A stretch of 64,000 nucleotides of DNA from a phage, in sequence record PZ049694.1; one strand, written 5' to 3'. Positions 1 to 64,000 of this stretch are shown here, piece after piece. The first letter of the stretch is position 1, and every line of letters begins with the position of its first letter. A program made the position numbers and the translations under genes. The notes below the pieces were generated by a model, which had not been told where the DNA came from, did not search any database, and worked only from the letters and a program-made list of their open reading frames with translations.

Positions 1-125
1 GACACAATACCAGCCATAAGGTCCCGTTGAGTTGGAAAAACACGAGAATCTTTATTAGCATTCTCGTTTAAAAGGTCTTTATTAGTTTTATGAATCAATC
101 CTTCAATTTCTTTTTCAATTGTCAT
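1..125 (-). CDS. 5' part of a CDS running off the left edge (N-terminus MTIEKEIEGLIHKTNKDLLNENANKDSRVF...)
   Basis: ATG at 125..123 overlaps the TGA stop of gene 49 (ATGA coupling); frame stays open to position 1; sits where T4 has the gene downstream of 49 (pin region), identity not verified. Confidence 0.55.
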   Translation of the reverse strand, partial: MTIEKEIEGLIHKTNKDLLNENANKDSRVFPTQRDLMAGIV

Positions 126-595
126 TTTAAACTCTTTCTAAGCTGCTTTTTGAATGAAGCTATTAATTGTGTTTTAGTATCAGATTCATTATATTCAAAT
201 CCTCTTTGAAGCATCTCAGCCATCATTTCCTCTTTACCTAGTCTTGAGAACTCTTTAGTTTTGTCTGGAACAAAATTAGGATGGATATTATTATCAGAAT
301 AATCTTGTTTCAAATAAGCAAGAAGAGCTTCAAGCCATTCGAGGTAGTCGACATCACGTCCTTTAAGACCGGAACGGTTGAACTTATGCTTCATTTGACC
401 TTCTGCTGCGTTGCACAGATTACAGAGTAATCCACGAACTCTACCGGCTTTTGGCCCGTTTAATTCATGGTCGTGGTCAAGATGGTTACCTTGAACATCA
501 GGGTCTAATTCACGGTGGCAAATAGGACACTTACCATTCTGTGCATCATAAAATTTTTGTTTTTCTTCTTTATATTTTGCGCCTGATAATAACAT
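122..595 (-). CDS. 49: recombination endonuclease VII (junction-resolving enzyme)
   Basis: 157 aa; matches recalled T4 gp49 along its length (GKC.IC.REL.PDVQ.NHLDHDHELNGPKAG.VRGLLCNLCNAAEG, C-terminal KKQLRKSLK). Confidence 0.9.
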   Translation of the reverse strand: MLLSGAKYKEEKQKFYDAQNGKCPICHRELDPDVQGNHLDHDHELNGPKAGRVRGLLCNLCNAAEGQMKHKFNRSGLKGRDVDYLEWLEALLAYLKQDYSDNNIHPNFVPDKTKEFSRLGKEEMMAEMLQRGFEYNESDTKTQLIASFKKQLRKSLK

Positions 596-624
596 GATAA
601 ACCCTTACCTTAAATAGATAAGGG

Positions 625-632
625 TATTTATA
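625..632 (-). promoter_or_regulatory. T4-type late promoter TATAAATA upstream of gene 49
   Basis: minus-strand TATAAATA about 30 nt upstream of the gene 49 ATG. Confidence 0.45.
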
Positions 633-634
633 AT

Positions 635-814
635 TTAATAAATGTTATAAAAGTCACGATGGAAACGTTTGTATTGGCGAATCATTCTTTTAGTAGGACG
701 TGTTACCGAAATGATTGAAGTCCTCATGTTCGGATTGTTTGGAGCACCAATTATAACAAATTTCCAAGATTTTTGACCGTTTGTTCTTTCGCCAAAAAAT
801 AATGCAGTTTTCAT
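635..814 (-). CDS. small basic protein, 59 aa (not in ORF track)
   Basis: ATG 814..812, TAA 637..635; MKTALFFGERTNGQKSWKFVIIGAPNNPNMRTSIISVTRPTKRMIRQYKRFHRDFYNIY; paralogous C-terminus with ORF 1239..1409. Confidence 0.45.
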   Translation of the reverse strand: MKTALFFGERTNGQKSWKFVIIGAPNNPNMRTSIISVTRPTKRMIRQYKRFHRDFYNIY

Positions 815-823
815 AATAGGCCC

Positions 824-1237
824 TTAACTTAAACGTCTTTCTAAATATTCAATGTATTCCGCTGCGGCTTGCATCAGATTACCTTCATAACCGTCATTAT
901 TTTCTTGGGCGGCTAATTTAGCTAAAGCATAAGAAATACGTTCACCTTCGAATTCGCCAAGTCCACCATCACAAACTACTTGGTCAATTTCTTCGAGTTC
1001 ATCTATTGAATGGGATTCCCAGAAGCACCAAAGAGAAGTATCACGGTCATAGATGCAAAGTTTCTCACCTGTGTTCAACATCACTTCGATAATGCCATGG
1101 TCGCCATAACCATCTTCGGTAGTAGTACCAATTACCTTGATGATCGTATCTTTCTTTAATTCAGGAAACTTATCTTGGAGTTCTTCGTCTTCTTTAACAA
1201 TCTTGAACCATTTACCGCGAGTTTCAGAAATATTCAT
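824..1237 (-). CDS. hypothetical protein, 137 aa
   Basis: ORF in minus-strand early gene chain, tightly packed with neighbours. Confidence 0.6.
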   Translation of the reverse strand: MNISETRGKWFKIVKEDEELQDKFPELKKDTIIKVIGTTTEDGYGDHGIIEVMLNTGEKLCIYDRDTSLWCFWESHSIDELEEIDQVVCDGGLGEFEGERISYALAKLAAQENNDGYEGNLMQAAAEYIEYLERRLS

Positions 1238-1238
1238 A

Positions 1239-1409
1239 TCAATATTCTCTATAAAAGTTACGATGAGAACGTTTAGCTTTGCGAAGCTGACGTTTAGTAG
1301 GACGAACTGTAAATGGTTGTCCAGAGAAAAAATTTGGTTCAGTTTTAATCAACACATACCAATCGTGTTCGCCGCTTTTTAATAAACGATATAACAATTT
1401 AACTTGCAT
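1239..1409 (-). CDS. small basic protein, 56 aa (start trimmed to ATG MQVKLLYRLL)
   Basis: track ORF begins at TTG; first ATG has a GGAAGAG Shine-Dalgarno; C-terminus FTVRPTKRQLRKAKRSHRNFYREY resembles ORF 635..814. Confidence 0.45.
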   Translation of the reverse strand: MQVKLLYRLLKSGEHDWYVLIKTEPNFFSGQPFTVRPTKRQLRKAKRSHRNFYREY

Positions 1410-1537
1410 AATAATCTCTTCCCATTTCCATATCAATTAATTCATTTATTGAAGGTTCATCATAACACGTTTCTTCGTCATTGTAAACTGTTTCGACGTC
1501 TGGCTCGACTGTCTCCCATCGAGCCGAATACCACGGT

Positions 1538-1846
1538 TTAACGGTCATACCAATAACTACTTACTTCAAAATCGGGTTCGCCATCTTCCCAGAACCATGG
1601 GCCAACCGGATGCCAATCGCCATGCTTATCTTCTTCATATTCTATAGATTCAAGCCCAACGTATTGCCATTGGACTTCATAAGCAGTGCCGCCGATTACA
1701 ACAGTGTTCTCACCATATGGGTTAGCCACGGCAAAGTCAATACCTTCTTCCTTTGCCAGGGCAACCATGTATTCGTATAGTTTATATTCCAGGTCATCTT
1801 TGTTGCCATCGCCTAGATAAATTGTTTGTCCGTCTAATTCACTCAT
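1538..1846 (-). CDS. hypothetical acidic protein, 102 aa
   Basis: ORF; 4-nt overlap with upstream gene. Confidence 0.6.
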   Translation of the reverse strand: MSELDGQTIYLGDGNKDDLEYKLYEYMVALAKEEGIDFAVANPYGENTVVIGGTAYEVQWQYVGLESIEYEEDKHGDWHPVGPWFWEDGEPDFEVSSYWYDR

Positions 1847-2031
1847 AATTCCACCATAAATTCAAATAGCTGGTCACGTACACAAGTATCAGTCCAACCC
1901 CATTCATTGGCTTCTTCTTTTAACCAATCCGGGAGATTTACCAATACGGTTTCTTTACTAGGCGCAGGAGTATAAAACTCACTTGCAAACTCTCTTGCGC
2001 ATGTTTCATAAGCTTTATCAAATTCGGTCAT
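1843..2031 (-). CDS. hypothetical protein, 62 aa
   Basis: ORF; ATGA overlap with upstream peptide gene. Confidence 0.5.
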   Translation of the reverse strand: MTEFDKAYETCAREFASEFYTPAPSKETVLVNLPDWLKEEANEWGWTDTCVRDQLFEFMVEL

Positions 2032-2189
2032 TTAAAGTTCCAGAATGAAGCACCAACCAGAAATAAAGGCCAACAAATCATAGACGTCAACCACCAACAA
2101 AAGTCACCTGAATCATCTAATTTAGCTAGGGTCTTAGCATAACCAATACCTATGATAAGATACAAAACAACCAACATTAATTCAATCAT
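2028..2189 (-). CDS. small hydrophobic (single-TM) peptide, 53 aa (not in ORF track)
   Basis: ATG 2189..2187 overlaps the nrdC TGA and its own TGA overlaps the next ATG; MIELMLVVLYLIIGIGYAKTLAKLDDSGDFCWWLTSMICWPLFLVGASFWNFK. Confidence 0.45.
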   Translation of the reverse strand: MIELMLVVLYLIIGIGYAKTLAKLDDSGDFCWWLTSMICWPLFLVGASFWNFK

Positions 2190-2449
2190 TTGAAATACGC
2201 TCGCAGTTGGTCAAATCCACCAATATGACTTCCGTCAGGAGCAAACACTTGAGGCATAGTCAATCCGATTTGTGATTCACGTCCAAGCTTAACCAGAAGC
2301 TCAGCAATTTTCTCATCATCAAAAACACCTTTTTCCGGCATAACATTAATGAATTCGAATGGCTGTTTCTTAACGGTCAGCAATCGTTTCGCATTATCGC
2401 AATAAATGCATTTATGAATAGTAGAGTCATAACCATACACTTTAAACAT
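2186..2449 (-). CDS. nrdC: glutaredoxin/thioredoxin NrdC
   Basis: MFKVYGYDS.IHKC.YCDNAKRLL... with CxxC active site; matches recalled T4 NrdC; start trimmed to MFKVYGYD. Confidence 0.85.
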   Translation of the reverse strand: MFKVYGYDSTIHKCIYCDNAKRLLTVKKQPFEFINVMPEKGVFDDEKIAELLVKLGRESQIGLTMPQVFAPDGSHIGGFDQLRAYFK

Positions 2450-2855
2450 TATTTTTCCTTTCATCGATTAAATATGCAATGCCAAATACAATACATGTAA
2501 TAAAACCTGTGATACAGATAGAAACCAACAACACTGTACCAAAGAACCAAATCAAGTTATCTTTAGTAGTTTGTTTGATATCCATCTCACGAATTTCTAT
2601 AGCTATCGTATCACCTTTATTCAGAAGCGTATAAAACGACGGTGATACATGCCTGTCAAAAACACGGCCTTGTTCATCTTTATAAACTGCAATAAATTCC
2701 AATTTAGAATATTTTCCTGTAGATTGGCCTGAGATTAATTCCACTACCTCCACAGGAATTACTTTAGTTTCCATGTAAGTATTCTGGCTGTTCCAAATGA
2801 ATGGAATGATGGCAAAAACTAAAGCTGCAATAAAGCAACGAAGGCTATATCTCAT
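2442..2855 (-). CDS. membrane protein (N- and C-terminal TM segments), 137 aa
   Basis: ORF with hydrophobic segments at both ends. Confidence 0.55.
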   Translation of the reverse strand: MRYSLRCFIAALVFAIIPFIWNSQNTYMETKVIPVEVVELISGQSTGKYSKLEFIAVYKDEQGRVFDRHVSPSFYTLLNKGDTIAIEIREMDIKQTTKDNLIWFFGTVLLVSICITGFITCIVFGIAYLIDERKNNV

Positions 2856-3160
2856 TATAATGTTCTCTCAAATTTGTGGAAGCATTTACGGCATTTCAAT
2901 TTCAAGTTATCAGTGGTCCAGTTAACCAGTTGGACTTGGATAGTTCCACATTCCGGACATGGATGTTTTGCTGCCGATTTGGCAGCATTTTCACGTCGTT
3001 CAACCATTTTCATTATTTCGTTCCATGCCGGAGGAACGAACTCTTCTTCACCGTGGATTTTATCTCGCTGAACAAATTCAATCTTTGAACTATCGTCAAT
3101 AAACTTAACCAAGCCATGATTAGTGCTCATATCAATATCCTCTAAAAGACGTAGTTTCAT
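2855..3160 (-). CDS. zinc-ribbon protein, 101 aa
   Basis: CPECG...CRKC Cys4 pattern. Confidence 0.55.
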   Translation of the reverse strand: MKLRLLEDIDMSTNHGLVKFIDDSSKIEFVQRDKIHGEEEFVPPAWNEIMKMVERRENAAKSAAKHPCPECGTIQVQLVNWTTDNLKLKCRKCFHKFERTL

Positions 3161-4110
3161 TATAACACCTCAATGGCATTTCGTAAGCCATCCGCTTTCG
3201 CATTCAGAGCTTTTAACGATTTAGTTTGTTCTGCAATCTGGGCTTCGACTTCTTTCAGACGAGATTTGAGATATTCGCGTTCTTCTCTTAAGTTATCAAC
3301 TTTTTCTGCTTTAGGCTCTTTAATAGGCTTAGGCTTATACTCATTAGGGTTCTTCAACTTAATTTGAATGCGAGAACTGTATAACATTGAACCGTTATCT
3401 TCGGTTTCGCTGAACATTTCAACAACATCCATAGTCTGTAATATCATACGAAGTTTATAAGACAGCGAACTAACGGTTTTGTTGCGCTTATTAATTTCTT
3501 CGGCTTTCATGGTACCGAGATTACGTGAGTAGTAATAAGGAACCTGGATATCAATTGACAATGATGCGTTACCATTACCAGTTGGTTTGAATACTGCAGT
3601 AACCCAATCTTTAACATGAACTTTATTTGTACGACCGTCGCCGCCTGTGAATAATTTACGTGAATGTTTAAAAAGCATATTCACTTGGTTATTGAATTCA
3701 CAAGCAAATTTATCAGCAAATTTAGTTTCAGGAATGGTAGATAACCAATCAGCCAAATGAGTCTTTTTAACATCGTTAATAATAGTAAATTCAACTAAAT
3801 CAGTTTTAGATGTCACAGATTTAATAAAGCTCGGCTTCATAAAGTTTTTAATGTTATCGCGAGCTACAGTAGAAGATAATAAACGAGAACGTTTGAACCA
3901 TTGAAGCAGTGTCCCTAATGAATGAGAATACGCATTCTGAGTATCTTTACAGATATGATTTTCTTGGCCTGTGTATGTACCAAAATCGCGAAGAATACCA
4001 CTTACTACAACTCGGTGTGGAACATCAAATCCTAATGAACCAGAAGCACGTTGGGCATGAACGTTAGCGATAAGACCTGCAAAATAATCAACATAATGTG
4101 AACGTGTCAT
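3160..4110 (-). CDS. hypothetical protein with C-terminal coiled coil, 316 aa
   Basis: ORF with GAGAGG Shine-Dalgarno; Lys/Glu-rich heptad-like C-terminus. Confidence 0.6.
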   Translation of the reverse strand: MTRSHYVDYFAGLIANVHAQRASGSLGFDVPHRVVVSGILRDFGTYTGQENHICKDTQNAYSHSLGTLLQWFKRSRLLSSTVARDNIKNFMKPSFIKSVTSKTDLVEFTIINDVKKTHLADWLSTIPETKFADKFACEFNNQVNMLFKHSRKLFTGGDGRTNKVHVKDWVTAVFKPTGNGNASLSIDIQVPYYYSRNLGTMKAEEINKRNKTVSSLSYKLRMILQTMDVVEMFSETEDNGSMLYSSRIQIKLKNPNEYKPKPIKEPKAEKVDNLREEREYLKSRLKEVEAQIAEQTKSLKALNAKADGLRNAIEVL

Positions 4111-4138
4111 AATATTTTCCTCTCGTTAAGATAGAAAG

Positions 4139-4168
4139 ATTATACTCCAACCATCCTTGGTTGTAAAC
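4139..4168 (-). promoter_or_regulatory. T4 early-type promoter (GTTTAC -35, TATAAT -10) with inverted repeat (PeSL-like)
   Basis: minus strand GTTTAC, 18-nt spacer, TATAAT; ccaacc/ggttgg arms in the spacer. Confidence 0.5.
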
Positions 4169-4172
4169 TGAT

Positions 4173-5105
4173 TTATGATTTTAATGCATTCATTGCGTTA
4201 AAAAGTTTAGAGTACTGCAACTGGAGCTTGGTAACTACTTGTTGAGCATCACGAAGCTTAGCTTGTGCTTTGTCAAGTTCAACAGACAGTTGGTCCACAG
4301 TGCCTTTGATTTGATTATAATAGTAATCTTCGGCAGGAAGAAGACCGTTAGAGATTTCCAGTTTAGTCGACGGTGTGCCGTTAAACATAACAGGTTGTGC
4401 TGAAGCTGCATTAATCTTACCGATAGTTGGGGCGACAATAATTGACGCTTCGAACGTTGCATTTTCCTTTTTAAGATTTTGATAGTATTCAGAGTCTTTG
4501 TGCCACCATGGCGCAGGAACCTTTTTACCAATAGATACACGAGCCTGGATAGCGATATGGCCCTTATTCTTGATAGGGTTGATAATATTAAGCTCACGAG
4601 AATAAATTGCTTTAATCTGGTGAATATTATCACCTAGCACTTCCAACGCTTGGTGGAATACACGAGCAACGTTATCATTCTTAGGTTTATACGTAAGAGT
4701 GAACTCGTTCTCACTGATAACCATGATTTCCAACTTATCGTAAGTATATTTCAAATGTTTCATGTTAATTGCTTGAGGACGAATACGAGAAGCAATGGCC
4801 ATCAGATTGTTAAGGTTATTCCGGAACTGCTTAGCGAAATATTGTCCTTCACCGCCAATACAAAAATTACGAAGTTTCTGTTTGGCTAATAAACGGCTGA
4901 ACTCACCATTTTTAATGAACTCTTTAACGGGTGTGTTAGTAACGCATTCAAATTGAGTAAACTTACGAGAATTAATCCCATAATACGAACAGATTTCCTC
5001 AATCTCTTCAGGAGTCTTTACAGGCATACGGATAGGATTAGGTCCTGGGGTATATGCGTTCGAGGTAAATTCTTTGATAAGTTCTCTACGTGTAATAGAA
5101 GCCAT
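4173..5105 (-). CDS. hypothetical protein with C-terminal coiled coil, 310 aa
   Basis: ORF; GAGGA Shine-Dalgarno; same promoter cassette sequence as at 4139. Confidence 0.6.
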   Translation of the reverse strand: MASITRRELIKEFTSNAYTPGPNPIRMPVKTPEEIEEICSYYGINSRKFTQFECVTNTPVKEFIKNGEFSRLLAKQKLRNFCIGGEGQYFAKQFRNNLNNLMAIASRIRPQAINMKHLKYTYDKLEIMVISENEFTLTYKPKNDNVARVFHQALEVLGDNIHQIKAIYSRELNIINPIKNKGHIAIQARVSIGKKVPAPWWHKDSEYYQNLKKENATFEASIIVAPTIGKINAASAQPVMFNGTPSTKLEISNGLLPAEDYYYNQIKGTVDQLSVELDKAQAKLRDAQQVVTKLQLQYSKLFNAMNALKS

Positions 5106-5131
5106 TTTATATTCCTCATGTTGAAAAATTT

Positions 5132-5160
5132 ATTATACTCCAACCATCCTTGGTTGTACA
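5132..5160 (-). promoter_or_regulatory. early-type promoter cassette (same sequence family as 4139..4168)
   Basis: ttatactccaaccatccttggttgta repeated; minus-strand -10 TATAAT. Confidence 0.4.
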
Positions 5161-6156
5161 TCATTCCTTAAGAAGTTTTACTACTTGAATAAGATTAGCT
5201 CGTTCTGTTTTATTTTTACCGTTTAAGCCTGCTAATCGTGAGATTTCATCATCAGTCTGTTGAATAGTTACATTAAGTTCGTTAATCAAAGCTTCAAAGT
5301 ATTTGATTTGCTCAGCATGTTTTGATTCAAATTTTTGAACCGGAATAACGTCTTGGTTTAGTTCATCAATAAGGTCTTTAAGAGCATCTTCTTGGTTGAT
5401 ATCATATTCAACTTCTTTTATTTCTTCAACGAGCTCGTCTTTATATCTAACGTCTTTTAGTCCTGGTGCTGGTCCTGAAATCTCTTCTTTAAGAGTACAA
5501 ACATATCCAATACGGTATCCAATACCGTCTCGCTTGATAACAACTTCGTCAATAAATCCACAATGTTTAAGACCGGAGCCGATTAGGTCAAAATATCCTT
5601 GACGTCGTCCTTCAAACGTTACACGAACTACTAAGACAGTTTTACCTGCAACCTTTTGAAGCTCACATTTATAAAAGTCTGTTGAACCTGAATAACGTGG
5701 ATGAGTTTTAAAGTTCATCTGACGATCTAGACCCATTTGTAAGCGTGCTGATACGGCCATAAAACGTGTTTGGTTCTCGTTAAGATGAGCAACAATCCAT
5801 TTCAAAGGCATTTTACACTGTTCACGACCGAACAAATCAGTACGTCCTAGATTACGCAGGATGTTGTTAGAGTTAATCATCGACAGAACGTTAAGTTTAT
5901 TCAGCGCGCTGAAGATTCCATCGGCCATTGATTTTCCGTAACCTTTACACGCTTTAATAAGCGCTCGCGGTAGATTAGTATAGATTTCAGACGGCATATG
6001 AAAATCAAATTTACTAGTCAGTAATTGATGAACTTGGATAGCAATTTGCTCATAATTAAGTGCTCTGCGATCATTATGGTCTTTAAACCACACTTTAATC
6101 TGTGAAGCACATAAACCGTTAATTTCATGTTTTACCGCATCAGATGTAATGCTCAT
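5161..6156 (-). CDS. hypothetical protein with C-terminal coiled coil, 331 aa
   Basis: ORF; third member of a loosely similar trio 3160..6156. Confidence 0.6.
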   Translation of the reverse strand: MSITSDAVKHEINGLCASQIKVWFKDHNDRRALNYEQIAIQVHQLLTSKFDFHMPSEIYTNLPRALIKACKGYGKSMADGIFSALNKLNVLSMINSNNILRNLGRTDLFGREQCKMPLKWIVAHLNENQTRFMAVSARLQMGLDRQMNFKTHPRYSGSTDFYKCELQKVAGKTVLVVRVTFEGRRQGYFDLIGSGLKHCGFIDEVVIKRDGIGYRIGYVCTLKEEISGPAPGLKDVRYKDELVEEIKEVEYDINQEDALKDLIDELNQDVIPVQKFESKHAEQIKYFEALINELNVTIQQTDDEISRLAGLNGKNKTERANLIQVVKLLKE

Positions 6157-6218
6157 AACTATTTCCTCAGATTGAATTGGAACTCAAAACCATTATAACC
6201 CGTCCTTGGGTAAAGCGT

Positions 6219-6746
6219 TTATGCGTGAACCGTCTTTAAACGTTCTTCAAATTTCCGAAGAGTACTAATACGTTCTGCTTTCTGTTTTGTATAGTTTGCA
6301 ATACGTTCTGAAGTGAGAGCGTATCGTTCGTTTACTGTTTCTTTCATGAAGTCAGGGATTTCACGAGAAGCTTTAATTTCATCAAACTTATCGAGTACTG
6401 CCTGGTCTTCAGCGATTAAATTTTCGTACATCTCGATATCTTTCTTGATAAACTCGATATCTTCCTGGGTTACTTTGGATAAACGAGATGCTTTATCCTT
6501 TTTGTACTGCTCGTTAGTTTCACGAGACCAGAATAATGTACGTTTTTTGTTAGTGTTTTTGTAGACTTCCACAATTCCAACTGAATCGATGATAGCAATC
6601 CAATTCCAGCGAGATTTGAAAATCTGACCTCCGTCCACGGTAATCTCGTTACCATAAGCAACGTCATTAAAGAACTTGCTTTGTGCTTCAGATTTAAATT
6701 TACCGTCGTTATAATTTACCAGGTTGAAAATATCTTTAGCGTTCAT
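6219..6746 (-). CDS. hypothetical protein, 175 aa
   Basis: ORF in early gene chain. Confidence 0.6.
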   Translation of the reverse strand: MNAKDIFNLVNYNDGKFKSEAQSKFFNDVAYGNEITVDGGQIFKSRWNWIAIIDSVGIVEVYKNTNKKRTLFWSRETNEQYKKDKASRLSKVTQEDIEFIKKDIEMYENLIAEDQAVLDKFDEIKASREIPDFMKETVNERYALTSERIANYTKQKAERISTLRKFEERLKTVHA

Positions 6747-6804
6747 GTTTTACCTCCAGTAGTTGATAGGTCTATAATAACATAACCATAGACCTTGTAA
6801 ACAA

Positions 6805-7092
6805 CTAAAAGAAACTTTTTTCGGTATTTTTTCCACTGAACCAAACCGATTTCGGAATTTTCTGTAATTTTTCAGATTTAAGTTTCTCTTCCTGTTCTTT
6901 CTTATATGCATCCTTGTCGTACTGGAACAACTCTAAGGCATTCTTTTGTAGACGGTCTAAGGTAATTAAGGCTTTAGTTTTTCCTTTCAAGGAAGAGTCC
7001 TGGCGAACCTCCTCGCTATATTGCATCGTAGAACTAACCATACGATGTGCATAGAGTTCGACTGCGGCTTTAATTTTTTGCATAAAATCCAT
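6805..7092 (-). CDS. hypothetical protein, 95 aa
   Basis: ORF with AGAGGA Shine-Dalgarno. Confidence 0.5.
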   Translation of the reverse strand: MDFMQKIKAAVELYAHRMVSSTMQYSEEVRQDSSLKGKTKALITLDRLQKNALELFQYDKDAYKKEQEEKLKSEKLQKIPKSVWFSGKNTEKSFF

Positions 7093-7230
7093 AACATATC
7101 CTCTTTGATTTGTACATCATTATTTTTAAATATTTCTATGCCCTCAGTAGGTTCCTGGTGTCCTTCTTTGAGGTAAGCCATATGATTATTCATCTTTATG
7201 GCTTTTGTTACCTCAGAACTTCCTATAAGC

Positions 7231-8232
7231 TTATTTCAGTAAAGTTACTTCAGAGATTTCCTCCCAACCATCTTTATCAGTTGAAATAAAATCTGCTACG
7301 TAAAGAGCCGTACGTAATGATACATTGCGAAGACGAGATACGTTAGCCTTCATCCAGGACAATGCTTTATACGTTTCTGCATCCGTCAGACCACGTTTCT
7401 GCATCATGTCAGTAGATAATATTACATCTTCAACTCGAACCATAATCTCTTCATTAGAGTGTACTCCAAGGTCGAGATACACTGAACGAGATACTAAAGC
7501 TTGAAGGTGTGGGGCAAGTTTCGAACCGCGTTCTAACTCTTTATCGATATCAACGTTTGTAATGAAAACGATAGTACCTTCAAACTCAAATTCTTTATCA
7601 ATACCCTTATCATCGAGATAAGATGACGCAGTGCTCCAACAAACTTTGCGTTTATCTCCAGTATCTAATGCTGCTTTAAGAAGGTTCAAGATGTCCATAT
7701 CTGAGAATACGTCAACGTCGTCGATTAAGAGAACGCTGTCTGCATCACGGTTGAGCCAAAGTTGTTCGTAAAGGCCGATACCAGAGATTTTACCATTAAT
7801 GCTTTTGTATTTGATGAAACCATTATCATTAGCGTTATTAAGTGCTTTATCCAGAGAATACGTCTTACCAATACCAGCTGCACCTGAAATAATGAGTGAA
7901 CGAATTTTACCATCGATAATGCCATTCGTCATCATGTTCATTACTTTAAAGCGTTTGTTGATACGAGTTTTCATATCTTCAGTGCTTTCAACGACTGCAA
8001 CTGGTGATGTCTCAACTCCTTCCATTACGATGTCTGATTTGAAGACCCATACTCCACGTTCAGAACCGTCAATCATAACGAAGATTTTACCATCACCTAA
8101 GTGGGAACATTCAGGATTAAGCTTTGCCGGGAACCAGGTCTTTGTGGCAACATAAGAACCAGAGATTTCGTTATTACGATAGATACCTTTTTTGATTTGA
8201 ACGTTGAACATTTTATTCTCCAATTTACTCAT
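7231..8232 (-). CDS. P-loop ATPase (AAA-like), 333 aa
   Basis: Walker A GAAGIGKT, Walker B VLLIDDVD, sensor-like FITN. Confidence 0.7.
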   Translation of the reverse strand: MSKLENKMFNVQIKKGIYRNNEISGSYVATKTWFPAKLNPECSHLGDGKIFVMIDGSERGVWVFKSDIVMEGVETSPVAVVESTEDMKTRINKRFKVMNMMTNGIIDGKIRSLIISGAAGIGKTYSLDKALNNANDNGFIKYKSINGKISGIGLYEQLWLNRDADSVLLIDDVDVFSDMDILNLLKAALDTGDKRKVCWSTASSYLDDKGIDKEFEFEGTIVFITNVDIDKELERGSKLAPHLQALVSRSVYLDLGVHSNEEIMVRVEDVILSTDMMQKRGLTDAETYKALSWMKANVSRLRNVSLRTALYVADFISTDKDGWEEISEVTLLK

Positions 8233-8298
8233 TTCGTTTCGATAGGTCTATAGTATCATATCCTAAAAGCATGTACACTACTTTTTTAAAAATATTTT

Positions 8299-8327
8299 AA
8301 CCCCCTAAAGGGACCCGAAGGTCCCCA
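8299..8327 (-). terminator. stem-loop (UUCG-type) after the 8331..8612 stop
   Basis: minus strand gggaccTTCGggtccc followed by tttaggggg; near-copy of the element at 26622..26652. Confidence 0.4.
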
Positions 8328-8330
8328 CAT

Positions 8331-8612
8331 TTACTTATCGCACTTAGCAACATAATTAGGCATATCACAGAATACGGAGCGAGTAACTACTCGGCCCTTT
8401 GACCATGCTTCAGTTGCTTGTCCGGCTGTGCTATTAATATAGCTTGATCTAATGTTCTCAATACCCTGAGAATGTGAGGCATTTACCGAACCATTAGAAG
8501 ACCCAGAAGACTGGTTACCGCCAGCTCCTGCACTACCGCTGGCTGCACCCGTGGTAGCACCAACAGAGAATGCCATCATTACTGCGAATAAACCAATTAC
8601 TAATTTTTTCAT
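8331..8612 (-). CDS. secreted Gly/Ser-rich protein with signal peptide, 93 aa
   Basis: N-terminal MKKLVIGLFAVMMAFSVGA signal-like segment; two Cys near C-terminus. Confidence 0.6.
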   Translation of the reverse strand: MKKLVIGLFAVMMAFSVGATTGAASGSAGAGGNQSSGSSNGSVNASHSQGIENIRSSYINSTAGQATEAWSKGRVVTRSVFCDMPNYVAKCDK

Positions 8613-8643
8613 ATTTACCTCAAGTTAATGGTTATTTATCTAC

Positions 8644-9657
8644 TTATTTATAGTAAGAATTATGATTTTCGAGATAGACTTGTTCAAGGAAGTCATCCCA
8701 GAAACTCATATCTACTTTTTGTTGCATACCGTTCTTGGCCGCTTGTTCTGACGCATGTTCAACTTGGTCAACGATATCTTCTAGGAATTCTTGTACAGTT
8801 TTAAACGTATGTTTACCAAGCTTAACATCGAGAATAAATGGAGCATCCTGAAGTGGGTAAACCAAGTCACCAGTTTTGTAAATTTCCAATAGTTGGAGTC
8901 CACCACGACAAGCATGACTTAGAGCTTTCCAGTCAATGCCCTCATTCGCTTCAGCCTTACGAGCACGTTCGCCATATTCAGCATCAAGTTTATTCAAAGA
9001 CTGCTTAAGCTCAATAAGAGAAAGTGTTGTCTGATATTTACGACCCAACACGGTATAGAACGTTTGCGGGCCTGTTTTCTCGTGGTTATGGAATACCCAT
9101 TCACAGAACTCGTTTTCAGGGAGTCTGTGTTTGATATCTTCTACCTTAGTACGACGAAGTCTATCAGGGATTCCTTCTTGATAGTCGACCCACTGGTCAG
9201 GGATTTGATTAACTACTTTCAATACATCACGTAATGCGGCCAAACGAGAACCCTTGACACCGTATTTAGAAGCTTGCTTGCGGACATATCCTAAATAGGA
9301 TTTCATGTTAGTTGTATAAAACCGTGAACGATTGTCTTGGATAAATTTCCATACATCAGGCAAATCAGATTTAACCACTAGTTCAGGCGGAGTGTGAAGC
9401 ATATCCAATGCTACAGTTTCACCATCTGCTGCTAATTTAAAGAAATACTTAAGACTGTACAGTTCATGGTCAATATCATCTTTGGTGTTTTTAGATGATG
9501 TGTTGTTAGTGTTTTTACTCATATGCTCTTTAACATTTCCGATAAGAATATCGCGAGCAGGAGGAACAAAGATTTCTTTAAAATCGACGTCAGATTCAGG
9601 AGTAGACGTTCCATAAAGGTGGCTACCAAAGTAGCCTTTCATAATTGTTTTCATCAT
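8644..9657 (-). CDS. nucleotidyltransferase-fold protein (Pol-beta superfamily), 337 aa
   Basis: N-terminal GSHLYGTSTPESDVDF matches the G[GS]x(9-13)Dx[DE] NTase signature; ATGA overlap with upstream membrane-protein gene. Confidence 0.65.
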   Translation of the reverse strand: MMKTIMKGYFGSHLYGTSTPESDVDFKEIFVPPARDILIGNVKEHMSKNTNNTSSKNTKDDIDHELYSLKYFFKLAADGETVALDMLHTPPELVVKSDLPDVWKFIQDNRSRFYTTNMKSYLGYVRKQASKYGVKGSRLAALRDVLKVVNQIPDQWVDYQEGIPDRLRRTKVEDIKHRLPENEFCEWVFHNHEKTGPQTFYTVLGRKYQTTLSLIELKQSLNKLDAEYGERARKAEANEGIDWKALSHACRGGLQLLEIYKTGDLVYPLQDAPFILDVKLGKHTFKTVQEFLEDIVDQVEHASEQAAKNGMQQKVDMSFWDDFLEQVYLENHNSYYK

Positions 9658-10127
9658 TTAGCCTTATATTCAAGAGTAGGACAGACTTTTTCTTTACGAG
9701 CTTTAAGGTATTCACCTATTAATGATTTCTTACGTTCAATAGGTCCAAGTCCATTTTTAATTCGTTCTTGGTTTTGTGCAATGAACTCAATTTCTTTATA
9801 ATATTTTCTGTCGTTATATTTGTCTAACAACCAAGACGGACCAATTACCAACCCGGCAGAAATAAAAGCCATGACTGCTACCATTAAAATGCCTACGCCA
9901 ATTGAGGCTGGAACTAATGTCCATAGACTGCTAAAAACAAAGAATCTAGTTAAAATTTCCTGGCCAATGATTGTTACTGCTGCTAAAATCGCAAATCCGA
10001 TAATTGAAACAGACAATACTGGGATTAACGTTTTCCAAAAATAAGCACACAACGTTTTAGGGCGATTCCATGTACTATTGAACGCGGCATAAATTTTAAA
10101 GTGCCAAGAGTTTTCATTGATAATCAT
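9654..10127 (-). CDS. multi-pass membrane protein, 157 aa
   Basis: two to three hydrophobic helices then a basic C-terminal tail; translationally coupled to the NTase-fold gene. Confidence 0.6.
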   Translation of the reverse strand: MIINENSWHFKIYAAFNSTWNRPKTLCAYFWKTLIPVLSVSIIGFAILAAVTIIGQEILTRFFVFSSLWTLVPASIGVGILMVAVMAFISAGLVIGPSWLLDKYNDRKYYKEIEFIAQNQERIKNGLGPIERKKSLIGEYLKARKEKVCPTLEYKAK

Positions 10128-10136
10128 AATAATTCC

Positions 10137-10664
10137 TTATTTCAAAGTCGGGATAATAGAATCAAGATAAGCTTTAAGAGCTACAGCTTCGTCTTTGGTA
10201 AATGTAGTAACATGTGAACGTAAATCATCATTTTGGCGAATAGTTACGACATCACCATCTTCATAAGAATTCATGACTGCCAAAGTCGTGGTATAGTTTG
10301 GAGCTATTGGATTAATAATGTAAGCACCACGACTGATACCCCATTTAAGTTTAGCCTTTTCAGGTGGTTCGGATTCCAAGAATTCTTTCACCTTAGCAAC
10401 GAATGTTTTCCAGTTATCGATAGAAAGGCATTTGTCTTCAGTTTCGATATTAGCACCGTTATAAAGCCCATGATAAAAACGAGCCTGAAGGTCTCCACCA
10501 ATATTAATTGCCGATGCATGACCAGGCGGATTGAGTTTCAAAATCTCGTCTAGTTCCATAGGACAAATAGTAATACCATCATCTTCCTGAGTCAGAACGT
10601 ATACATTACCACGTTTTTCGATAGTCAAATCACCGAACAGTTCGGTTGTTTCAATTACAGTTTT
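10137..10664 (-). CDS. hypothetical protein, 175 aa (start at MKTVIETT)
   Basis: ORF; start trimmed to the ATG following the upstream stop. Confidence 0.55.
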   Translation of the reverse strand, partial: KTVIETTELFGDLTIEKRGNVYVLTQEDDGITICPMELDEILKLNPPGHASAINIGGDLQARFYHGLYNGANIETEDKCLSIDNWKTFVAKVKEFLESEPPEKAKLKWGISRGAYIINPIAPNYTTTLAVMNSYEDGDVVTIRQNDDLRSHVTTFTKDEAVALKAYLDSIIPTLK

Positions 10665-10668
10665 CATA

Positions 10669-10848
10669 TTATTCACCAATTAAAGTTTCAACAAAATTCA
10701 CCAAATCATTCTGACGAGAATCAACTTGTTTTTCATAAAAGTCTCCACAGTCATTTACTGCATGATAAGCTACATCATTTAAATCTGAATCAGCTTCACG
10801 TAAGTCATGGATAAGGTCCATCAATTTATTAGCTTGTTCACGGGTCAT
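10669..10848 (-). CDS. small protein, 59 aa (not in ORF track)
   Basis: MTREQANKLMDLIHDLREADSDLNDVAYHAVNDCGDFYEKQVDSRQNDLVNFVETLIGE; ATG overlaps the TGA of the upstream micro-ORF. Confidence 0.4.
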   Translation of the reverse strand: MTREQANKLMDLIHDLREADSDLNDVAYHAVNDCGDFYEKQVDSRQNDLVNFVETLIGE

Positions 10849-10955
10849 TTTACCATACTCGTTTCAATAAGATTCACTATGCCGTTTACCATGTTATAAG
10901 TAAACATCGGATAATTGTATTGTACTACAACATAAGCGATAAGCAAAAGTTTCAT
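10845..10955 (-). CDS. hydrophobic micro-ORF, 36 aa
   Basis: GGAGAACAAA then ATG; MKLLLIAYVVVQYNYPMFTYNMVNGIVNLIETSMVK; ATGA-coupled to next ORF. Confidence 0.3.
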   Translation of the reverse strand: MKLLLIAYVVVQYNYPMFTYNMVNGIVNLIETSMVK

Positions 10956-10974
10956 TTTGTTCTCCGTTTGTTTT

Positions 10975-11013
10975 GATAGGACTACTATAACATAGTCCTA
11001 CCAAGATGTAAAC
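10975..11013 (-). promoter_or_regulatory. PeSL-like early promoter (GTTTAC -35, TGnTATAGT -10) with 10-bp inverted repeat around the -10
   Basis: gataggacta...tagtcctatc arms flank the -10; -35 abuts the upstream stop codon. Confidence 0.5.
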
Positions 11014-11249
11014 TACCGATTGTGTTTTAAATGTTGATAAAGTTCTTCAACTTGTTTAGGGTCCAAAACAATTAGGTCATTTTCTTGGCGAAGATAAATC
11101 CATCCCTTATCCCCAGGACCATTTTTACAAAACATCACCGTCGTCATATCGTCATCTTCAGCGCTTTCAGGTAAAAGTTCAAGTACACCGTCTTCAGATT
11201 TTCCAGTATAATCGTAAAGCATAATATCCTCACATAATCTCGTTAACAT
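11013..11249 (-). CDS. hypothetical acidic protein, 78 aa
   Basis: ORF in early chain. Confidence 0.5.
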   Translation of the reverse strand: MLTRLCEDIMLYDYTGKSEDGVLELLPESAEDDDMTTVMFCKNGPGDKGWIYLRQENDLIVLDPKQVEELYQHLKHNR

Positions 11250-11409
11250 ACATTTGCAATTCGGAGTGGGCTTCGGCCATCTTTTTCATAGCTCTGTTAA
11301 TGTCGATGTCTCCATCTTCGCAACCATGAGCATTTTCCCAATCAGATACCGCATTAGCGTACTCTTCAATCAAAAACATTAACTTAGAAATTTTTTCTTT
11401 ACGTGACAT
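11230..11409 (-). CDS. hypothetical protein, 59 aa (start at MSRKEKISKL)
   Basis: track ORF runs through the promoter/terminator; internal ATG has a GAGGAG Shine-Dalgarno. Confidence 0.5.
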   Translation of the reverse strand: MSRKEKISKLMFLIEEYANAVSDWENAHGCEDGDIDINRAMKKMAEAHSELQMYVNEIM

Positions 11410-11413
11410 AACG

Positions 11414-11465
11414 TTCTCCTCTAGTAAGTAAGGACTACTATAACACAACCTGAGGAGAAGTAAAC
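11414..11465 (-). promoter_or_regulatory. PeSL-like early promoter whose hairpin pairs the downstream Shine-Dalgarno
   Basis: GTTTAC, 17-nt spacer, TATAGT; spacer arm ttctcctc pairs with gaggagaa (the Shine-Dalgarno of 11230..11409). Confidence 0.5.
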
Positions 11466-11473
11466 TGATAGAT

Positions 11474-11505
11474 GCCAAAAAGCCCCAACCATAAGGAAGG
11501 GGCTA
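11474..11505 (-). terminator. rho-independent terminator after rI
   Basis: minus strand agcccc-ttccttatggtt-ggggct then TTTTT; near-copy of the terminator at 27324..27355. Confidence 0.65.
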
Positions 11506-11510
11506 GTAAA

Positions 11511-11813
11511 TTAGATAGATGTAGGCTCTAATTTTATTTTCATGAACTCGGCAAATTGTCTGGCAGTTTTTATGCCTTGTTCATGACATTCAAATGCATC
11601 ATCACAGGGGCTATTTTTGTAATGCTTTACCATATACTTATAGAATTTTTCAGAATTCTCGACATTTTGAATTTCAAACAAAGTATATACGTTTTTAATC
11701 CCTGATTCCATAAAGTTGTCAAAATATGGGTCGGTGTACGCAGTACCAACGATAGGAGTTGTTGCTGCAAAAAACCCCAGCATCGCCATGACAGCTATCG
11801 CTCTTAAGGCCAT
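11511..11813 (-). CDS. rI: lysis-inhibition regulator (antiholin) rI
   Basis: signal-anchor N-terminus and DP.FD.FMESGI..VY.LFE...E.S..FY.......KN.PC...FEC...G motif matching recalled T4 rI; sits next to tk as in T4. Confidence 0.85.
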   Translation of the reverse strand: MALRAIAVMAMLGFFAATTPIVGTAYTDPYFDNFMESGIKNVYTLFEIQNVENSEKFYKYMVKHYKNSPCDDAFECHEQGIKTARQFAEFMKIKLEPTSI

Positions 11814-11825
11814 ATAGGCCTCCTG

Positions 11826-12038
11826 TTAATTTTGGCCAGTATTTATTTTTCGCCTTTGGACGGCCTTAACATCTGTGAGGTATTTTTCCAGCTTGCGCTT
11901 GCGTGTATAATCAGCTTTAGAACCAGTTTGACGGATATCCTCGTTTAAATGAGAAATAGAATGTCCTAATTCTCTTCGGATTTCATCCAGTTGGGTTACA
12001 GTAAGATTACGAAGTTGTCTTTCGTTTAATTGCTGCAT
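11826..12038 (-). CDS. hypothetical basic protein, 70 aa
   Basis: ORF between tk and rI. Confidence 0.5.
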
Positions 12039-12065
12039 ATATACCTCTTGGTTAGATATTAGTAT

Positions 12066-12647
12066 TTATAACAACCCTGTCAAATCATTCCAATGCTTCC
12101 GGCATAATGACACATATCTATCAGTATCACCAATTTCAATTTGACTGCCATCTGTAATTGGAAGTCCGTCTTCCGTGACTCTAGCTACCATTGTGGCCTT
12201 TTTACCGCAATGACAGACACCTTTAAGTTCAACAAGCTTATCGGCAATAGCCATTAATGCTTGAGAACCTTCAAATAGATTACCTTTAAAATCTGTTCGT
12301 AGTCCATATGCCATTACCGGCACATTGTATACGTCAACAATACGACTAAGTTGATACACCTTTTCAGTAGTTAAGAATTGAGCTTCGTCAACAAATACAC
12401 AATGAATATCCTTTTGTGCTGCAGCCCATTTATAGAATTCAAAGATATCCATGTCTTTTGTAATTATATTGGCGTCCTGACGAATACCAATACGAGAGAC
12501 TATTTCACCTTTTGAATCGCGAGTATCAATAGCCGGTTTAAGAACTAATACACCCATGCCACGTTCTTTATAGTTATGTGCGGCTGTAAGTAATGAAGCA
12601 GACTTACCAGCGTTCATAGCGGCATATGTAAAAATTAAACTAGCCAT
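12066..12647 (-). CDS. tk: thymidine kinase
   Basis: 193 aa; P-loop MNAGKS, VDEAQF, CxCG zinc motif; matches recalled T4 tk. Confidence 0.9.
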   Translation of the reverse strand: MASLIFTYAAMNAGKSASLLTAAHNYKERGMGVLVLKPAIDTRDSKGEIVSRIGIRQDANIITKDMDIFEFYKWAAAQKDIHCVFVDEAQFLTTEKVYQLSRIVDVYNVPVMAYGLRTDFKGNLFEGSQALMAIADKLVELKGVCHCGKKATMVARVTEDGLPITDGSQIEIGDTDRYVSLCRKHWNDLTGLL

Positions 12648-12837
12648 AAGAGTCCTTAGTTAAATTTTCTAAATATGTTTCTAAATCATTTTCGGCTTTA
12701 TCGATAGATTTTACTAATTCGTAGTATGTTTCAGCATCTCCATAATCCGAAGCCAATTCAAAAGATAAATCTCGTTCTAAACTAATAATTTCGCTGATTA
12801 AAAATCGTATTTCATTCTTTTGTTCGCGAGTAATCAT
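12640..12837 (-). CDS. hypothetical acidic protein, 65 aa
   Basis: ORF; overlapping stop/start with neighbours. Confidence 0.5.
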   Translation of the reverse strand: MITREQKNEIRFLISEIISLERDLSFELASDYGDAETYYELVKSIDKAENDLETYLENLTKDSYG

Positions 12838-13040
12838 AAGGAATTTATATAATCAATAAGTTCTTGTTCTTTATCGTCGAAATCTTTACACAGTTCTTCG
12901 TATTCGTCGGTATTAAAAGGACCGCATTCATCGCAAACTTTTTCCAATTCACTATTTTTATCCATAACTTCGTGAATAAGAGAAAACAGTCTGTCTTTTT
13001 GTTCTTTACTTAAACTCATAACCATGTCACCTTTAAGCAA
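12834..13040 (-). CDS. hypothetical acidic protein, 68 aa
   Basis: ORF. Confidence 0.5.
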   Translation of the reverse strand: MLKGDMVMSLSKEQKDRLFSLIHEVMDKNSELEKVCDECGPFNTDEYEELCKDFDDKEQELIDYINSL

Positions 13041-13243
13041 TATTCTTCTACATGTTGTTTACGGCCTTTCTTATCGATAAAAGTATATTCAACGAATGTT
13101 CCGATGTAGTCTTTATCTACATCATGTGGACTATTAATTGGACATTTGGTACGACAAATGCGTTCCCATTGACGAATAATTACTGCCTTATTCTTTGGGT
13201 CATATGGATGTGGATAATGTATATTCATAATAATGGTTCCCAA
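13016..13243 (-). CDS. hypothetical protein, 75 aa
   Basis: ORF. Confidence 0.45.
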   Translation of the reverse strand: MGTIIMNIHYPHPYDPKNKAVIIRQWERICRTKCPINSPHDVDKDYIGTFVEYTFIDKKGRKQHVEEYCLKVTWL

Positions 13244-13722
13244 TCAACAATCACAATTTCTAGTTTAGTGGAATACGTATCTAAAATCTCTTCGATGACA
13301 TCCCAGTTTCCACCACCAATACCTGCACCAATTCTTGGCATATAAATTACAGGCTTTGTTATCTTATTCTTTCCGAATTCATTTAATTCTATTATACAAT
13401 TCATTAAAGCATAGTACTCAAAATTAGGTCCCGGCTCAAACTGTGTATAAAGATTAAAGCAATAAGCTTTATGGGTCTTAAAATATTTTTCATAAACCGA
13501 ATAAGTCCCGAGTTTAGACTTGTCTCCGAATTCGGTTTGAAGTTTATCGGCTTCTAAAATTTTTGGATAAGCCTTTGCTAATTGTCCTGCCACACCAGCG
13601 CCCATTGTATGAAAACAATTACACCCATGAGCAATATTATTACCTTTAGAAAACAGGGCGACAATATCGCCCTTGATATAGTTTTTAATCACTTGCTGCA
13701 AGTCCTCTAGTATAAGAGTCAA
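13225..13722 (-). CDS. macro-domain protein (ADP-ribose binding/processing fold), 165 aa
   Basis: GDIV...NIAHGCNCFHTMGAGVAGQL resembles the macro N..GGGV.A motif; second glycine-rich loop PRIGAGIGGG. Confidence 0.6.
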   Translation of the reverse strand: MTLILEDLQQVIKNYIKGDIVALFSKGNNIAHGCNCFHTMGAGVAGQLAKAYPKILEADKLQTEFGDKSKLGTYSVYEKYFKTHKAYCFNLYTQFEPGPNFEYYALMNCIIELNEFGKNKITKPVIYMPRIGAGIGGGNWDVIEEILDTYSTKLEIVIVDWEPLL

Positions 13723-14032
13723 CTAGACGGTCCACCATAGAATTGCATGCTGCCTTATCTTTAGGTTCCGCCACCGAGCATTCTAATATTTGCCATTTTT
13801 TATAGTATCTTTTAATTAAGGTAGACGCCTTGAACCTACTAGACGCCCCATCTTTTTCTCCGTCTTTATACGCATATAACAATTTTTGTGAAAAATCTAC
13901 TTTACACTCTTGACTTTGACCACAATAATCAGATGCCGTTCTGTTTGTATACTCCGTTACATCAGTATATGTAGTATTAGCAAGAGCGTTAAATGAAACC
14001 AAGCCAACTATTAAAGCCAACATTTTGGTCAT
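13685..14032 (-). CDS. secreted Cys-containing protein with signal peptide, 115 aa
   Basis: MTKMLALIVGLVSFNALA signal peptide; four Cys. Confidence 0.55.
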   Translation of the reverse strand: MTKMLALIVGLVSFNALANTTYTDVTEYTNRTASDYCGQSQECKVDFSQKLLYAYKDGEKDGASSRFKASTLIKRYYKKWQILECSVAEPKDKAACNSMVDRLVDSYTRGLAASD

Positions 14033-14571
14033 TCTTTTATTTCCAGTAGTTTGTTTGATTTAAGGTAATTAGCCTTTTCTAGGACTTCAGAAGCATATTT
14101 ACTTCCAGCACTCGTCTTCCATCCCGCATTATATGAGGATATAGCTTTTCTTATATCCCCGTTATGTATATTTAACCAATAAGAAAATTCGATATAAGCC
14201 CATCTGGCTGAATTAGACCGCTTAGATAGCATTTTCTTAATTTGGGCATCAGACATATTATAACCAAGCCGGTTAATTCTTGCCCTCATTGTTGGTAGAT
14301 AATTTTGGAACATTCCATACGCATGGTGACCTTTCTTATCTTTAAGATTAATACCGGCAGATGATTCCTGCCATAGTATTGCGGCCATTATGTATCCAAG
14401 TCCTTTCTTATGCATATTTTCATGCGTTTTAAATTTTCCATCCTTAGAAAACTGTTCCCCAAACTGATAAGCATAATTCAAGTTATCGAGTTGGACATTA
14501 CTAAAAGTATGCTCGGAGCTATGTGCTGATAACGAAAGAGCAAATAGACCAGCGAGTAGTGCTTTTCTCAT
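14029..14571 (-). CDS. periplasmic lytic transglycosylase (SLT domain) with signal peptide
   Basis: signal peptide; SLT motifs QESSAG (catalytic Glu-Ser), GMFQ, SYNAGW. Confidence 0.65.
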   Translation of the reverse strand: MRKALLAGLFALSLSAHSSEHTFSNVQLDNLNYAYQFGEQFSKDGKFKTHENMHKKGLGYIMAAILWQESSAGINLKDKKGHHAYGMFQNYLPTMRARINRLGYNMSDAQIKKMLSKRSNSARWAYIEFSYWLNIHNGDIRKAISSYNAGWKTSAGSKYASEVLEKANYLKSNKLLEIKE

Positions 14572-14579
14572 GTTTACCT

Positions 14580-15038
14580 CTAGATTTTAATCACTGCTTT
14601 AGAAGCTTTTCCTGGTAGTCGTTTACTGTTAATAATAGCCATTCTGCATTGAAGAGTCTTCATTTTGAATGCTGGATTTTCGCGACAAACTGTAAGTCCT
14701 AGCCAAAGATTTCCATCAGTTATTTCTAAACGGCCTGGACGATATTCGACACCTTCGACAAAATCTTCATCAACATCTGGACGTGCCGGCATTGATAAAA
14801 ATTCTGCAACTTCTTTAACATGATTTTTTACTTTACGAAATAATTCAAAAACGTAGTTCTCATCTATTTCTCTCTGGATAGCACGATCTAAGAGATGTTG
14901 AGAATACTTGATATGAAAGCCTGGTAGTCCAAGAGACTTTGCAGCATCTTTTATACCGGCATTTATTTTGCGGAACTCCGTTTCAAAGATTCGACGGAGT
15001 TTATTACGGCGGATAAAAACGTCAGAATTGATAGTCAT
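14580..15038 (-). CDS. regB: RegB site-specific endoribonuclease
   Basis: 152 aa; MTIN..VFIRRNKLRR.FE.EFR.IN...KYSQHLLDRAIQREIDE.YVFELF...RLPGKASKAVIK matches recalled T4 RegB. Confidence 0.88.
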   Translation of the reverse strand: MTINSDVFIRRNKLRRIFETEFRKINAGIKDAAKSLGLPGFHIKYSQHLLDRAIQREIDENYVFELFRKVKNHVKEVAEFLSMPARPDVDEDFVEGVEYRPGRLEITDGNLWLGLTVCRENPAFKMKTLQCRMAIINSKRLPGKASKAVIKI

Positions 15039-15046
15039 TTTTGATT

Positions 15047-15096
15047 TCTCCTCTAGTTGACAGGTCTATAGTAACACAACTAGAGGAGAAGTAAAC
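15047..15096 (-). promoter_or_regulatory. PeSL-like early promoter with 13-bp stem pairing the regB Shine-Dalgarno
   Basis: GTTTAC, 17 nt, TACTAT; arms tctcctctagttg / caactagaggaga; the 3' arm holds the regB GAGGAG. Confidence 0.55.
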
Positions 15097-15437
15097 TACT
15101 CTTTGAAAGGAATTAACTTTTTAACTGCTTTAGATACTTCGTCACGAACCTGGTGGAAGTTCTTGAGCTGTTCAAGGCGTTGTTCGTAATACGCAATCTC
15201 ATCTTCTTCAAGACAATCGTCAGCGTCTTCTTTCAGATATGCCTTGTACTCATTAAAGAGGGCCCATAGGCGATTCTCAAAGTCATCAAGGCTTTGAATT
15301 TTCTTGTGCTTCGGAACAAGGCCAAAAGGATTGCTTTCAGTTATGCGTCGAGATGCTTCATAATGAGTTCCAAAGCCTGATAGGATTTGAGCCATTAGTA
15401 TTTTTCCTCTGGTCGAAATACCGCACGGCATGCCCAC
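15096..15437 (-). CDS. hypothetical protein, about 100-113 aa
   Basis: ORF; start uncertain (possibly MAQILSGF). Confidence 0.5.
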
Positions 15438-15661
15438 ATGCTGGCTTCTTTTAGATGTTGCTTAGCATACTTAAGAGCCTGCACTGCATCCATATCTTCT
15501 TTGGTTTGTTGCTCTGATTCATTTTCTTTCAAGATATATGCTTCTTCAATCAGAGCATCAAACATCAATCCAAGACGGACTTCTGCGTCTTTAATAGCGT
15601 TCACTTTACTGATTTTATCATCGGTATGTGGCTTGTAGCCTTTGATGTCTTCAATCGACAT
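15395..15661 (-). CDS. hypothetical protein, about 88 aa (start MSIEDIKGY)
   Basis: internal ATG with GAGGA Shine-Dalgarno; upstream part of track ORF overlaps the preceding gene. Confidence 0.4.
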
Positions 15662-15875
15662 AAGGAATTTCCTCATCGGTGGCAAGGTCATATTCAACCA
15701 ATTGGATAGGCTCATTAATACCATATCCGCGTACAGTGATATCAGTTGTCGGATATTTTCCAGTAATATCACCCGTTCTAAATGCTTCAATGAATGATTG
15801 CTCGCCTGAGCAACTAAACCAGGCGGCAAAACATTTTAAAACATCTTCGGACCCTTCTATAATCAATTTAGCCAT
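15651..15875 (-). CDS. hypothetical acidic protein, 74 aa
   Basis: ORF; start overlaps the GrcA-like stop. Confidence 0.5.
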   Translation of the reverse strand: MAKLIIEGSEDVLKCFAAWFSCSGEQSFIEAFRTGDITGKYPTTDITVRGYGINEPIQLVEYDLATDEEIPYVD

Positions 15876-16237
15876 TATAGACTCTCAGTAAAGGTGCGAG
15901 CGATAACGTCGCGCTGCTGTTCCGGAGTCAGAGAGTTAAAGCGAACTGCATAACCAGATACACGGATGGTCAGCTGCGGATATTTTTCAGGATGCTTAAC
16001 TGCATCTTCCAGAGTTTCACGACGCAGAACGTTAACGTTCAGGTGTTGACCACCTTCAATTTTAACTTTAGGTTGTTGTTCAATTTCAATTTCACGAGCA
16101 TTCAAACCGTAGAAAATTTCCGGGTCTACAATATCGTCTTCTTTAAAAGTCTTAGAGACAATAATCCGGGCTTGAATACCGTCTTCAAAATAAATAGTGC
16201 CTTTATGTGCACCTTCAAGAATTTGATATGCTTTCAT
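15875..16237 (-). CDS. grcA: GrcA-like autonomous glycyl-radical cofactor (PFL C-terminal domain homolog)
   Basis: 120 aa; glycyl-radical signature RVSGYAVRF; C-terminal half matches recalled E. coli GrcA/YfiD ([45 protein letters not shown]). Confidence 0.8.
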
Positions 16238-16243
16238 ATAACC

Positions 16244-16552
16244 TCAATTAGAAAATAAATTTATCCAAGATTTTTCTTTAATCAAAAATGGGTCGGAATT
16301 AAACGCCATTAAACTTTGAGTAATTAATCCCTTAAATGGTCCATCAATAAATTCCATTTTGAAATGCGGAATACTAGTCATCAACCGTGCATTAGGAGCA
16401 GTACAAAGAACCTGCTGACCTGCGAATGGACCTTTAGTCAAACGATATCGTTTAGGTTTAAAATGGTAAATCTCGTAATTTTCTACAAGAGCCCTTTTAT
16501 TGCATACTGGACTGTTATAACAATACTCAAAAACTTCAATAGTGGTCATCAT
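16244..16552 (-). CDS. hypothetical Cys-containing protein, 102 aa (start MMTTIEVF)
   Basis: ATGATG start overlaps the upstream TGA (ATGA coupling). Confidence 0.5.
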   Translation of the reverse strand: MMTTIEVFEYCYNSPVCNKRALVENYEIYHFKPKRYRLTKGPFAGQQVLCTAPNARLMTSIPHFKMEFIDGPFKGLITQSLMAFNSDPFLIKEKSWINLFSN

Positions 16553-17088
16553 TGCATTCCAATCACAAAAAATTGAGGACGAGCAGTACCGCCTATGCAA
16601 TATTTGCTTTTGCAGCAGTGCTGTACTGATTTAATATGGACATTGTAAATCTTATCCATATCAGGAGCTTTAATAGGCTCGTCAATTATGTATAGAATAC
16701 GAGAAAGCGTTAATCCACGGAATTTAGAACCTTCATTGCCAATAAAACTACGGACAGAATCAGTAAATAAACGGAATCGAATATCATCGCTAGAATAACG
16801 AGAAAATTCTTTTTTAATATTGCCAACAGAAATTTTAGCATAAGCTGAAGTATTAGAAAGAACAATAACTGTTCCACCGTCGTACAGCCAATTAACAGCA
16901 AAATTAGTTACTGCAGTCGATTTACCTGATTGTCTGCCGCCGTCTAAACGAAGTGTACAGTACTGCTTGAGTACGTCTTCAAATGGCGGGATATAACCAT
17001 TCTTACAAATTTCTTCTACTCTAGCATCAGAATGGTGTGTAAAAGCATTCATCAGGGATAGATAAGGCCCAGTTAAAAATGTTCTCAT
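16549..17088 (-). CDS. small P-loop NTPase, 179 aa (start trimmed to ATG MRTF)
   Basis: Walker A GGRQSGKST, Walker B-like LYIIDEP; track ORF begins at GTG inside a non-coding spacer. Confidence 0.55.
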   Translation of the reverse strand: MRTFLTGPYLSLMNAFTHHSDARVEEICKNGYIPPFEDVLKQYCTLRLDGGRQSGKSTAVTNFAVNWLYDGGTVIVLSNTSAYAKISVGNIKKEFSRYSSDDIRFRLFTDSVRSFIGNEGSKFRGLTLSRILYIIDEPIKAPDMDKIYNVHIKSVQHCCKSKYCIGGTARPQFFVIGMQ

Positions 17089-17260
17089 TTTATTCTCTCT
17101 AGGTTGGGGCCATTCCGTGGCACATGTTAGGTCCTTCGACTCGCTATGTAAACCCATTACCGCACTTGGGCTCGACCTTATTACAGGTTGGAAAAGGTAC
17201 ATCACTCAGAGGACTCGACGTTCATAAGGAGAGGTTGCGTTTCCCTTTATTAGGCAAGAA

Positions 17261-17590
17261 TTATACTCTAGGCTTTTGAGCTTGTTTGGTATTGGATTCC
17301 CATGCGGCTTTGGTAATTTTGTTAGCGGCATAACCAAAGGCACTAGATAGAACACCTTTAGAGTTGAATACATCCAATCCAATAAGTACACTTGCTGTGT
17401 TAAATTTAGGAGCAAAGTACGCATTAGTTTTAGAAAGAGCTTTTTTCAATTCAGGGTCTTGAACCAAGCCATCAAAAACGCCTTTACCATTTACTTTATA
17501 TGTTACTTTGGGATTTTTAGCTTCTTCGATAGCAGCTTTCTGTTCCGCAGATAATGTAACTTCAGTAATAAATTCTTGATATGTTTTCAT
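17261..17590 (-). CDS. internal-protein-like (ipII/ipIII family) with capsid-targeting leader
   Basis: N-terminus MKTYQEFITE, a T4-type 10-aa capsid targeting sequence ending in the gp21 protease site I-x-E. Confidence 0.6.
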   Translation of the reverse strand: MKTYQEFITEVTLSAEQKAAIEEAKNPKVTYKVNGKGVFDGLVQDPELKKALSKTNAYFAPKFNTASVLIGLDVFNSKGVLSSAFGYAANKITKAAWESNTKQAQKPRV

Positions 17591-17681
17591 TTTTGTTTCC
17601 TTGTTTGTTTTGATAGAGTAATTATACCATATTAATACTTAAGCGTAAACTGTTTAAGCTTTACCATCGCAACCTTTTTCC

Positions 17682-18095
17682 TTAGTAAATTGATTTACCA
17701 TAGTATTTGTACCAAGTAGGACGTTGAGCAATTTTTTCATCTAAACGAGCTTGACTTATCGCAATGGACGCTTCGGTCGGGACATAATTATTACGAAATT
17801 CGGCAGGGATGTCGGAAATATCTTGGACAGTCGTGTCCTTGATTTTGAAACCACGTTTCAAGCATTCAGCGATTAGCTCGATTTGACGTAAACGTAAAAA
17901 TTCGAGTTTGTCGTAAAAGAATGTTACGTGACCTGTGCCTAAGATAAATGCTGGAGAGATTTTAAAATCCTTTACACGTTTACCGTTTTGAACATGTTTA
18001 CGGACTGCACCAAATACGCGTGGTAATTCACGATACTCAGCCATAAGATGTTGGTCGGTCAGTTCAGAAACAAGTGTTAAATTGATACGAGTCAT
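17682..18095 (-). CDS. denV: endonuclease V (pyrimidine-dimer DNA glycosylase)
   Basis: [77 protein letters not shown] matches recalled T4 DenV; start trimmed to ATG. Confidence 0.92.
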
Positions 18096-18100
18096 AATTT

Positions 18101-18153
18101 CCTCCAAGTAGTTGATGAATGTATAGTATCAAAGTCCTTGGAGGAAGTAAACA
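18101..18153 (-). promoter_or_regulatory. PeSL-like early promoter whose hairpin pairs the denV Shine-Dalgarno
   Basis: GTTTAC, 18 nt, TACTAT; arms cctccaag / cttggagg; the arm downstream of the -10 contains the denV GGAGG. Confidence 0.5.
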
Positions 18154-18354
18154 CTATTTTTCTGAAGCGCCTGAAATATATTTTTCAAGACGTTGTTTCA
18201 TCAGCGAACCGTTCTTGGCGATTTCTTCCGGTTTATCGCACATACGCAACAAGGCTTCAAGCTTAACGATATCACTGGTGCGTTCAAATTTGCGAGTATC
18301 TATCTTACTAGCAAGTTCAGAAATACGTGCTAATAGACTTTCGGCTTCAACCAA
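18154..18354 (-). CDS. doubtful small ORF, 66 aa, TTG start
   Basis: open frame between e and denV with no in-frame ATG near its start. Confidence 0.25.
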   Translation of the reverse strand: MVEAESLLARISELASKIDTRKFERTSDIVKLEALLRMCDKPEEIAKNGSLMKQRLEKYISGASEK

Positions 18355-18431
18355 AGCTGCACCTAGCTTAGTTGCAAATGTGTCAGTAGCTTAGTTAAGA
18401 ATAGATTCTGATAAAAATTCACTATATGTTT

Positions 18432-18920
18432 TCATATATACGCTTTCCAAGTTCCTGTTTTAAATGTTGAGATTACGCGTTTAGCGCGATTAGGTGTCTG
18501 ACGATACCATTTAGATTGAGCTAGATTTACTGCCGCTTCATCCCAACGTTTCTGTTGAAGCATACGAAGAGAATTAGTAAAACCAGCGACGCCTGCTACG
18601 CCCATTTGGAAGACCATATTGACCAATGCACATCTACGAACCGCATCTAAAGAATCATATACCGGTTTAAGTTTAGCATTACCCAAGATTCCGCGAACGG
18701 CTTTATCAACGTCTTCATTAAATAGCTTTTCAGCCTCATCAAGGGTAATTGTACCGTTGCATTTACGTCCGATCATTCTGTCAAGTTCAGCTTTAGCTAC
18801 GGCTAAAGACGGGTTCTTTGTTACTAAATGACCTATGCCAATCGTCCAAAAGCCTTCAGTGTCTTTGTATAAAGTCAGTCTAAGACCTTCGTCATTACGA
18901 AGCATTTCAAATATATTCAT
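18432..18920 (-). CDS. e: endolysin (T4 lysozyme e)
   Basis: [27 protein letters not shown] with catalytic E11/D20/T26 positions conserved; matches recalled T4 e; GGGAGG Shine-Dalgarno can pair with an upstream CCTCC arm. Confidence 0.92.
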
Positions 18921-18954
18921 AATACCTCCCACGTTTATAGGAGGTATTTATTAC

Positions 18955-19413
18955 TTATAGGAGGGTAGTGAGCACCTTATATAATGATTTGCCCATTACA
19001 TATTCCCATTGAGAAGGTTTAATTAAAGCGAATGCATCAAATTCAGGAATCTGACGTCCGTCTGGGAATGTATGATAGGAATTACAAACACTGTTTCTGA
19101 ATTGCTCGTGCTCTACAGGGATGGTATATAGGAACAGATGAATATTCTTATTGTCTGAGTAATGATGTTCACCTAGGTCTTTCAGGAAGGCAGGGTCATA
19201 TTGTGTAAACCCAGTTTCTTCTTCGCATTCACGAATAGCGGCTTCAATAGGAGATTCGCCAGGCTCGACACGTCCTTTAGGAATATCCCACCGATGAGCT
19301 AAAGAACCTTTAGGACGAGAACCAGTTACACGCCCCATGAATAATTCTTTATCTTCGGTAAGGAAAATAATACCGGCTGATAGTTCTTTCACTTTATTTT
19401 TCTTACTCATCAT
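18955..19413 (-). CDS. nudE: Nudix hydrolase
   Basis: Nudix box GRVEPGESPIEAAIRECEEETGF; immediately upstream of e as in T4. Confidence 0.8.
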   Translation of the reverse strand: MMSKKNKVKELSAGIIFLTEDKELFMGRVTGSRPKGSLAHRWDIPKGRVEPGESPIEAAIRECEEETGFTQYDPAFLKDLGEHHYSDNKNIHLFLYTIPVEHEQFRNSVCNSYHTFPDGRQIPEFDAFALIKPSQWEYVMGKSLYKVLTTLL

Positions 19414-19654
19414 CTCGGTCCCATGATTTGACCATTAATTCGGACATAAATTCTTCAATGCGCGTTTCTTTAGATGGACTTTCACTATTAGAGACCGCAA
19501 GTTTGTAATCTGCAATAGGACAGAACATATCAAGGTCCATATTAAGGTCGTCTTTGATTTTTTCTTCTGACACATCTTTATCGTATGTATACAGATAACT
19601 ATCACACGATTCTGATTTAATGTAAATTGCTATACTCATCTCAAATTCCTGCAT
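19403..19654 (-). CDS. hypothetical acidic protein, 83 aa
   Basis: ORF overlapping both neighbours by a few codons. Confidence 0.45.
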   Translation of the reverse strand: MQEFEMSIAIYIKSESCDSYLYTYDKDVSEEKIKDDLNMDLDMFCPIADYKLAVSNSESPSKETRIEEFMSELMVKSWDRDDE

Positions 19655-20127
19655 TCGGTAATAAAACGTTCAACTTCATTATTCTTGGCTTTTATCTTGT
19701 CTTTATGTTCTTGTAAACTACTTTTAATAAGATTAATAATGATGCCTACAGTACCTCCACCAATTATACCGCCAATTATACTTACGATAGTAGATGCTAA
19801 TAAGATAGCGATAATATCTAGTACAGCAAAGGCACTTACTTTAGTACTAAAAAACCATACCGACGGTACAAATATAATCCATCCTGTTATCCATTGGCAC
19901 TTATTGAAAAACTTTTCAAGCTCAGCTTGAGTTGTTCGTATTACTTCATCGATAGGTTGATATCCATTAATGTATCTATTCACGATAATACCTGCTGGCT
20001 GGTCGATTTTAAATTCTTGGCAAATACGTTTCACTAAGTAGGATGGACATCCTGTCCAATCTACTGAATAGTATGAAATACCTTCGTTGCCATCGTCTAT
20101 ATTAGACCAATATGTTTTGTTAATCAT
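19636..20127 (-). CDS. membrane protein with C-terminal ERFITECR tail motif, 163 aa
   Basis: soluble N-domain, two hydrophobic helices, C-terminus ...NNEVERFITECRNLR; ATGA-coupled to upstream gene. Confidence 0.6.
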   Translation of the reverse strand: MINKTYWSNIDDGNEGISYYSVDWTGCPSYLVKRICQEFKIDQPAGIIVNRYINGYQPIDEVIRTTQAELEKFFNKCQWITGWIIFVPSVWFFSTKVSAFAVLDIIAILLASTIVSIIGGIIGGGTVGIIINLIKSSLQEHKDKIKAKNNEVERFITECRNLR

Positions 20128-20813
20128 TACCAGCCTTCCATAGGGAATTCCAGATAAACTTGAGCGTTGACACGAATTTCATTGGTAATCTTTTTAACTC
20201 GGTCTGTATTACGAGATACACGTCCGAACCAACGCCATCCATTACTAATTGCACGAGAACCAGTGTGCCATGTTTGCCAATCAAACTGAAGAAGAGTACG
20301 GTCCGGAGCTTCCCATTTCTCTAGTTCGCCTTTTTCGATTTTTTCGAGGACTTCTTTGTGCCACTGGCGATAGATAAGTTCGCCATCAGGAATCTGACTG
20401 AACTCCGCAGTTCCTGTTGCAAAATGAGTAGGACACACATCAGCATTAACAAGACCAAGAATATGTTCAGAATGGTAACGAGGGTTGTCATAATCAGGTT
20501 GTCCTGCAGTAATAAAATGTTGTCCTGTTGGAATATCTGGGCGTGGTACGTCATCATGGTGATATCCAGGAATAGCAGGATACCAACCAGGCATCAGCAT
20601 GTGGACTCGTGAATCAAATACTACATCCGAGACTTTCCAATCATCAGGAAGATTTTGGATAAAGCTACGAGTAATCGGGCCGCCATTATCAAAAGCAAAA
20701 TTCAAATCGCAGTTAAAGAACATAGGCTCGTTTTTAATCTGGTCGTTTTTAATCGCATGAGCAAAACCACCTACTGCACGAGCTTGACTATTAAACACTT
20801 TAGAACTATTCAT
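20127..20813 (-). CDS. possible 2OG-Fe(II) oxygenase-fold protein, 228 aa
   Basis: HxD candidate (GYHHDD) then distal His (WHTGSR) and RxS (GRVSR) at plausible spacing; assignment tentative. Confidence 0.35.
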   Translation of the reverse strand: MNSSKVFNSQARAVGGFAHAIKNDQIKNEPMFFNCDLNFAFDNGGPITRSFIQNLPDDWKVSDVVFDSRVHMLMPGWYPAIPGYHHDDVPRPDIPTGQHFITAGQPDYDNPRYHSEHILGLVNADVCPTHFATGTAEFSQIPDGELIYRQWHKEVLEKIEKGELEKWEAPDRTLLQFDWQTWHTGSRAISNGWRWFGRVSRNTDRVKKITNEIRVNAQVYLEFPMEGW

Positions 20814-20814
20814 A

Positions 20815-21120
20815 TTATTTTCCTCGACATTCTTTAATGAAATTTTCTAGATTGGTAGATTCAATAGCTTTTTTACGAGCTTCTGCGTGTTCTTCTTCGG
20901 ACAATTTACGTTTATAATTGACCCAGACATTATGGTCGAAACCAGTCGTGGCATATAATAACAATGCTCCAACGAATAGCAAAAACGGCGATAAGAATAC
21001 AAAACCAGGAACACCATCCATATCGTAAGCCTTTTGTAATACTGCAACAGAAAGAGCTACGTAAAAAGGTGATGCAAGTATTGTTAAAAGACCAATTCGG
21101 TTGGTTTCTGTTAATTTCAT
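20815..21120 (-). CDS. membrane protein with C-terminal ENFIKECR tail motif, 101 aa
   Basis: two hydrophobic helices; C-terminus ...NLENFIKECRGK. Confidence 0.6.
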   Translation of the reverse strand: MKLTETNRIGLLTILASPFYVALSVAVLQKAYDMDGVPGFVFLSPFLLFVGALLLYATTGFDHNVWVNYKRKLSEEEHAEARKKAIESTNLENFIKECRGK

Positions 21121-21176
21121 AATATTCTCCTCAAGTTGATAGGACTACTATAACATAGCCCTATCAGTTTGTACAC

Positions 21177-21395
21177 TTATTTTGACATTTCTTCGATGTC
21201 ACGACGATACCCATCACGAACTTCACGAAGAGCTTCAAGGCCACACATAGGCTCGATACCAGTAATGTGAACTTGATTAATCTGATACTCTACATCTTCT
21301 AACTGAGCGAAAACATAACGACGTTCTGCTGCACAACCAGGTTTAGCTTTACCGAAACGTTTATTCAAAGTAGTCATTTTTATATCTCCATTCAC
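21177..21395 (-). CDS. hypothetical protein, 72 aa
   Basis: ORF flanked by PeSL-like cassettes. Confidence 0.45.
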   Translation of the reverse strand: MNGDIKMTTLNKRFGKAKPGCAAERRYVFAQLEDVEYQINQVHITGIEPMCGLEALREVRDGYRRDIEEMSK

Positions 21396-21457
21396 TCATT
21401 TGTTTTGATAGGTCTATAGTATCAACAACTACAGACCTTGTAAACTGTTTTGTGAAA

Positions 21458-22414
21458 TTATTTGAAAGGTTTTACCATATGGAAATTTTGTTTGAAACGT
21501 TTTACGTAATCGTCGTGTCCTAAGCTTTGGTACATACTTACTACTTTGCTATAATTTTCCCAAGCGAACTCACGGAACCATCCTGATGTGATTGATGTAC
21601 AGACCTTTTCCAATGCCATCATGAAACTGGCTTCAGGGTTAATTTTAAAGTCATTAGGAATCTGAGAACGTTCTAACGCTAGTACACATGATTCTTCATA
21701 TACACCGGCCAATTTGACAATTTCTGGTAACGATTCGAACTTCTCGCGTGAGGTCATGACTTCAGAACCGTCTTTCATATAAAATGTATAAGCCGGACGG
21801 TCTGTTAGTGCAATGGCTTCATGAATAGTATCATGGTCATACGTATAGATGTCATCTTTAAAGAACGCACTTTTAGAAGTGTCAAGAACTGGGTGAGCAT
21901 AGTTCAAGGTTTCTTTCTGGCGTTTCAGCATAATTTCAGTAAGTTCATCGTTCAGTGTAACACCTTTACCACGAAGATACTGAATATGGTTCATAGTCTT
22001 TAAAAAGAATGGATTATTTTTCTTGAAACGATGAGACATCTTAATTGCAAGACATATCTCAGGAGTTGCCCAGTAAAACCCGTTCAAACGGTCTTTAGTC
22101 AAATTTTTCTTGGCGTATTTTAAAAGGTCATAAGAAGACGTGAAATCTTCAGGAGTGAGTTCACCTACTAATTCACGGACATTAGTGATTGCCGGAACAA
22201 TATATGCTTCAAAATGAGTTTCGCGTCCATTATGGAAGCATTTGAAAACTTGGACATCAGGGTTATCTTGGTGAACATATACACCCATCATTTGATTTTT
22301 GAATGCGTTCCAAGAACCTTGGTCCGCAATAAAGTCCCAATCGCTATTTTTGATAGCGCTAGAATCAATAAGACCGTGATAGTGAAGTGCACGAGAACCA
22401 ATAACTAACATCAT
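21458..22414 (-). CDS. hypothetical protein, possible divergent nucleotidyltransferase fold, 318 aa
   Basis: N-terminus MMLVIGSRALHYHG...SDWDF loosely parallels GS...SDVDF of ORF 8644..9657; GAGGA Shine-Dalgarno. Confidence 0.45.
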   Translation of the reverse strand: MMLVIGSRALHYHGLIDSSAIKNSDWDFIADQGSWNAFKNQMMGVYVHQDNPDVQVFKCFHNGRETHFEAYIVPAITNVRELVGELTPEDFTSSYDLLKYAKKNLTKDRLNGFYWATPEICLAIKMSHRFKKNNPFFLKTMNHIQYLRGKGVTLNDELTEIMLKRQKETLNYAHPVLDTSKSAFFKDDIYTYDHDTIHEAIALTDRPAYTFYMKDGSEVMTSREKFESLPEIVKLAGVYEESCVLALERSQIPNDFKINPEASFMMALEKVCTSITSGWFREFAWENYSKVVSMYQSLGHDDYVKRFKQNFHMVKPFK

Positions 22415-22438
22415 AATATTTTCCTCGGATTAATTAAC

Positions 22439-22690
22439 TTAAATTTCACGACATGCGATATTATATTCATCCCAGAGGTCATCGTGTGAAGCCTCTACCA
22501 ATGGAACGATTGTACCATTTATGTCTTCATTATAAGGGCAAATTGTACAGTGCGCATCTTCGAATCGGATACCTTTGTGTTCAGATTTTTTATAACGCAT
22601 ATCGAATATCTTTGCAAATTTTTCACGAGTAATGGTTTTACCAACCACTTTGGTTCCGATACTTTCGTAATAAATCATTGTGGACTCCAT
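22439..22690 (-). CDS. hypothetical Cys-containing protein, 83 aa
   Basis: ORF preceded by a PeSL-like cassette. Confidence 0.5.
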   Translation of the reverse strand: MESTMIYYESIGTKVVGKTITREKFAKIFDMRYKKSEHKGIRFEDAHCTICPYNEDINGTIVPLVEASHDDLWDEYNIACREI

Positions 22691-22740
22691 TTAATTTGAT
22701 AGGACTACTATAACATAGCCCTATCTTGTTGTAAACTGTT

Positions 22741-22938
22741 TTAGCAAGAATAACTAGACGATACCCAGCCTTGAACAGTGATACTATTGTGGGATAATGA
22801 GATCGCGTCCTGGAGATTCAGACCTGCGTTATCTTCAATCCATAACGTAACTTCTTCGCGTTCTTCTGTTGCAATTTGGAACAGGTTTTCCAGAGCAGCT
22901 ACTGCCGTACGTACAGCACAATCTAATTCACGAGACAT
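22741..22938 (-). CDS. small protein, paralog 3 of tandem family ending ...GWVSSSYSC
   Basis: 65 aa; shares N-terminal MS(K/R) and invariant C-terminal GW[VI][SA]SSxxC with 22948..23220 and 23230..23535. Confidence 0.55.
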   Translation of the reverse strand: MSRELDCAVRTAVAALENLFQIATEEREEVTLWIEDNAGLNLQDAISLSHNSITVQGWVSSSYSC

Positions 22939-22947
22939 ATGGTTTCC

Positions 22948-23220
22948 TTAGCAAGTGTGAGAAGATGCGATCCAACCACCAGTTTCGAGGCTTAGGTTGT
23001 AGTCGTATTGGTAAACGTCGGCCCATTCAGCATAGCCGTTTTTTGTACAACGTTCAAGGTCGGCTTTAAGCTGTCCGGGTGAATGATATGTTCCACCCAT
23101 ACCATAAGCTGGATACAAGTCGAATGTTGTGTTTTGTTTATCAGCAATTTCTTTGGCAGCCTCAATAGCTGCATAGATTTTTGCTACAGCTTCGGCCAGT
23201 TCGGTTTGTTCTTTAGACAT
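22948..23220 (-). CDS. small protein, paralog 2 of tandem family ending ...GWIASSHTC
   Basis: 90 aa; tandem with 9-nt spacers; AGGA Shine-Dalgarno. Confidence 0.55.
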   Translation of the reverse strand: MSKEQTELAEAVAKIYAAIEAAKEIADKQNTTFDLYPAYGMGGTYHSPGQLKADLERCTKNGYAEWADVYQYDYNLSLETGGWIASSHTC

Positions 23221-23229
23221 AATGATTCC

Positions 23230-23535
23230 TTAGCACATCGCAGAAGACGAAACCCAAGCACCTTCAGTAATAACGTAACCATTACCTTCACGCTTAACAT
23301 CGCCACCATTATTTTCAATTTCATCTTTCATCCACTGGGATACGATTTCACCCTTAGGATAATAAGTACGACCGCTACCATAATCACCTACAGAAAATGA
23401 TACGGCATATTGGTCCGCGATCTTTGTTGCTTCTTCTTCGATACGTTCAGCTTGATTCAGAAGTTTATAAATTGCATCTGAAGCGGATTTGGCATCATTA
23501 AACTCTGGTACTTTAATTTCAATAATCTTACTCAT
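23230..23535 (-). CDS. small protein, paralog 1 of tandem family ending ...AWVSSSAMC
   Basis: 101 aa; ATGA-coupled to upstream membrane-protein gene. Confidence 0.55.
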   Translation of the reverse strand: MSKIIEIKVPEFNDAKSASDAIYKLLNQAERIEEEATKIADQYAVSFSVGDYGSGRTYYPKGEIVSQWMKDEIENNGGDVKREGNGYVITEGAWVSSSAMC

Positions 23536-23891
23536 TTTCTACATTCCTTAATAAAGTTTTCGATTGTTTCATTTTCACGTCTAGCTAGGAGTTCATTATA
23601 ACTAATCATTTGAGAAGCGTAAACCTTTTTATTTTTCTTGTTATGGTTTATAAAATCGTAGTAAAAATAGACTACAGTACAAAATGATGCGATGGATGCA
23701 AAGGCTTGGGTATACCGTAAGTCCCGCCATTGGTCTATGAATCCGCCAGTGTTACCTATAAATCCTAATACAACTCCGTCAATAAGAAATCCAACTAATC
23801 CAAAGGCAAATCCCATGCCAATACTCATAATAAAAATTAGAATGTTCTCACCAAGAGAAGGCCATACGGTTAAGAGTTGAGGCTTTTGCAT
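23532..23891 (-). CDS. membrane protein with C-terminal ENFIKECR tail motif, 119 aa
   Basis: hydrophobic helices then ...ETIENFIKECRK. Confidence 0.55.
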   Translation of the reverse strand: MQKPQLLTVWPSLGENILIFIMSIGMGFAFGLVGFLIDGVVLGFIGNTGGFIDQWRDLRYTQAFASIASFCTVVYFYYDFINHNKKNKKVYASQMISYNELLARRENETIENFIKECRK

Positions 23892-24295
23892 CTTATTTCC
23901 TTAACGAATTCCATAGCTTCTTCATATTCATACTTTTTAACAGCTTCATCATACTGAGCTTGGGCTTTTGCGCACTGAACTTTCCACTCACGAACTCGGG
24001 CTCTGTGATGACGGCCTTGGTACCAATATCCCACCCAGTTAATAGGCATTAATAAAAATGGTACAATAAACGACCCGGCTATAATAAGTAAAAACACTGC
24101 ATCAGACGATATAACTTTATTGGAATCTAAAATAGCTCCTATAATCATAAAGATTAAAAATGCTAAAGCTAAAATAGGACCAAACAACACTTCATTAGGA
24201 ATTAATTTACGTTTGTATTCGTATGCCCAGGGCTTAATTGGCATGTACAGGGTTGGCTTTGACATATTCTCTACATTCCATAATAAATTGCTCAA
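23870..24295 (-). CDS. membrane protein with related C-terminal motif (EFVKEIRCK), 141 aa
   Basis: two hydrophobic helices; start may be an internal ATG. Confidence 0.5.
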   Translation of the reverse strand: MSNLLWNVENMSKPTLYMPIKPWAYEYKRKLIPNEVLFGPILALAFLIFMIIGAILDSNKVISSDAVFLLIIAGSFIVPFLLMPINWVGYWYQGRHHRARVREWKVQCAKAQAQYDEAVKKYEYEEAMEFVKEIRCKSLNS

Positions 24296-24851
24296 GGATT
24301 AAATTGTTAGTGAAATTAGGACTAACAACCATGGTTTCATAAAGCGCATCAATAGCACTTAAAGCATCAACTCTCTTAAGCAAAGGCTTGCCTTCATACA
24401 TAGTTTCAGAATCGACGATTAAAGTGAAGTAGTATTTTTTATTATTGACCAGAACTTCTGTATCAATATAAAACATGTTAGACCTTAAAAGCTTGTCTCT
24501 AAAGCCTACGTAATCATCTGAACGTTCACTGATATATTCCCATTCAGTGTTTAAACAACAAACAGACCACGTAGGAGCAACGAAATCAGTGAATCTAATA
24601 TCATGATCTGCAACTAATTTAGCAATAGCTCCGATATCATGAATCATAATACCTGGGGCTAATAAAGATTTTCGGCGATTTGCATATTCAGTTGTCTCAT
24701 AAGAAGCTGACCAGTACCATTTACGTCCAGTTGCAACATATCGTAATGAATCAACTAAAGACGTAGGTGGATTTACCTTATTTCGGAACTCTTCGAACAT
24801 TGAGTCAATATCATTATTTTGGTTTCGCATGTTAACTCCTTTATTATCCAA
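24234..24851 (-). CDS. hypothetical soluble protein carrying the same tail motif near its C-terminus (EQFIMECREYV), 205 aa
   Basis: ORF; motif lies 10 aa from the end. Confidence 0.5.
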   Translation of the reverse strand: MDNKGVNMRNQNNDIDSMFEEFRNKVNPPTSLVDSLRYVATGRKWYWSASYETTEYANRRKSLLAPGIMIHDIGAIAKLVADHDIRFTDFVAPTWSVCCLNTEWEYISERSDDYVGFRDKLLRSNMFYIDTEVLVNNKKYYFTLIVDSETMYEGKPLLKRVDALSAIDALYETMVVSPNFTNNLILEQFIMECREYVKANPVHAN

Positions 24852-24879
24852 AAGGAGGACCGGAGTCCTCCGTATTATT

Positions 24880-25473
24880 TTATTTCAAAGAGTTAATATA
24901 TTCTTGTACATCGGCAGAAGTGGTTTCGACACCGGTTGGAGTGCCATTGAACGTTTCAACACGAGTCAGAGTGTCTTCGATATCAACCTTAGTCAGTGCA
25001 GCGATTTCAATTACATCATCAGCCGTAGAGATACCAAGGGCATTAGCTGCTCGAGTTTCACGAATGTATTCGAGTTTGATTGCCAGGTTCTGACGAGCAT
25101 CGTCAAGTTCAACCACCTTACGAGCAATTTCAATTCGCATAGCGGCATACCCGTCAGCTTTTGTATTAAGTTGTTCGGCAGTTCGACGATACAGAAGACC
25201 AAGCTTGGCATGCATGGTAACATCTTGTCCTTCAGCCAGGAGCTTACGAATTTCACGTTCCTTAGAAGCGGCTTGCTTATTCTTTTCAATAACAAGTTCG
25301 CGAATACGTTTTTCTTCATTAATAGATTTAACAGAAGCCGTTTTTAGTTCTTTGATTTGGGTAATCAACTTATCTGCAGCTGCGTTATACTGTTCTTCGA
25401 CAGTCAGATTTTTAGCCATAGCAGTACCCAGTTTAGTGCGGATGAATTCAACAAGTTTCTTCAGTGTGTTCAT
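24880..25473 (-). CDS. coiled-coil protein, 197 aa (start trimmed to ATG MNTLKKL)
   Basis: track ORF starts at TTG; ATG has a GAAAGG Shine-Dalgarno; upstream TTTACA, 17 nt, TATAAT promoter with inverted repeat. Confidence 0.55.
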
Positions 25474-25543
25474 ATTATTACCTTTCAATTGGTGGTTTAT
25501 TATCCAATGAGAGCATTATACTCTGCTCTCAAGAGTTTGTAAA

Positions 25544-25771
25544 TTATTTTTTAATCAAATTAACATAAAACTTGGCGTCTTCGGGGTGCATGCCTTCGCA
25601 GTATTCTTCAACCATGAACTTCTTAACAGCTTCATAAGGACCACTCAGATTAAGCTCGGTTGTCCAGAACTTGGAATCTTGGACTGAATCGATACGAACT
25701 TCAGGGTGACGGTTGCGAATAACTTCTTCGGTGTATTCATAATCAACGACATCAATACTAACTGTAGCCAT
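25544..25771 (-). CDS. hypothetical protein, 75 aa
   Basis: ORF. Confidence 0.5.
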   Translation of the reverse strand: MATVSIDVVDYEYTEEVIRNRHPEVRIDSVQDSKFWTTELNLSGPYEAVKKFMVEEYCEGMHPEDAKFYVNLIKK

Positions 25772-25817
25772 TTTGTTTTCCTCTTGATTTGATAGGACTA
25801 CTATAACATAAACTTAC

Positions 25818-25982
25818 TTAGATGTAAATTATTTCAACGTCACCTTTAGCTGCTTTATAACCTTCAGCCCAAGATACAACAGAGTTTTTATCTGAGGATT
25901 CAAATTCAGGCATTGGGCTTTCGCCAATGTTCACACAGTATGTTTCTTCATTTTCGTCAAACCAAATAATTAAAGTAGTCAT
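25818..25982 (-). CDS. hypothetical protein, 54 aa (start MTTLIIWF)
   Basis: ATG with GAGGAG Shine-Dalgarno lies inside a 42-nt cassette repeated at 62427..62468. Confidence 0.5.
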   Translation of the reverse strand: MTTLIIWFDENEETYCVNIGESPMPEFESSDKNSVVSWAEGYKAAKGDVEIIYI

Positions 25983-26040
25983 TTTGTTTACTCCTCTGTA
26001 GTTGATAAGTCTATAGTAACACCGTCCTTGGCGTTTGTAC
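25977..26040 (-). repeat. PeSL-like promoter/5'-UTR cassette, copy 1 (42 nt identical to 62427..62468)
   Basis: agtcattttgtttactcctctgtagttgataagtctatagta is identical at both loci and includes the Shine-Dalgarno, ATG and second codon of the downstream gene. Confidence 0.6.
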
Positions 26041-26041
26041 A

Positions 26042-26545
26042 TCATTTATTTTTAATTTTGCAAATTTTTTCTGCTTCAGCAATTGCAGCGTCAATGATGC
26101 TTTGTGCAATTTTATTACTAGTTGACCTGGCAATCACACTAAGAACAATTTCTTTTTCTTCACCACCCCAACCCCAAGTCCTTTGTTCGTGGGTACCTTT
26201 AACTACAGCTGAAACTTCAACAGAACGTCCACCATCAGAAGTTTTAACATCTACAACCCAATCACCATCTTTCTCTTCTACCCTTGATTTATCCCAAGAA
26301 ATACTAATATATGATTCGCTGTCAATAGAAGTCGCCGGGTTTTTCTCTACCGTAAGACCTTCACTTTCCAGCCATTCAATAGTATTTGCGCATAAATCAG
26401 AAGAACACCTCATCGGAAACCGGCAAGATTTTTCACCTTTAGATGCTGCATCGTACATCTTTTCCAAAATACGCTTTTGCACGTTTTTAAAAATAGTTTC
26501 AGCGGATTCTTCAGATTTTTTATTCAGTTCAGTGTAAAGACTCAT
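26042..26545 (-). CDS. hypothetical protein, 167 aa
   Basis: ORF with GAGGAG Shine-Dalgarno. Confidence 0.6.
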   Translation of the reverse strand: MSLYTELNKKSEESAETIFKNVQKRILEKMYDAASKGEKSCRFPMRCSSDLCANTIEWLESEGLTVEKNPATSIDSESYISISWDKSRVEEKDGDWVVDVKTSDGGRSVEVSAVVKGTHEQRTWGWGGEEKEIVLSVIARSTSNKIAQSIIDAAIAEAEKICKIKNK

Positions 26546-26621
26546 AATATTCTCCTCATGTTTTAATAGGACTATAGTAACACATCTAGGGAAGAAGTAA
26601 ACAACTTTTTCAGTAAGTTAT

Positions 26622-26652
26622 AGACCCCCTAATGGGGACCGAAGTCCCCATT
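26622..26652 (-). terminator. double stem-loop element after the 26655..27281 stop
   Basis: minus strand tggggacTTCGgtcccca then ttaggggg; near-copy at 8299..8327. Confidence 0.4.
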
Positions 26653-26654
26653 CT

Positions 26655-27281
26655 TTACTTACGAGTTTTTGCATACTGAGCAGCGTCAGCAGCCAAACGA
26701 CCTGCCTGACGAAGTTTTTCTTTAATCGCATCGTGAAGTGGTTGAGTATACTTCAAACCTTCGATAGTCAAATAAAGACGATAAAGGTCTGGGGTATCAA
26801 GGTTGTTGATATGTTGGCCATTACGAAGACTGTTGAATTCACGAACGAGTGAAGATGTATCGGATTCAATATCACGAACAAGCGAAGATAGTTGTTTATA
26901 TTTTTTTTCCAGGCTAGAAGTATCAAACTTAAGAGCAGGAGCTTTAGGAGTTGCTTTTACTTCCGGCTTAGGCTCAGGTTTTGCTATTGCTTTAGGGGTC
27001 GCAGGTTTAGGAACGGTAGGAGCAGGTTTTACTTTAGGCGAACCCGATTTAGCAGAAACACCGCCACTAACAATATCTTTGAATGCTTTAGAAGCTCTGT
27101 AATATTCTTTTTGGCTGGAAGTGTCGATACCATACATGGCTTGAACGTTTTTGAAAAACTCTGTACTAGTTTTTGTACCAGAAATAGCATCGTAAGCAGC
27201 TTGCCATTTCTCTTTTGTCATACGTACACCGGCTTCGGTGATTACTTCCGTTTCGGCTAAAAATTCATTAAAAGTATACAT
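26655..27281 (-). CDS. internal-protein-like (ipIII-like) with capsid-targeting leader and Pro/Lys-rich repeat, 208 aa
   Basis: N-terminus MYTFNEFLAE resembles the 10-aa capsid targeting sequence ending L-x-E; KPAPTVPKPATPKAIAKPEPKPEVKATPKAP low-complexity tract. Confidence 0.55.
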   Translation of the reverse strand: MYTFNEFLAETEVITEAGVRMTKEKWQAAYDAISGTKTSTEFFKNVQAMYGIDTSSQKEYYRASKAFKDIVSGGVSAKSGSPKVKPAPTVPKPATPKAIAKPEPKPEVKATPKAPALKFDTSSLEKKYKQLSSLVRDIESDTSSLVREFNSLRNGQHINNLDTPDLYRLYLTIEGLKYTQPLHDAIKEKLRQAGRLAADAAQYAKTRK

Positions 27282-27316
27282 TGATGGTCCTTAGAAAGTA
27301 GGTTTATTGTTTACTA

Positions 27317-27324
27317 TATTTATA
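27317..27324 (-). promoter_or_regulatory. late promoter TATAAATA upstream of the ipIII-like gene
   Basis: minus-strand TATAAATA about 35 nt upstream of the ATG. Confidence 0.4.
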
Positions 27325-27355
27325 CAAAAAAGCCCCAACCTTTCGGAAGGGGCTA
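27324..27355 (-). terminator. rho-independent terminator
   Basis: minus strand agcccc-ttccgaaaggtt-ggggct then TTTTTT. Confidence 0.65.
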
Positions 27356-27397
27356 TATACCTTGTCGGGGTTTCCACCTACTAAGGCAAGTGTTTGT

Positions 27398-27470
27398 ACG
27401 AAACGCCGGGATTCGAACCCGGTTATTAAGCAGTTGACGCTACTCAATATTTTTAAAAGGCCATATCTCG
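27398..27470 (-). pseudogene. tRNA-like remnant: intact T-arm and acceptor-like pairing, degenerate D and anticodon arms
   Basis: minus strand ccgggTTCGAATcccgg T-arm then cgtttcg; candidate 5' strand cgagata pairs 6 of 7; no canonical cloverleaf could be drawn by hand. Confidence 0.3.
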
Positions 27471-27657
27471 ACCATATCCGAACGTTCCGTCAAAAACGCT
27501 ACTCGGCTTACGGCAAAGATATTTCCTCGAATCGGTAATTCTTTGCGCCGTTTCTGCTGTGATGTAAGGGGATATTAACAAATCATAAAGATTTATTAAG
27601 ACAAGTCCTTACTCAGGGAACATCAGTCCGACGACTTGCCGGTAGCGACCCGGCTTC
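27471..27657 (-). ncRNA. non-coding tract between tRNA genes and terminator; candidate small stable RNA(s)
   Basis: about 190 nt with no ORF on either strand; several hairpins (gccgg-gtcgcta-ccggc); T4 carries stable species 1/2 RNAs in its tRNA region (by analogy only). Confidence 0.25.
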
Positions 27658-28002
27658 TTATTTTGACATATCATCAATTTGTTCTCTACGTCTACGCCAT
27701 AGATTAATTACTTCATCAACACATTCAGCATTTGGTATATGACGACAATAGTATAGTGATTCGCGTTTCTGGAACCGATGTTGTAATGGAATTTCGTTTA
27801 AAAGGTCTTTACGGTCAAAGTATTCAAAACTAGTTAACCCGGAACGGTTTTTAAGAAACTTCCAATGTCCGAATTCATTTTGAAAATAGACATAATCAGC
27901 ATGCTGATACAGCGAATTAATTAACCTATCGGAAATAACTGTTTCACGTTCGTTAAAATAAAACGTTAAGTCATGAACTACCAGATAAATATTGCCTTTC
28001 AT
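27658..28002 (-). CDS. hypothetical protein, 114 aa (start trimmed to ATG MKGNIYLVV)
   Basis: track ORF N-terminus overlaps tRNA-Arg; internal ATG has a GAGGA Shine-Dalgarno. Confidence 0.5.
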   Translation of the reverse strand: MKGNIYLVVHDLTFYFNERETVISDRLINSLYQHADYVYFQNEFGHWKFLKNRSGLTSFEYFDRKDLLNEIPLQHRFQKRESLYYCRHIPNAECVDEVINLWRRRREQIDDMSK

Positions 28003-28020
28003 ATTTTCCTCACTTAAAGT

Positions 28021-28097
<77 letters not shown>

Positions 28098-28100
28098 GAT

Positions 28101-28175
28101 TGGTGACCCTGGCTGGTTTCGATCCAGCTACCTATCAGTTATGAGCTGACAGCTCTCCCATTGAGCTACAGGGCC
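28101..28175 (-). tRNA. tRNA with CAT anticodon (Ile2-type by T4 analogy, or Met), CCA encoded
   Basis: acceptor GGCCCTG/CAGGGTC, D-arm GCTC-AATGGGA-GAGC, anticodon arm GTCAG-CTCATAA-CTGAT, T-arm GCTGG-ATCGAAA-CCAGC; 3 nt from tRNA-Arg. Confidence 0.75.
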
Positions 28176-28254
28176 TAAATAACTTTCTATTATGAAAGGC
28201 ACTTTAGAGCACCTTTGGTAATAGAGGGTATGAATTAATAATAACACATAATTC

Positions 28255-28770
28255 TTAAAGCAAATCAATCATTTTAACAGTCGGCAAAACAATTTCTTCT
28301 TCAATATAAGCGAATTCAACACGTTCAACTACACGCAAGAAATCATAGTCGTAGTATTCAGAAGCATAGCCAAGAATATCAATAAGGCCTTGGGATATCT
28401 CATCGCCTTTCACAAAGAACAGGTCGAATACACGCGATTCGTCTTCTTCAGATTTATTACCAAGGTCGACTTCAATATCAAAGACCTTTTTAATGAATTC
28501 TGGATAAAGCTGGTCTGAGAACAGTCCTTCAACCAAGTATTCATAGATTAAAAGCGAGCAATCACTGAATGGTGTATTACCACAGTAACGTTCAGCTTTA
28601 GTGCTAGAATGACGACTCTTAAATTTCTTCAAGAGATATTTAAACTGTTGGAGCTCATGCTCTTCTACACCAAATAATGTTTTGGTTTTATAGTTGTCGC
28701 CGTCATTTTCCCAAGTAGTGACATCAATTACGTAACCTTTAGGAATTGTACTGCCTAAACAAATATTCAT
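28255..28770 (-). CDS. hypothetical acidic protein, 171 aa
   Basis: ORF upstream of the tRNA pair. Confidence 0.55.
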   Translation of the reverse strand: MNICLGSTIPKGYVIDVTTWENDGDNYKTKTLFGVEEHELQQFKYLLKKFKSRHSSTKAERYCGNTPFSDCSLLIYEYLVEGLFSDQLYPEFIKKVFDIEVDLGNKSEEDESRVFDLFFVKGDEISQGLIDILGYASEYYDYDFLRVVERVEFAYIEEEIVLPTVKMIDLL

Positions 28771-28774
28771 TTAC

Positions 28775-29065
28775 TCACCGTACCATATTAATGTAATTAT
28801 ATTCAATGCAACATAATTTCAAAGGATTCTTGAAAATATCATATTCAAGAGGACCTTTTTCTGTTTCAATAAAGAAATCAAAGTTCACACTATTAAATTT
28901 GCGGTCTTCCCAAAGTAATTTAACCTGTGAAGATGAACGGTCGACGTAAACCTTTTCAACTTCAAAGTGGGTCAAAATACCATAGTAATCGACTAGTGCT
29001 TTAGCTGCAGCTCGGTCGCTTTCATATCCATTCTCAACGGATTTTACCTTAGCATAAAGAATCAT
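28775..29065 (-). CDS. hypothetical protein, 96 aa
   Basis: ORF; ATGA overlap with upstream gene. Confidence 0.5.
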   Translation of the reverse strand: MILYAKVKSVENGYESDRAAAKALVDYYGILTHFEVEKVYVDRSSSQVKLLWEDRKFNSVNFDFFIETEKGPLEYDIFKNPLKLCCIEYNYINMVR

Positions 29066-29424
29066 GAATGTTCCACCATTTCAAAGGTATGAGCATCAAC
29101 AATATGATACCAGTCAAAATTTTCTTCTGCGTTTTTACAAATTTCGCGAAGAGCCTCAACAGTTTTTCCTGTAGCAACAAGGTCGTCAATACCGCCAAGA
29201 GGATAACAGTCGTAACCGGCAAACAGAAGGAAATTAATAGTTTCTGTAGGGGCCGGATGCAGTGTACCATTGTCATCGACTACTTCAAAGAACATATAAC
29301 CAGGCGATTTAGATTTAATCCAAGCCCATGCTTGAGCTGCTGAATCAAATGGTCTGCGTATCAAACGACAATCAGGGTCTTTAGAAGGATTTGCTTCAAA
29401 ATCCGCATATACGTGATATTTCAT
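29062..29424 (-). CDS. hypothetical protein, 120 aa (start MKYHVYADFE)
   Basis: ATG two nt after the upstream TAA. Confidence 0.5.
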   Translation of the reverse strand: MKYHVYADFEANPSKDPDCRLIRRPFDSAAQAWAWIKSKSPGYMFFEVVDDNGTLHPAPTETINFLLFAGYDCYPLGGIDDLVATGKTVEALREICKNAEENFDWYHIVDAHTFEMVEHS

Positions 29425-29425
29425 T

Positions 29426-29632
29426 TTACTCACCTTTTGCAATTTTATCCATAACGATAGCGATTAAGCCGATTAGAAATGCTACTACCAATGAGATAGA
29501 ATTTTCTGTTGTTGTCAGTAGTCCACAAATGAATCCTACAAACATCGAAAAACTAAAAGCCATTGAAGCAATTACTACAGCAACATTACGAATCAGTTCA
29601 GCGCGTTTCATTTTATTTCTCCATTTACTCAT
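29426..29632 (-). CDS. small two-helix membrane protein, 68 aa
   Basis: two hydrophobic segments; directly downstream of a PeSL-like promoter. Confidence 0.5.
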   Translation of the reverse strand: MSKWRNKMKRAELIRNVAVVIASMAFSFSMFVGFICGLLTTTENSISLVVAFLIGLIAIVMDKIAKGE

Positions 29633-29640
29633 TTTGTTTT

Positions 29641-29679
29641 GATAGGACTACTATAACATAGTCCTATCAGCGTGTAAAC
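29641..29679 (-). promoter_or_regulatory. PeSL-like early promoter (GTTTAC, 18 nt, TGtTATAGT) with 10-bp inverted repeat around the -10
   Basis: gataggacta / tagtcctatc arms, -10 in the loop. Confidence 0.55.
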
Positions 29680-29682
29680 TAC

Positions 29683-29970
29683 TTACAGAAGAGTTTTTGC
29701 AATAATTTTAAGCTGAGCTACAGAAATGTGCTTAGCTTTAAACAGTGCAGTCTCTTCAGCCGGAGAGATAACAATAGTAGCGCCATCTTTCTTAGCGGAC
29801 CACCCGTCTCCTAAGTAAACAGTACCTTTTACTTCTTCGCCGTCAGCTAGACTAATCATTGGTTTACCCTCACGGCCTTTGTTTGCTTTAATAACTTCGG
29901 AAGTAAGGGTTGCTTCAGTCAGAGTAGAAACGTTAGCAACAGGTGATATAAATTCTTTATAGGTTTTCAT
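29683..29970 (-). CDS. internal-protein-like (ipI-like) with 19-aa capsid-targeting leader
   Basis: 95 aa; MKTYKEFISPVANVSTLTE ends in the gp21-type site L-x-E; position upstream of 57B matches T4 ipI. Confidence 0.6.
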   Translation of the reverse strand: MKTYKEFISPVANVSTLTEATLTSEVIKANKGREGKPMISLADGEEVKGTVYLGDGWSAKKDGATIVISPAEETALFKAKHISVAQLKIIAKTLL

Positions 29971-29998
29971 TTTATTTCCTTGAGGTTGTTTATTTGAT

Positions 29999-30034
29999 AG
30001 GATGATAGTAACACACCATCATCCTTATGTAAAC
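29999..30034 (-). promoter_or_regulatory. PeSL-like early promoter (GTTTAC, 18 nt, TACTAT) with inverted repeat
   Basis: aggatgat / atcatcct arms around the -10. Confidence 0.5.
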
Positions 30035-30047
30035 TGTTTTGTGAAAA

Positions 30048-30733
<686 letters not shown>

Positions 30734-30737
30734 TTTA

Positions 30738-31472
30738 TTACCTTAAGATTGTTTCAATTTTAGAATAAAGCTCTTCTAAAGAGCCGTCGTTTGTAATAAC
30801 TAAATCGCCTTCTTCAATAGGCAACCCAGCTTCTGTAATATGTTTATCGGTGGATTCCGTACCAGAGCGAACCACATGAATAACTGTAGCACCCATCGCT
30901 CTAGCGGTTTCCATTTCATGGACTTGACGTGTATCGGTTACGACATAGTAATCGAAATCACTTCCAATATAATCCATATAGTTTAATGCAAAAAGTTTAA
31001 CCCAATACATACGGTCAAATAAATTAACGACAACATCCGTACCGAGGGCTTGCATAAGACGGCGGATTGACCATGTGTCGTTGATATTATTTATAGCTTC
31101 ACGCAGGGCTTCATATGGTTTAATATCTAGATACGAATATCCACCTTCTAACGATGATAATACTTTAACATTATTAATTGGTAAATATTGACTTTGCAAA
31201 TAAATTAGCGCTTCTTCCAATAATTCAATAACATCCAACTTATTGAGATTTAATGGTGTTTCACGGTCGTATCCAATGCCTTCAAAGTATTCGTATTTCA
31301 ACTCTGTGAATACATCAGGGTTTTCAGCATGCCTACGTCCCCAGGCTATTGCTAGAGCGTCTTTAATCGGATATGCCAATTGGTATTTTACGGATTTAAA
31401 GTTTGAATTGATGTAATCGGCAGTGGTGTCTTTACCACTACGTTTGATGCCGCTTAAAAAGATTAGCTCCAT
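30738..31472 (-). CDS. 1: deoxynucleoside monophosphate kinase gp1
   Basis: 244 aa; P-loop GIKRSGKDT; DRMYWVKLFAL and C-terminal ITNDGSLEEL match recalled T4 gp1. Confidence 0.9.
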   Translation of the reverse strand: MELIFLSGIKRSGKDTTADYINSNFKSVKYQLAYPIKDALAIAWGRRHAENPDVFTELKYEYFEGIGYDRETPLNLNKLDVIELLEEALIYLQSQYLPINNVKVLSSLEGGYSYLDIKPYEALREAINNINDTWSIRRLMQALGTDVVVNLFDRMYWVKLFALNYMDYIGSDFDYYVVTDTRQVHEMETARAMGATVIHVVRSGTESTDKHITEAGLPIEEGDLVITNDGSLEELYSKIETILR

Positions 31473-31525
31473 AGGTTTTCCTCATATAATTTATGAGTGA
31501 TTATAACATACGGAGCTAGAAGCGA

Positions 31526-32110
31526 TTAACGCAAGGAAGGGTGTCTAGAAATGGATTTAGATTCGACTGCTTGACGTGGTTGTTGAGATACAATGACTTC
31601 GCCATCCTTTTCTATCGTCATATATGCGTAGTGAATAGTTGCTACGCACGTAACAGCAGGGTCAGAGTCTTCAGTGTAACTAAATTCAATTTCACTCAAA
31701 TCAGAAATCCATGGTTTATAGAAATTTGCCGTCAAAACTACTTCGGTCTTATTGTTGTTTAAAATGTGCAAAGTAACAAACTCAGGACCATCAGAGTGGG
31801 CCGTATTATGTCCGGTTATATAGTTATTAGTGCTGAGCATCCATTTATACATGTTCATCCAGGACGTCATGTCTTCATCAACTATAAATCGTACAACAAA
31901 AGGGTCGTATTCAAATGTGGTGCCTGCACGCATCGCACGTCCTAACCCCATTGTGCCTGTCACAGTTTCAACAACAGGAATTCTCACACCTGGTAATGGA
32001 GCCGTTTGGGCATTGAGCACAAAACCTGAAGTTCGTGTACTATCTGGGATATCCACAACAAAGTTTGTTATATTTGTTTGGTTAAAAATCTGTCTCGCTG
32101 GACGAGTCAT
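31526..32110 (-). CDS. 3: tail completion / sheath stabiliser gp3
   Basis: synteny 1-3-2-4; start trimmed to ATG with GAGGTG Shine-Dalgarno; length about 194 aa versus about 176 recalled for T4. Confidence 0.75.
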   Translation of the reverse strand: MTRPARQIFNQTNITNFVVDIPDSTRTSGFVLNAQTAPLPGVRIPVVETVTGTMGLGRAMRAGTTFEYDPFVVRFIVDEDMTSWMNMYKWMLSTNNYITGHNTAHSDGPEFVTLHILNNNKTEVVLTANFYKPWISDLSEIEFSYTEDSDPAVTCVATIHYAYMTIEKDGEVIVSQQPRQAVESKSISRHPSLR

Positions 32111-32212
32111 AAGCACCTCAAAAACGCTTTAATAAAAATGCAGTATAATGGTTTTAGGTCTCTTCCATTAATCTGGTTCAACGGAATATCAGAAGAACGG
32201 AAGAGAATAGAA

Positions 32213-33034
32213 TTAAGATTTCCAAACAGTATTCGCAGAGAAACGTTTTCCTTTTGACATAAACTGCTGAGTAGGTAACATGATTATGTTAGCCCAGTCT
32301 TTAGGAGCTATTTCTGTTATTGTTCCTCTAATGTGGCCTGGCAGGTATGCTTTAATCATTTTGTCAGCACCTTGAAATCCTTTCACTTTGCTCCAGTCTA
32401 TCTTCAACTTCGTGTTATTAGTAATAGTAGTTGTGCTAGCATATTGCTTCAGCAATTCTTCAAGAAACTGTTGTCGTGCTTTAGGTGGGATATAGTGCAA
32501 GTTTAACCCATACATCAAATTATGTTTACCTAATCCTAAATAAATAATCAAAGGATATCGGTCCCAGTATGGCAGAGTATCTTTATGTTTAGCATCATAC
32601 ACGTAAGTATAAATTTTGCCTGGCGTAGGCTTGACTACTTTATGACCTTTTACACTTTTCTTAATTGTTTCAACAAACCACTTAGATGATTTGTTGTTTA
32701 CTGCTGCGCCTTCATTTCTAATCTTTTCTCGTATTGAACTGCGAAACGAGTTTATCATCAGAAGTTGACGTTCTTGCTTATTGAGTTTATTTTTAGGTTT
32801 AGATTCAAGCGTTTCAATTTTCTGTGCAGTCTTAATAGATGATGCATATCTAGACATTGCAGATGTAAATGACGAGTATTTTATTCCTTTTGATTCTGCA
32901 AATGCTTTTGCAGTGATTCCTTTCTCTTTAGCTTTCTTGTATTCTAATCCTATCTCAATCCATTTTCTTTCATTCATAGACTGAGCAATCTTAGGGGCTT
33001 GTACGCCTTCAGATATAATTTGGAATATGCTCAT
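32213..33034 (-). CDS. 2: DNA end-protector gp2
   Basis: 273 aa; synteny and size match T4 gp2. Confidence 0.8.
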
Positions 33035-33036
33035 AA

Positions 33037-33486
33037 TTACCCCTTGTATCCGAGTTTTCTAAGACCATCTTCGGTTAGAACTCGAAATTTTATATTTCTC
33101 TTTTCAGCAACAGCTGCGGCAGCTTTCCATTTGTCACAGTTCACAGACCAGGTATATATTTCATTCATATAACGTTTCTTTGCTGCAGTCGTAAGATTTA
33201 CAGGCTTAATAGGCGGCTGAGTTTCTTTCTTTGGTTTTATTTCTACAAAGAACTCTTGACCTGATGCATCTTTCATCCATATGTCCATGTAGTATCGACG
33301 TTTCTTACCTTCAGCATTACAAAAATATGGAATTACTGCTGTTTCACTACCCCATGCAATAATTTCTGGATTTTTATCTAACCATTCGAAAAAGAATTTT
33401 TCCCAGTTTGAACGATACGTTATTTTGGTATGGTCTCCACGGTATTTTTTTAAATTTTTTGGGACCCATTTACCAGAGTAGGCCAT
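33037..33486 (-). CDS. 4: head completion protein gp4
   Basis: [44 protein letters not shown] matches recalled T4 gp4; start trimmed to that ATG (149 aa). Confidence 0.85.
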
Positions 33487-33497
33487 GTTGTCCTCCT

Positions 33498-33520
33498 TAT
33501 AAATAGTATTATTATTTATA
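33498..33520. promoter_or_regulatory. divergent pair of late promoters (TATAAATA on both strands) between gene 4 and gene 53
   Basis: plus TATAAATA 33498..33505 (gene 53) and minus TATAAATA 33520..33513 (gene 4), each with a downstream Shine-Dalgarno. Confidence 0.55.
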
Positions 33521-33547
33521 CCAATTTCATATTGGAAGGAGACTATC

Positions 33548-34123
33548 TTGTTATTTACATTCTTCGACCCAATAGGATATAGTGCTAAAACAGTTAATAA
33601 GAACGCACCTACTATTCCTATGACAGACATATTTCGTAACTATAAAGAGTACTTTAAGCGTGTTGCTGCCAATTATAGATTACGTTCTTATTACATTAAA
33701 GGCTCTCCGCGTCCTGAAGAACTAGCGAATATCATTTATGGCAACCCTCAATTATACTGGGTCCTTTTGATGTGTAATGACAACTATGATCCGTATTATG
33801 GTTGGATTACATCTCAGGAAGCAGCGTATCAAGCTTCTATTCAGAAATATGCTAATGCTGGCGGTGACCAAATTCTTTATCATATTAACGAGAACCGTGA
33901 GAAATTTTACAATTTGGTTTCATATCCGGACGAGCCTTTAGTGTGGTACGATAAAGGTGATGAAGCTCGTAAGTATCCGCAATATAAAGGACCTTTAGCT
34001 GCAGTAGATACTTATGAAGCGGCAGTATTAGATAATGAAAAACTTCGTAAAATAAAAATTGTTGCAAAAGAAGATATAAACTCGTTTATCACAGATTTGA
34101 TTCGTGAGATGGAGATTGCATAA
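33548..34123 (+). CDS. 53: baseplate wedge protein gp53
   Basis: 191 aa; MLFTFFDPI.Y.AKTVNKNAPTIPMTDIFRNYK.YFKR matches recalled T4 gp53; apparent TTG start with GGAAGGAG Shine-Dalgarno. Confidence 0.88.
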   Translation: MLFTFFDPIGYSAKTVNKNAPTIPMTDIFRNYKEYFKRVAANYRLRSYYIKGSPRPEELANIIYGNPQLYWVLLMCNDNYDPYYGWITSQEAAYQASIQKYANAGGDQILYHINENREKFYNLVSYPDEPLVWYDKGDEARKYPQYKGPLAAVDTYEAAVLDNEKLRKIKIVAKEDINSFITDLIREMEIA

Positions 34124-35856
34124 TGGAAATGATTAGCAGTAGCCTTAATTGGTTCGTGGGTGTTGTCGAGGACAGAATGGACCCGTTAAAACAAGGGCGA
34201 GTTCGAGTTCGAGTCGTTGGTCTTCATCCAGCGCAGAGAACACAAGGTGATGTACAAGGTATTCCTACAGAAAAACTTCCATGGATGACTGTTATTCAAC
34301 CTATTACGTCTGCATCAATGTCAGGTATTGGTGGTTCTGTTACAGGTCCTGTTGAAGGAACTCGAGTATATGGTCATTTCTTAGACAAATGGAAAACAAA
34401 CGGGATTGTACTTGGCACATACGGCGGAATAGTACGTGAAAAGCCTAATAGACTTGAAGGTTTTTCAGACCCGACAGGCCAGTATCCGCGACGTTTAGGT
34501 AATGATACGAACGTACTAAACCAAGGTGGTGAAGCTGGTTATTATTCGAACTCTAACGTAATTCAAGATAACAACTTGGATTATGGTATAAACCCAGACG
34601 ATACAGATTTAGCAAATATTCCAGAAGATGATGACCCTAATTTTACAATAACGGAAATGTTACGTCGTGACGAAGGTCTTCGTGATAAAGTGTATTGGGA
34701 CCATCTCGGATATCCTACAGTAGGTATTGGTCACCTTATCGTAATGGAAAAGACCCGAGATATGTCTCGAATTAATAAATTGTTATCTGATCAAGTAGGG
34801 CGTGAAGTAACAGGAAATCCGGGAACTATTACATTAGAAGAAGCAACAGCGTTATTTGAGAAGGACCTTGCTAAGATGCAGAAAGACATTCGTTCTAATT
34901 CTAAAGTAGGTCCTGTTTATGCTAAAATGAACAGATCTCGCCAAATGGCATTAGAAAACATGTGCTTCCAGATGGGCGTTGGTGGTGTAGCAAAATTCAA
35001 TACTATGCTTAAAGCAATGGCCACAGGTGATTGGAAAACCGCATACAAATCCGGACGCGATTCATTATGGTTCCAACAGACTAAAGGGCGTGCTTCACGT
35101 GTAACAACAATTATTTTAACCGGTAACATGGAATCATACGGTGTTCCTGTTAAAACACCGCCTTCACCGGGAGTTGGTGCTGATTTAGTTACTAGAAATA
35201 CCGATCCAGAAGACCCGGCTGGTCCTCCTGTTCCATTAGATTCACGTATCCTTTTTAAAGAACCGGAATCAAGTTATCGTGGTGAGTATCCATACGTTCA
35301 TGCTATGGAAACAGAAAGCGGTCATATCCAAGAATTTGACGATACTCCAGGTAATGAACGTTATCGCTTAGTTCATCCAACAGGGTCATATGAGGAAGTT
35401 TCTCCGTCTGGACGTCGTACTCGTAAAACTGTAGAAGACCTTTTTGACATTACTAATGGCGATGGGAACTTCTTGATTTCTGGCGATAAGCTTGTTAACG
35501 TTGGTGCTAATGAAATATATTATAACATGGCAGACCGCCTCCATCAAATAGACGGCAATGACACAATCTTTATTCGTGGTAATCAAACTAAAACTGTTGA
35601 AGGCGATGGAACTCTTTACGTTAAGGGCAATATCAAAATAGTTGTTGACGGAAATGCCGATATTCTTGTTAAAGGTGATGCTAAAACTCAGGTCGAAGGG
35701 AATCATGATTACACCGTAAACGGAAACGTTAAATGGACTGTTAATGGTAATGTTGATATGACTGTTGCTGGGGATTGGGCAGAAACAATGTCTACAATGA
35801 GCTCAGTAGCTTCAGGACAATACACTGTTGACGGATCTCGTATTGATATTGGGTAA
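34123..35856 (+). CDS. 5: baseplate hub / cell-puncturing device with lysozyme domain gp5
   Basis: 577 aa; N-terminal OB domain, central lysozyme domain (ITEMLRRDEGLRDKVYWDHLGYPTVGIGHL) and C-terminal repetitive beta-helix. Confidence 0.9.
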   Translation: MEMISSSLNWFVGVVEDRMDPLKQGRVRVRVVGLHPAQRTQGDVQGIPTEKLPWMTVIQPITSASMSGIGGSVTGPVEGTRVYGHFLDKWKTNGIVLGTYGGIVREKPNRLEGFSDPTGQYPRRLGNDTNVLNQGGEAGYYSNSNVIQDNNLDYGINPDDTDLANIPEDDDPNFTITEMLRRDEGLRDKVYWDHLGYPTVGIGHLIVMEKTRDMSRINKLLSDQVGREVTGNPGTITLEEATALFEKDLAKMQKDIRSNSKVGPVYAKMNRSRQMALENMCFQMGVGGVAKFNTMLKAMATGDWKTAYKSGRDSLWFQQTKGRASRVTTIILTGNMESYGVPVKTPPSPGVGADLVTRNTDPEDPAGPPVPLDSRILFKEPESSYRGEYPYVHAMETESGHIQEFDDTPGNERYRLVHPTGSYEEVSPSGRRTRKTVEDLFDITNGDGNFLISGDKLVNVGANEIYYNMADRLHQIDGNDTIFIRGNQTKTVEGDGTLYVKGNIKIVVDGNADILVKGDAKTQVEGNHDYTVNGNVKWTVNGNVDMTVAGDWAETMSTMSSVASGQYTVDGSRIDIG

Positions 35857-35859
35857 TAT

Positions 35860-36375
35860 ATGGCACAAATACTTCCTTTAAATACCGACTTAGGAGAAGA
35901 CATGGAAGGGGCGTCTATTGACGTCCTTTTTACTCCACAGTTAGAACCAACCGAAACTTTAGTGTCAATAAATATAACAGATTATGAACCGACAAAAGGC
36001 ATTACGGTAGATGGTAATCGTTTATATGGAACATATGAAAGTGTGTTTAGCTTTTCTTCGGATGCATTGAAATACCGATTAAATGATGATTTTGAAACCG
36101 CATCTTCATGGGATGATTTACCAAAAGATGAATCCACACAGTTATATTTGTGGAGAGCTCCTCAGAATCTTCGTAAAGTGTTTAGTTATACGGTTGAAAT
36201 GATTTATAACTACCAAGAAGAAAGTTCATCAGGCGGTTCTAGAAGTGACTCTGGTGCAGAACCTCCGCCAGCTCCAGTACAAAAAACTCTTACTAAGGTT
36301 TATACAAAAACTATAGTAGGAAATTGGAGCAAATGGGCTCAACAATTACGAAACTATGTTTATGTGAGGCCGTGA
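35860..36375 (+). CDS. hypothetical protein in the gene 5.1 position, 171 aa
   Basis: ORF between gene 5 and the PAAR gene. Confidence 0.6.
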
Positions 36376-36377
36376 AA

Positions 36378-36671
36378 ATGTCTGGCTTAAGTTACGACAA
36401 GTGCGTTACAACAGGTCATGAAGCATGGCCTCCTACTGTAATAAATGCTTCTCAATCTAAAGTGTTCACCGGTGGTATTCCTGTTCTTGTGGCAGGAGAC
36501 CAAATAACACCTCATACAGAAATTAAAAAACCATACGAGACTCATGGAGGTGTTACTGAACCTCGTACATCTAAAGTATACGTCACCGGTAAAAAGGCCG
36601 TTCAAATGGCCGACCCAATTTCATGCGGGGATACTGTTTCTCAGGCCTCGTCAAAAGTCTTTATAAAATAG
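36378..36671 (+). CDS. 5.4: spike-tip PAAR-like protein (gp5.4 position), 97 aa
   Basis: start trimmed to ATG after a GAGG Shine-Dalgarno; size and position between 5 and 6 match T4 gp5.4. Confidence 0.65.
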
Positions 36672-36679
36672 GAATTAAA

Positions 36680-38653
36680 ATGGCAAACACTCCTGTAAAT
36701 TATCAATTAACACGAACAGCGAATGCTATTCCCGAGATTTTTATCGGGGGCACATTTGCCGAAATCAAACAGAACATTATCGAATGGCTCAATGGACAGA
36801 ATGAATTTCTTGATTATGATTTTGAAGGTTCGCGTTTAAACGTATTGTGTGACCTTTTAGCATATAACACTCTTTACATCCAACAGTTCAGTAATAGTGC
36901 AGTGTATGAAAGTTTTATGCGTACTGCAAACTTGCGTAGTTCTGTTGTACAAGCGGCTCAAGATAACGGATATCTGCCTTCATCTAAATCAGCAGCACAA
37001 ACAGAAATTATGCTCACATGTACAGATGCATTAAATAGAAACTATATCACCATTCCACGTGGCACTCGTTTCTTAGCATACGCTAAAGATACTTCTGTTA
37101 ACCCGTATAACTTTGTTTCTACTGAAGATGTCATTGTAGTTAAAGACAAAAATAACCAATATTTTCCACGTCTTCGATTAGCTCAAGGACGTATTGTTCG
37201 CACTGAATTAACATTTGATAGATTAAAACCTATCATTATTCGTGATAAGAATATTGACCGTAATTTGGTTAAGTTGTATGTTGACGGAGCAGAATGGATT
37301 AACTGGACTCGTAAGTCGATGGTTCACGCTGGTTCTACGTCAACAATCTATTATATGCGTGAAACAGTTGATGGGAACACCGAATTTTATTTTGGTGAAG
37401 GCGAAATCTCTATTAACACATCAGAAGGTGCGTTAACATCTAACTACATTGGCGGCCTTAAACCTGTTCAGGGTTCTAAAATCGTAATTGAGTATATTTC
37501 TACTAACGGCGCAGATGCTAACGGTGCTGTAGGATTTTCTTATGCTGATACATTAGCTAATATCACGGTAATCGGTATTAACGAGAACCCTAGCAACAAC
37601 CCGGACTTTGTCGGGGCCGATGGTGGTGGTGACCCTGAAGATATTGAACGTATCCGCGAATTAGGCACAATTAAACGCGAAACTCAACAACGTTGTGTAA
37701 CAGCTTCCGACTATGACACATTCGTCTCTGAGCGGTTTGGTTCTATTATTCAAGCGGTTCAAACATTCACAGATTCATCTAAACCAGGGTACGCATTTAT
37801 TGCTGCTAAACCTAAGTCTGGGTTGTATTTGACTTCTGTTCAACGTGATGATATCAAAAACTATTTAAATGATTATAACTTAGGGACTATTACACCTGTT
37901 GTTATTTCGCCTGATTATTTGTTTATCAAAATGAATATCAAAGTTACGTACGCTTTGAATAAACTCCAGGAATCAGAACAATATCTTGAAGGGCAGATTA
38001 TTAATAAAATAGACCGTTATTATATTGAAGATGTAGAAATTTTTAACTCATCGTTTGCAAAATCTAAAATGCTAACTTATGTCGATGATGCAGATATTTC
38101 TATTATTGGTTCTTCAGCTACTATTCAAATGGTTCGCGAAGTACAAAACTTCTATAAAACGCCTGAGGCCGGTATTAAATACAATAATCAGATTAAAGAT
38201 AGATCGATGGAATCTAATATATTCTCGTTTGATTCACACAGACCTAATCCAGAAAATGCAAACGAAACTATTAAATACGGTGTTCGCATAGTATCTTCTG
38301 ACCGTAATGATCGTGGCATAGGTCAAGTTATTATTGGTCCATTTGCAGACGGTGATGTTGTTGAAAACGAAAATATACAACCTTATACAGGTAATGATTT
38401 TAATAAACTTACTGTTACTGACGGACGAAACAAATACTATTCAATTGGTGAAGTGAATTATCCTGCCGATTCGATTTATTGGAACATTGCTAAAATTGAC
38501 CTCACTTCAGACCGTTTTGAAGTTCAAACAATTGAACTTTATTCCGACCCTGCAGATGATATTATTTTTACAAAGGATGGTTCTTTAATCGTATTCGAAA
38601 ATGACTTACGTCCTCAGTACTTAACTATAGATTTGGAGCCTATTTCACAATGA
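36680..38653 (+). CDS. 6: baseplate wedge protein gp6
   Basis: 657 aa from ATG MANTPVNYQL; synteny and size match T4 gp6. Confidence 0.85.
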   Translation: MANTPVNYQLTRTANAIPEIFIGGTFAEIKQNIIEWLNGQNEFLDYDFEGSRLNVLCDLLAYNTLYIQQFSNSAVYESFMRTANLRSSVVQAAQDNGYLPSSKSAAQTEIMLTCTDALNRNYITIPRGTRFLAYAKDTSVNPYNFVSTEDVIVVKDKNNQYFPRLRLAQGRIVRTELTFDRLKPIIIRDKNIDRNLVKLYVDGAEWINWTRKSMVHAGSTSTIYYMRETVDGNTEFYFGEGEISINTSEGALTSNYIGGLKPVQGSKIVIEYISTNGADANGAVGFSYADTLANITVIGINENPSNNPDFVGADGGGDPEDIERIRELGTIKRETQQRCVTASDYDTFVSERFGSIIQAVQTFTDSSKPGYAFIAAKPKSGLYLTSVQRDDIKNYLNDYNLGTITPVVISPDYLFIKMNIKVTYALNKLQESEQYLEGQIINKIDRYYIEDVEIFNSSFAKSKMLTYVDDADISIIGSSATIQMVREVQNFYKTPEAGIKYNNQIKDRSMESNIFSFDSHRPNPENANETIKYGVRIVSSDRNDRGIGQVIIGPFADGDVVENENIQPYTGNDFNKLTVTDGRNKYYSIGEVNYPADSIYWNIAKIDLTSDRFEVQTIELYSDPADDIIFTKDGSLIVFENDLRPQYLTIDLEPISQ

Positions 38654-41600
38654 CAGTAAAAGCGCCAGCAGTCACAAGTCTCAGAATATCCAAGTTGTCC
38701 GCTAACCAAGTTCAAATACGCTGGGATGACGTTGGTGCTAATTTCTACTATTTCGTAGAAATCGCTGAGACTAAAACGGCAGACGGGGAAATAATTCCCC
38801 CTGCCAACTACAGATGGATAAATTTAGGATATACTCCTAATAGCAATTGGTTCGAAAGTAGCTTAGACCCATTAACTTCTTATATTATTCGTGTATCAAC
38901 TGCCGCCGAAGGCTTCGAGAGATCTGATTGGGTATACACCGAAATATTTGAATCATTTCAGACCAACGCGTATACATTTCAACATATGATTGAAATGCAA
39001 TTGGCTAACACTTTTATTAGAGAAAAATTTACAAATAACAACACGGCTTATGTCGATTTTAATAACGACACTATAATGGCAGCTCTAATGAATGAATCGT
39101 TCCAATTTAGCCCTGCTTATGCGGATATTTCATCTATTAAAAATTTCATTATTGGCGAAAATGAGTATCATGAAATTCAAGGTTCGATTCAACAGGTGTG
39201 TCATGATATAAACCGCGTTTATTTGATGGAATCCGAAGGAATTCTTTATTTGTTTGAACGGTACCAGCCTGTGGTTAAAGTCTCTAATGATAAGGGACAA
39301 ACCTGGAAATCGGTTAAATTGTTTAATGACCGTGTAGGGTACCCTGTATCAAGAACAGTGTATTACCAGACAGATCACACCACGTATGTTCTTGGGTATG
39401 ATAAATTATTTTACGGCCGTAAATCAACTGACGTTCGTTGGTCTGCTGATGATGTGAGATTTAGTTCTCAAGATATAACATTTGCTAAAATTGGCGACCA
39501 ATTAAATTTAGGATTTGATGTAGAAATATTTGGTAACTACGCATCATTACCTGCTAACGTATCGCGTATTGCAGAAGCTATCGTTTGCAATGACGATTAT
39601 GTATACGTTGCTGCTCGAGATAAAGTTCGTTTTATTAAAACTAGTAATGCCCCTATTGATTCGGACCCATTATCTCCGACATATTCCGAACGTTTGTTTG
39701 AACAAGAAACATTTAACATCACAGGTAACCCTAAGGCAGTTTGCTATAAAATGGATTCTGTTGGTGGTAAAATATTTGCACTGATTATCGGTGAAGTTGT
39801 TAATCTTAATGACGACCCGAGGACCACTCCTATTGTTGATTCTGTTGATAAGGGTGTTTACGTTCTAGACCATGATGCTGGCACATTTAAACGTGTGTTT
39901 GGTAATACTGAAGAAGAACGCCGTCGTATTGAACCTGGGTACACCAGTATGTCTACTGATGGTGTTGAGTTATCTATTTCATCTAGTAATTTTAAATTTT
40001 TAGAATCAGATATTGTTGATGACCCAAAAACACAAGTCAAATACGGTTTAATCGGTGCTGTTAAATATGAGTATCCTCGCGAATGGTTGGCTGATAAACA
40101 TTATCATATGATGGCATTTATTTCAACTGAAGACTCTCAATGGGAATCGTTCACTCCCCAACCGATGGAATACTATGCTGAGCCATTCTTTAGTTATTCT
40201 AGAAAGTCTGGTACTCGTTGTTGGATTAATAACTCAGACAAGGTCGTTGTAATTTATTCTGATTTACTTTACACTAAGGTTATTGAGAGTCATCCACTTA
40301 GTTCTCCAGACCGTGAAGTTCATGAATATTGGAAGGACGGTGACTGTACAATAGTGATGCCTAACGTAGATTTCACCGGATTTAAAAAATATGCATCCGG
40401 CATGATTTTCTATAAAGCATCAGGTGAGATTATTTCTTATTATGATTTTAGTTACCGTGTTAGAGATAATGTTTCTATAATTTGGAAGCCTACTAATGTA
40501 TTCTTAACAGCATCGTTACAAAACCAAGAAAAAGATACCACATGGTCTCCTGTGGAAGAGAACGGTATTGCGGACCCAGATTTACGACCATTGCTCACTA
40601 CAATGATGCCGGAGTCTTATCTTTTAGATAATACAAACTTCGAAGCATTCTGCGAGGCTTATATTCAGTATCTTTCTGACGGCTATGGGACCCATTATAA
40701 CAACCTTTTAAATCTTATTAAAAATCAATATCCGCGAGAAGAACATGCGTGGGAATATTTATGGTCTGAGATTTATAAACGAAACATTTACTTAAACGCC
40801 GAAAAACGCGATTTAGTGTCTCGTTTCTTTGAATCAAGAAGTTATGACTTCTATTCAACTAAAGGAACTGAAGCATCATATAAATTCTTGTTTAAAGTGC
40901 TTTATAATGAAGATGTTGAAATTGAAATTGAATCTAGTTCCGGGACCGAATATGATATCATCATTGAATCTGATTCGTTGACAGAAGATTTGGTCGGACA
41001 AACCATATACACCGCTACAGGACGTTGTAATGTGACGTATATCGAGAGAAGTTACTCTAAAGGTAAATTACAATGGGCTGTAACAATTCACAACCTCTTA
41101 GGTCGTTTAATCCAAGGACAGGAAGTTAAAGCTGAAAGACTCCCTGGTTTTGAAGGTGAAATTGTTCGTGGTATTAAAGGTAAAGAGCTTTCTCAGAACA
41201 ACATCGATTACATAAATCGTGGTAGAGCATACTACGTAATGAAGATTAAATCTAAACTTCCATCATCTCGTTGGAAATCAGACGTATTACGTTTTGTTCA
41301 TCCGGTTGGATTTGGATTTATCGCAATTACCCTTCTCACAATGTTTATTAACACCGGATTAACACTTAAACATGTTGAAACCATTATTAATAAATACAAA
41401 AACTATAAGTGGGATTCTGGATTACCGACTAAATATGCAGACCGAGTGGCTAAATTAGACCCACAAGGAAATGTTGAGTTTGACCCTATTACAGGTGAAG
41501 CGATATATGAAATAGGCCCTATGGCTGGTCAAGATTATCCATTGCCTGAAGATTATAACGCTGAAAACAATAACTCCATATTTCAAGGTCAACTTCCATC

Positions 41601-41748
41601 GGAACGACGTAAACTGATGAGCCCATTATTTGATGCGTCCGGAACAACATTCTCTAGATTTAGAGATTTGGTTGAACAGCGGTTAATCGATAATGTAGGA
41701 AATCCAAGAGACCCCGTGAATCCACCACAGGTTAAATTAGATGAATGA
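38650..41748 (+). CDS. 7: baseplate wedge protein gp7
   Basis: 1032 aa, same length as T4 gp7; ATGA overlap with gp6. Confidence 0.85.
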   Translation: MTVKAPAVTSLRISKLSANQVQIRWDDVGANFYYFVEIAETKTADGEIIPPANYRWINLGYTPNSNWFESSLDPLTSYIIRVSTAAEGFERSDWVYTEIFESFQTNAYTFQHMIEMQLANTFIREKFTNNNTAYVDFNNDTIMAALMNESFQFSPAYADISSIKNFIIGENEYHEIQGSIQQVCHDINRVYLMESEGILYLFERYQPVVKVSNDKGQTWKSVKLFNDRVGYPVSRTVYYQTDHTTYVLGYDKLFYGRKSTDVRWSADDVRFSSQDITFAKIGDQLNLGFDVEIFGNYASLPANVSRIAEAIVCNDDYVYVAARDKVRFIKTSNAPIDSDPLSPTYSERLFEQETFNITGNPKAVCYKMDSVGGKIFALIIGEVVNLNDDPRTTPIVDSVDKGVYVLDHDAGTFKRVFGNTEEERRRIEPGYTSMSTDGVELSISSSNFKFLESDIVDDPKTQVKYGLIGAVKYEYPREWLADKHYHMMAFISTEDSQWESFTPQPMEYYAEPFFSYSRKSGTRCWINNSDKVVVIYSDLLYTKVIESHPLSSPDREVHEYWKDGDCTIVMPNVDFTGFKKYASGMIFYKASGEIISYYDFSYRVRDNVSIIWKPTNVFLTASLQNQEKDTTWSPVEENGIADPDLRPLLTTMMPESYLLDNTNFEAFCEAYIQYLSDGYGTHYNNLLNLIKNQYPREEHAWEYLWSEIYKRNIYLNAEKRDLVSRFFESRSYDFYSTKGTEASYKFLFKVLYNEDVEIEIESSSGTEYDIIIESDSLTEDLVGQTIYTATGRCNVTYIERSYSKGKLQWAVTIHNLLGRLIQGQEVKAERLPGFEGEIVRGIKGKELSQNNIDYINRGRAYYVMKIKSKLPSSRWKSDVLRFVHPVGFGFIAITLLTMFINTGLTLKHVETIINKYKNYKWDSGLPTKYADRVAKLDPQGNVEFDPITGEAIYEIGPMAGQDYPLPEDYNAENNNSIFQGQLPSERRKLMSPLFDASGTTFSRFRDLVEQRLIDNVGNPRDPVNPPQVKLDE

Positions 41749-42745
41749 TTCAAGTGTTATCTATCGTGCAATAGTTACATCAAAATTTAGAACAGAGAAA
41801 ATGCTGAATTTTTATAATTCAGTTGGGGATGGAGATGATAAGAACTCCATTTATATTACGTTTGGACGTTCAGAGCCTTGGGCGTCAAATGAAAATGAGG
41901 TGGGCTTCGCCCCACCTTATCCTACAGATTCTGTTCTTGGTGTTACTGATATGTGGACCCATATGATGGGTATCGTTAAAGTTTTACCTTCAATGTTAGA
42001 TTCTGTTATTCCTAGACGTGATTGGGGAGATGTGCGATATCCAGACCCTTACACGTTTAGAATTAACGATATAGTCGCATGTAATACTGCTCCGTACAAC
42101 GCGACAGAAGTTGGAGCCGGTTGGTTAATTTACCGTTGTTTAGATGTCCCTGACGTAGGGCTCTGTTCAATAGAATCTTTAGATAATAAAGATGAATGTC
42201 TTAAATTAGGTGGTAAATGGACCCCGTCTGTTCGTTCTATGTCTCCTCCTGAAGGCAGAGGCGATGCTAATGGGGTTATCGAAACCGGTGATGGATATAT
42301 TTGGGAATATCTTTATGAGATTCCTGCCGATGTGTCAATTAACCGTTGCACTAACGAATATCTTGTAGTTCCATGGCCGGAAGAAATTAAAGAAGACCCC
42401 ACCCGTTGGGGATATGAAAATAACTTAACTTGGCAACAAGATGACTACGGCTTGATTTACCGTGTTAAAGCTAATACGATGCGGTTTAAAGCATATTTTG
42501 ATTCTGTTTATTTCCCTGAGGCAGCTTTGCCTGGTAACAAGGGTTTTAGACAGATATCAATTATCGCAAACCCGTTAGAAGCTAAGAAAAATCCAAATGA
42601 CCCTAATGTTAAAGCAGAAAAGGATTATTACGACCCTAGAGACCTGCAACGTCATTCTGGTGAAATGATTTATATGGAAAACCGCCCACCTGTTATTATG
42701 GCAATGGACCAAACAGAAGAAATTAACATTTTGTTTATGTTTTAA
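41741..42745 (+). CDS. 8: baseplate wedge protein gp8
   Basis: 334 aa; synteny and size match T4 gp8. Confidence 0.85.
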   Translation: MNDSSVIYRAIVTSKFRTEKMLNFYNSVGDGDDKNSIYITFGRSEPWASNENEVGFAPPYPTDSVLGVTDMWTHMMGIVKVLPSMLDSVIPRRDWGDVRYPDPYTFRINDIVACNTAPYNATEVGAGWLIYRCLDVPDVGLCSIESLDNKDECLKLGGKWTPSVRSMSPPEGRGDANGVIETGDGYIWEYLYEIPADVSINRCTNEYLVVPWPEEIKEDPTRWGYENNLTWQQDDYGLIYRVKANTMRFKAYFDSVYFPEAALPGNKGFRQISIIANPLEAKKNPNDPNVKAEKDYYDPRDLQRHSGEMIYMENRPPVIMAMDQTEEINILFMF

Positions 42746-42748
42746 TTA

Positions 42749-42775
42749 GGGAGCCTTCGGGCTCCCATTTTTGTA
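42749..42775 (+). terminator. rho-independent terminator after gene 8
   Basis: gggagcc-TTCG-ggctccc then ATTTTTGT. Confidence 0.6.
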
Positions 42776-42777
42776 TC

Positions 42778-42785
42778 TATAAATA
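42778..42785 (+). promoter_or_regulatory. late promoter TATAAATA upstream of gene 9
   Basis: TATAAATA 33 nt upstream of the gene 9 ATG. Confidence 0.5.
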
Positions 42786-42817
42786 GAATATAATATCGGA
42801 CAACAAAAGGCAGAATT

Positions 42818-43690
42818 ATGGCATTTTTTAAGCAAACTCCTAAACAATTAATCGATACCGGCGAAATTGGTAATGCCTCAACAGGTGATATCTTATTCGA
42901 CGGTGGTAATAAAATAAATGACGATATCAACGCTATTTACAATGCATTTGGCGATCAACGTAAAATGGCCGTAGCAGATGGAACCGGACCTACAGGTCAA
43001 ACTATTCATGCCACAGGTTATTATCAAAAAGGAAAGGCGGTCGATTATCAAACTCCTATTAAACCCGGCACCATGCATGATATTGATGCTTCTGATGGCG
43101 GTGTGATTGTTATTATTGACCGTCCTGAATTAGGTGACTCTGTAGAATTCATAAACTCTAATGGGTCTATTTCTGTTAACAATCCTTTAAGTATCCAAGT
43201 AACCGATGGTTCAATTAAAGGCGTTCTTAATAATCTTGTTATTTCCACCCCTTATACCCATGTTGTTCTTCGTTGTATTGAACTTAATGGGCCGACTTCA
43301 GTATGGAATTATTCTACTGATAGCATGTTTGGGCAGAAAGAATCTCCTGTCGATGGGACTTGGAGTCTTACAGGAAACACAGTTTCTATTCCTCTGTTTT
43401 ATCGCACAGATTATAACATGGCTAAATTGCTTGTTACATGCCAATCCGCCGACGGTAGAAAAATAAAAACATGCGAAATAAATATTCTAATAGATACAAT
43501 TAACTCAGAAGTTCTTTCTACCGAATTTGCAGTAATGCGAGTTGGTAATGTAGATGAAACCGACGAGATTGCTAATATTAGCTTTAGTATTATTAACAAC
43601 TTTGTTACTATGACGATTACATCTGATATTATTGGATTACGTTCGGCAGTTAAAATTATCTCAACTCAGAAAATTGGGGTCGCTCAATAA
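42818..43690 (+). CDS. 9: baseplate wedge / long-tail-fibre socket protein gp9
   Basis: 290 aa; synteny and size match T4 gp9. Confidence 0.85.
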   Translation: MAFFKQTPKQLIDTGEIGNASTGDILFDGGNKINDDINAIYNAFGDQRKMAVADGTGPTGQTIHATGYYQKGKAVDYQTPIKPGTMHDIDASDGGVIVIIDRPELGDSVEFINSNGSISVNNPLSIQVTDGSIKGVLNNLVISTPYTHVVLRCIELNGPTSVWNYSTDSMFGQKESPVDGTWSLTGNTVSIPLFYRTDYNMAKLLVTCQSADGRKIKTCEINILIDTINSEVLSTEFAVMRVGNVDETDEIANISFSIINNFVTMTITSDIIGLRSAVKIISTQKIGVAQ

Positions 43691-45495
43691 TGAAACAAAA
43701 TATTAAAATTGGTAACGTCGTTGATGACGGACAAGGCGATTACCTTCGTCGAGGTGGTGAAAAAATAAATGAGAACTTTGACGAAATCTATTATGAATTA
43801 GGTGATGGTGAAGTTCCTTATGCCGCCGGCGCATGGAAGACTTATGATGCGGCTGATGGTCTTAATCTTAATGCCGCTTGGGGTAAATCTTATGCAATTA
43901 ATACTACTTCTGGGCGAGTTTCGGTAAATCTTCCTAAAGGGACAATTGCAGACTATAATAAAGTTATTCGTGCTCGTGACGTATTTGCAACTTGGAACAT
44001 TAACCCTGTTACTTTAATTCCGGCAAATGGAGACACGATTAAAGGTTCTTCATCTCCGGTAGAAATTAACGTCCAGTTCTCTGATTTAGAATTAGTTTAT
44101 TGTGCTCCTGGACGTTGGGAATACATCAAGAACAAACAAATTGATAAAATAGTTAGCTCTGACATTAGTAATGTTGCTCGTAGAGAATATCTGGTTGAAA
44201 CCCAAGGTCAGACCGATTTCATGGATGTTTTTAACGGGACCTCTTATAATGTTAACAACATTCGCGTAAAACATCGTGGCAACGAATTGTACTATGGTGA
44301 TGTATTCAGTGATAATAGTGATTTTGGTTCTCCAGGCGCTAATCCTGGTGAACTGGTTGCACTCGATGGATTTAATATTAGATTACGCCAACCGTGTAAT
44401 GTTGGGGACACTGTACAAATTGAGACATTCCTAGATGGTGTTTCTCAGTGGCGTAGTTCATATACTCGTCGCCAAGTTCGCATTTTAGATAGTAAATTGA
44501 CTGCTAAAAAGTCTATTGACGGAAGTATTTACGTCACTGATTTGAGTACGTTCAGGTCTATTCCATTTACAGCATTTGGTATTAATCCTACAGAACCACC
44601 TAACCCGAATTCATTAGAAGTTCGCTTCAATGGTATTCTCCAAGAATTAGCTGGTACTGTTGGAACTCCTATTTTCCGTTGTGAAGGTGTGGATGCTGAT
44701 TCTGAAGAGTCATGCACTAATCTCGGTGGGACGTGGACTCAATCGTATACAGATTATGCGATTGAATATACTGATAATATCCCTAGCGCAATTCTATTTG
44801 ACCGTCAATTTGAAGACCAAGACATTATTACCATCACATGGTTTAATAACGATTTAGGAACTCTTCTCGAAATGGAAGAAATCCTTGATGTCGCTGATGA
44901 GAAATATGTTTCTCAAGGGTCTAACATTGAAATTACTGGTGACGTTGCATTAACCGATTTCGATAAAATTGGATGGCCTAATGTAGAACCTGTTCCTAAG
45001 TATGAACGTGAATTCTCGACTATCTCAGCAATATTTGATACAATTTATCCTGTCGGGACTATTTACGAAAATGCGGTTAACCCTAATAATCCGGCAACTT
45101 ATTTAGGTTTTGGTTTGTGGAAAATTTGGGGACAAGGCAAAGTATTAGCAGGTTGGAATGACGACGCATCCGATCCTAATTTTGCATTAAATAATAATGA
45201 CCTTGACGTCAATGGTAACCCTACTCATACCGCAGGTGGTACCGTTGGTGTAACAACCATCACATTAGAAAATGCTGATTTACCAGCTACACAAACCGAT
45301 GAAAAGGTTCTTATTTCTGATGATAATGGTACAGTAATTATAGGCGGTTGCCAATATGACCCGGATGAAGAAGGTCCTATTTACACTAAATATCGTGAAG
45401 ACCATGCAAAGACTAATGGATCTCATGTTCCAGCGCGTTCTATAACTAATATTCAGCCATCTATAACTGTATACCGTTGGGTAAGGATTGCATAA
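43690..45495 (+). CDS. 10: baseplate wedge / short-fibre attachment protein gp10
   Basis: 601 aa; synteny and size match T4 gp10. Confidence 0.85.
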
Positions 45496-46154
45496 TGACT
45501 GTACTTAATACAAAGGCGGGAGTTATTTCCCGTCATGCTGATTTTTTGAATTACAGAAAAAATCCAGCTCAAATTGATGTTTTAAACAACCAAGCTGTAG
45601 GTTCCGTGACTATTTCTCAGTTAGCTCGCGGTTTTTATGATGCTAACGTAGAATCTGCAATAAATGATGTCCATAATATGGCACGAGCTGATATTGGTAC
45701 TGTTGTCACAAACACTTCAGGCGTATCGCCTGAAGGTACAGCACAAGTTGATTATTGGACTTTTTCTGGTGATGTTCTCGACGATACTTTGACCACTGGA
45801 ACGCCAGTCGTTATTAACGTATTTGGACTTGCTGTTAAAGCAACAATCGGTATGACTGATAACGAATTAACGGCACAAGTTCGTATAGCTTTACAAGAAG
45901 CCATTGCTAATCAAATCGCTATTTCTTCTTATAAAGACCATCCGTCTGAAGGTAATAAACTTCAGGTGACATATTTAGATAACCAACGTCATGTGTTGCC
46001 AACATATGCTTCGTTTGGTGTAACAATTTCGCAAGAAATTTTGTCTGAAGCAAAATCCGGATACGGAACATGGAATTTATTAGGTGCCCAAACGGTTACT
46101 CTTGATAACCATGATACTCCTACCGTTTTCTACCACTTTGTGAGAGCCTCATGA
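45495..46154 (+). CDS. 11: baseplate wedge protein gp11
   Basis: 219 aa from [16 protein letters not shown]; TAATG overlap with gp10; [15 protein letters not shown] matches recalled T4 gp11. Confidence 0.85.
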
Positions 46155-47734
46155 GTAATAACAATACATACCAACACGTTTCAAATGAATCTATTTACGT
46201 TGAATTCGACCCTACTGGGTCGAATTTTCCAGATACAGTCACTAATGTCCAAGCCGCATTAGCTGCTATTTCTCCTTCAGGTGTTAATGGCGTACCGGAA
46301 GCAACAACTACTACACCTGGAATTATTCAAATAGCCACTCCACAAGAAGTTATTGATGGATTAGATAATAGTAAAGCTGTTACTCCGGCATCACTGAATG
46401 CTCGTCTACAATATCCTAATGCAACCGAAACTCAATATGGTTTAACTCGTTATGCTACTGAAGATGAAGCAGTAGCCGGAGCTATTGACGATGCATCAAT
46501 TACTCCGCTTAAATTGAATCAAAAAATAGACAATGTATTCCAGACAAAAGTATCAACAGAAGCAACAAATGGTGTAATTAAAATTTCAACTTCTGCTGCG
46601 GCATTAGCTGGTTCTGACGATACAACGGCAATGACTCCGTTAAAAACGCAACAATTAGCAATTAAACTTATTTCGCAAATTGCTCCAAATAATAGTGACG
46701 CCACCGAATCTATTACAGGTGTTGTTCGTTTAGCTACAGTTGCACAAGCACAACAAGGCACCCTGCGTGAAGGCTATGCAATTTCACCTTATACCTTTAT
46801 GAATTCAGTAGCATCAGAAACTAATAAAGGTGTCGTTAAACTAGGGACACAGACTGAAGTAAATAGTAACAACTCTTCAGTTGTAGTGACCGGCGCAACA
46901 TTAAACGGGCGTGGGGCTACAACTTCTTTACGTGGAGTTGTTCGTTTAACTACACAAGCGGGTAGCCAATCAGGTGGTGATGGTTCTTCTGCCCTTGCTT
47001 GGAATGCTGATGTTATCCACCAACGAGGCGGTCAAACTATTAATGGCACTCTTCGCATTAATAATACGTTGACGGTTGGTTCTGGTGGTGCTAATATAAC
47101 GGGTAATGTCAATATGACCGGTGGTTATATTCAAGGCAATCGTATTGTGACTCAAAATGAATTAGACCGAATTCTTCCAGTTGGCGCTATTACAATGTGG
47201 GCTGCAGATAGTTTGCCGAGTTCGGACTGGCGTTTCTGTCACGGTGGGACCGTTTCTGCTTCAGAATGTCCGGTATATGCTTCCAGAATTGGGACACGAT
47301 ATGGTGGTAGTTCTTCTAACCCAGGCTTGCCCGATATGCGTGGATTATTTGTTCGCGGCTCCGGTCGTGGTAACCATTTAACTAACCCTAATGTTAATGG
47401 TAATGACCAATTCGGTAAGCCTCGTCTGGCGGTAGGTTGTACCGGTGGATATGTTGGTGAGGTGCAAAAACAACAGATGTCATATCATAAGCATGCTGGC
47501 GGTTTTGGTGAACATGACGATGCAGGAGCATTCGGTAATACTCGTCGTTCAAACTTTGTTGGTACTCGTAAAGGACTTGACTGGGATAACCGTTCGTATT
47601 TTACTAACGATGGATATGAAATTGATCCAGCGTCTCAGCGTAACTCTAAATATACCCTGAATCGTCCAGAATTAATTGGAAATGAAACTCGCCCATGGAA
47701 TATTTCTTTAAACTATATCATTAAGGTAAAATAA
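46151..47734 (+). CDS. 12: short tail fibre gp12
   Basis: 527 aa, same length as T4 gp12; ATGA overlap with gp11. Confidence 0.85.
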
Positions 47735-49182
47735 TGACTGATATAACTCTGGTAGATTTACCATATGTTGACGGCCCACCAGACGCGGGTCAGAGTCGTA
47801 TTGAATGGATTAAAAACGATGAAGAAATAACAGGTGCTGACACAAAATACGGTTCTGAAGGTGTAATGAACCGTCCTATTGTTGAAGTTCAACGTAACGT
47901 AGAAGCGTTAGATGTTAATATTAAAACTATAGCATCTTCTTTGAATACGGCCAATGAAGATATCAAAGCTATTCAAGGTATTTTAGATGTTTCTGGGGAT
48001 GTTGATGCTCTTGCACAGATAGGCCAGAACACCCAAGATATCGATGTCATTAAAGTCACAGTTCAAACCCATGCCAGTGAATTGAATGATTTGAATGAAC
48101 ATATTGATGCGAATACTGACGATATTGGTGTTTATAATCAGGAAACAGATTCAGTTTATAGAACGGTTCGTAACGACCTGCTTTGGATTAAAAATGAATT
48201 AGGACAATATACCGGTCAAGATATTAATGGGGTTCCTACTCCAGGAAATGATAGCACTGGTATGAAACGCCGTATTATGACTAATAGCTCCGTAATTGTT
48301 GACCACGGTGTTCGATTAACTGATTTGGAAACTAAATTTGCTGATTCTGACGTCGGCTCTTTAACTGTTGAAGTTGAACACTTGCGCGAAGAAATGGGGC
48401 CTCGCACTTCTTTCACTACTCCAGTGTTTAGTCGTCTTTCCGGTATTGATTTAACTTTGTCGCGTCAAAATGCTGACTTGGATGGCATTAAACAGTCTAT
48501 TGGGTATCCTAATACGACTTCTATTATTACTACAACTAATGCGAATAGTTCAGCAATAAACGACATTAATCTTGAGCTCAATCAATCTGGTGGTATTAAA
48601 CCTCGTTTGACTACAGTAGAAACTGCCATTGGCGCCGATGATTTGCCTACTACAATCCAAGGACGTATTAAACTCAATACTGATGCTATCGGAGCATTGA
48701 ATACTGTTGTCGGCTCTGATTCTTCGTCAGGATTGCGTTTTAATGTGTCATGGTTAAATAACGTAGTTGGTGTTGACGCTTCAGGTGGGAAACCGGAACC
48801 AGACGGCTCTTTGCTTTATCGTACTCGAGAGCTTGAAGGAACTATCGGTGGGCTGAGTAATGACATTCAGAACATTCAAACTGATGTTGGGACTAATTCC
48901 ACAGGAATTAAGGGTTCTGTAAACACATTAAATACTCTTATAAATGGCACCAACCCAAATGGTTCGACTGTTGAAGAACGTGGTATATTGCCTACAGTTA
49001 AAAGTCATGATACGACAATTAATGGTTTAACTTCTAGAATTGCTACTCTTGAAACTGATTTGGCCGCTGCAGAAGCTGAAATCCAAACTCTTAAGGACGC
49101 TGGATATATTGAAGATGCTCCTTCAGACGGTAAATTCTATGTTCGCAAAGATGGTGCATGGGTTGAACTTCCTACAGCTTAA
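47734..49182 (+). CDS. wac: fibritin (whisker) wac
   Basis: 482 aa; N-terminal [17 protein letters not shown]; long coiled-coil; C-terminal foldon-like GYIEDAPSDGKFYVRKDGAWVELPTA. Confidence 0.88.
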   Translation: MTDITLVDLPYVDGPPDAGQSRIEWIKNDEEITGADTKYGSEGVMNRPIVEVQRNVEALDVNIKTIASSLNTANEDIKAIQGILDVSGDVDALAQIGQNTQDIDVIKVTVQTHASELNDLNEHIDANTDDIGVYNQETDSVYRTVRNDLLWIKNELGQYTGQDINGVPTPGNDSTGMKRRIMTNSSVIVDHGVRLTDLETKFADSDVGSLTVEVEHLREEMGPRTSFTTPVFSRLSGIDLTLSRQNADLDGIKQSIGYPNTTSIITTTNANSSAINDINLELNQSGGIKPRLTTVETAIGADDLPTTIQGRIKLNTDAIGALNTVVGSDSSSGLRFNVSWLNNVVGVDASGGKPEPDGSLLYRTRELEGTIGGLSNDIQNIQTDVGTNSTGIKGSVNTLNTLINGTNPNGSTVEERGILPTVKSHDTTINGLTSRIATLETDLAAAEAEIQTLKDAGYIEDAPSDGKFYVRKDGAWVELPTA

Positions 49183-49187
49183 TGAAA

Positions 49188-49203
49188 AGGGCCTTCGGGC
49201 CCT
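49188..49203 (+). other. UUCG-loop hairpin after wac (no U-tract)
   Basis: agggcc-TTCG-ggccct. Confidence 0.35.
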
Positions 49204-49214
49204 AAAGGATTTAT

Positions 49215-50141
49215 ATGTCAGGTTATAATGCACAAAACCCTAAAGAATTAAAGGACGTAATATTACGTCGTTTAGGCGCTCCTATTGTAAATGTTGAATT
49301 AACTACAGACCAAATTTATGATTGTATTTCACGAGCGTTAGAACTTTATGGCGAATACCATTTTGACGGGTTGAATAAAGGTTTCCACGTATTTTTTGTT
49401 GATGACGAAGAAAAATACCGTCATGGTGTATTTGATATGCGTGGTTCTAATGTATTTGCTGTAACAAGAATTATAAGAACAAATGTTGGCTCTATTACTT
49501 CAATGGATGGTAATGCAACTTATCCATGGTTCACTGATTTCCTTTTAGGAATGGCAGGTGTTTCAGGTGGTATGGGTAGTAATTGTGGTAAATTCTACGG
49601 CCCGAACGCTTTTGGCGCTGATCTCGGGTATTATTCTCAATTAGTATCTTATATGGGTATGCTTCAAGATATGATTGCTCCTCTTCCAGATTTTTGGTTT
49701 AACTCTGCAAACGAGCAATTAAAAGTGATGGGTAACTTTAGACAGAAAGATGTCATTATCGTTGAATCATACGTTCGCTCTTATATCGAGACCCATAAGA
49801 TGGTAGGAAATACAGTAGGGTACGGACAGGTCGGTCCTCGTGATTCATGGTCTATTTCTGAACGTTATGATAATCCAGACCATAATTTGGTCGGACGTCG
49901 AGTTGGTGAAGATCCTGCAACTAAACAAGGCGCATATAACAACCGCTGGGTTAAAGATTATGCAACTGCATTAGCTAAAGAGCTTAATGGACAAATTCTT
50001 GCTAAACATCAAGGTATGATGTTACCTGGTGGCGTCACTGTCGATGGTGTTCGATTAATTGAAGAAGCTCGTTTAGAGAAAGAAGCTTTACGAGAAGAGT
50101 TATATTTACTGGACCCTCCTGCAGGTATTTTGGTAGGTTAA
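49215..50141 (+). CDS. 13: neck protein gp13
   Basis: 308 aa; synteny and size match T4 gp13. Confidence 0.85.
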
Positions 50142-50142
50142 T

Positions 50143-50907
50143 ATGGCAACTTATGATAAAAATCTTTTCGCCAAACTAGAAAATCGTGGTGGGTATTCTC
50201 AAACAAATGAGACCGAAATCCTCAATCCATTTGTCAATTTTAATAATTATGAGAATAGTCAGACATTAGCCGATGTTCTAGTGGCAGAAAGCATACAGAT
50301 GCGCGGTATTGAATGTTTTTATGTTCCACGTGAATATGTTGCCGTGGACCTTATCTTTGGTGAGGACCTTAAAAATAAATTTACTAAAGCATGGAAATTT
50401 GCTGCATATCTGAACTCTTTTGAAGGTTATGAAGGAGCGAAATCCTTCTTCAGCAACTTCGGAATGCAAGTTCAAGACGAAGTTACATTATCTATTAACC
50501 CGGGTCTTTTCAAACACCAGGTCAACAATCAGGAGCCCAAGGAAGGTGATTTAATATACTTCCCAATGGACAATAGTTTGTTTGAGATTAACTGGGTTGA
50601 ACCATATGACCCATTCTATCAAGTAGGTAAAAATGCGATTCGTAAAATTACTGCAGGCAAGTTTATTTACTCTGGCGAAGAAATCAATCCGGTGCTTCAG
50701 AAAAATGAAGGTATCAATATACCTGAATTTAGTGACTTGGAACTTAACCCTGTTAGAAATCTTGACGGTATCCATGACATTAATATCGATGAATATTCTG
50801 AAGTTGAGCAAATCAATTCAGAGGCAAGTGAATACGTTGAGCCGTATGTAGTAGTTAACAACCGTGGTAGACAAAATTCACCATTTGACGATGGGTTTAT
50901 GAATTAA
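50143..50907 (+). CDS. 14: neck protein gp14
   Basis: 254 aa; synteny and size match T4 gp14. Confidence 0.85.
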
Positions 50908-50958
50908 TAAATAGATAAGATAAGCAAACACCGGTCGAAAGGCCGGTTAGGAGAAATG

Positions 50959-51780
50959 ATGTTTGGCTATTTTTACAACTCGTCGTTCAGGCGATATATC
51001 ACAATGATGGGCGATTTGTTTTCAAATATCCAAGTTAACCGTCAATTGTCTACAGGCAATAAATTAATTAGAGTTCCTATTACGTATGCATCTAAAGAGC
51101 ACTTTATGATGAAACTTAATAAATGGACCTCTATAAACTCACAAGAAGATGTGGCTAAAGTCGAAACTATTCTACCACGTATAAATCTCCAAATGGTAGA
51201 TTTCGTTTATAACCCGACGTTTAAAACGAATATATTGAATAACTCTCTTTTGAGTAAATCGACTAAGGATATTGTAGACCAATACAACCCATCACCAATT
51301 AAAATGATTTTTGAACTGAGCATCTTTACTCGTTATGAAGATGATATGTTCCAAATCGTTGAGCAAATTATTCCATATTTTCAGCCGCATTTTAATACGA
51401 CTATGATTGAGCAATATGGGCAGGATATTCCATTTGAAAGGGATATTAAAGTCGTATGGATGGCAGCAGCAATGGATGAACAAATAGACGGTGATAATTT
51501 ATCCCGTCGACGTTTAGAGTGGTCATTAACATTTGAAGTAAATGGATGGATGTATCCTCCGGTAGGCGCAGCTGAAGGCCTTATTAAAACGACTTATCTT
51601 GATTTTCATGCTAATGAGCGAGACCTTCAAACAGCCGCCAGTGTTTTTGAATCAGTTGATACAGAAATTAAACCGAGAGACGTTGAAGCACAAGATTGGA
51701 ATGGTGAAGTTGAACAAACTTATACTCATGATATTCCAATCCCGACTCCACCAACCCCTCCTGGTCCTAGAAAACAATAA
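50959..51780 (+). CDS. 15: tail sheath stabiliser / terminator gp15
   Basis: MFGYFYNSSFRRY N-terminus; AGGAG Shine-Dalgarno; second ATG chosen. Confidence 0.85.
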   Translation: MFGYFYNSSFRRYITMMGDLFSNIQVNRQLSTGNKLIRVPITYASKEHFMMKLNKWTSINSQEDVAKVETILPRINLQMVDFVYNPTFKTNILNNSLLSKSTKDIVDQYNPSPIKMIFELSIFTRYEDDMFQIVEQIIPYFQPHFNTTMIEQYGQDIPFERDIKVVWMAAAMDEQIDGDNLSRRRLEWSLTFEVNGWMYPPVGAAEGLIKTTYLDFHANERDLQTAASVFESVDTEIKPRDVEAQDWNGEVEQTYTHDIPIPTPPTPPGPRKQ

Positions 51781-51789
51781 GAGGTAAAT

Positions 51790-54106
<2,317 letters not shown>

Positions 54107-54133
54107 AAATAAAGCAAATTAAGAGGAATTAAA

Positions 54134-56116
54134 ATGGCACTTCTCTCTCCGGGCGTTGAGCTCAAAGAAACTACCGTACAGAGTACTGTAGTTAATAACT
54201 CCACTGGTACTGCTGCCCTGGCTGGAAAATTCCAATGGGGACCTGCATTCCAGATTAAACAAATCACTGATGAAGTTGCATTGGTTGATATGTTTGGTAC
54301 TCCTAATACAGATACAGCAGATTATTTCATGTCTGCTATGAACTTCCTTCAATATGGTAATGACCTTCGTGTTGTACGCGCAGTTGATCGTGATACTGCT
54401 AAGAACTCATCTCCTGTAGCAGGCAATATTGAATTCACAATCTCTGCTGCTGGTAGTAACTATGCAGTTGGTGATAAAATTATCGTTAAGTATTTGACCG
54501 AAACTGTTGAAGCAGATGGTTATGTCACTTCAGTTGATGTCGATGGTAAAATTCTTAACATTTATATCCCGACCGGTAAAATTATTGCTCGTGCAAAAGA
54601 AATTAACGAATATCCGGCATTGGGTTCTAACTGGACCGCCGAAGTTGCCAGTTCTTCTTCTGGACTTTCTGGCGTTATTACAATTGGTTCTATCGTAACC
54701 GATTCCGGTATTCTGTTAACTGAAGTTGAAACTTCTGAAGAAGCTATTACTTCTCTAACTTTCCAAGAATCTATTAAAAAATATGGCGTCCCAGGCGTAG
54801 TTGCTCTTTATCCTGGTGAACTTGGCGACCAGCTCGAAATTGAAATCGTATCTAAAGCAGACTACGACAAAGGTGCTTCAGCCCAGTTAAAAATTTATCC
54901 TGATGGTGGTACTCGCGCATCTACTGCTAAAGCAATATTTGGGTATGGCCCACAAACTGATGACCAATATGCAATTATCGTTCGTCGTAACGATGCTGTA
55001 GTTCAGAGCGTAATTCTTTCTACTAAACGTGGTGAACGCGATATTTATGGTAGTAATATCTTTATTGATGATTTCTTTGCTAAAGGCGCAAGCAATTATA
55101 TTTTCGCTACTGCACAAGGTTGGCCAAAAGGTTTCTCTGGCGTAATCAAACTGGGTGGTGGCTTATCATCTAATGAAACGGTTGACGCTGGTGATTTAAT
55201 GGAAGCTTGGGATTTGTTTGCTGACCGCGAATCTGTTAATGCGCAGTTGTTTATTGCCGGTTCTTGTGCAGGTGAATCTTTAGAAGTTGCTTCTACAGTT
55301 CAGAAACATGTTGTAGCAATTGGTGATTCTCGCCAAGATTGCTTGGTTCTTTGCTCACCGCCACGTGCAACTATAGTCGGTATTCCTGTTAATCGTGCAG
55401 TTGATAATCTGGTTGATTGGCGTACTGCGTCAGGAACTTACACTGATAATAACTTTAATGTAAGTTCTACTTACGCTGCTATTGACGGTAACTATAAATA
55501 TCAATATGACAAATATAATGATGTGAATCGCTGGGTTCCATTAGCTGCTGATATTGCTGGTCTTTGTGCTCGCACAGACAATATTTCTCAGCCTTGGATG
55601 TCTCCAGCCGGTTATAACCGTGGTCAAATTCTTAACGTTATTAAGCTTGCAATAGAAACTCGTCAACCGCAGCGTGATCGTTTGTATCAGGAAGCTATTA
55701 ACCCTGTTACTGGTACCGGTGGTGATGGGTATGTTCTGTACGGTGATAAAACTGCCACTTCTGTTCCTTCACCATTTGACCGTATTAACGTTCGTCGTTT
55801 GTTCAATATGGTTAAAACGAACATTGGTTCAGCATCTAAATATCGCCTGTTTGAATTGAACAACGCATTTACTCGTTCTTCTTTCCGTACAGAGACTTCT
55901 CAATATCTACAGGGTATTAAAGCTCTTGGTGGTGTATATAACTTTAAAGTTGTTTGTGATACTACCAATAACACCCCAGCAGTTATCGACCGTAATGAAT
56001 TTGTAGCTACTTTCTACTTACAACCAGCCCGCTCGATAAATTATATTACGTTGAACTTTGTAGCAACAGCAACTGGTGCCGATTTCGACGAACTAATTGG
56101 TGCTGTAGGTGCCTAA
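54134..56116 (+). CDS. 18: tail sheath protein gp18
   Basis: 660 aa; MALLSPGVELKETTVQSTVVNNSTGTAALAGKFQWGP; synteny and size. Confidence 0.9.
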   Translation: MALLSPGVELKETTVQSTVVNNSTGTAALAGKFQWGPAFQIKQITDEVALVDMFGTPNTDTADYFMSAMNFLQYGNDLRVVRAVDRDTAKNSSPVAGNIEFTISAAGSNYAVGDKIIVKYLTETVEADGYVTSVDVDGKILNIYIPTGKIIARAKEINEYPALGSNWTAEVASSSSGLSGVITIGSIVTDSGILLTEVETSEEAITSLTFQESIKKYGVPGVVALYPGELGDQLEIEIVSKADYDKGASAQLKIYPDGGTRASTAKAIFGYGPQTDDQYAIIVRRNDAVVQSVILSTKRGERDIYGSNIFIDDFFAKGASNYIFATAQGWPKGFSGVIKLGGGLSSNETVDAGDLMEAWDLFADRESVNAQLFIAGSCAGESLEVASTVQKHVVAIGDSRQDCLVLCSPPRATIVGIPVNRAVDNLVDWRTASGTYTDNNFNVSSTYAAIDGNYKYQYDKYNDVNRWVPLAADIAGLCARTDNISQPWMSPAGYNRGQILNVIKLAIETRQPQRDRLYQEAINPVTGTGGDGYVLYGDKTATSVPSPFDRINVRRLFNMVKTNIGSASKYRLFELNNAFTRSSFRTETSQYLQGIKALGGVYNFKVVCDTTNNTPAVIDRNEFVATFYLQPARSINYITLNFVATATGADFDELIGAVGA

Positions 56117-56128
56117 TAAGACGCCTGA

Positions 56129-56156
56129 TGGGCTATTTCGGTAGCCCATATAAATA
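56129..56156 (+). promoter_or_regulatory. hairpin plus late promoter TATAAATA between genes 18 and 19
   Basis: gggcta-tttcgg-tagccc hairpin 56129..56148 immediately followed by TATAAATA 56149..56156. Confidence 0.5.
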
Positions 56157-56228
56157 TACTATATCGTTTAAAAATTAATTCTATGGGCCTCCGGTTAATC
56201 CTAAGCCCATATTACTACAGAGGCTAAT

Positions 56229-56720
56229 ATGTTTGTAGATGACGTAACTCGTGCCTTCGAATCAGGTGATTTCGCTCGCCCTAACCTGTTCGAAGTAGAA
56301 ATCTCTTATCTTGGGCAAAACTTTAGCTTCCAGTGTCGTGCTACGGCTCTTCCTGCTGCGATTGTTGAAAAGGTTCCTGTTTCTTATATGAACCGTAAAA
56401 TTAACGTGGCTGGTGATCGTACATTCGATGATTGGACTATTACGGTAATGAACGATGATGCTCATAGCATTCGTCAGAAATTTGTTGATTGGCAAGGTAT
56501 TGCAGCAGGACAAGGTAATGAAATTACCGGTGGAAAACCTGCTGAATATAAAAAGACTGCTATCGTTCGTCAATTTGCTCGTGATGCTAAAACGGTCACT
56601 AAAGAAGTTGAAATTGTCGGCTTGTGGCCTACTAACGTTGGTGAAGTATCTCTTGACTGGGACAGCAATAACGAGATTGAAACGTTCGAAGTAACTCTTG
56701 CTCTTGATTGGTGGGAATAA
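56229..56720 (+). CDS. 19: tail tube protein gp19
   Basis: 163 aa; synteny and size match T4 gp19. Confidence 0.88.
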   Translation: MFVDDVTRAFESGDFARPNLFEVEISYLGQNFSFQCRATALPAAIVEKVPVSYMNRKINVAGDRTFDDWTITVMNDDAHSIRQKFVDWQGIAAGQGNEITGGKPAEYKKTAIVRQFARDAKTVTKEVEIVGLWPTNVGEVSLDWDSNNEIETFEVTLALDWWE

Positions 56721-56725
56721 TCTGG

Positions 56726-56776
56726 TTGGGGAGAAATCCCCAGCTTCCCGTGATGACGGAGAAGTCCATATAAATA
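56726..56776 (+). promoter_or_regulatory. hairpin (GAAA loop) plus late promoter TATAAATA upstream of gene 20
   Basis: tgggga-gaaa-tcccca 56726..56741; TATAAATA 56769..56776. Confidence 0.5.
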
Positions 56777-56804
56777 TAACTATAATTCCCATTCGGAGAA
56801 TACA

Positions 56805-58376
56805 ATGAAATTTAATATCTTAAGTTTGTTTGCTCCATGGGCAAAAATGGACGAACGTGATTACAAAGACCAAGAAAAAGAAAATTTAGAATCTATCACC
56901 ACACCAAAATTAGACGACGGCGCTAAAGAATACGAAGTATCTGAAAATGAAGCACAGCAAACATATAATGCTATGTTTCAGAGAATGTTCGGTAGTCAAG
57001 AACCAGGGCTCAAATCAACCCGTGAATTAATCGATACGTATCGAAATTTGATGACGAACTATGAAGTGGATAACGCGGTCTCTGAAATAGTTTCCGATGC
57101 TATCGTGTATGAAGATGATACAGAAGTCGTTTCTATAAATTTAGACAACACAAAATTTAGTCCAAATATCAAATCAATGATGTTGGATGAATTTAACGAA
57201 GTGTTAAATCATTTATCTTTCCAACGTAAAGGTTCAGATCATTTTAGACGTTGGTATGTGGATTCTCGAATTTTCTTCCATAAAATTATTGACCCTAAAC
57301 GCCCTAAAGAAGGTATTAAAGAGCTTCGTCGTTTAGACCCACGTCAAGTTCAATATGTCCGTGAAGTTATTACAACCACTGAAGCCGGTGTTAAAATAGT
57401 CAAGGGTTATAAAGAATATTTCATTTATGACACATCACACGAATCTTATGCTTGTGATGGTCGCATATATGAAGCTGGCACAAAAATAAAAATCCCTAAA
57501 GCCGCGATTGTTTATGCCCATTCTGGTTTAGTTGATTGTTGTGGTAAAAATATCATCGGTTATTTGCATCGGGCTATTAAGCCAGCGAACCAATTAAAAC
57601 TTCTTGAGGATGCCGTAGTAATTTATCGTATTACTCGTGCTCCTGATCGTCGTGTATGGTACGTTGATACAGGTAATATGCCTTCAAGAAAAGCAGCAGA
57701 ACATATGCAACATGTTATGAATACTATGAAAAACCGTATTGCATATGATGCTACTACAGGCAAGATTAAAAACCAGCAGCATATTATGTCGATGACCGAA
57801 GATTATTGGTTACAACGACGTGATGGTAAAGCAGTAACAGAAGTTGACACATTACCGGGTGCAGATAATACTGGAAATATGGAAGATGTACGTTGGTTCC
57901 GTAATGCGCTTTATATGGCTTTACGTATTCCTATTACCCGTATTCCAAGTGACCAAGGTGGTATACAGTTTGATGCTGGTACTTCTATTACGCGAGATGA
58001 ATTGTCATTTGGTAAATTTATTCGTGAGCTGCAACATAAATTTGAAGAGATATTCCTAGACCCGCTTAAAACTAATTTAATTCTTAAAGGAATTATTACA
58101 GAAGATGAGTGGAATGATGAAATAAATAATATTAAGATAAAATTTCATCGGGATAGTTATTTCTCGGAATTAAAGGATGCTGAGATTCTGGAGCGTCGCA
58201 TTAATATGCTTCAGATGGCCGAACCATTTATTGGTAAATATATTTCTCACAGAACAGCTATGAAAGATATTCTTCAGATGTCTGACGAGGAAATTGAACA
58301 AGAGGCTAAGCAAATTGAAGAAGAGTCGAAAGAGGCTCGTTTCCAAGACCCCGACCAAGAACAAGAGGATTTTTAA
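56805..58376 (+). CDS. 20: portal vertex protein gp20
   Basis: 523 aa; synteny and size match T4 gp20. Confidence 0.9.
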
Positions 58377-58612
58377 TGGACGATTTAATTCAAGCTATTA
58401 AATCAAACGACCTCGTTGCTACTCGAAAGTTTTTTGAAAGTGCAATGGCAGAAAAAACGGTTCGTTTGATTGAAGCACGCAAAGCAGAAATCGCGTCTCA
58501 ATTTTTGATTGAAGGCGAAGAACCTGAAGAAGAAAAGAAAGCTAAAGCTTCGGAAGACGACGCTGATGAAGGCGATGACGACGAAGACGAAGATGATGAG
58601 GACGATGAATAA
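58376..58612 (+). CDS. 67: prohead core protein gp67
   Basis: 78 aa with poly-acidic C-terminus ([18 protein letters not shown]); ATGA overlap with gp20. Confidence 0.8.
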
Positions 58613-59037
58613 TGTATCTTATCCCTGAATCTTATGAATTGGTACTCGAAAATGTCGAAGCACTTATTCCTGAAGCACAGGGCCGAATCGATGCATTGTC
58701 TTCTGCTCTCGATATTGACGATATAAATACTATTATCGAGAACATGCTTGAAACTGAAACGGATTTAGCTGTTGCAATGGCTTCCATTATTAATGAAGAA
58801 CAGTTAAATGAGTTTATTGTTAAACATGTTTCTTCTCGTGGTGAAGTCACCCGCACTAAAGACCGTAAAACTCGCGAACGTAACGCGTTCCAAACAACTG
58901 GTCTTTCTAAAGCAAAACGTAGACAAATCGCTCGTAAGGTCGTTAAAGCTAAAAAAGCTAACCCTTCAGGCCAAGTTAAAGGCTTGCGTAAGCGTAAAAA
59001 AGCTCTTAAACGTCGTAAAGCATTAGGATTAAGCTAA
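58612..59037 (+). CDS. 68: prohead core protein gp68
   Basis: 141 aa, basic C-terminal tail; synteny. Confidence 0.8.
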
Positions 59038-59678
59038 TGAATAAACCCGAGTTACTTATTGAAACTTGGGGTCAACCCGGTGAGATTATTGATGGCGTTC
59101 CAATGTTGGAATCTCATGATGGAAAAGATTCTGGCTTAAAACCAGGGCTTTATATAGAAGGTATTTTTCTTCAGGCAGAGGTTGTTAACCGAAATAAACG
59201 TTTATATCCTAAACGTGTTTTGGAAAAAGCAGTAAGTGACTATATTAAAGAACAAGTTGCAACCAAACAAGCCCTTGGAGAATTAAACCATCCACCTCGT
59301 GCAAATGTTGACCCTATGCAAGCCGCTATCATTATTGAAGATATGTGGTGGAAAGGAAACGATGTATATGGACGTGCTAGAATTATTGAAGGCGACCATG
59401 GTCCCGGTGATAAATTAGCTGCTAATATACGAGCTGGTTGGATTCCAGGTGTTTCCTCTCGTGGTCTTGGTTCTTTAACCGACACCAATAAAGGGTACCG
59501 TATCGTGAACGAAGGATTTAAATTAACCGTCGGCGTAGATGCCGTATGGGGACCTTCTGCTCCAGATGCTTGGGTTACTCCTAAACAAATATCAGAATCA
59601 GAAAATTCGGTGGAAATCACCAAAAACAGTGCTGACGAAGCATTTAAAGCTCTCGCAGAGAGTTTAAAAGCATTATAA
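59037..59678 (+). CDS. 21: prohead core protease gp21
   Basis: 213 aa; synteny and size match T4 gp21. Confidence 0.88.
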   Translation: MNKPELLIETWGQPGEIIDGVPMLESHDGKDSGLKPGLYIEGIFLQAEVVNRNKRLYPKRVLEKAVSDYIKEQVATKQALGELNHPPRANVDPMQAAIIIEDMWWKGNDVYGRARIIEGDHGPGDKLAANIRAGWIPGVSSRGLGSLTDTNKGYRIVNEGFKLTVGVDAVWGPSAPDAWVTPKQISESENSVEITKNSADEAFKALAESLKAL

Positions 59679-59711
59679 ATAATAATGTAATCTAAACCAC
59701 AGGACACTAAA

Positions 59712-60524
59712 ATGATCAAAGAACAACTTTTGAAAGAAGCTCAGAATATCGAGACTTCAGTTGCTCTTAATAGTGTTTTCGAATCAGTAGAACTGTCTCC
59801 GGACGTTAAAGCTAATTTCAGCACTGTATTCGAAGCCACCGTTAAGCAGGAAGCAGTCAAACTAGCTGAATCTCATATCAAAGCTATCGCCGAAAAAGCC
59901 GAAGAAGAAGTTGAAAAGGCTAAAGAAGATGCTGAAGAGAAAGCTGATAAAAAATTGGCTGAACAAGCTTCTAAATTCCTGGACCATCTTGCAAAAGAAT
60001 GGCTCGCAGAAAACCAAATCGCAGTTGATAAAGGCATTAAAGCTGATTTGTTCGAATCCATGCTTGGTGGTCTGAAAGAACTGTTTGTTGAACATAACGT
60101 TGTTGTTCCAGAAGAATCTGTAGATGTTGTAGCAGAAATGGAAGAAGAGCTGGCCGAACATAAAGAAGAAACCGCTCGTTTGTTCGAAGAAGTTACCAAA
60201 CGTGATGCATATATCAATTACGTTCAGCGTGAAACCGCTATTAATGAAAGCGTAAAAGACCTGACTGAATCTCAGAAAGAAAAAGTTATTGGCCTGGTTG
60301 AAGGTATGGATTATTCTGACGCATTTGGTACTAAGTTAACTGCTATTGTAGAAATGGTTAAAGGTTCTACTAAAGAAGAAGCCGATATTACCGAAAGTAT
60401 AAATACAGTTGACAATGACGCTGCCGGTCTTAATTTTGTTGCCGAAGCAGTTGACACTACCACAACTCAGGTAGAACAGAATTCTAATGTAAGTTTATAT
60501 GCGAAAGTCGCATCTCGTTTCTAA
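59712..60524 (+). CDS. 22: prohead core scaffold protein gp22
   Basis: 270 aa, highly charged coiled-coil; synteny. Confidence 0.88.
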   Translation: MIKEQLLKEAQNIETSVALNSVFESVELSPDVKANFSTVFEATVKQEAVKLAESHIKAIAEKAEEEVEKAKEDAEEKADKKLAEQASKFLDHLAKEWLAENQIAVDKGIKADLFESMLGGLKELFVEHNVVVPEESVDVVAEMEEELAEHKEETARLFEEVTKRDAYINYVQRETAINESVKDLTESQKEKVIGLVEGMDYSDAFGTKLTAIVEMVKGSTKEEADITESINTVDNDAAGLNFVAEAVDTTTTQVEQNSNVSLYAKVASRF

Positions 60525-60541
60525 TTTAAAGGTTAACACAA

Positions 60542-62110
60542 ATGACTACTATCAAAACTAAAGCTCAGCTCGTAGACAAATGGAAAGAACTGCTGGAAGG
60601 TGAAGGCCTGCCGGAAATCGCTAATAGCAAGCAGGCTATTATCGCTAAAATCTTCGAAAACCAGGAAAAAGATTTCGAAGTATCCCCTGAATATAAAGAC
60701 GAGAAAATCGCTCAGGCGTTTGGTTCTTTCTTGTCCGAAGCTGAAATTGGCGGTGACCATGGTTATAATGCTCAGAACATCGCAGCGGGTCAAACCTCTG
60801 GTGCAGTAACCCAAATTGGGCCGGCAGTTATGGGTATGGTTCGACGTGCTATTCCTAATCTGATCGCTTTTGATATTTGTGGTGTTCAGCCTATGAACAG
60901 CCCGACCGGTCAGGTATTTGCTCTCCGTGCAGTATATGGTAAAGACCCTATCGCTGCTGGCGCTAAAGAAGCTTTCCATCCGATGTATGCCCCAGACGCG
61001 ATGTTCTCTGGTCAGGGTGCTGCTAAGAAATTCCCAGCTCTGGCTGCTGACACTACTACTGTTGTAGGTGATATCTATACTCACTTCTTCCAAGAAACTG
61101 GTACTGTATATCTGCAAGCTTCTGCTGTCGTAACACTTGATTCTGGTGCAACTGATGCAGCTAAATTAGATGCAGAAGTTAAGAAACAAATGGAAGCTGG
61201 TGTACTGGTAGAAATCGCTGAAGGTATGGCTACTTCTATCGCTGAACTCCAGGAAGGTTTCAACGGTTCTACCGATAACCCATGGAATGAAATGGGCTTC
61301 CGTATCGATAAACAAGTTATCGAAGCTAAATCTCGCCAGCTGAAAGCTGCTTACTCTATCGAATTAGCACAAGACCTCCGTGCAGTACACGGTATGGATG
61401 CTGATGCTGAACTGAGCGGTATTCTGGCTACAGAAATTATGCTAGAAATCAACCGTGAAGTTGTTGATTGGATTAACTACTCTGCACAGGTTGGTAAATC
61501 TGGTATGACCCTGACTCCGGGTTCTAAAGCTGGTGTATTTGACTTCCAGGACCCGATTGATATCCGTGGTGCTCGTTGGGCCGGTGAAAGCTTTAAATCT
61601 CTGTTGTTCCAGATTGATAAAGAAGCAGTTGAAATTGCTCGTCAAACCGGTCGTGGTGAAGGTAACTTCATTATCGCTTCCCGTAACGTAGTTAACGTAC
61701 TGGCTTCAGTTGATACTGGTATTTCTTACGCTGCACAGGGCCTGGCTTCTGGTTTTAATACCGACACTACTAAATCTGTATTTGCCGGTGTACTTGGTGG
61801 TAAATACCGCGTATACATCGACCAGTATGCTAAACAGGATTACTTCACCGTTGGTTACAAAGGCGCTAACGAAATGGATGCAGGTATTTACTATGCTCCT
61901 TACGTTGCACTTACCCCACTGCGTGGTTCCGATCCTAAGAACTTCCAGCCGGTAATGGGCTTTAAAACTCGTTACGGTATCGGTGTTAACCCGTTTGCTG
62001 AAAGTTCCCTGCAGGCTCCAGGTGCTCGCATCCAGTCCGGTATGCCGTCTATCCTGAACAGCCTTGGTAAGAACGCTTACTTCCGCCGTGTATATGTAAA
62101 AGGCATCTAA
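60542..62110 (+). CDS. 23: major capsid protein gp23
   Basis: 522 aa; MTTIKTKAQLVDKWKELLEGEGLPEIANSKQAIIAKIFENQEKDFE matches recalled T4 gp23. Confidence 0.93.
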   Translation: MTTIKTKAQLVDKWKELLEGEGLPEIANSKQAIIAKIFENQEKDFEVSPEYKDEKIAQAFGSFLSEAEIGGDHGYNAQNIAAGQTSGAVTQIGPAVMGMVRRAIPNLIAFDICGVQPMNSPTGQVFALRAVYGKDPIAAGAKEAFHPMYAPDAMFSGQGAAKKFPALAADTTTVVGDIYTHFFQETGTVYLQASAVVTLDSGATDAAKLDAEVKKQMEAGVLVEIAEGMATSIAELQEGFNGSTDNPWNEMGFRIDKQVIEAKSRQLKAAYSIELAQDLRAVHGMDADAELSGILATEIMLEINREVVDWINYSAQVGKSGMTLTPGSKAGVFDFQDPIDIRGARWAGESFKSLLFQIDKEAVEIARQTGRGEGNFIIASRNVVNVLASVDTGISYAAQGLASGFNTDTTKSVFAGVLGGKYRVYIDQYAKQDYFTVGYKGANEMDAGIYYAPYVALTPLRGSDPKNFQPVMGFKTRYGIGVNPFAESSLQAPGARIQSGMPSILNSLGKNAYFRRVYVKGI

Positions 62111-62133
62111 TCTTAATTGATTAAATCTTATTT

Positions 62134-62165
62134 TGGGAGACTTCGGTCTCCCATTTTTGGTTTTA
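62134..62165 (+). terminator. rho-independent terminator after gene 23
   Basis: tgggagac-TTCG-gtctccca then TTTTTGGTTTT. Confidence 0.7.
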
Positions 62166-62432
62166 TTTCTGTGCAATTTCGATGTAAGTTTTCAAAATAT
62201 TTTGCCAATTAGGCATACCTTCTTGGACATATGCTAGAGAACCGTCTTTGTTTTTGAATGATGCAAGTTTATCAGTGGCCCAATAACCTTTAGCTCGAGC
62301 TTCAGAATCAACTTTCATCCATACTTTGTTGAAGGCATTACCATTAACTTTTGCACCATATTTTTCTACTAACTTAACTGCTTCAGCTTCTAGAACTTTT
62401 AAAGTATCTCGTAAGAAACGTGCTTTAGTCAT
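62163..62432 (-). CDS. small early-type gene between 23 and 24 on the opposite strand, 89 aa
   Basis: ORF MTKARFLRDTLKVLEAEAV... preceded by the PeSL cassette copy with GAGGAG Shine-Dalgarno. Confidence 0.6.
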   Translation of the reverse strand: MTKARFLRDTLKVLEAEAVKLVEKYGAKVNGNAFNKVWMKVDSEARAKGYWATDKLASFKNKDGSLAYVQEGMPNWQNILKTYIEIAQK

Positions 62433-62492
62433 TTTGTTTACTCCTCTGTAGTTGATAAGTCTATAGTATCACATACCAAATACGTTGTAAAC
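62427..62492 (-). repeat. PeSL-like promoter/5'-UTR cassette, copy 2 (42 nt identical to 25977..26018)
   Basis: identical 42-nt block including Shine-Dalgarno and ATG; minus-strand GTTTAC, 18 nt, TACTAT. Confidence 0.6.
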
Positions 62493-62498
62493 AATCTT

Positions 62499-62506
62499 TA
62501 TAAATA
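62499..62506 (+). promoter_or_regulatory. late promoter TATAAATA upstream of gene 24
   Basis: TATAAATA 28 nt upstream of the gene 24 ATG. Confidence 0.5.
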
Positions 62507-62533
62507 ATCTATATCACATAAGGAAAAAATGCA

Positions 62534-63817
62534 ATGAGTAAAATCCAAAAATTATTGCGTGAATCTACAACGTCTACTAGCAACTCAATTGGTCGCCCAA
62601 ATCTCGTTGCTTTGACTCGCGCTACGACTAAATTAATATATTCTGACATTGTAGCAACACAAAGAACTAATCAACCTGTTGCTGCTTTTTATGGTATCAA
62701 ATATCTTAACCCAGATAACGAATTCACATTTAAAACTGGCGCTACTTATGCGGGTGAAGTTGGATATGTAGACCGAGAAAAAATTACTGAGCTAACAGAA
62801 GAATCAAAAGTCACACTAAATAAAGGTGATTTTTTCAAATATAATAATATCGTCTATAAAGTGTTAGAAGATACACCATTTGCAGATATTCAAGAAAGTG
62901 ATCTAGAACTAGCTCTTCAGATTGCAGTCGTTCATTTAAAGGTACGGTTATTTTCAGATGCAGCGGTAACAAGCAAATTTGAAAGCTCCGATAGCGAAAT
63001 TTCTGATGCAAGATTCCAGATTAATAAATGGCAAACTTCAGTCAAATCACGTAAACTTAAAACTGGCCTCACGGTCGAATTAGCGCAAGATTTGGAAGCG
63101 AATGGATTTGATGCCCCTAACTTCTTAGAAGATTTGCTTGCTACTGAAATGGCTGATGAAATTAATAAAGATATTCTTCAGTCTTTAATTACTGTATCGA
63201 AACGTTATAAAGTTACTGGAATTACCGATACCGGATTTATTGACTTGAGCTATGCATCCGCTCCAGAAGCAGGTCGTTCATTATATCGAATGGTGTGTGA
63301 AATGGTATCGCACATTCAAAAAGAGACGACTTATACTGCAACGTTTTGTGTAGCCTCAGCTCGTGCGGCTGCTATTCTTGCTGCTTCCGGTTGGTTAAAA
63401 CATAAGCCAGAAGATGACAAGTATCTTTCACAAAATGCTTATGGATTCTTGGCAAATGGATTACCTCTTTACTGCGATACCAACAGTCCGTTAGATTATG
63501 TTATTGTAGGTGTTGTAGAAAATATCGGCGAAAAAGAAATTGTAGGGTCCATCTTTTATGCTCCATACACTGAAGGAGTAGATTTAGATGACCCGGAACA
63601 TGTCGGTGCTTTTAAAGTTGTAGTTGATCCAGAAAGCTTGCAACCGTCTATTGGATTATTGGTTAGATATGCTTTATCAGCAAATCCTTACACAGTAGCA
63701 AAAGACGAAAAAGAAGCGAGAATAATCGATGGTGGGGACATGGATAAAATGGCAGGACGTTCAGACTTGTCTGTTTTACTCGGTGTTAAGCTACCAAAAA
63801 TTATCATTGATGAATAA
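62534..63817 (+). CDS. 24: capsid vertex protein gp24
   Basis: 427 aa, same length as T4 gp24; gp23-like fold expected from synteny. Confidence 0.9.
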   Translation: MSKIQKLLRESTTSTSNSIGRPNLVALTRATTKLIYSDIVATQRTNQPVAAFYGIKYLNPDNEFTFKTGATYAGEVGYVDREKITELTEESKVTLNKGDFFKYNNIVYKVLEDTPFADIQESDLELALQIAVVHLKVRLFSDAAVTSKFESSDSEISDARFQINKWQTSVKSRKLKTGLTVELAQDLEANGFDAPNFLEDLLATEMADEINKDILQSLITVSKRYKVTGITDTGFIDLSYASAPEAGRSLYRMVCEMVSHIQKETTYTATFCVASARAAAILAASGWLKHKPEDDKYLSQNAYGFLANGLPLYCDTNSPLDYVIVGVVENIGEKEIVGSIFYAPYTEGVDLDDPEHVGAFKVVVDPESLQPSIGLLVRYALSANPYTVAKDEKEARIIDGGDMDKMAGRSDLSVLLGVKLPKIIIDE

Positions 63818-63821
63818 AACA

Positions 63822-63848
63822 AAAGGGACCGTAAGGTCCCTTTTTCGT
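63822..63848. terminator. bidirectional terminator between gene 24 and convergent rnlB
   Basis: aaagggacc-GTAA-ggtcccttttt, with A/T runs on both sides. Confidence 0.6.
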
Positions 63849-64000
63849 TATGATACTAATTCAATCCATGCAGGACGCAGAACATCTTGCACCATTCGGA
63901 CTAATTCTTTCTTAACAAGATTCGGATTATCAGATGTTGTTAATACAATACCTTCACGAGAAGTTTCTTCCAGAATATCTTGAACAGTCAATCCCATCAC
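63848..64000 (-). CDS. rnlB: RNA ligase 2 (Rnl2), C-terminal part; gene continues past the right edge
   Basis: minus-strand C-terminus MGLTVQDILEETSREGIVLTTSDNPNLVKKELVRMVQDVLRPAWIELVS matches recalled T4 Rnl2 C-terminus. Confidence 0.85.
   Translation of the reverse strand: MMGLTVQDILEETSREGIVLTTSDNPNLVKKELVRMVQDVLRPAWIELVS

Follow-up and report, generated by a model that had tools for sequence, protein, structure and literature searches.

The 95-, 109- and 208-residue proteins encoded on the minus strand of the window (the whole 64,000-nt stretch of phage DNA that was analyzed) are probably all T4-type internal head proteins (Ips); we assign this full explanation a probability of about 0.7. 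The evidence lies in homology and sequence identity, in conserved leaders, in promoters and synteny, and in the presence of the prohead protease and scaffold genes. As judged by its sequence, the source of the window is a Mosigvirus, an RB69/JS09-type T4-like coliphage.

Capsid targeting leaders and the prohead-processing context

The initial annotation had attributed T4-type capsid targeting sequences (CTS) with L/I-x-E sites to ORFs 29683-29970, 26655-27281, and 17261-17590. All three ORFs were present on the minus strand with the N-termini quoted, and the leaders were borne out. The whole 64-kb window has 636 Met-starts with reading frames of 40 aa or longer, and only these three ORFs had a CTS-like N-terminus. 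The strict pattern M-x-[TS]-[YF]-x-[ED]-[FYW]-[LIVM]-x-E matched twice in the window, against a chance level of 0.003 on average and 1 at maximum (300 composition-preserving shuffles). Position 4 is Y/F and position 7 is F in all three proteins; position 8 is I/L and position 10 is E in the 109- and 208-aa proteins. In T4, positions 4 and 7 determine targeting, positions 8 and 10 determine processing, and foreign proteins are packaged with the first 10 residues alone (PMC9026906). The window also encodes the partners of such leaders:

59037..59678, plus strand: gp21 prohead protease, the expected leader-removing enzyme (Pfam Peptidase_S77, E=3e-107)
59712..60524, plus strand: gp22 scaffolding core protein (Pfam T4_CASP, E=1e-89)

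The CTS proteins of T4 are targeted to gp22, and the IP-gp22 association is reviewed in PMC9026906. The expected gp21 sites in the phage's own head proteins are FLSE66↓AEIGGDHGYN in gp23 and LLRE10↓STT in gp24. The predicted mature forms of the three proteins are small and basic, with pI of 9.0-9.8, compared with 9.0-9.65 for T4 IPI*, IPII*, and IPIII*. In the literature searched, we found no virion proteomics or N-terminal data for the 109- or 208-aa family.

The 95-aa protein

By homology and synteny, the 95-aa protein is an IPI ortholog of the GmrSD inhibitor class. The features of its locus are as follows:

29683..29970, minus strand: ipI, internal protein I precursor, 95 aa (Pfam, PHROG, PDB match, synteny)
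29914-29970, minus strand: ipI CTS leader, 19 aa, MKTYKEFISPVANVSTLTE
30005..30033, minus strand: T4 early-type promoter TTTACA-17-TACTAT, TG-extended, upstream of ipI
31088..31095, minus strand: late promoter TATAAATA inside gene 1, at a position equivalent to a T4 late promoter

The predicted cut after E19 would leave residues 20-95 as the mature IPI* of this phage. This segment matched Pfam PF11634 IPI_T4 (E=1.1e-49) and aligned to residues 1-76 of PDB 2JUB, the mature T4 IPI* (E=2e-41); the protein also matched phrog_4363 'internal virion protein'. The mature part is identical to that of T4 at 71/76 positions and to that of RB69 at 75/76. The gene lies between 57B and tRNA.4, as in T4. The early element upstream also precedes T4 ipI and RB69p156, and the T4 counterpart of the late promoter inside gene 1 (L002, 13006-13013) can read through 57A-57B-ipI. 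The bodies of the three proteins had been described as divergent and their targets as unknown; neither description holds for this orthodox IPI, as GmrSD is the known target of IPI, RB69 IPI included (PMC6024577), and its inhibition has been published for T4 and RB69 IPI (PMC6024577, PMC13326640).

The 109-aa protein and the denV array

The 109-aa protein is assigned by its sequence to the RB69ORF123c family, within the known array of CTS genes flanking denV:

17261..17590, minus strand: 109-aa CTS protein, RB69ORF123c family
17561-17590, minus strand: leader MKTYQEFITE; the predicted mature part is residues 11-109
17621..17649, minus strand: T4 early-type promoter TTTACG-17-TATAAT, TG-extended, driving the 109-aa gene
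18154..18435, minus strand: fourth CTS gene, inactivated, RB69p127 'internal head protein' family, ATG at 18435

The body of the 109-aa protein had no match to a known Ip or solved fold. Its promoter has near-identical counterparts, 5'UTR included, at RB69p124 and mar007P3_00042, and not upstream of the 109-aa ortholog itself. In the denV array of WG01, four adjacent genes, among them the IPIII homolog, encode N-termini of the form MKTY.(E/Q)FI.E. Because cassette loss between relatives at this array has its crossover inside the CTS, genes of the 109-aa type are exchangeable ip cassettes. Immediately upstream of the 109-aa gene there is only the early-type promoter; the nearest late-promoter-like sites lie upstream of e with one mismatch each, and such one-mismatch sites are no commoner than expected by chance. 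The predicted cleavage site has Val at P1' (ITE↓V), whereas A, S, or T occupies this position at the verified sites of the phage. In the RB69 ortholog, Ala replaces Glu10, and processing there would therefore be dispensable or lost.

The fourth CTS gene carries a nonsense TAA at codon 15 (18391-18393), where mar007P3 has GAA, and the 66 codons after it remain intact. It was missed by the initial annotation because it is truncated. In RB69p127, the CTS is scrambled.

The 208-aa protein

The 208-aa gene lies outside both classic Ip loci, and its features are the following:

26655..27281, minus strand: 208-aa CTS protein, rnaC-downstream family (phrog_2280, alignments, AF2 model)
27234-27281, minus strand: leader, residues 1-16, with sites LAE10↓T and ITE16↓A
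27063-27233, minus strand: helical N-domain, residues 17-73
26931-27062, minus strand: Pro/Ala/Lys linker, residues 74-117
26658-26930, minus strand: three-helix C-domain, residues 118-208
27317..27324, minus strand: canonical T4 late promoter TATAAATA, 36 nt upstream of the 208-aa ATG
27326..27354, minus strand: GC-rich hairpin plus T-run (AGCCCC...GGGGCTTTTTT) ending the rnaD/rnaC small-RNA unit

The rnaD/rnaC hairpin directly precedes the late promoter, which is followed by the Shine-Dalgarno AAGGA. This arrangement is conserved across genera: a late promoter, exact or with one mismatch, also precedes the family genes of PG7, Potts1, UTI-K1, CHI14, and Q7622. The protein starts MYTFNEFLAE and has two L/I-x-E sites, E10 and E16. 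The 10-aa leader first proposed does end in a site, but it is probably incomplete: only E16 is invariant across the family alignments, and Glu16 (ITE↓A) is a more probable end of the leader than Glu10. The AF2 model has pLDDT of about 85 in the N-domain, about 30 in the linker, and more than 90 in the C-domain. The Pro/Lys tract noticed earlier is present at residues ~85-115, but not as an unusual repeat: all family members share it as a conserved low-complexity linker, and TRF returned no tandem repeat at the DNA level at score >=30. The linker is KPxP-rich, with 11 Pro and 9 Lys in 44 residues, and its pI is 10.3 (9.7 for the whole protein). Its composition is weakly similar to that of the Pro-rich region of TonB (NCBIfam NF008084, E=0.003); TonB identity was rejected, as the 17-bit score compares with a family cut-off of 315 bits, there are no TonB domains, and the likeness is compositional only.

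The protein matched phrog_2280 (E=1e-57), a family annotated as function-unassigned. The family comprises 144 phage records, every one annotated as hypothetical, and 13 representative clusters among 1.84e9 proteins; judged from these matches, it is small and confined to T4-like phages. No fold relatives of the model were found outside its own family, and neither the 109- nor the 208-aa body had sequence or fold relatives with known function. In six genera (Mosigvirus, Karamvirus, Winklervirus, Marfavirus, Kanagawavirus, and Jiaodavirus), the gene has a fixed place immediately downstream of the tRNA/rnaC cluster, and the phages infect Escherichia, Klebsiella, Enterobacter, Serratia, and Yersinia. 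This locus may represent a third Ip site, not yet counted among internal-protein loci. The T4 genome has no gene of this family, and RB69 carries a different, frameshifted allele, the locus being polymorphic within Mosigvirus. Identity in the leader is 38-71% and drops to 15-25% in the N- and C-domains; the type-A C-domain is 64-77% identical across genera. C-domain swaps were found in P0025, Q7622, UTI-K1, and P0028, and the alignments indicate that the family is modular, with N- and C-terminal domains reassorting between phages.

Proposed function and alternative explanations

CTS-based Ip discovery is already known (since 1994, with >30 variants cited; PMC2839356), as is the Ip role as subtype-specific inhibitors of type IV restriction. 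Because they share the IPI-type capsid-delivery leader, the 109- and 208-aa proteins would be ordinary members of this class. We infer packaging, cleavage positions, ejection, and the targets of these two proteins as follows. Through its N-terminal CTS, whose targeting signal would reside in the aromatic residues at positions 4 and 7, each protein would enter the prohead's gp22 scaffolding core. The gp21 protease would cleave after the Glu of L/I-x-E, that is, after E19 in IPI, E10 in the 109-aa protein, and E16 and possibly E10 in the 208-aa protein. In their mature form, the small basic proteins would remain in the DNA-filled head, be ejected into the cell with the genome, and act ahead of any phage gene expression.

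IPI protects sugar-modified hmC DNA by blocking type IV restriction of the GmrSD type. The 109-aa protein, as one cassette of the polymorphic array around denV, is by analogy most likely another subtype-specific inhibitor of a modification-dependent (GmrSD/McrBC-class) nuclease. The 208-aa protein would be made late from its own promoter; its leader, N-domain, and spacer may form the conserved packaging and delivery part, and the exchangeable C-domain the part meeting the target. The injected counter-defence role suggested in the initial annotation matches the published paradigm for Ips (PMC12373910; 10.1101/2025.11.20.689424): each of T4 Ip1, Ip2, and Ip3 inhibits a GmrSD type IV enzyme of its own (PMC12373910), and the CTS protein Bas37_0260 inhibits McrBC (10.1101/2025.11.20.689424).

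It is possible, if rather unlikely, that one or both of the 109- and 208-aa proteins, once injected, act on targets other than type IV restriction enzymes, such as other first-response defences or host physiology, for example RNA polymerase as for Alt, which shows that a packaged T4 protein can have a target outside restriction (PMC9026906). Silas et al. obtained no new pairs from ten further ip genes and five more active GmrSD systems, and type IV enzyme inhibition therefore should not be assumed for every Ip. The conservation of the 208-aa C-domain across phages of five host genera also suggests a conserved target, whereas GmrSD is hypervariable. On the other side, all four CTS-type Ips of known target (Ip1, Ip2, Ip3, and Bas37_0260) inhibit modification-dependent nucleases, and such enzymes attack the arabinosyl-hmC DNA of RB69-type phages (PMC6024577).

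A mainly structural or DNA-associated role of the 208-aa protein inside the head, instead of an anti-defence one, seems unlikely. In that case the protein would be packaged by its CTS and aid core assembly, DNA condensation, or ejection, either in the way that T4 IPIII contributes to morphogenesis or as a DNA counter-ion resembling histone H1 and acting through the Lys/Pro/Ala tract. A dedicated late promoter, as structural genes have, a fixed locus retained broadly in at least six genera, and the basic protein and linker are consistent with this role, and the conservation of the type-A C-domain is easier to reconcile with a conserved partner or a structural role than with a fast arms race. 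T4 IPs also bind DNA at low salt, and head assembly is slower in IPIII mutants (PMC9026906). However, the gene is absent from T4 and is therefore dispensable for T4-type head assembly; the locus is polymorphic in Mosigvirus, domain exchange between phages is typical of accessory or effector genes, and T4 IPIII, long suspected to be structural, proved to be a GmrSD inhibitor (PMC12373910).

It is very improbable that either protein is unpackaged, acting within the infected cell once expressed, early or late, behind a CTS-like recombination scar of ip cassettes: the early promoter of the 109-aa gene, the derivation of its promoter, 5'UTR, and first codons from a neighboring cassette with a crossover inside the CTS, the loss of Glu10 in RB69, and the decay of CTS genes in the clade (RB69p127 and the window copy with the nonsense codon) point that way, but the first 10 residues suffice for packaging in T4 (PMC9026906), both proteins retain Y/F4 and F7, conservation within the 208-aa family peaks in the leader relative to the bodies, and an early promoter is arranged in the same way at T4 ipI, which encodes a protein proven to be packaged.

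Comparison with known systems

The 95-aa internal head protein resembles T4 IPI (IPI*, PF11634, 2JUB) in length, in a 19-residue leader ending TE↓A, and in the 57B-ipI-tRNA.4 locus; it differs by five substitutions in the mature part and by a leader identical at only 12/19 positions. It differs from RB69 IPI by one substitution (V to A in SL(V/A)DGEE), and RB69 has an extra ip gene, p156, between 57B and ipI, which this phage lacks.

Alignment to T4 IPI, IPII, and IPIII, proposed in the initial annotation, identified the 95-aa protein as IPI, but the 109- and 208-aa proteins had no relationship to IPII or IPIII that was detectable in sequence beyond the CTS. With the CTS removed, BLASTP against IPII/IPIII gave no match or E=0.21, the PHROG matches to them disappeared, and hhalign against IPIII gave E=0.59. 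IPII and IPIII (phrog_7857 and phrog_5341) inhibit GmrSD-ECOR21 and GmrS1/GmrSD2-ECOR17. The likeness to them lies in the 10-residue CTS MKTYQEFI(A/T)E, in small, basic proteins, in the place of the 109-aa gene in the denV-e region array, and in the similar size of the 208-aa protein and IPIII (193 aa). Unlike them, the 208-aa gene is at another locus, with its own late promoter and a two-domain-plus-linker architecture.

Bas37_0260 (McrBC inhibitor, ipI locus, HIDEN-SEQ preprint), found by position and leader and compared here by description, likewise combines the shared N-terminal packaging signal with a body that is not homologous; its target is experimentally assigned, whereas those of the 109- and 208-aa proteins are predicted. 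The polymorphic T-even Ip cassettes (Repoila et al. 1994; Comeau et al. 2007), which are flanked by early-promoter elements (PMC2839356), share with this phage the early-promoter-plus-CTS arrangement at the ipI and denV loci, and the gain and loss between close relatives with junctions in shared 5' sequence (PMC2839356). In contrast, the 208-aa family lies downstream of rnaC, has a late instead of an early promoter, and varies by domain exchange rather than by whole-gene replacement.

Capsid targeting sequences in the window

The 13-kb region matched about 200 phage records at ≥95% identity, all of them RB69/JS09/mar005P1-type Mosigvirus (Straboviridae, Tevenvirinae). Its gene order is T4-like (vs.6-vs.8, denV, e, nudE, e.2-e.6, rnaC/rnaD, tRNAs, tRNA.2-4, ipI, 57B, 57A, gene 1), and the head-assembly genes gp20, gp68, gp21, gp22, gp23, and gp24 lie farther along the same window. 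The initial annotation had described three ORFs that start with a capsid targeting sequence (CTS), the N-terminal leader of internal head proteins (Ips), and all three were recovered as described, on the minus strand. Scanning the whole window for Met-starts of at least 40 codons, we found a CTS-like N-terminus in 3 of 636, namely these three ORFs only, and the strict CTS motif was observed twice against 0.003 expected. The observation is confirmed, and its interpretation is partly supported. The features are listed below, with a slash marking each predicted cleavage by the prohead protease gp21 at an L/I-x-E site.

29683-29970, minus strand: IPI gene, 95 aa; predicted gp21 site LTE19/A
26655-27281, minus strand: 208-aa gene; predicted gp21 sites LAE10/T and ITE16/A
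17261-17590, minus strand: 109-aa gene; predicted gp21 site ITE10/V
18154-18435, minus strand: fourth CTS gene (RB69p127 'internal head protein' type), inactivated, ATG at 18435
27317-27324, minus strand: canonical late promoter TATAAATA, followed by an AAGGA Shine-Dalgarno sequence and then the 208-aa ATG
Directly before that late promoter, at the 3' end of the rnaD/rnaC unit, minus strand: GC hairpin with a T-run

In T4, CTS genetics assigned targeting to residues 4 and 7 and processing to residues 8 and 10, and ten CTS residues are enough for packaging foreign proteins (PMC9026906). All three leaders carry the residues for targeting, an aromatic at position 4 and Phe7 (MKTYKEF in IPI, MYTFNEF in the 208-aa protein, and MKTYQEF in the 109-aa protein), and this motif is kept throughout the 208-aa family. 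The processing machinery is encoded in the window as well, with gp21 (Peptidase_S77, E=3e-107) and the scaffold core gp22 (T4_CASP, E=1e-89). Classical sites occur at classical positions in the phage's own gp23 (FLSE66/AEIGGDHGYN) and gp24 (LLRE10/STT), and gp21 itself has LIE9. The predicted mature forms are small and basic (8.0, 10.6, and 21.2 kDa, with pI 9.0, 9.7, and 9.8, respectively); the pI values of T4 IPI*, II*, and III* are 9.0, 9.6, and 9.65. A search of the literature on Mosigvirus and relatives returned no usable virion proteomics for the 109-aa or 208-aa family.

The 95-aa protein is IPI

The 95-aa protein matched Pfam IPI_T4 (PF11634) over the entire profile (1-76/76), with 166.7 bits against a gathering cut-off of 25 and E=1e-49. 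The solved mature form of T4 IPI* (PDB 2JUB) aligns over its full length with residues 20-95 at 93% identity; this mature part is identical to T4 IPI* at 71 of 76 positions and to RB69 IPI* at 75 of 76, so the divergent body attributed to this protein was not borne out. The predicted cleavage junction, LTE19/ATLTSEV, coincides with residue 1 of the solved IPI*, and the leader length (19 residues), cleavage junction, and locus are all as in T4 IPI. On this sequence evidence, we identify the protein as IPI, which is already known biology. GmrSD inhibition is published for T4 IPI and stated for RB69 IPI (PMC6024577); the latter reportedly differs from T4 IPI at four residues and protects against GmrSD-family enzymes (PMC6024577, PMC13326640). 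The protein is almost certainly packaged and processed, and very probably inhibits a type IV restriction enzyme.

The 109-aa protein at the denV-e locus

The 109-aa protein is the ortholog of RB69ORF123c (94-99% identity), with relatives at about 38% in Dhakavirus-type phages; every annotation of these orthologs and relatives is hypothetical or wrong. The gene always adjoins denV amid other CTS genes, and several neighbors of the ortholog are labelled 'internal head protein' in the RB69 record. It lies in the denV-e region, one of the two variable Ip loci, and the IPI gene likewise lies in an Ip locus (57B-tRNA.4). In the Dhakavirus-type phage WG01, the order is e, ORF118, ORF117 (IPIII homolog), denV, ORF115 (109-aa homolog), ORF114, and all four non-denV genes (ORF118, ORF117, ORF115, and ORF114) start with MKTY.(E/Q)FI.E. 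Two of them, ORF118 (1384-1782 in the WG01 locus L007) and ORF114 (3369-3626), are annotated as hypothetical and have perfect CTSs (MKTYNEFIAE and MKTYQEFITE); flanking denV and the IPIII homolog, they are candidate unannotated Dhakavirus Ips.

The initial annotation had proposed alignment to the T4 Ips. IPI did match the 95-aa protein, but IPII and IPIII were unrelated to the 109-aa and 208-aa bodies by BLASTP and hhalign. Homology of these two proteins to IPII (phrog_7857) or IPIII (phrog_5341) was rejected, as the weak full-length PHROG hits to 'internal head protein' families (E~1e-3) reflected the CTS only. Without the leader, the 109-aa protein matched phrog_3966 only and the 208-aa protein phrog_2280 only. 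As a separate observation, much the same palindrome, GGAATTGTGA...TCACAATT, lies upstream of both T4 ipII and T4 ipIII (3720-3800 and 4420-4496 in the T4 locus L002, minus strand); the element was absent from the Mosigvirus ip genes examined.

The predicted ITE10/V position is not kept universally, since RB69ORF123c (14001-14330 in the RB69 locus L003) reads FIAA where the 109-aa protein has FITE and is thus missing the Glu at which gp21 is predicted to cut. Packaging in T4 tolerates a non-cleavable position 10. We regard the 109-aa protein as a new and uncharacterised Ip-type protein at an established Ip locus. It is likely to be packaged and processed, and the chances that it inhibits a type IV restriction enzyme are about even.

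Expression and cassette exchange

T4 early-type promoters (GTTTAC, 17 bases, TATAAT or TACTAT) were located upstream of the IPI and 109-aa genes, and the same arrangement precedes T4 ipI. The exact late promoters in the vicinity of the T4 ip genes are found 5' of e and within gene 1, and the window retains the gene-1 site (31088-31095). Because T4 ipI combines an early promoter with late promoters nearby, an early promoter is no argument against packaging. A one-mismatch late-promoter scan gave 159 matches against 167 expected and was uninformative for late transcription of the 109-aa gene.

Upstream of the 109-aa gene, the promoter and 5'UTR match RB69p124 and mar007P3_00042 rather than the sequence that precedes the ortholog itself, and the region 5' of ipI matches the one preceding RB69p156. 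In alignment with mar007P3, the p125-type body has been lost from this phage, with just its last codons left after denV, and the p124-type body has been lost by a crossover within the CTS coding sequence. As the crossover fell in the shared CTS, the p123-type (109-aa) body has come under the control of the p124 promoter and 5'UTR. This is a clean example of the shared leader doubling as a recombination site for cassette shuffling. Compared with RB69 and mar007P3, this phage is short of three ip cassettes, of the p124, p125, and p156 types (window 17591-17681 and 29971-30050, minus strand; 2093-2763 in the mar007P3 locus L001 and 590-1030 in L003). The losses are in keeping with earlier work, in which ip genes are treated as cassettes that are linked to early-promoter elements and open to exchange (PMC2839356).

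The fourth CTS gene (18154-18435) was overlooked in the initial annotation because it is broken. A single G-to-T change produced TAA at codon 15 (18391-18393) where the close relative mar007P3 has GAA, and the remaining 66 codons are intact. Gene e ends in an ATGA overlap with it, and the CTS of the RB69 reference copy is scrambled (MKTYMNFYQNL...) by a -1/+1 indel pair.

The 208-aa family and its site

The 208-aa protein belongs to phrog_2280 (unknown function), and the family occurs in 144 phage records. Among 1.84 billion proteins, it formed 13 representative clusters, all from T4-like phages and none named; the hosts are Escherichia, Klebsiella, Enterobacter, Serratia, Kosakonia, and Yersinia. 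Deep homolog searches returned T4-like phage proteins only, all unnamed or 'hypothetical'.

The family gene is the first ORF 3' of the tRNA cluster in Mosigvirus, Karamvirus, Winklervirus, Marfavirus, Kanagawavirus, and Jiaodavirus. This site, downstream of rnaC and the tRNAs, is outside both variable Ip loci (57B-tRNA.4 and the denV-e region), and location in those two loci is a positional habit, not a mechanistic requirement. By direct alignment, the approximately 330 nt between the tRNAs and the 208-aa gene are about 90% identical to T4 rnaD and rnaC. An Rfam search of the 27.3-27.65 kb non-coding stretch gave no family match at E<=0.1. Within the rnaD/rnaC-like stretch (~27355-27650, minus strand; T4 species 2 and 1 RNAs) there is a T-arm like that of a tRNA, GGTTCGAATCCCGG. 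A late promoter, exact or with one mismatch, also precedes family members in other genera. Nearby, a mechanically called ORF with a TTG start (27658-28050, minus strand) overlaps tRNA-Arg(tct) (28021-28097, minus strand); the true start of this RB69ORF150c-like gene is probably an internal ATG (MKGNIYLVV...).

The rnaC-downstream site carries other alleles and is without the gene in T4. RB14ncORF136c (1201-1764 in the RB14 locus L010) is intact, with 187 aa starting MKTYAEFLTE/A..., and this allele was found there in 165 records, mostly Tequatrovirus. The RB69 allele, ORF149c plus ORF148c (3789-4351 in L003), is a frameshift-split copy of it. The RB14/RB69 allele has the locus, the CTS, and a collinear architecture in common with the 208-aa family, and hhalign gave a weak match (E~1e-3, probability 22%, 131 columns); homology between them is only weakly supported by these sequence comparisons.

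Architecture and domain exchange in the 208-aa family

The 208-aa protein has the features of the phrog_2280 family (CTS, N-domain, Pro/Ala/Lys linker, and site 3' of the tRNA cluster), and E16, W26, F42, A66, and K68 are invariant across the leader end and N-domain. Its parts, with the domains as modeled, are as follows.

Residues 1-16: leader, M-x-x-[FY]-[NK]-[ED]-[FI]-[LI]-x-E, usually with a second [LIV]-x-E; Glu16 invariant
Residues 17-73: N-domain, predicted helical, pLDDT ~85
Residues 74-117: disordered Pro/Ala/Lys linker, present in every member with 24-48 residues and variable sequence
Residues 118-208: C-domain, confidently predicted three-helix fold, pLDDT above 90

Since the first leader site is deleted in two family members, CHI14 and UTI-K1, ITE16/A is the better-supported mature N-terminus. 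Leader identity within the family was 38-71% where the N- and C-domains dropped to 15-25%, and this retention while the domains diverge argues for separate selection on the leader. The domains have also been exchanged. P0018, from a Yersinia phage, has the C-domain of the 208-aa protein (64%) but not its N-domain (20%); P0025, Q7622, and UTI-K1 share the N-domain (39-45%) with unrelated C-domains (13-14%), and P0028 has a third C-domain type. The Pro/Lys tract had been described as a repeat, but TRF found no tandem DNA repeat in it. A TonB match of the linker was compositional only.

Pfam and NCBIfam gave nothing significant for the 109-aa or 208-aa protein, and Foldseek searches of the 208-aa model against BFVD and PDB returned family members, or else generic helical hairpins at E>2. 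Packaging and processing of the 208-aa protein are probable, slightly less so than for the 109-aa protein. Inhibition of a type IV restriction enzyme is a tentative assignment with the odds somewhat against it, and its main rival is a structural or DNA-associated role.

Discussion

The CTS has long been used to find Ips, with more than 30 variants cited (PMC2839356). IPIII is needed on ECOR17 (PMC9391042); Ip1, Ip2, and Ip3 are each a specific inhibitor of a distinct GmrSD system, and in the same study GmrSD variants were proposed as the targets of every protein encoded at 'the two Ip loci' (PMC12373910). A further CTS protein, Bas37_0260, inhibits McrBC (10.1101/2025.11.20.689424). With these inhibitors already published, the counter-defence role suggested for injected Ips in the initial annotation corresponds to the current paradigm (PMC12373910) rather than to a new idea. 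The 208-aa family is the one part that goes slightly beyond the literature examined: it occupies a third site, has a late promoter, exchanges domains as modules, and is widely distributed outside Tequatrovirus T4.

Injected proteins act before phage gene expression and therefore decide the survival of modified T-even DNA against first-response nucleases. They thus shape host range, which bears on the choice of T4-like phages for therapy. Both uncharacterised proteins, of 109 and 208 aa, are testable candidates for adding to the few known Ip-defence pairs (Ip1-3 and Bas37_0260). Of the two, the 208-aa family offers the better lead, given its broad hosts, its position outside the usually screened ip loci, and its domain swaps; the lack of the gene in T4 may explain why the family was overlooked. 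Overall, the window yields sound anti-defence candidates within a system that is already well described, and one family of modest novelty.

The boldest reading, to which we give a low probability of about 0.3, is that the 208-aa gene marks an unrecognised third Ip locus, just 3' of the tRNA/rnaC genes and under a late promoter, and that its product would be an injected effector built from modules. The CTS, helical N-domain, and extended Pro/Ala/Lys spacer would form a conserved delivery part, and C-terminal 'warheads' of at least three types could be swapped behind it, each for a different host defense or host factor. The domain swapping provides natural chimeras with which to map the packaging part versus the activity part. 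If the interchangeable-warhead reading holds, the 208-aa family would be analogous to polymorphic toxins.

Follow-up and report, generated by a model that had tools for sequence, protein, structure and literature searches.

Why should proteins with dissimilar bodies, encoded close together in one phage genome, end in the same short peptide? The question is raised by a gene block in the window, the whole 64,000-nt stretch of DNA analyzed here, whose source is a Mosigvirus (RB69-like) T4-type phage. The original prediction held that five ORFs share a C-terminal E-x-F-I-x-E-C-R tail; all five were found with their tails, on the minus strand, and the three codon strings quoted for the motif proved correct. 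No prior description of a shared C-terminal tail was found in the literature, in keeping with the earlier remark that the motif is not a described T4 feature. That the tail serves as a docking, sorting or degradation signal, as was also proposed, is something we infer from the anatomy of the proteins. Our main reading, to which we give a probability of roughly 0.45, is that the tail is a common protein-docking handle, presented as an amphipathic cytoplasmic helix by a set of early proteins.

Tail-bearing genes of the window

All the genes concerned lie on the minus strand. Immediately upstream of the tail-bearing block is an e.6 homolog (24880..25473; 197 aa), a long alpha-helical hairpin protein, and the downstream boundary is nudE (e.1; 18955..19413). 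The e.5 homolog (24234..24830, following annotated relatives; 198 aa; ...LEQFIMECREYVKANPVHAN) is a soluble alpha/beta protein with tail codons L-E-Q-F-I-M-E-C-R at 24270..24296. Its motif lies within the last helix and is followed by 11 residues, which overlap the e.4 start, so that the original placement of the tail at the protein ends holds for the other four carriers but not for e.5. The e.4 homolog (23870..24265, again following annotated relatives; 131 aa from its ATG) is predicted to have two TM segments and ends in ...AMEFVKEIRCKSLNS. Its degenerate tail codons, A-M-E-F-V-K-E-I-R (23891..23917), form a looser fifth copy in which Ile replaces Cys, and the stretch AAG GAA ATA AGA TGC holds both the SD and the ATG of e.3. 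The ORF limits first given had the right ends, but annotated relatives indicate that the two TTG starts (24851 for e.5 and 24295 for e.4) were over-extended.

The e.3 homolog (23532..23891; 119 aa; 35% identity to T4 e.3) is a membrane tail carrier ending in ...IENFIKECRK. Within its tail codons, I-E-N-F-I-K-E-C-R (23538..23564), the K-E codons contain AAGGA, 9 nt upstream of the ATGA start of the next gene. Farther downstream, a 101-aa predicted 2-TM carrier (20815..21120; PHROG 9798) with a body specific to Mosigvirus ends in ...LENFIKECRGK, the tail codons L-E-N-F-I-K-E-C-R occupying 20824..20850. The fifth carrier is a long e.2 homolog (19636..20127; 163 aa; PHROG 2203), whose N-terminus aligns to T4 e.2 and which ends in ...VERFITECRNLR. 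Its layout is a soluble N-terminal domain, two predicted TM segments, a charged helix and the tail, and its tail codons, V-E-R-F-I-T-E-C-R (19648..19674), directly precede the SD (AGGA within TGC AGG A) and ATGA start of the next gene. Two TM segments are predicted in four of the five carriers, with e.3 the least clear case, and none in e.5, which agrees with the four membrane proteins and one soluble protein first listed. None of the five had a match in local Pfam or NCBIfam libraries.

When all six frames of the 64 kb were searched with the strict pattern E.F[IV].E[CI]R, 4 matches were obtained, all of them C-terminal, compared with 0.003 expected from residue shuffles (300 shuffles; highest count in any, 1). 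A chance origin of the strict-motif copies is excluded. With a PSSM, the five window tails scored 27-31 bits and the best other site in the window 9.1 bits; over the whole T4 genome and the window together, tails reached 21-31 bits vs. at most 11.5 bits for everything else.

Conservation of the tail across phages

In T4 itself the tail is borne by e.3 (...MKEFVIDCRKIK), e.4 (...IMKFVKESRCKSQS) and e.5 (...LEKFVKECREYVKAITIPSK), as well as by a disrupted, unannotated e.2 remnant (...LNNFITECRKLK). We surveyed 52 nudE-anchored loci from public viral contigs, comprising 4,374 ORFs, and none of the 122 matches to the tail-profile HMM at 8 bits or more lay farther than 20 residues from a C-terminus; all but one (121) were on the strand that encodes the block. 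Each T-even-like genome has 2-6 copies, which are all located between nudE and e.6, and in an Aeromonas phage e.5 is the only carrier seen. Among 16 distant loci, 15 were without tail matches and one (L067) had a single borderline match. The original prediction had named a lack of conservation outside this genome as evidence against itself; the tail was found in about 10 named genera and 36 viral contigs, and its conservation as a protein sequence extends over many phage genera. When 1.84 billion protein representatives were searched with a profile, close Mosigvirus homologs were the only matches, and there is therefore no host look-alike to name.

Across genera the core reads PHI(-3)-[E/N](-2)-x-F-[IV]-x-x-C-[RK]-basic. 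The motif as first written is thus real, but other genera do not have the E preceding C as part of the core. F is kept in 95% of tails, R or K in 100% and C in 81%, and the replacements of F by W and of C by I or V keep the character of the residue. Since Cys is replaced by Ile, Val or Ser in whole ortholog groups (e.4; the ...NFIQGIRG group), thiol chemistry is not essential. Between the motif and the true C-terminus lie 0-15 residues, which are not conserved.

Codon usage points to the protein as the level of conservation. Among 117 distinct nucleotide versions of the tail, the synonymous share of differing codon pairs was 0.85 for F, 0.77 for R, 0.51 for C and 0.44 for I, vs. 0.03-0.13 at flanking codons, and the tail Arg is encoded by AGA, AGG, CGT, CGA and CGC, from both the AGR and CGN families. 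Purifying selection acts on the tail amino acids. The earlier argument for conservation at the protein level, and against a recent DNA duplication, is upheld by this dominance of synonymous differences at the conserved residues, which likewise speaks against a DNA-level repeat or regulatory cassette.

Carrier bodies and a possible docking role

By BLAST, the bodies of the 140 tail bearers form 35 clusters, hardly any of which are merged by profile comparison, although homology is underestimated by BLAST and by hhalign when alignments are thin, and TM proteins diverge fast. Carriers comprise soluble proteins with no TM segment and membrane proteins with 1-3, the latter being the majority, and both types occur together in most genomes. 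The original description of tagged small membrane proteins is mostly accurate but incomplete, because soluble proteins carry the tail too: e.5-type alpha/beta proteins of 150-270 aa and small ones of about 95-160 aa. By eye, Y-S-[IV]-Y-A-[YL]-N-D recurs in the e.5-like clusters and a W..W pattern in the small soluble carriers. With tails removed, hhalign found no similarity between the window families except e.3 vs. e.4, and with tails kept most cross-family alignments span just 8-18 tail columns, which bears out the initial view of bodies with little or no relationship to one another. The bodies of e.3 and e.4 matched with 59% probability over 57 columns (92.6% at full length); the two proteins are collinear, have an N-terminal M-x-K-P-x-L in common and look like distant paralogs.

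In the membrane carriers, 1-3 TM segments lead into a charged helical stalk of 30-45 residues and then the tail. Because the loops are short, with K and R clustered in the two terminal segments, the tails are predicted to be cytoplasmic. An AF2 model of e.5 (pLDDT 65, moderate confidence) places the tail in a terminal helix, residues 177-192. The tails have a helical hydrophobic moment of 0.38-0.69 and a negative mean hydrophobicity, with acidic residues often found at positions -2 and +3.

The tail most likely forms about three turns of amphipathic helix, in which positions -3, 0, +1 and +4 (L/I, F, I/V and C) would build a hydrophobic face beside the nearly invariant Arg. As a docking handle, it would be a module joined to many bodies in the nudE-e.6 interval of enterobacterial T-even-like phages, through which several early proteins, membrane anchors and soluble proteins alike, may bind one shared partner: a host protein, a phage protein or the tails of other carriers. 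The carriers would thereby be assembled on the cytoplasmic side of the inner membrane. Short linear motifs that dock onto a hub include the FtsZ C-terminal peptide, the SSB C-terminal tip and clamp-binding motifs. The tail resembles them in having few invariant residues in a terminal peptide common to otherwise unrelated proteins, and theirs is the mechanism proposed for it, although its sequence matches none of the three. The tail is probably oldest in e.5, beyond which no carrier was seen in the Aeromonas phage, and probably spread to neighboring genes when gene 3′ ends were duplicated locally and fused, the e.3/e.4 pair being one putative example. Counterpoints to docking are the lack of a host look-alike, the replacement of Cys in whole ortholog groups, and the e.5 model, in which the tail might just pack against the domain of its own protein.

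It is also conceivable, if rather unlikely, that the carriers are strongly diverged tandem paralogs whose tail is the best-kept remnant of an ancestral C-terminal helix, with a structural or homo-oligomerization role and no shared external partner. The collinearity and profile match of e.3 and e.4 would suit such a history, as would the succession of TM segments, charged helix and tail common to most membrane carriers and the quick divergence of small membrane proteins; the confinement of all copies to a single gene block fits a diverged paralog family as well, and is in this respect a further counterpoint to docking. However, the tail of the TM hairpins is also found on e.5-type alpha/beta proteins and on small soluble proteins, profile comparisons of bodies alone do not rise above noise except for e.3/e.4, and selection falls mainly on 4-5 residues along a single helix face rather than on a domain.

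Another theory, which we regard as improbable, is that the tail is a membrane-surface amphipathic helix of the MinD/FtsA type, bringing soluble carriers to the inner membrane and laying the ends of membrane carriers on the bilayer. Like the MinD and FtsA helices, the tail is a short C-terminal peptide in which aromatic, aliphatic and basic residues abound, and its range of moments overlaps the values computed here for the MinD (0.45) and FtsA (0.57) peptides; the joint occurrence of soluble and membrane carriers in most genomes would also fit. Yet the MinD and FtsA helices tolerate wide variation and sit on soluble proteins, whereas F, C and R are near-invariant in the tail, which also has frequent acidic residues, a negative mean hydrophobicity and mostly membrane-embedded carriers, including the four in the window, with a long charged stalk between the last TM segment and the tail. 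With 1-3 TM segments in most carriers, only the soluble ones could use the tail to gain membrane association. Near-invariant single residues like the tail Arg and Cys are not a known trait of membrane-targeting helices, and the invariance of F, R and C fits specific recognition better than generic lipid binding.

There is similarly little to recommend a degradation or turnover signal, by which a host or phage protease would clear the early proteins jointly at a set time. An exposed C-terminal peptide is the layout typical of C-terminal degrons, and one that is predicted to be cytoplasmic is common to the proteins of this early block. However, known E. coli C-terminal degrons end in nonpolar residues, e.g., ssrA ...LAA, which the tail does not resemble, and the 0-15 variable, non-conserved residues after the motif are unlike the defined end that an ssrA/ClpX C-motif degron has at the extreme C-terminus.

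Gene junctions and possible terminal address tags

Since the SD of the downstream gene often overlaps the tail codons (AAGGA or GAGGA in K-E or E-E codons) and the e.4 tail even holds the e.3 ATG, the motif might be a by-product of nucleotide constraints at gene junctions, whether from the SD and start of a translationally coupled gene downstream, from a recombination cassette, or from a signal in the nascent peptide or for termination. Remnant tails that persist upstream of nudE in T4, and in phage 348Ecol098PP after deletion of e.3, keep the initiation region of the next gene, as this reading would have it. It is nevertheless very improbable, and the codon analysis largely refutes it: F, R and C vary mainly by synonymous change, with Arg switching between AGR and CGN. 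In addition, an SD-like 4-mer occurs within the core codons of only 49 of 140 tails, and the PSSM found no tail-like peptide at the many other tightly packed junctions of the T4 genome. The spacing between tail and next start codon spans -7 to +84 nt, and 0-15 codons separate the tail from the stop codon of its carrier, unlike the fixed register of a ribosome-arrest or termination-coupling peptide. PeSLs, promoter/stem-loop cassettes that mediate modular shuffling in hyperplastic regions of T4-type genomes (PMC2839356, PMC4122927), are likewise short conserved elements repeated at gene boundaries in such regions, but they are non-coding and conserved as nucleotides, whereas the tail is coding and conserved as amino acids with free synonymous change.

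The capsid-targeting sequence (CTS) of T4 internal proteins IPII and IPIII (Mullaney and Black, 1996, as summarized in PMC9958956) is N-terminal and directs soluble proteins into the prohead core (PMC9958956). The tail shares with it the form of a peptide of ~10 residues at one end of variable, fast-evolving bodies, the same hyperplastic neighborhood, with internal-protein genes flanking the block, and E-F-I-x-E with a small and a basic residue after it; in 12 loci, tails and leaders were caught together by a loose regular expression. That the tail is a C-terminal CTS (MKTYQEFIxEA) and/or a gp21 prohead-protease site (I-x-E) has almost no chance of being correct, given that the tail HMM scores leaders at the noise level of 1.0-6.1 bits (1.0 for CTS-bearing internal proteins, 6.1 for T4 gp61.1) vs. 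9.9-18.8 for tails, the PSSM gives leaders 3-6 bits, and the carriers are mostly predicted integral membrane proteins on the early-gene strand. The CTS is removed by gp21 from soluble, packaged proteins; the tail is C-terminal in every profile match, and prohead packaging of the carriers is implausible because four of the five in the window are predicted integral membrane proteins. The leader analogy drawn at the outset therefore survives as a concept, a terminal tag on variable bodies, but not at the level of sequence.

A bolder form of the docking proposal, possible but doubtful, is that the tail is a previously overlooked address tag of T-even-like phages, a portable 10-residue helix by which a changing complement of 2-6 early proteins in each genome, unrelated in their bodies and comprising both membrane anchors and soluble proteins, would plug into a single conserved hub on the cytoplasmic side of the inner membrane. 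A host complex might serve as this hub, as might a phage protein, for example e.6. If so, new ORFan bodies could gain function by fusion to the tag, and the tail would be a C-terminal, early-phase counterpart of the CTS. In the E. coli phage-shock system, PspB and PspC are small inner-membrane proteins that bind PspA via a cytoplasmic C-terminal helix. The tail block has a similar arrangement, with a predicted cytoplasmic C-terminal amphipathic helix encoded beside a long coiled-coil hairpin protein, here e.6, which, as the neighbor of the block, is a speculative candidate partner. The AF2 model of e.6 has helices at residues 2-22, 25-80 and 86-145.

A shared tail in the nudE to e.6 block

The tail occurs in a block of genes flanked on one side by nudE (18955..19413), beside lysozyme e (18432..18932), and on the opposite side by an e.6 homolog (24880..25473). 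The genes of interest are all on the minus strand, and the 19.4-25.5 kb region of the window is 96-97% identical to Mosigvirus (RB69-like) phages such as 308Ecol101PP, ST0, APCEc01, and JS09. By comparison with T4 (NC_000866), the carriers are the long form of e.2 (19636..20127), e.3 (23532..23891), e.4 (23870..24265), and e.5 (24234..24830), together with a 101-aa protein (20815..21120) without a T4 counterpart; the TTG starts from which e.4 and e.5 were first read proved over-extended. Reading the 64 kb in six frames gave four matches to the strict motif, E-x-F-[IV]-x-E-[CI]-R, all of them adjoining a stop codon, vs. 0.003 matches per trial when residues of the same ORFs were shuffled, indicating that the shared C-terminal motif of the original prediction is real. 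A fifth copy, MEFVKEIRCK at the end of e.4, is degenerate. In e.5 the motif is not terminal: a further 11 residues come after it, and their codons overlap the start of e.4 (ATG within TAT GTC). With a PSSM derived from the tails of phages in several genera, the five window tails scored 27-31 bits, compared to 9.1 for the next best site in the window. In the T4 genome (all 168,903 bp), four sites scored 21-29.5 bits and the next 11.5. Since these four sites are e.3, e.4, e.5, and an unannotated e.2 remnant just upstream of nudE, T4 has the tail too, and only in this single block.

In a consensus from 140 tails, position 0 is Phe (133) or Trp (4), +1 is Ile (104), Val (22), or Leu (10), +2 is frequently Lys, +3 frequently Glu, +4 is Cys (113), Ile (14), Val (9), or Ser (4), and +5 is Arg (122) or Lys (18). 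Upstream, -3 is hydrophobic (Leu 52, Ile 22, Phe 20, Ala 11, Val 9) and -2 is Glu (60) or Asn (27). Positions from +6 onward are mostly basic or small, with 0 to 15 residues following +5. The -3/0/+1/+4 spacing places Leu, Phe, Ile, and Cys on the same face of an alpha-helix. Whole ortholog groups have Ile or Val instead of the Cys, which argues that this residue would serve mainly as a small hydrophobic one.

When the e.6-to-e interval was compared in ten further phages (VR26, Yersinia P8, QL01, Marfa, PEi20, JD18, PG7, Aeromonas avDM5, Serratia WSPA, and a Slopekvirus), the tail was found in eight, often in the relaxed form [FW]-[IV]-x-x-C-R-basic, and none was found in this interval of Serratia WSPA or the Slopekvirus. 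There are six copies in Marfa, five each in PG7 and PEi20, and a single one in the Aeromonas phage, carried by the e.5-position protein. We also searched 52 IMG/VR loci with 10-kb flanks, anchored on NudE instead of any tail carrier. Their 4,374 six-frame ORFs (minimum length 40 aa) were compared to a 12-column tail HMM at a cut-off of 8 bits. All 122 matches lay at most 20 residues from the C-terminus, and 121 were on the block's coding strand. Because the HMM has no built-in location for its matches, the C-terminal position is independently confirmed. The tail is kept outside this genome, with 2-6 copies per locus in 36 T-even-like loci; the HMM detected none in 15 of 16 distant NudE loci. 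In a search beyond T4-like phages, a 36-column profile compared to 1.84 billion representatives matched close Mosigvirus homologs and, apart from these, only a single TPR false positive, the motif being too short for significance at that scale. A word-indexed homolog search with e.3 returned only three near-identical proteins.

Carrier bodies and a possible docking role

The bodies of the carriers, i.e., the proteins minus their tails, were originally described as unrelated or only loosely related. Profile-profile comparison of the window families with tails removed upheld this: all pairs were at noise level but e.3 and e.4, which are related at 59% probability over 57 columns (92.6% at full length) and have an N-terminal M-x-K-P-x-L in common. 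With tails kept, most cross-family alignments span only 8-18 tail columns. The 140 carriers form 35 BLAST clusters, which hhalign, having low power on thin alignments, merges to 32-34 only. This count overstates body diversity, since by eye Y-S-[IV]-Y-A-[YL]-N-D recurs among the e.5-position proteins and a W..W pattern among the small soluble carriers, and we do not claim 35 independent origins. Three architectures are clearly distinct: proteins with 1-3 TM segments, soluble e.5-like proteins (150-270 aa), and a smaller soluble type of about 95-160 aa; e.2-type carriers have an additional soluble domain at the N-terminus. It is possible, if rather unlikely, that the carriers are a diverged paralog family in which the helix would play a purely internal role.

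In membrane carriers, a charged helix of 30-45 residues runs from the last TM segment to the tail. Since Lys and Arg are concentrated in the terminal segments, these proteins are predicted to be N-in, C-in, with cytoplasmic tails. Taken together, our data establish that heterogeneous carriers have in common a modular C-terminal motif, predicted to be helical and cytoplasmic, on which selection is residue-specific. It is read most economically as a docking peptide common to the carriers, a role we propose tentatively, with a probability of roughly 0.45. Through the tail, several of a phage's early proteins would share one binding partner, or bind one another, and contact would be made by one helix face and the nearly invariant Arg. 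A membrane-binding helix like those of MinD and FtsA is improbable, since most carriers are already membrane proteins and conservation is residue-specific. A degron is equally doubtful, as residues past the motif are variable and non-conserved.

If the tail is a docking peptide, it is conceivable that its partner is the e.6 product, whose gene is directly upstream of e.5 in most genomes; one tail-bearing locus has no e.6 within 10 kb. The AF2 model of e.6 has an N-terminal helix and then a long helical hairpin, a predicted architecture common to BAR, ESCRT-III, PspA, and Vipp1 proteins and compatible with a PspA-like partner. Sequence and fold searches were non-specific: as a single protein, e.6 had no sequence match in the PDB, its profile reached Vipp1 at E = 3-5 only, one of 11 e.6 homologs matched PspA_IM30 (E = 4e-4), and hhalign found no similarity to E. 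coli PspA. Because of this non-specificity, e.6 is named here purely as a hypothesis.

Codon choice, initiation regions and tail remnants

Conservation of the tail at the protein rather than the DNA level, as originally claimed, was corroborated by its 117 distinct nucleotide versions, where the synonymous share among differing codon pairs was 0.85 (F), 0.77 (R), 0.51 (C), and 0.44 (I) vs. 0.03-0.13 at flanking positions; the Arg codons are AGA, AGG, CGT, CGA, and CGC. Tails also run into the region where translation of the next gene is initiated, whose Shine-Dalgarno (SD) sequence is often an AAGGA or GAGGA formed by K-E or E-E codons. Despite this overlap with SD sequences and starts, an origin in ribosome-binding sites is rejected by the codon statistics and variable spacing, leaving nucleotide-level constraints as a highly improbable explanation. 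The overlap is not the motif's cause, since an SD-like 4-mer lies within the core codons of only 49 of 140 tails, the gap from tail to next start varies from -7 to +84 nt, and no other gene junction in the whole T4 genome gives a tail-like peptide by PSSM.

Coding and initiation signals overlap densely at window 23870..24296, where the e.4 tail codons AAG GAA ATA AGA TGC hold the SD and ATG of e.3, the ATG lying in AGA TGC. Overlap with the next gene's initiation region is probably why tail remnants survive after body loss in T4 e.2 and in e.3 of phage 348Ecol098PP. In T4, e.2 (NC_000866, about 67472..67960; annotated length 102 aa) is disrupted: its frame meets two stop codons, beyond which it runs on to ...NLNNFITECRKLK and overlaps the start of nudE. 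The second TM segment that it lacks can be read in a different frame, implying two compensating frame disruptions, which could stem from genuine mutation or from an old error in sequencing. In T2/T6-like contigs e.2 is intact, with 162 aa (comparison loci L030 9519..10007 and L033 4227..4715). In 348Ecol098PP (L003 4991..5090), e.3 is lost save for its last 30 codons, which come directly after the stop of e.4, in frame with it, and retain the next gene's SD and ATGA start, an example of a gene's 3′ end outliving its body. The 60-aa protein P0018 from a Logan assembly looks chimeric, with e.3 fragments joined to the C-terminal end of e.4 (...EAVKKYEYEEAMEFVKEIRCKSLN); recombination or faulty assembly could account for it.

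Relation to known tags and neighboring ORFs

Among known concepts, the capsid-targeting sequence (CTS), a tag at the N-terminus of soluble proteins that are packaged (PMC9958956), comes closest. The CTS and the tail are both conserved tags at one end of variable bodies, and both occur in the same genomic neighborhood, but the tail differs in protein end, carriers, gene class, and sequence. A loose regular expression matched tails and MKTYQEFIxEA leaders alike; by PSSM and HMM, however, the leaders are noise and the E-F-I-x-E likeness is not significant, so the analogy drawn originally survives as a concept, homology is rejected, and a capsid-targeting or gp21 site is the least credible reading of all. 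Far from the internal-protein loci, T4 gp61.1 (18966..19130, 54 aa) starts with MKTFKEFIKED, closely resembling the MKTYQEFIAE leader of internal proteins.

About half of T4 genes have no known function, and the e.2-e.6 block is a typical ORFan stretch. No description of the tail was found in full-text literature searches by gene name (e.3 to e.6), which gave unrelated papers only, in agreement with the original remark that it was not recognised as a described T4 feature. The five window carriers had no match in the Pfam or NCBIfam libraries; e.5 homologs have a precomputed Pfam accession, PF26876. The finding overturns nothing; it makes the ORFan block one testable question. With the tag on more than 100 ORFs in about 36 genomes, many separate unknowns become one, namely the tail's binder, which a single peptide bait could address. 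A common hub, if there is one, would show how bodies can be swapped freely in hyperplastic regions of phage genomes yet stay linked to one cellular target, and the tail would then be a compact, portable tag to bring proteins there in infection. If the tail is merely a family remnant, the ORFans are still grouped and several annotations corrected.

Two well-conserved proteins of unknown function, both absent from the T4 e region, also lie among the tail genes (window 20127..20813 and 21458..22414); one has 228 aa, belongs to PHROG 1843, and contains a G-Y-H-H-D-D motif, while the other has 318 aa with Pfam DUF7277 and DUF7275. A second, different shared C-terminal ending in this block, W-[VI]-[SA]-S-S-x-x-C-stop, occurs on three tandem small soluble ORFs at 22741..23535 on the minus strand: 23230..23535 (GAWVSSSAMC), 22948..23220 (GGWIASSHTC), and 22741..22938 (QGWVSSSYSC). 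These ORFs belong to PHROG 899 and PHROG 4882, both of unknown function. Not present in T4, the ending is found on 2-5 tandem ORFs in VR26, Marfa, PEi20, PG7, and WSPA.

Follow-up and report, generated by a model that had tools for sequence, protein, structure and literature searches.

A Mosigvirus gene for a predicted Fe(II)/2-oxoglutarate-dependent oxygenase, representative of a large family of phage proteins

Which function can be assigned to a 228-codon ORF that is tightly packed between two genes for membrane proteins in the genome of a Mosigvirus (RB69-like, T4-type)? The question was raised by the initial annotation of a 64,000-nucleotide stretch of phage DNA (PZ049694.1; hereinafter, the window), where a 2-oxoglutarate (2OG)/Fe(II) oxygenase fold was tentatively proposed on the basis of three short motifs. 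The occurrence of motifs this short is expected by chance in any single protein; those of the 228-aa ORF exceed chance, because they are kept across an alignment of 128 sequences, and the proposal is supported by the invariance of the ligands and by the strand order of a structural model. Nearly every record of the family reads "hypothetical protein", and the automated labels include "2OG-Fe(II) oxygenase" (GenBank PQ480333) and "Phytanoyl-CoA dioxygenase family protein" (UniRef). In the literature searched, the phage oxygenase family is nowhere described.

Organization of the locus

The ORF is real, with an ATG start on the minus strand (Table 1), and its translation contains the three motifs, i.e., GYHHDD (G83-Y84-H85-H86-D87-D88, the HxD being H85-x-D87), WHTGSR, which includes H183, and GRVSR (G197-R198-V199-S200-R201). 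The closest record is that of NRG-P0074, whose oxygenase is 99.6% identical. The close coupling to both neighbours was also found as described, with a single base between the stop codon of the 101-aa ORF and the ATG, and a TAATG overlap on the downstream side. Both flanking ORFs do possess two hydrophobic segments and a tail of the ENFIKECR type (...NLENFIKECRGK and ...VERFITECRNLR); the annotation of the VR20 homologue of the 163-aa protein notes a similarity to T4 e.2. The three ORFs ending with a cysteine (...WVSSSYSC, ...WIASSHTC and ...WVSSSAMC) are located at 22741-23535, approximately 1.9-2.7 kb upstream of the oxygenase.

In the interval from the oxygenase gene to nudE, a terminator scan revealed no terminator-like site on that strand. 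The promoter-like sequence upstream of the 101-aa ORF is a possible, weak candidate for the start of a transcript embedding the 101-aa ORF, the oxygenase, the e.2-like ORF and nudE; the consensus scan that disclosed it returned 29 sites versus 15.6 expected in shuffled sequences. For the neighbouring 318-aa DUF7275/DUF7277 protein, no sequence relative was found in the PDB.

Table 1. Features of the oxygenase locus (positions in the window)
Feature	Position	Strand	Remarks
Predicted Fe(II)/2OG-dependent oxygenase, 228 aa	20127..20813	-	ATG ORF; PHROG 1843; without Pfam family
GYHHDDVPR (codons G83-R91), predicted proximal iron ligands H85 and D87	20541..20567	-	Read off the sequence
WHTGSRAISNGWRWFGRVS (codons W182-S200), predicted distal ligand H183; R194 and R198-x-S200, candidate 2OG C5-carboxylate binders	20214..20270	-	Conservation and model strands
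101-aa protein, two hydrophobic segments, tail ...ENFIKECRGK, upstream of the oxygenase	20815..21120	-	PHROG 9798
163-aa e.2-like protein, two hydrophobic segments, tail ...ERFITECRNLR, downstream of the oxygenase	19636..20127	-	PHROG 2203 "membrane protein"
TAA-T-ATG junction, 101-aa ORF/oxygenase	20811..20817	-	...GGAAAATAATATGAAT...
TAATG junction, oxygenase stop/next start, one-base overlap	20126..20130	-	...GGCTGGTAATGATT...
NudE-type Nudix hydrolase, two genes downstream of the oxygenase	18955..19413	-	Pfam NUDIX E 2e-16; nudE in relatives
Promoter-like TGTACA-17-TATAGT, extended -10 TG, upstream of the 101-aa ORF	21147..21175	-	Consensus scan only

Conservation and distribution of the family

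The 128 aligned homologues share 25-77% identity with the query, many of them just 25-35%. H85, D87, H183 and R198 are invariant (128/128), and the same holds for P79, I81, P82, G83, P90 and R91; R194 is kept in 127 sequences, and position 200 is occupied by S or T in 120. The residues around the HxD compose a family signature, P-A-I-P-G-[WFY]-H-x-D-x-V-P-R, located at the end of the second core strand. Beyond the metal and 2OG ligands, D67, R91, Y148, R214, P90 and G44, among others, are invariant.

The family comprises 625 clusters at 50% identity, nearly all of proteins of about 220 aa, and is present in 473 GenBank phage genomes. The search of 185,579 species genomes returned only 12 matches, and the readable ones either lie among phage-like early or replication genes or match viral loci; the family is essentially confined to phages and prophages. 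Proteins 70-80% identical to the query are encoded by T4-type phages of Escherichia and Aeromonas, at differing genome positions, and by a prophage-like region of a 611-kb contig; when a distant member of the family served as query in a second tblastn search of GenBank phages, only T4-type phages were among the matches listed. The fusions found among the long members are tandem duplications only, whose second copy is degenerate; the long members contained no Pfam domains and no informative domain fusions. The 228-aa gene is the representative of a large phage-only enzyme family lacking a curated profile in any library, and the family occurs in many phages of Escherichia, Klebsiella, Aeromonas and mycobacteria that are used for research and therapy.

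Predicted fold

Two checks had been proposed for the fold, i.e., profile searches and structure prediction, and their outcomes differ. The profiles of the Pfam families, including those of the AlkB, PhyH and 2OG-FeII_Oxy types, did not match the 228-aa protein, and no significant family match was obtained when the query and the 128 homologues were searched against Pfam, NCBIfam and PADLOC. PhyH (PF05721) matched neither the query nor any of the homologues at E <= 1, and no match to the family was obtained with AlkB (2OG-FeII_Oxy_2), Tet_JBP, the prolyl 4-hydroxylase type (2OG-FeII_Oxy_3/P4Hc) or JmjC. Weak matches to the AAR2_1st, IPP-isomerase and pentapeptide-repeat profiles were discarded as noise. 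Sequence searches of the PDB (phmmer and two profiles) gave nothing significant; the sole match of the broader profile was the halogenase BesD, with a non-significant E of 0.41, in whose alignment H183 falls with a BesD His and R194 with a BesD Arg.

Structure prediction, on the other hand, returned a double-stranded beta-helix (jelly-roll) core. The AF2 model (pLDDT 92.6, pTM 0.89) contains strands at 64-73, ~77-85, 116-122, 129-138, 165-168, 173-178, 182-185 and 192-201, strands IV and V being separated by an inserted helix; the HxD follows strand II, whereas strand VII carries the distal His and strand VIII the Arg residues. The HxD...H triad of the superfamily is present, its positions relative to the predicted strands being canonical, and so is the basic residue of strand VIII (often as RxS), in the form of R194 and R198-x-S/T200 on the predicted strand 192-201. 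R194 and/or R198 might bind the C5 carboxylate of 2OG and, to judge from the strand positions and fold matches only, H85, D87 and H183 should converge on one metal site. The protein almost certainly has the fold of Fe/2OG oxygenases, and it is very probably an active enzyme. Once fixed, the assignment would open the way to testable chemistry and to obvious point mutants (H85A, D87A and H183A).

The best structural neighbours of the model are small-molecule PhyH-like enzymes (TM ~0.4, identity 8-15%), and the set compared included EasH, the L-proline hydroxylase H11, the ectoine hydroxylase EctD, HygX, GriE, EvdO2 and human PHYH. Differently from these enzymes, with which it has no detectable sequence relationship, the family is phage-only and carries the specific PAIPG[WFY]HxDxVPR signature and GWRxxxRV[ST] strand; since the PhyH profile is unmatched, the modelled protein is PhyH-like in structure only. 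The 2OG- and PhyH-domain proteins of T4-like cyanophages are likewise encoded by small oxygenase genes scattered in T4-type variable regions (PMC3037559). They are recognised by Pfam, whereas the 228-aa family is not, and they are separate families, since these proteins were among the weaker Foldseek BFVD matches (E 1e-3 to 1e-2, TM 0.3-0.4).

Proposed mechanism

The explanation that best fits the whole body of data, to which we assign a probability somewhat better than even, is that of a soluble, catalytically competent, stand-alone phage Fe(II)/2OG oxygenase acting on a small metabolite. By analogy with the superfamily, the ligands of Fe(II) would be H85 and D87, where the second strand of the beta-helix ends, together with H183 of the seventh strand; 2OG would chelate the iron, and R194 and/or R198-x-S200 of the eighth strand would bind its distal carboxylate. 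Activation of O2 would then convert 2OG into succinate and CO2, and the resulting Fe(IV)-oxo species would hydroxylate the substrate. The substrate pocket might be formed by loop 88-115 (P90, R91, G104, P106 and P111), which is long, conserved and modelled with less confidence, together with the helix of the invariant Y148 and with R214. That the substrate is a small molecule appears about evenly balanced; the likeliest candidate would be a small metabolite, identical in many hosts and probably anionic. The enzyme would work as a stand-alone accessory of host takeover or counter-defence, independently from the adjoining membrane proteins and Cys-tail peptides. The data imply no chemically specific reaction.

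Alternative explanations

The initial annotation had suggested that the oxygenase might act on neighbouring peptides; in such a reading, the locus would represent a local modification cassette in which the enzyme hydroxylates the adjoining tail-motif membrane proteins or the peptides with a C-terminal Cys. The tight coupling to two membrane ORFs with an [FI]-x-E-C-R tail speaks in its favour, as do the WVSSS..C-tail ORFs located 2-4 kb upstream of the oxygenase in 18 T4-type loci and the e.2-like tail-motif ORF that follows it in 11 loci. However, tail-motif proteins flank the oxygenase in just 11 of 104 loci (on both sides in only four), all belonging to Escherichia T4-type phages, as do all the loci with the e.2-like ORF; the 101-aa ORF precedes the oxygenase in the window, L001, L011 and L012 alone, all of them loci of the Mosigvirus type. 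No locus outside the T4 type contains the Cys-tail ORFs, and NRG-P0074 lacks them as well, despite its nearly identical oxygenase; both kinds of neighbours are missing from the Aeromonas T4-type phages, whose oxygenase is ~80% identical (the loci without Cys-tail ORFs being of the phage 31 and 65 types). Since this co-occurrence is restricted to the enterobacterial T4-type lineage, the action on neighbouring products was not upheld and the idea of a functional cassette was rejected, the probability left to it being very small; shared synteny in one variable region fits the pattern better than a functional unit.

The target might otherwise be a macromolecule. It is considered unlikely that the enzyme hydroxylates a conserved protein of the host or of the phage (e.g., RNA polymerase, a ribosomal protein, a translation factor or an effector of defence), in the manner of the ribosomal oxygenases or of the bacterial prolyl hydroxylases of the PHD type, which act on EF-Tu: the best structural neighbours are small-molecule enzymes, the P4H and JmjC profiles are unmatched, and no conserved partner protein was found across the ~50 synteny groups of oxygenase loci. 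Slightly less credit is given to an oxidase of nucleic acids, either a base dioxygenase similar to TET/JBP or an AlkB-like demethylase that repairs tRNA or the DNA/RNA of the phage. Like the 228-aa protein, the phage TET/JBP 5mYOX and AlkB proteins are Fe/2OG oxygenases encoded by phages, and they share its triad (PMC13229309), but their profiles do not match it, they are not among the structures closest to its model, and the window contains no cognate methyltransferase, glycosyltransferase or ParB partner for a TET/JBP-type role. A thymine dioxygenase of the TET/JBP type with a ParB partner, as might be read from the ParB-like gene of phage Reindeer, was discarded, having neither profile or fold support nor recurrence. 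Lastly, the protein might have no specific substrate, in which case it would be a sink for 2OG, a source of succinate or a binding protein devoid of catalysis. A modulation of 2OG was proposed by Sullivan et al. (2010) for the 2OG-oxygenase and PhyH-like genes of cyanophages (PMC3037559), and the degenerate second copy of the tandem members indicates that the fold can persist without the triad; nevertheless, the invariance of D67, R91, Y148, R214, P90 and G44 argues for a specific substrate pocket, and this explanation is held to be highly improbable.

Association with NAD+ reconstitution genes

Outside the T4-type context, the one recurrent neighbour of the oxygenase is a NAMPT-family gene (Pfam), located within 6 kb on the same strand in 11 of 112 non-redundant loci. 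In six of them, the oxygenase lies directly downstream of NAMPT/Namat, and in four its start overlaps the NAMPT stop by 4 nt. The NAMPT-linked loci also contain Prs-like genes (NARP1 type, three loci), NMNAT-Nudix fusions (NARP2 type, four loci), a NAD kinase (one) and a Macro domain (one). The 11 oxygenases are spread over at least six separate positions of the family tree, bracketing the T4-type clade, and the corresponding NAMPTs are only 25-43% identical. NAMPT is found in 4.0% of GenBank phage records, and the figure for NARP1 and NARP2 together is 5.4% of phage genomes (bioRxiv 10.1101/2024.02.11.579819). For 11/112, the binomial probability is 1.6e-11 at an assumed rate of 0.5% per window and 1.5e-3 when the setting is made deliberately conservative; the chance of adjacency is inflated by the clustering of accessory genes in variable regions.

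In about 90% of the oxygenase loci, among them the window and every locus of T4-type phages and actinophages, NAMPT does not occur within 6 kb of the oxygenase. The 13-28 kb stretch of the window harbors a NudE-type Nudix gene and a Macro-domain ORF, and no NAMPT, Prs-like or NMNAT gene; the oxygenase of the window does not share one operon with Adps and Namat or with Nampt and Nmnat, as a member of a NARP operon would. Since these genes are absent from the window and present in 11/112 related loci, the co-location is a lead on function, not operon membership. In the reverse direction, 80 NAMPT loci were sampled, retrieved with five of the 11 NAMPTs (all 11 being too divergent for one shared search pattern), and only one, the query's own contig, carried the oxygenase; for this reason, a role as core NARP component was rejected. 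The NARP literature searched makes no mention of an oxygenase in NARP operons.

It is known that NARP1 operons recruit accessory enzymes, e.g., the Macro-domain phosphatase Adpp, present in 15% of NARP1 phages (bioRxiv 10.64898/2026.01.28.702374). Like Adpp (NARP1-AP), the oxygenase is an extra enzyme gene in a minority of NARP operons; the two differ in fold and chemistry, and the oxygenase is linked to both NARP1- and NARP2-type loci, mostly occurs, as in the window, without any NARP gene nearby, and has an activity that is only predicted. Since the gene recurs in or beside phage NAD+ reconstitution operons, a compound related to NAD+ or ADP-ribose is the leading guess for the substrate, even if such a link remains tentative and rather doubtful. 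Still more speculative is the idea that the family represents a new accessory enzyme of an NAD+-centred counter-defence of phages, which would oxidatively convert or destroy a compound derived from NAD+; candidate targets are an altered NAD+ breakdown product unusable by the NARP enzymes, a modified nicotinamide, or an immune signal derived from ADP-ribose. This role could be exerted beside NARP1/NARP2 or alone, as in the T4-type phages, near NudE.

Accessory enzymes such as Adpp are a recent addition to the picture of the arms race that bacteria and phages conduct over NAD+, and the recurrent, fusion-like position of the oxygenase behind NAMPT/Namat in both pathways of NAD+ reconstitution suggests that a step is still missing from this picture, or that it has an additional layer. 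If the link to NAD+ were merely positional, the family would represent a widespread O2-dependent enzyme of host takeover. Two further loci can be mentioned in this context. In the oxygenase locus L085, the gene beside NAMPT (Pfam) encodes a Nudix protein that shares a BLAST cluster with the NudE of the window, and mycobacteriophage Reindeer encodes, five genes downstream of the oxygenase, a YAcAr SLOG protein for which the use of NAD+ is predicted (PMC7824862).

Fold and Conserved Residues of the Predicted Oxygenase

The gene that the initial annotation had tentatively assigned to the 2OG-Fe(II) oxygenases is a real ORF with an ATG start (see the table). The alignment of its 128 homologues (25–77% identical to the query), collected in two database searches for which the window protein and gp122 of mycobacteriophage Reindeer served as seeds, contains 16 invariant columns. 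All the candidate residues that had been proposed, i.e., H85 and D87 of the HxD motif (H85-H86-D87 in GYHHDD), H183 (WHTG), and R198 (GRVS), fall among these columns; position 200 (S200 in the query) is Ser or Thr in 120 of the 128 homologues, and a second arginine, R194, is maintained in 127. In the AlphaFold2 model built from this alignment (mean pLDDT 92.6, pTM 0.89), the strand order fits a double-stranded beta-helix: the HxD motif comes after the second core strand, strands IV and V are separated by an inserted helix, H183 is part of strand 182-185, and R194 and R198 belong to strand 192-201. The Foldseek comparison with the PDB matched the model to HygX, GriE, EvdO2, and EctD (E about 4e-4) with a TM of about 0.4, and the likeness is therefore limited to the core. 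Alignment and model together show a conserved protein, confidently predicted to fold as a double-stranded beta-helix, in which HxD...H is invariant and the last core strand carries Arg residues; on this basis the 228-aa product almost certainly has the 2OG/Fe(II) oxygenase fold, and it is probably catalytically competent.

Pfam, NCBIfam, and PADLOC searches with the query and its 128 homologues returned no family, PDB searches returned no significant sequence relative, and the PHROG group of the query (1843) has no assigned function. A broader profile (A5) retrieved a single, non-significant PDB sequence match, the Fe/2OG halogenase BesD (E 0.41), in whose alignment a BesD His falls opposite H183 and a BesD Arg opposite R194. 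Profile searches gave no match with Pfam PhyH, AlkB, TET/JBP, or P4H, which places the oxygenase outside all four, although its proposed working mode is like that of the PhyH-type Fe/2OG hydroxylases. It is a distinct phage-specific family inside a well-known superfamily. The fold assignment is already carried by two automated annotations ("2OG-Fe(II) oxygenase" in PQ480333 and "Phytanoyl-CoA dioxygenase family protein" in UniRef); what the analysis adds is the family-wide invariance of the predicted catalytic residues, the incidental nature of the local context, and the recurrent coupling with NAMPT genes of both phage NAD+ reconstitution pathways (NARP1 and NARP2), which is testable.

Organization of the Surrounding Genes

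The window comes from an RB69-like, T4-type phage (genus Mosigvirus), whose closest GenBank record is Escherichia phage NRG-P0074 (oxygenase counterpart 99.6% identical). The gene order is ipI-side genes, a 318-aa DUF7277/DUF7275 protein, a small membrane ORF, the oxygenase, an e.2-like membrane ORF, an 83-aa ORF, nudE, lysozyme e, an internal head protein, and denV. The GC skew flips from negative to positive near 34 kb (about 33000-35000), which would fit a change in the main coding strand where leftward and rightward gene blocks meet.

Features of the window discussed in the text
Feature	Coordinates	Strand	Remarks
Oxygenase ORF	20127-20813	minus	228 aa; ATG at 20813, stop at 20127
Tail-motif ORF	19636-20127	minus	ERFITECR
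Tail-motif ORF	20815-21120	minus	ENFIKECR
Tail-motif ORF	23532-23891	minus	ENFIKECR
Tail-motif ORF	23870-24295	minus	EFVKEIRC
Tail-motif ORF	24234-24851	minus	EQFIMECR
Promoter-like site	21175-21147		
DUF7277/DUF7275 protein	21458-22414	minus	318 aa; E 1e-27 and 4e-79
Cys-tail ORFs (three, tandem)	22741-23535	minus	W-[IV]-[AS]-S-S-x-x-C right at the stop codon
DarG-like Macro ORF	13225-13722	minus	165 aa; Pfam Macro, E 3e-6

The gene junctions are those described in the initial annotation. The TAA of the upstream 101-aa ORF is separated by one base from the oxygenase ATG, and the oxygenase stop overlaps the next start as TAATG; each flanking ORF contains two hydrophobic segments, the tails being ...ENFIKECRGK and ...ERFITECRNLR, and the Cys-ended triplet lies upstream. 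The five tail-motif ORFs lie in a stretch of about 5 kb and have [FIV]-x-E-[CI]-R in common at their C-termini; PHROG 2203 is matched by the 163-aa one and, weakly, by the 101-aa one, and the e.2-like ORF of related Escherichia T4-type phages ends in ...SFIEECRK. They look like a paralogous family of small membrane proteins with a conserved, putatively cytoplasmic tail.

This context was compared across 112 non-redundant loci (from IMG/VR, GenBank phages, assemblies, and the window), whose ORFs were predicted with our own simple caller and clustered by BLASTP. The syntenic block formed by the DUF7275 protein, oxygenase, e.2-like ORF, NudE, and lysozyme occurs only in enterobacterial T4-type phages; in genomes of the Aeromonas phage 31 type, the oxygenase lies between denB and ndd, without a membrane partner. 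Tail-motif proteins adjoin the oxygenase in 11/104 loci (on both sides in four), all from Escherichia T4-type phages. Cys-tail ORFs (WVSSS..C type) are located 2–4 kb upstream in 18 T4-type loci (L006, L011, L014-L017, L022-L027, L031, L035, L065, L081, L119, and L159), with one to three in tandem (65–106 aa); they are absent from all non-T4 loci and from NRG-P0074. The "sandwich" is therefore a trait of one variable region in one lineage rather than of the enzyme family, and the eye-catching local context is incidental to the enzyme. The most constant upstream neighbor in T4-type phages is the 318-aa protein (21 non-redundant loci), for which a PDB sequence search retrieved no relative. One Cys-tail ORF (101 aa) matches PHROG 899, without assigned function; because the terminal Cys is invariant, it may be modified or serve a metal/thiol function.

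Distribution of the Family

The exhaustive HMMER scan yielded 625 clusters at 50% identity (E <= 1e-3), almost all of about 205–240 aa. The family is present in 473 GenBank phage records (Escherichia 201, Aeromonas 63, Mycobacterium 33, Klebsiella 26, Gordonia 22, and others), while 185,579 prokaryotic species, with one genome each, gave just 12 matches. Those that could be read either have phage-like early/replication surroundings (helicase, SSB, runs of small same-strand ORFs) or correspond to viral loci in the collection, which makes the family essentially phage-specific. Conservation is strikingly high, with about 80% identity between Escherichia and Aeromonas T4-type phages. A protein 71% identical to the window oxygenase is encoded in two loci, L007 (8001-8693; metagenomic JGI contig Ga0120947_10002, 611 kb) and L008, at the edge of a prophage-like block (small ORFs, helicase, N6/N4 methylase) adjoining housekeeping-type genes; this value is unusually high for a T4-type coliphage gene compared with a prophage-like region of another genome.

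The long family members consist of two tandem oxygenase copies, the second of which no longer has the triad. Three metagenomic examples (P0254, P0302, and P0381), lacking HxD...H in the second copy, look like covalent pseudo-dimers, which hints that single-domain oxygenases may act as dimers; the duplications are uninformative on the substrate.

NAMPT Genes as Recurrent Neighbors

Outside the T4-type block, the sole gene cluster recurring beside the oxygenase is the NAMPT family (Pfam NAPRTase and NAMPT_N), found within 6 kb and on the same strand in 11 of the 112 loci. In six (L004, L043, L050, L075, L082, and L116) it is directly upstream, and in four of these the NAMPT stop and the oxygenase start share 4 nt. 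The partners include Prs-like genes of NARP1 type in L004 (Pseudoalteromonas phage H101), L043, and L074, and NMNAT-Nudix fusions of NARP2 type in L082, L085, L091, and L116, so that both known routes of NAD+ reconstitution in phages are represented; further partners are NAD kinase (L153), a Macro domain (L082), and a NudE-like Nudix (L085). In a neighbor-joining tree, the 11 NAMPT-linked oxygenases occupy at least six separate positions, bracketing the T4-type clade, and their NAMPTs share just 25–43% identity; hence, they do not represent one recent lineage.

NAMPT occurs in 4.0% of GenBank phage records, and NARP1 and NARP2 together have been found in 5.4% of phage genomes (bioRxiv 10.1101/2024.02.11.579819). 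Under an assumed rate of about 0.5% per 12 kb neighborhood, 11/112 loci correspond to P = 1.6e-11; counting six independent events among 50 synteny groups, with a five-fold inflated baseline, P = 1.5e-3. The link is one-sided: about 90% of the oxygenase loci have no NAMPT nearby, and only one of 80 sampled NAMPT loci, the query's own contig, contains the oxygenase. NARP operons offer a precedent for such an optional accessory enzyme in Adpp, a Macro-domain ADPR-1''-phosphate phosphatase that 15% of NARP1 phages encode (bioRxiv 10.64898/2026.01.28.702374). The literature searched on NARP1/2, NARP3, aRES, and jumbo-phage NAD+ and conflict systems describes no oxygenase in such a context, and its repeated association with NAMPT genes of NARP1 and NARP2 type is previously unreported.

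Possible Mode of Action and Substrate

By analogy with the superfamily, the enzyme would bind Fe(II) and 2OG, activate O2, and decarboxylate 2OG, and the resulting Fe(IV)-oxo species would then hydroxylate a substrate, for which the conserved loop 88-115 (pLDDT about 71–76 in the model), Y148, R214, and possibly R91, R194, or R198 might provide the contacts. Its neighbors and distribution suggest that it may act alone, early in infection; the promoter-like site and the absence of a terminator-like site on the same strand before nudE are weak evidence.

The target might be shared by many hosts. Of the candidate substrates, a small anionic metabolite ranks first, with roughly an even chance of being correct, and the leading specific guess, the NAD+/ADP-ribose sphere, is tentative. 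Hydroxylation of a host or phage protein appears unlikely, and oxidation of nucleic acids marginally more so. Far less probable is the modification of neighboring peptides, which the initial annotation had considered and which is disfavored by the confinement of tail-motif flanks and Cys-tail ORFs to one lineage; a 2OG sink acting without any substrate is just as improbable.

Weaker echoes of the NAD+ theme come from other neighbors. NudE, an ADP-ribose/FAD/Ap3A Nudix hydrolase in T4, is encoded two genes downstream of the oxygenase in the window. The Macro ORF has the DarG antitoxin macro domain as its best PADLOC match (E 5e-8) and shares 30% identity with the Macro protein that immediately precedes NAMPT in L082; its product may be a counter-defense enzyme that either de-ADP-ribosylates its targets or processes ADPR-phosphate. 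A YAcAr (YspA/cpYpsA-related) SLOG protein, of a group with predicted NAD+ use (PMC7824862), is encoded near the oxygenase gene in mycobacteriophage Reindeer. This protein, gp128 (L002, 5265-5762), is annotated as "DprA-like DNA processing chain A" and matches Pfam YAcAr (E 4e-11) rather than DprA.
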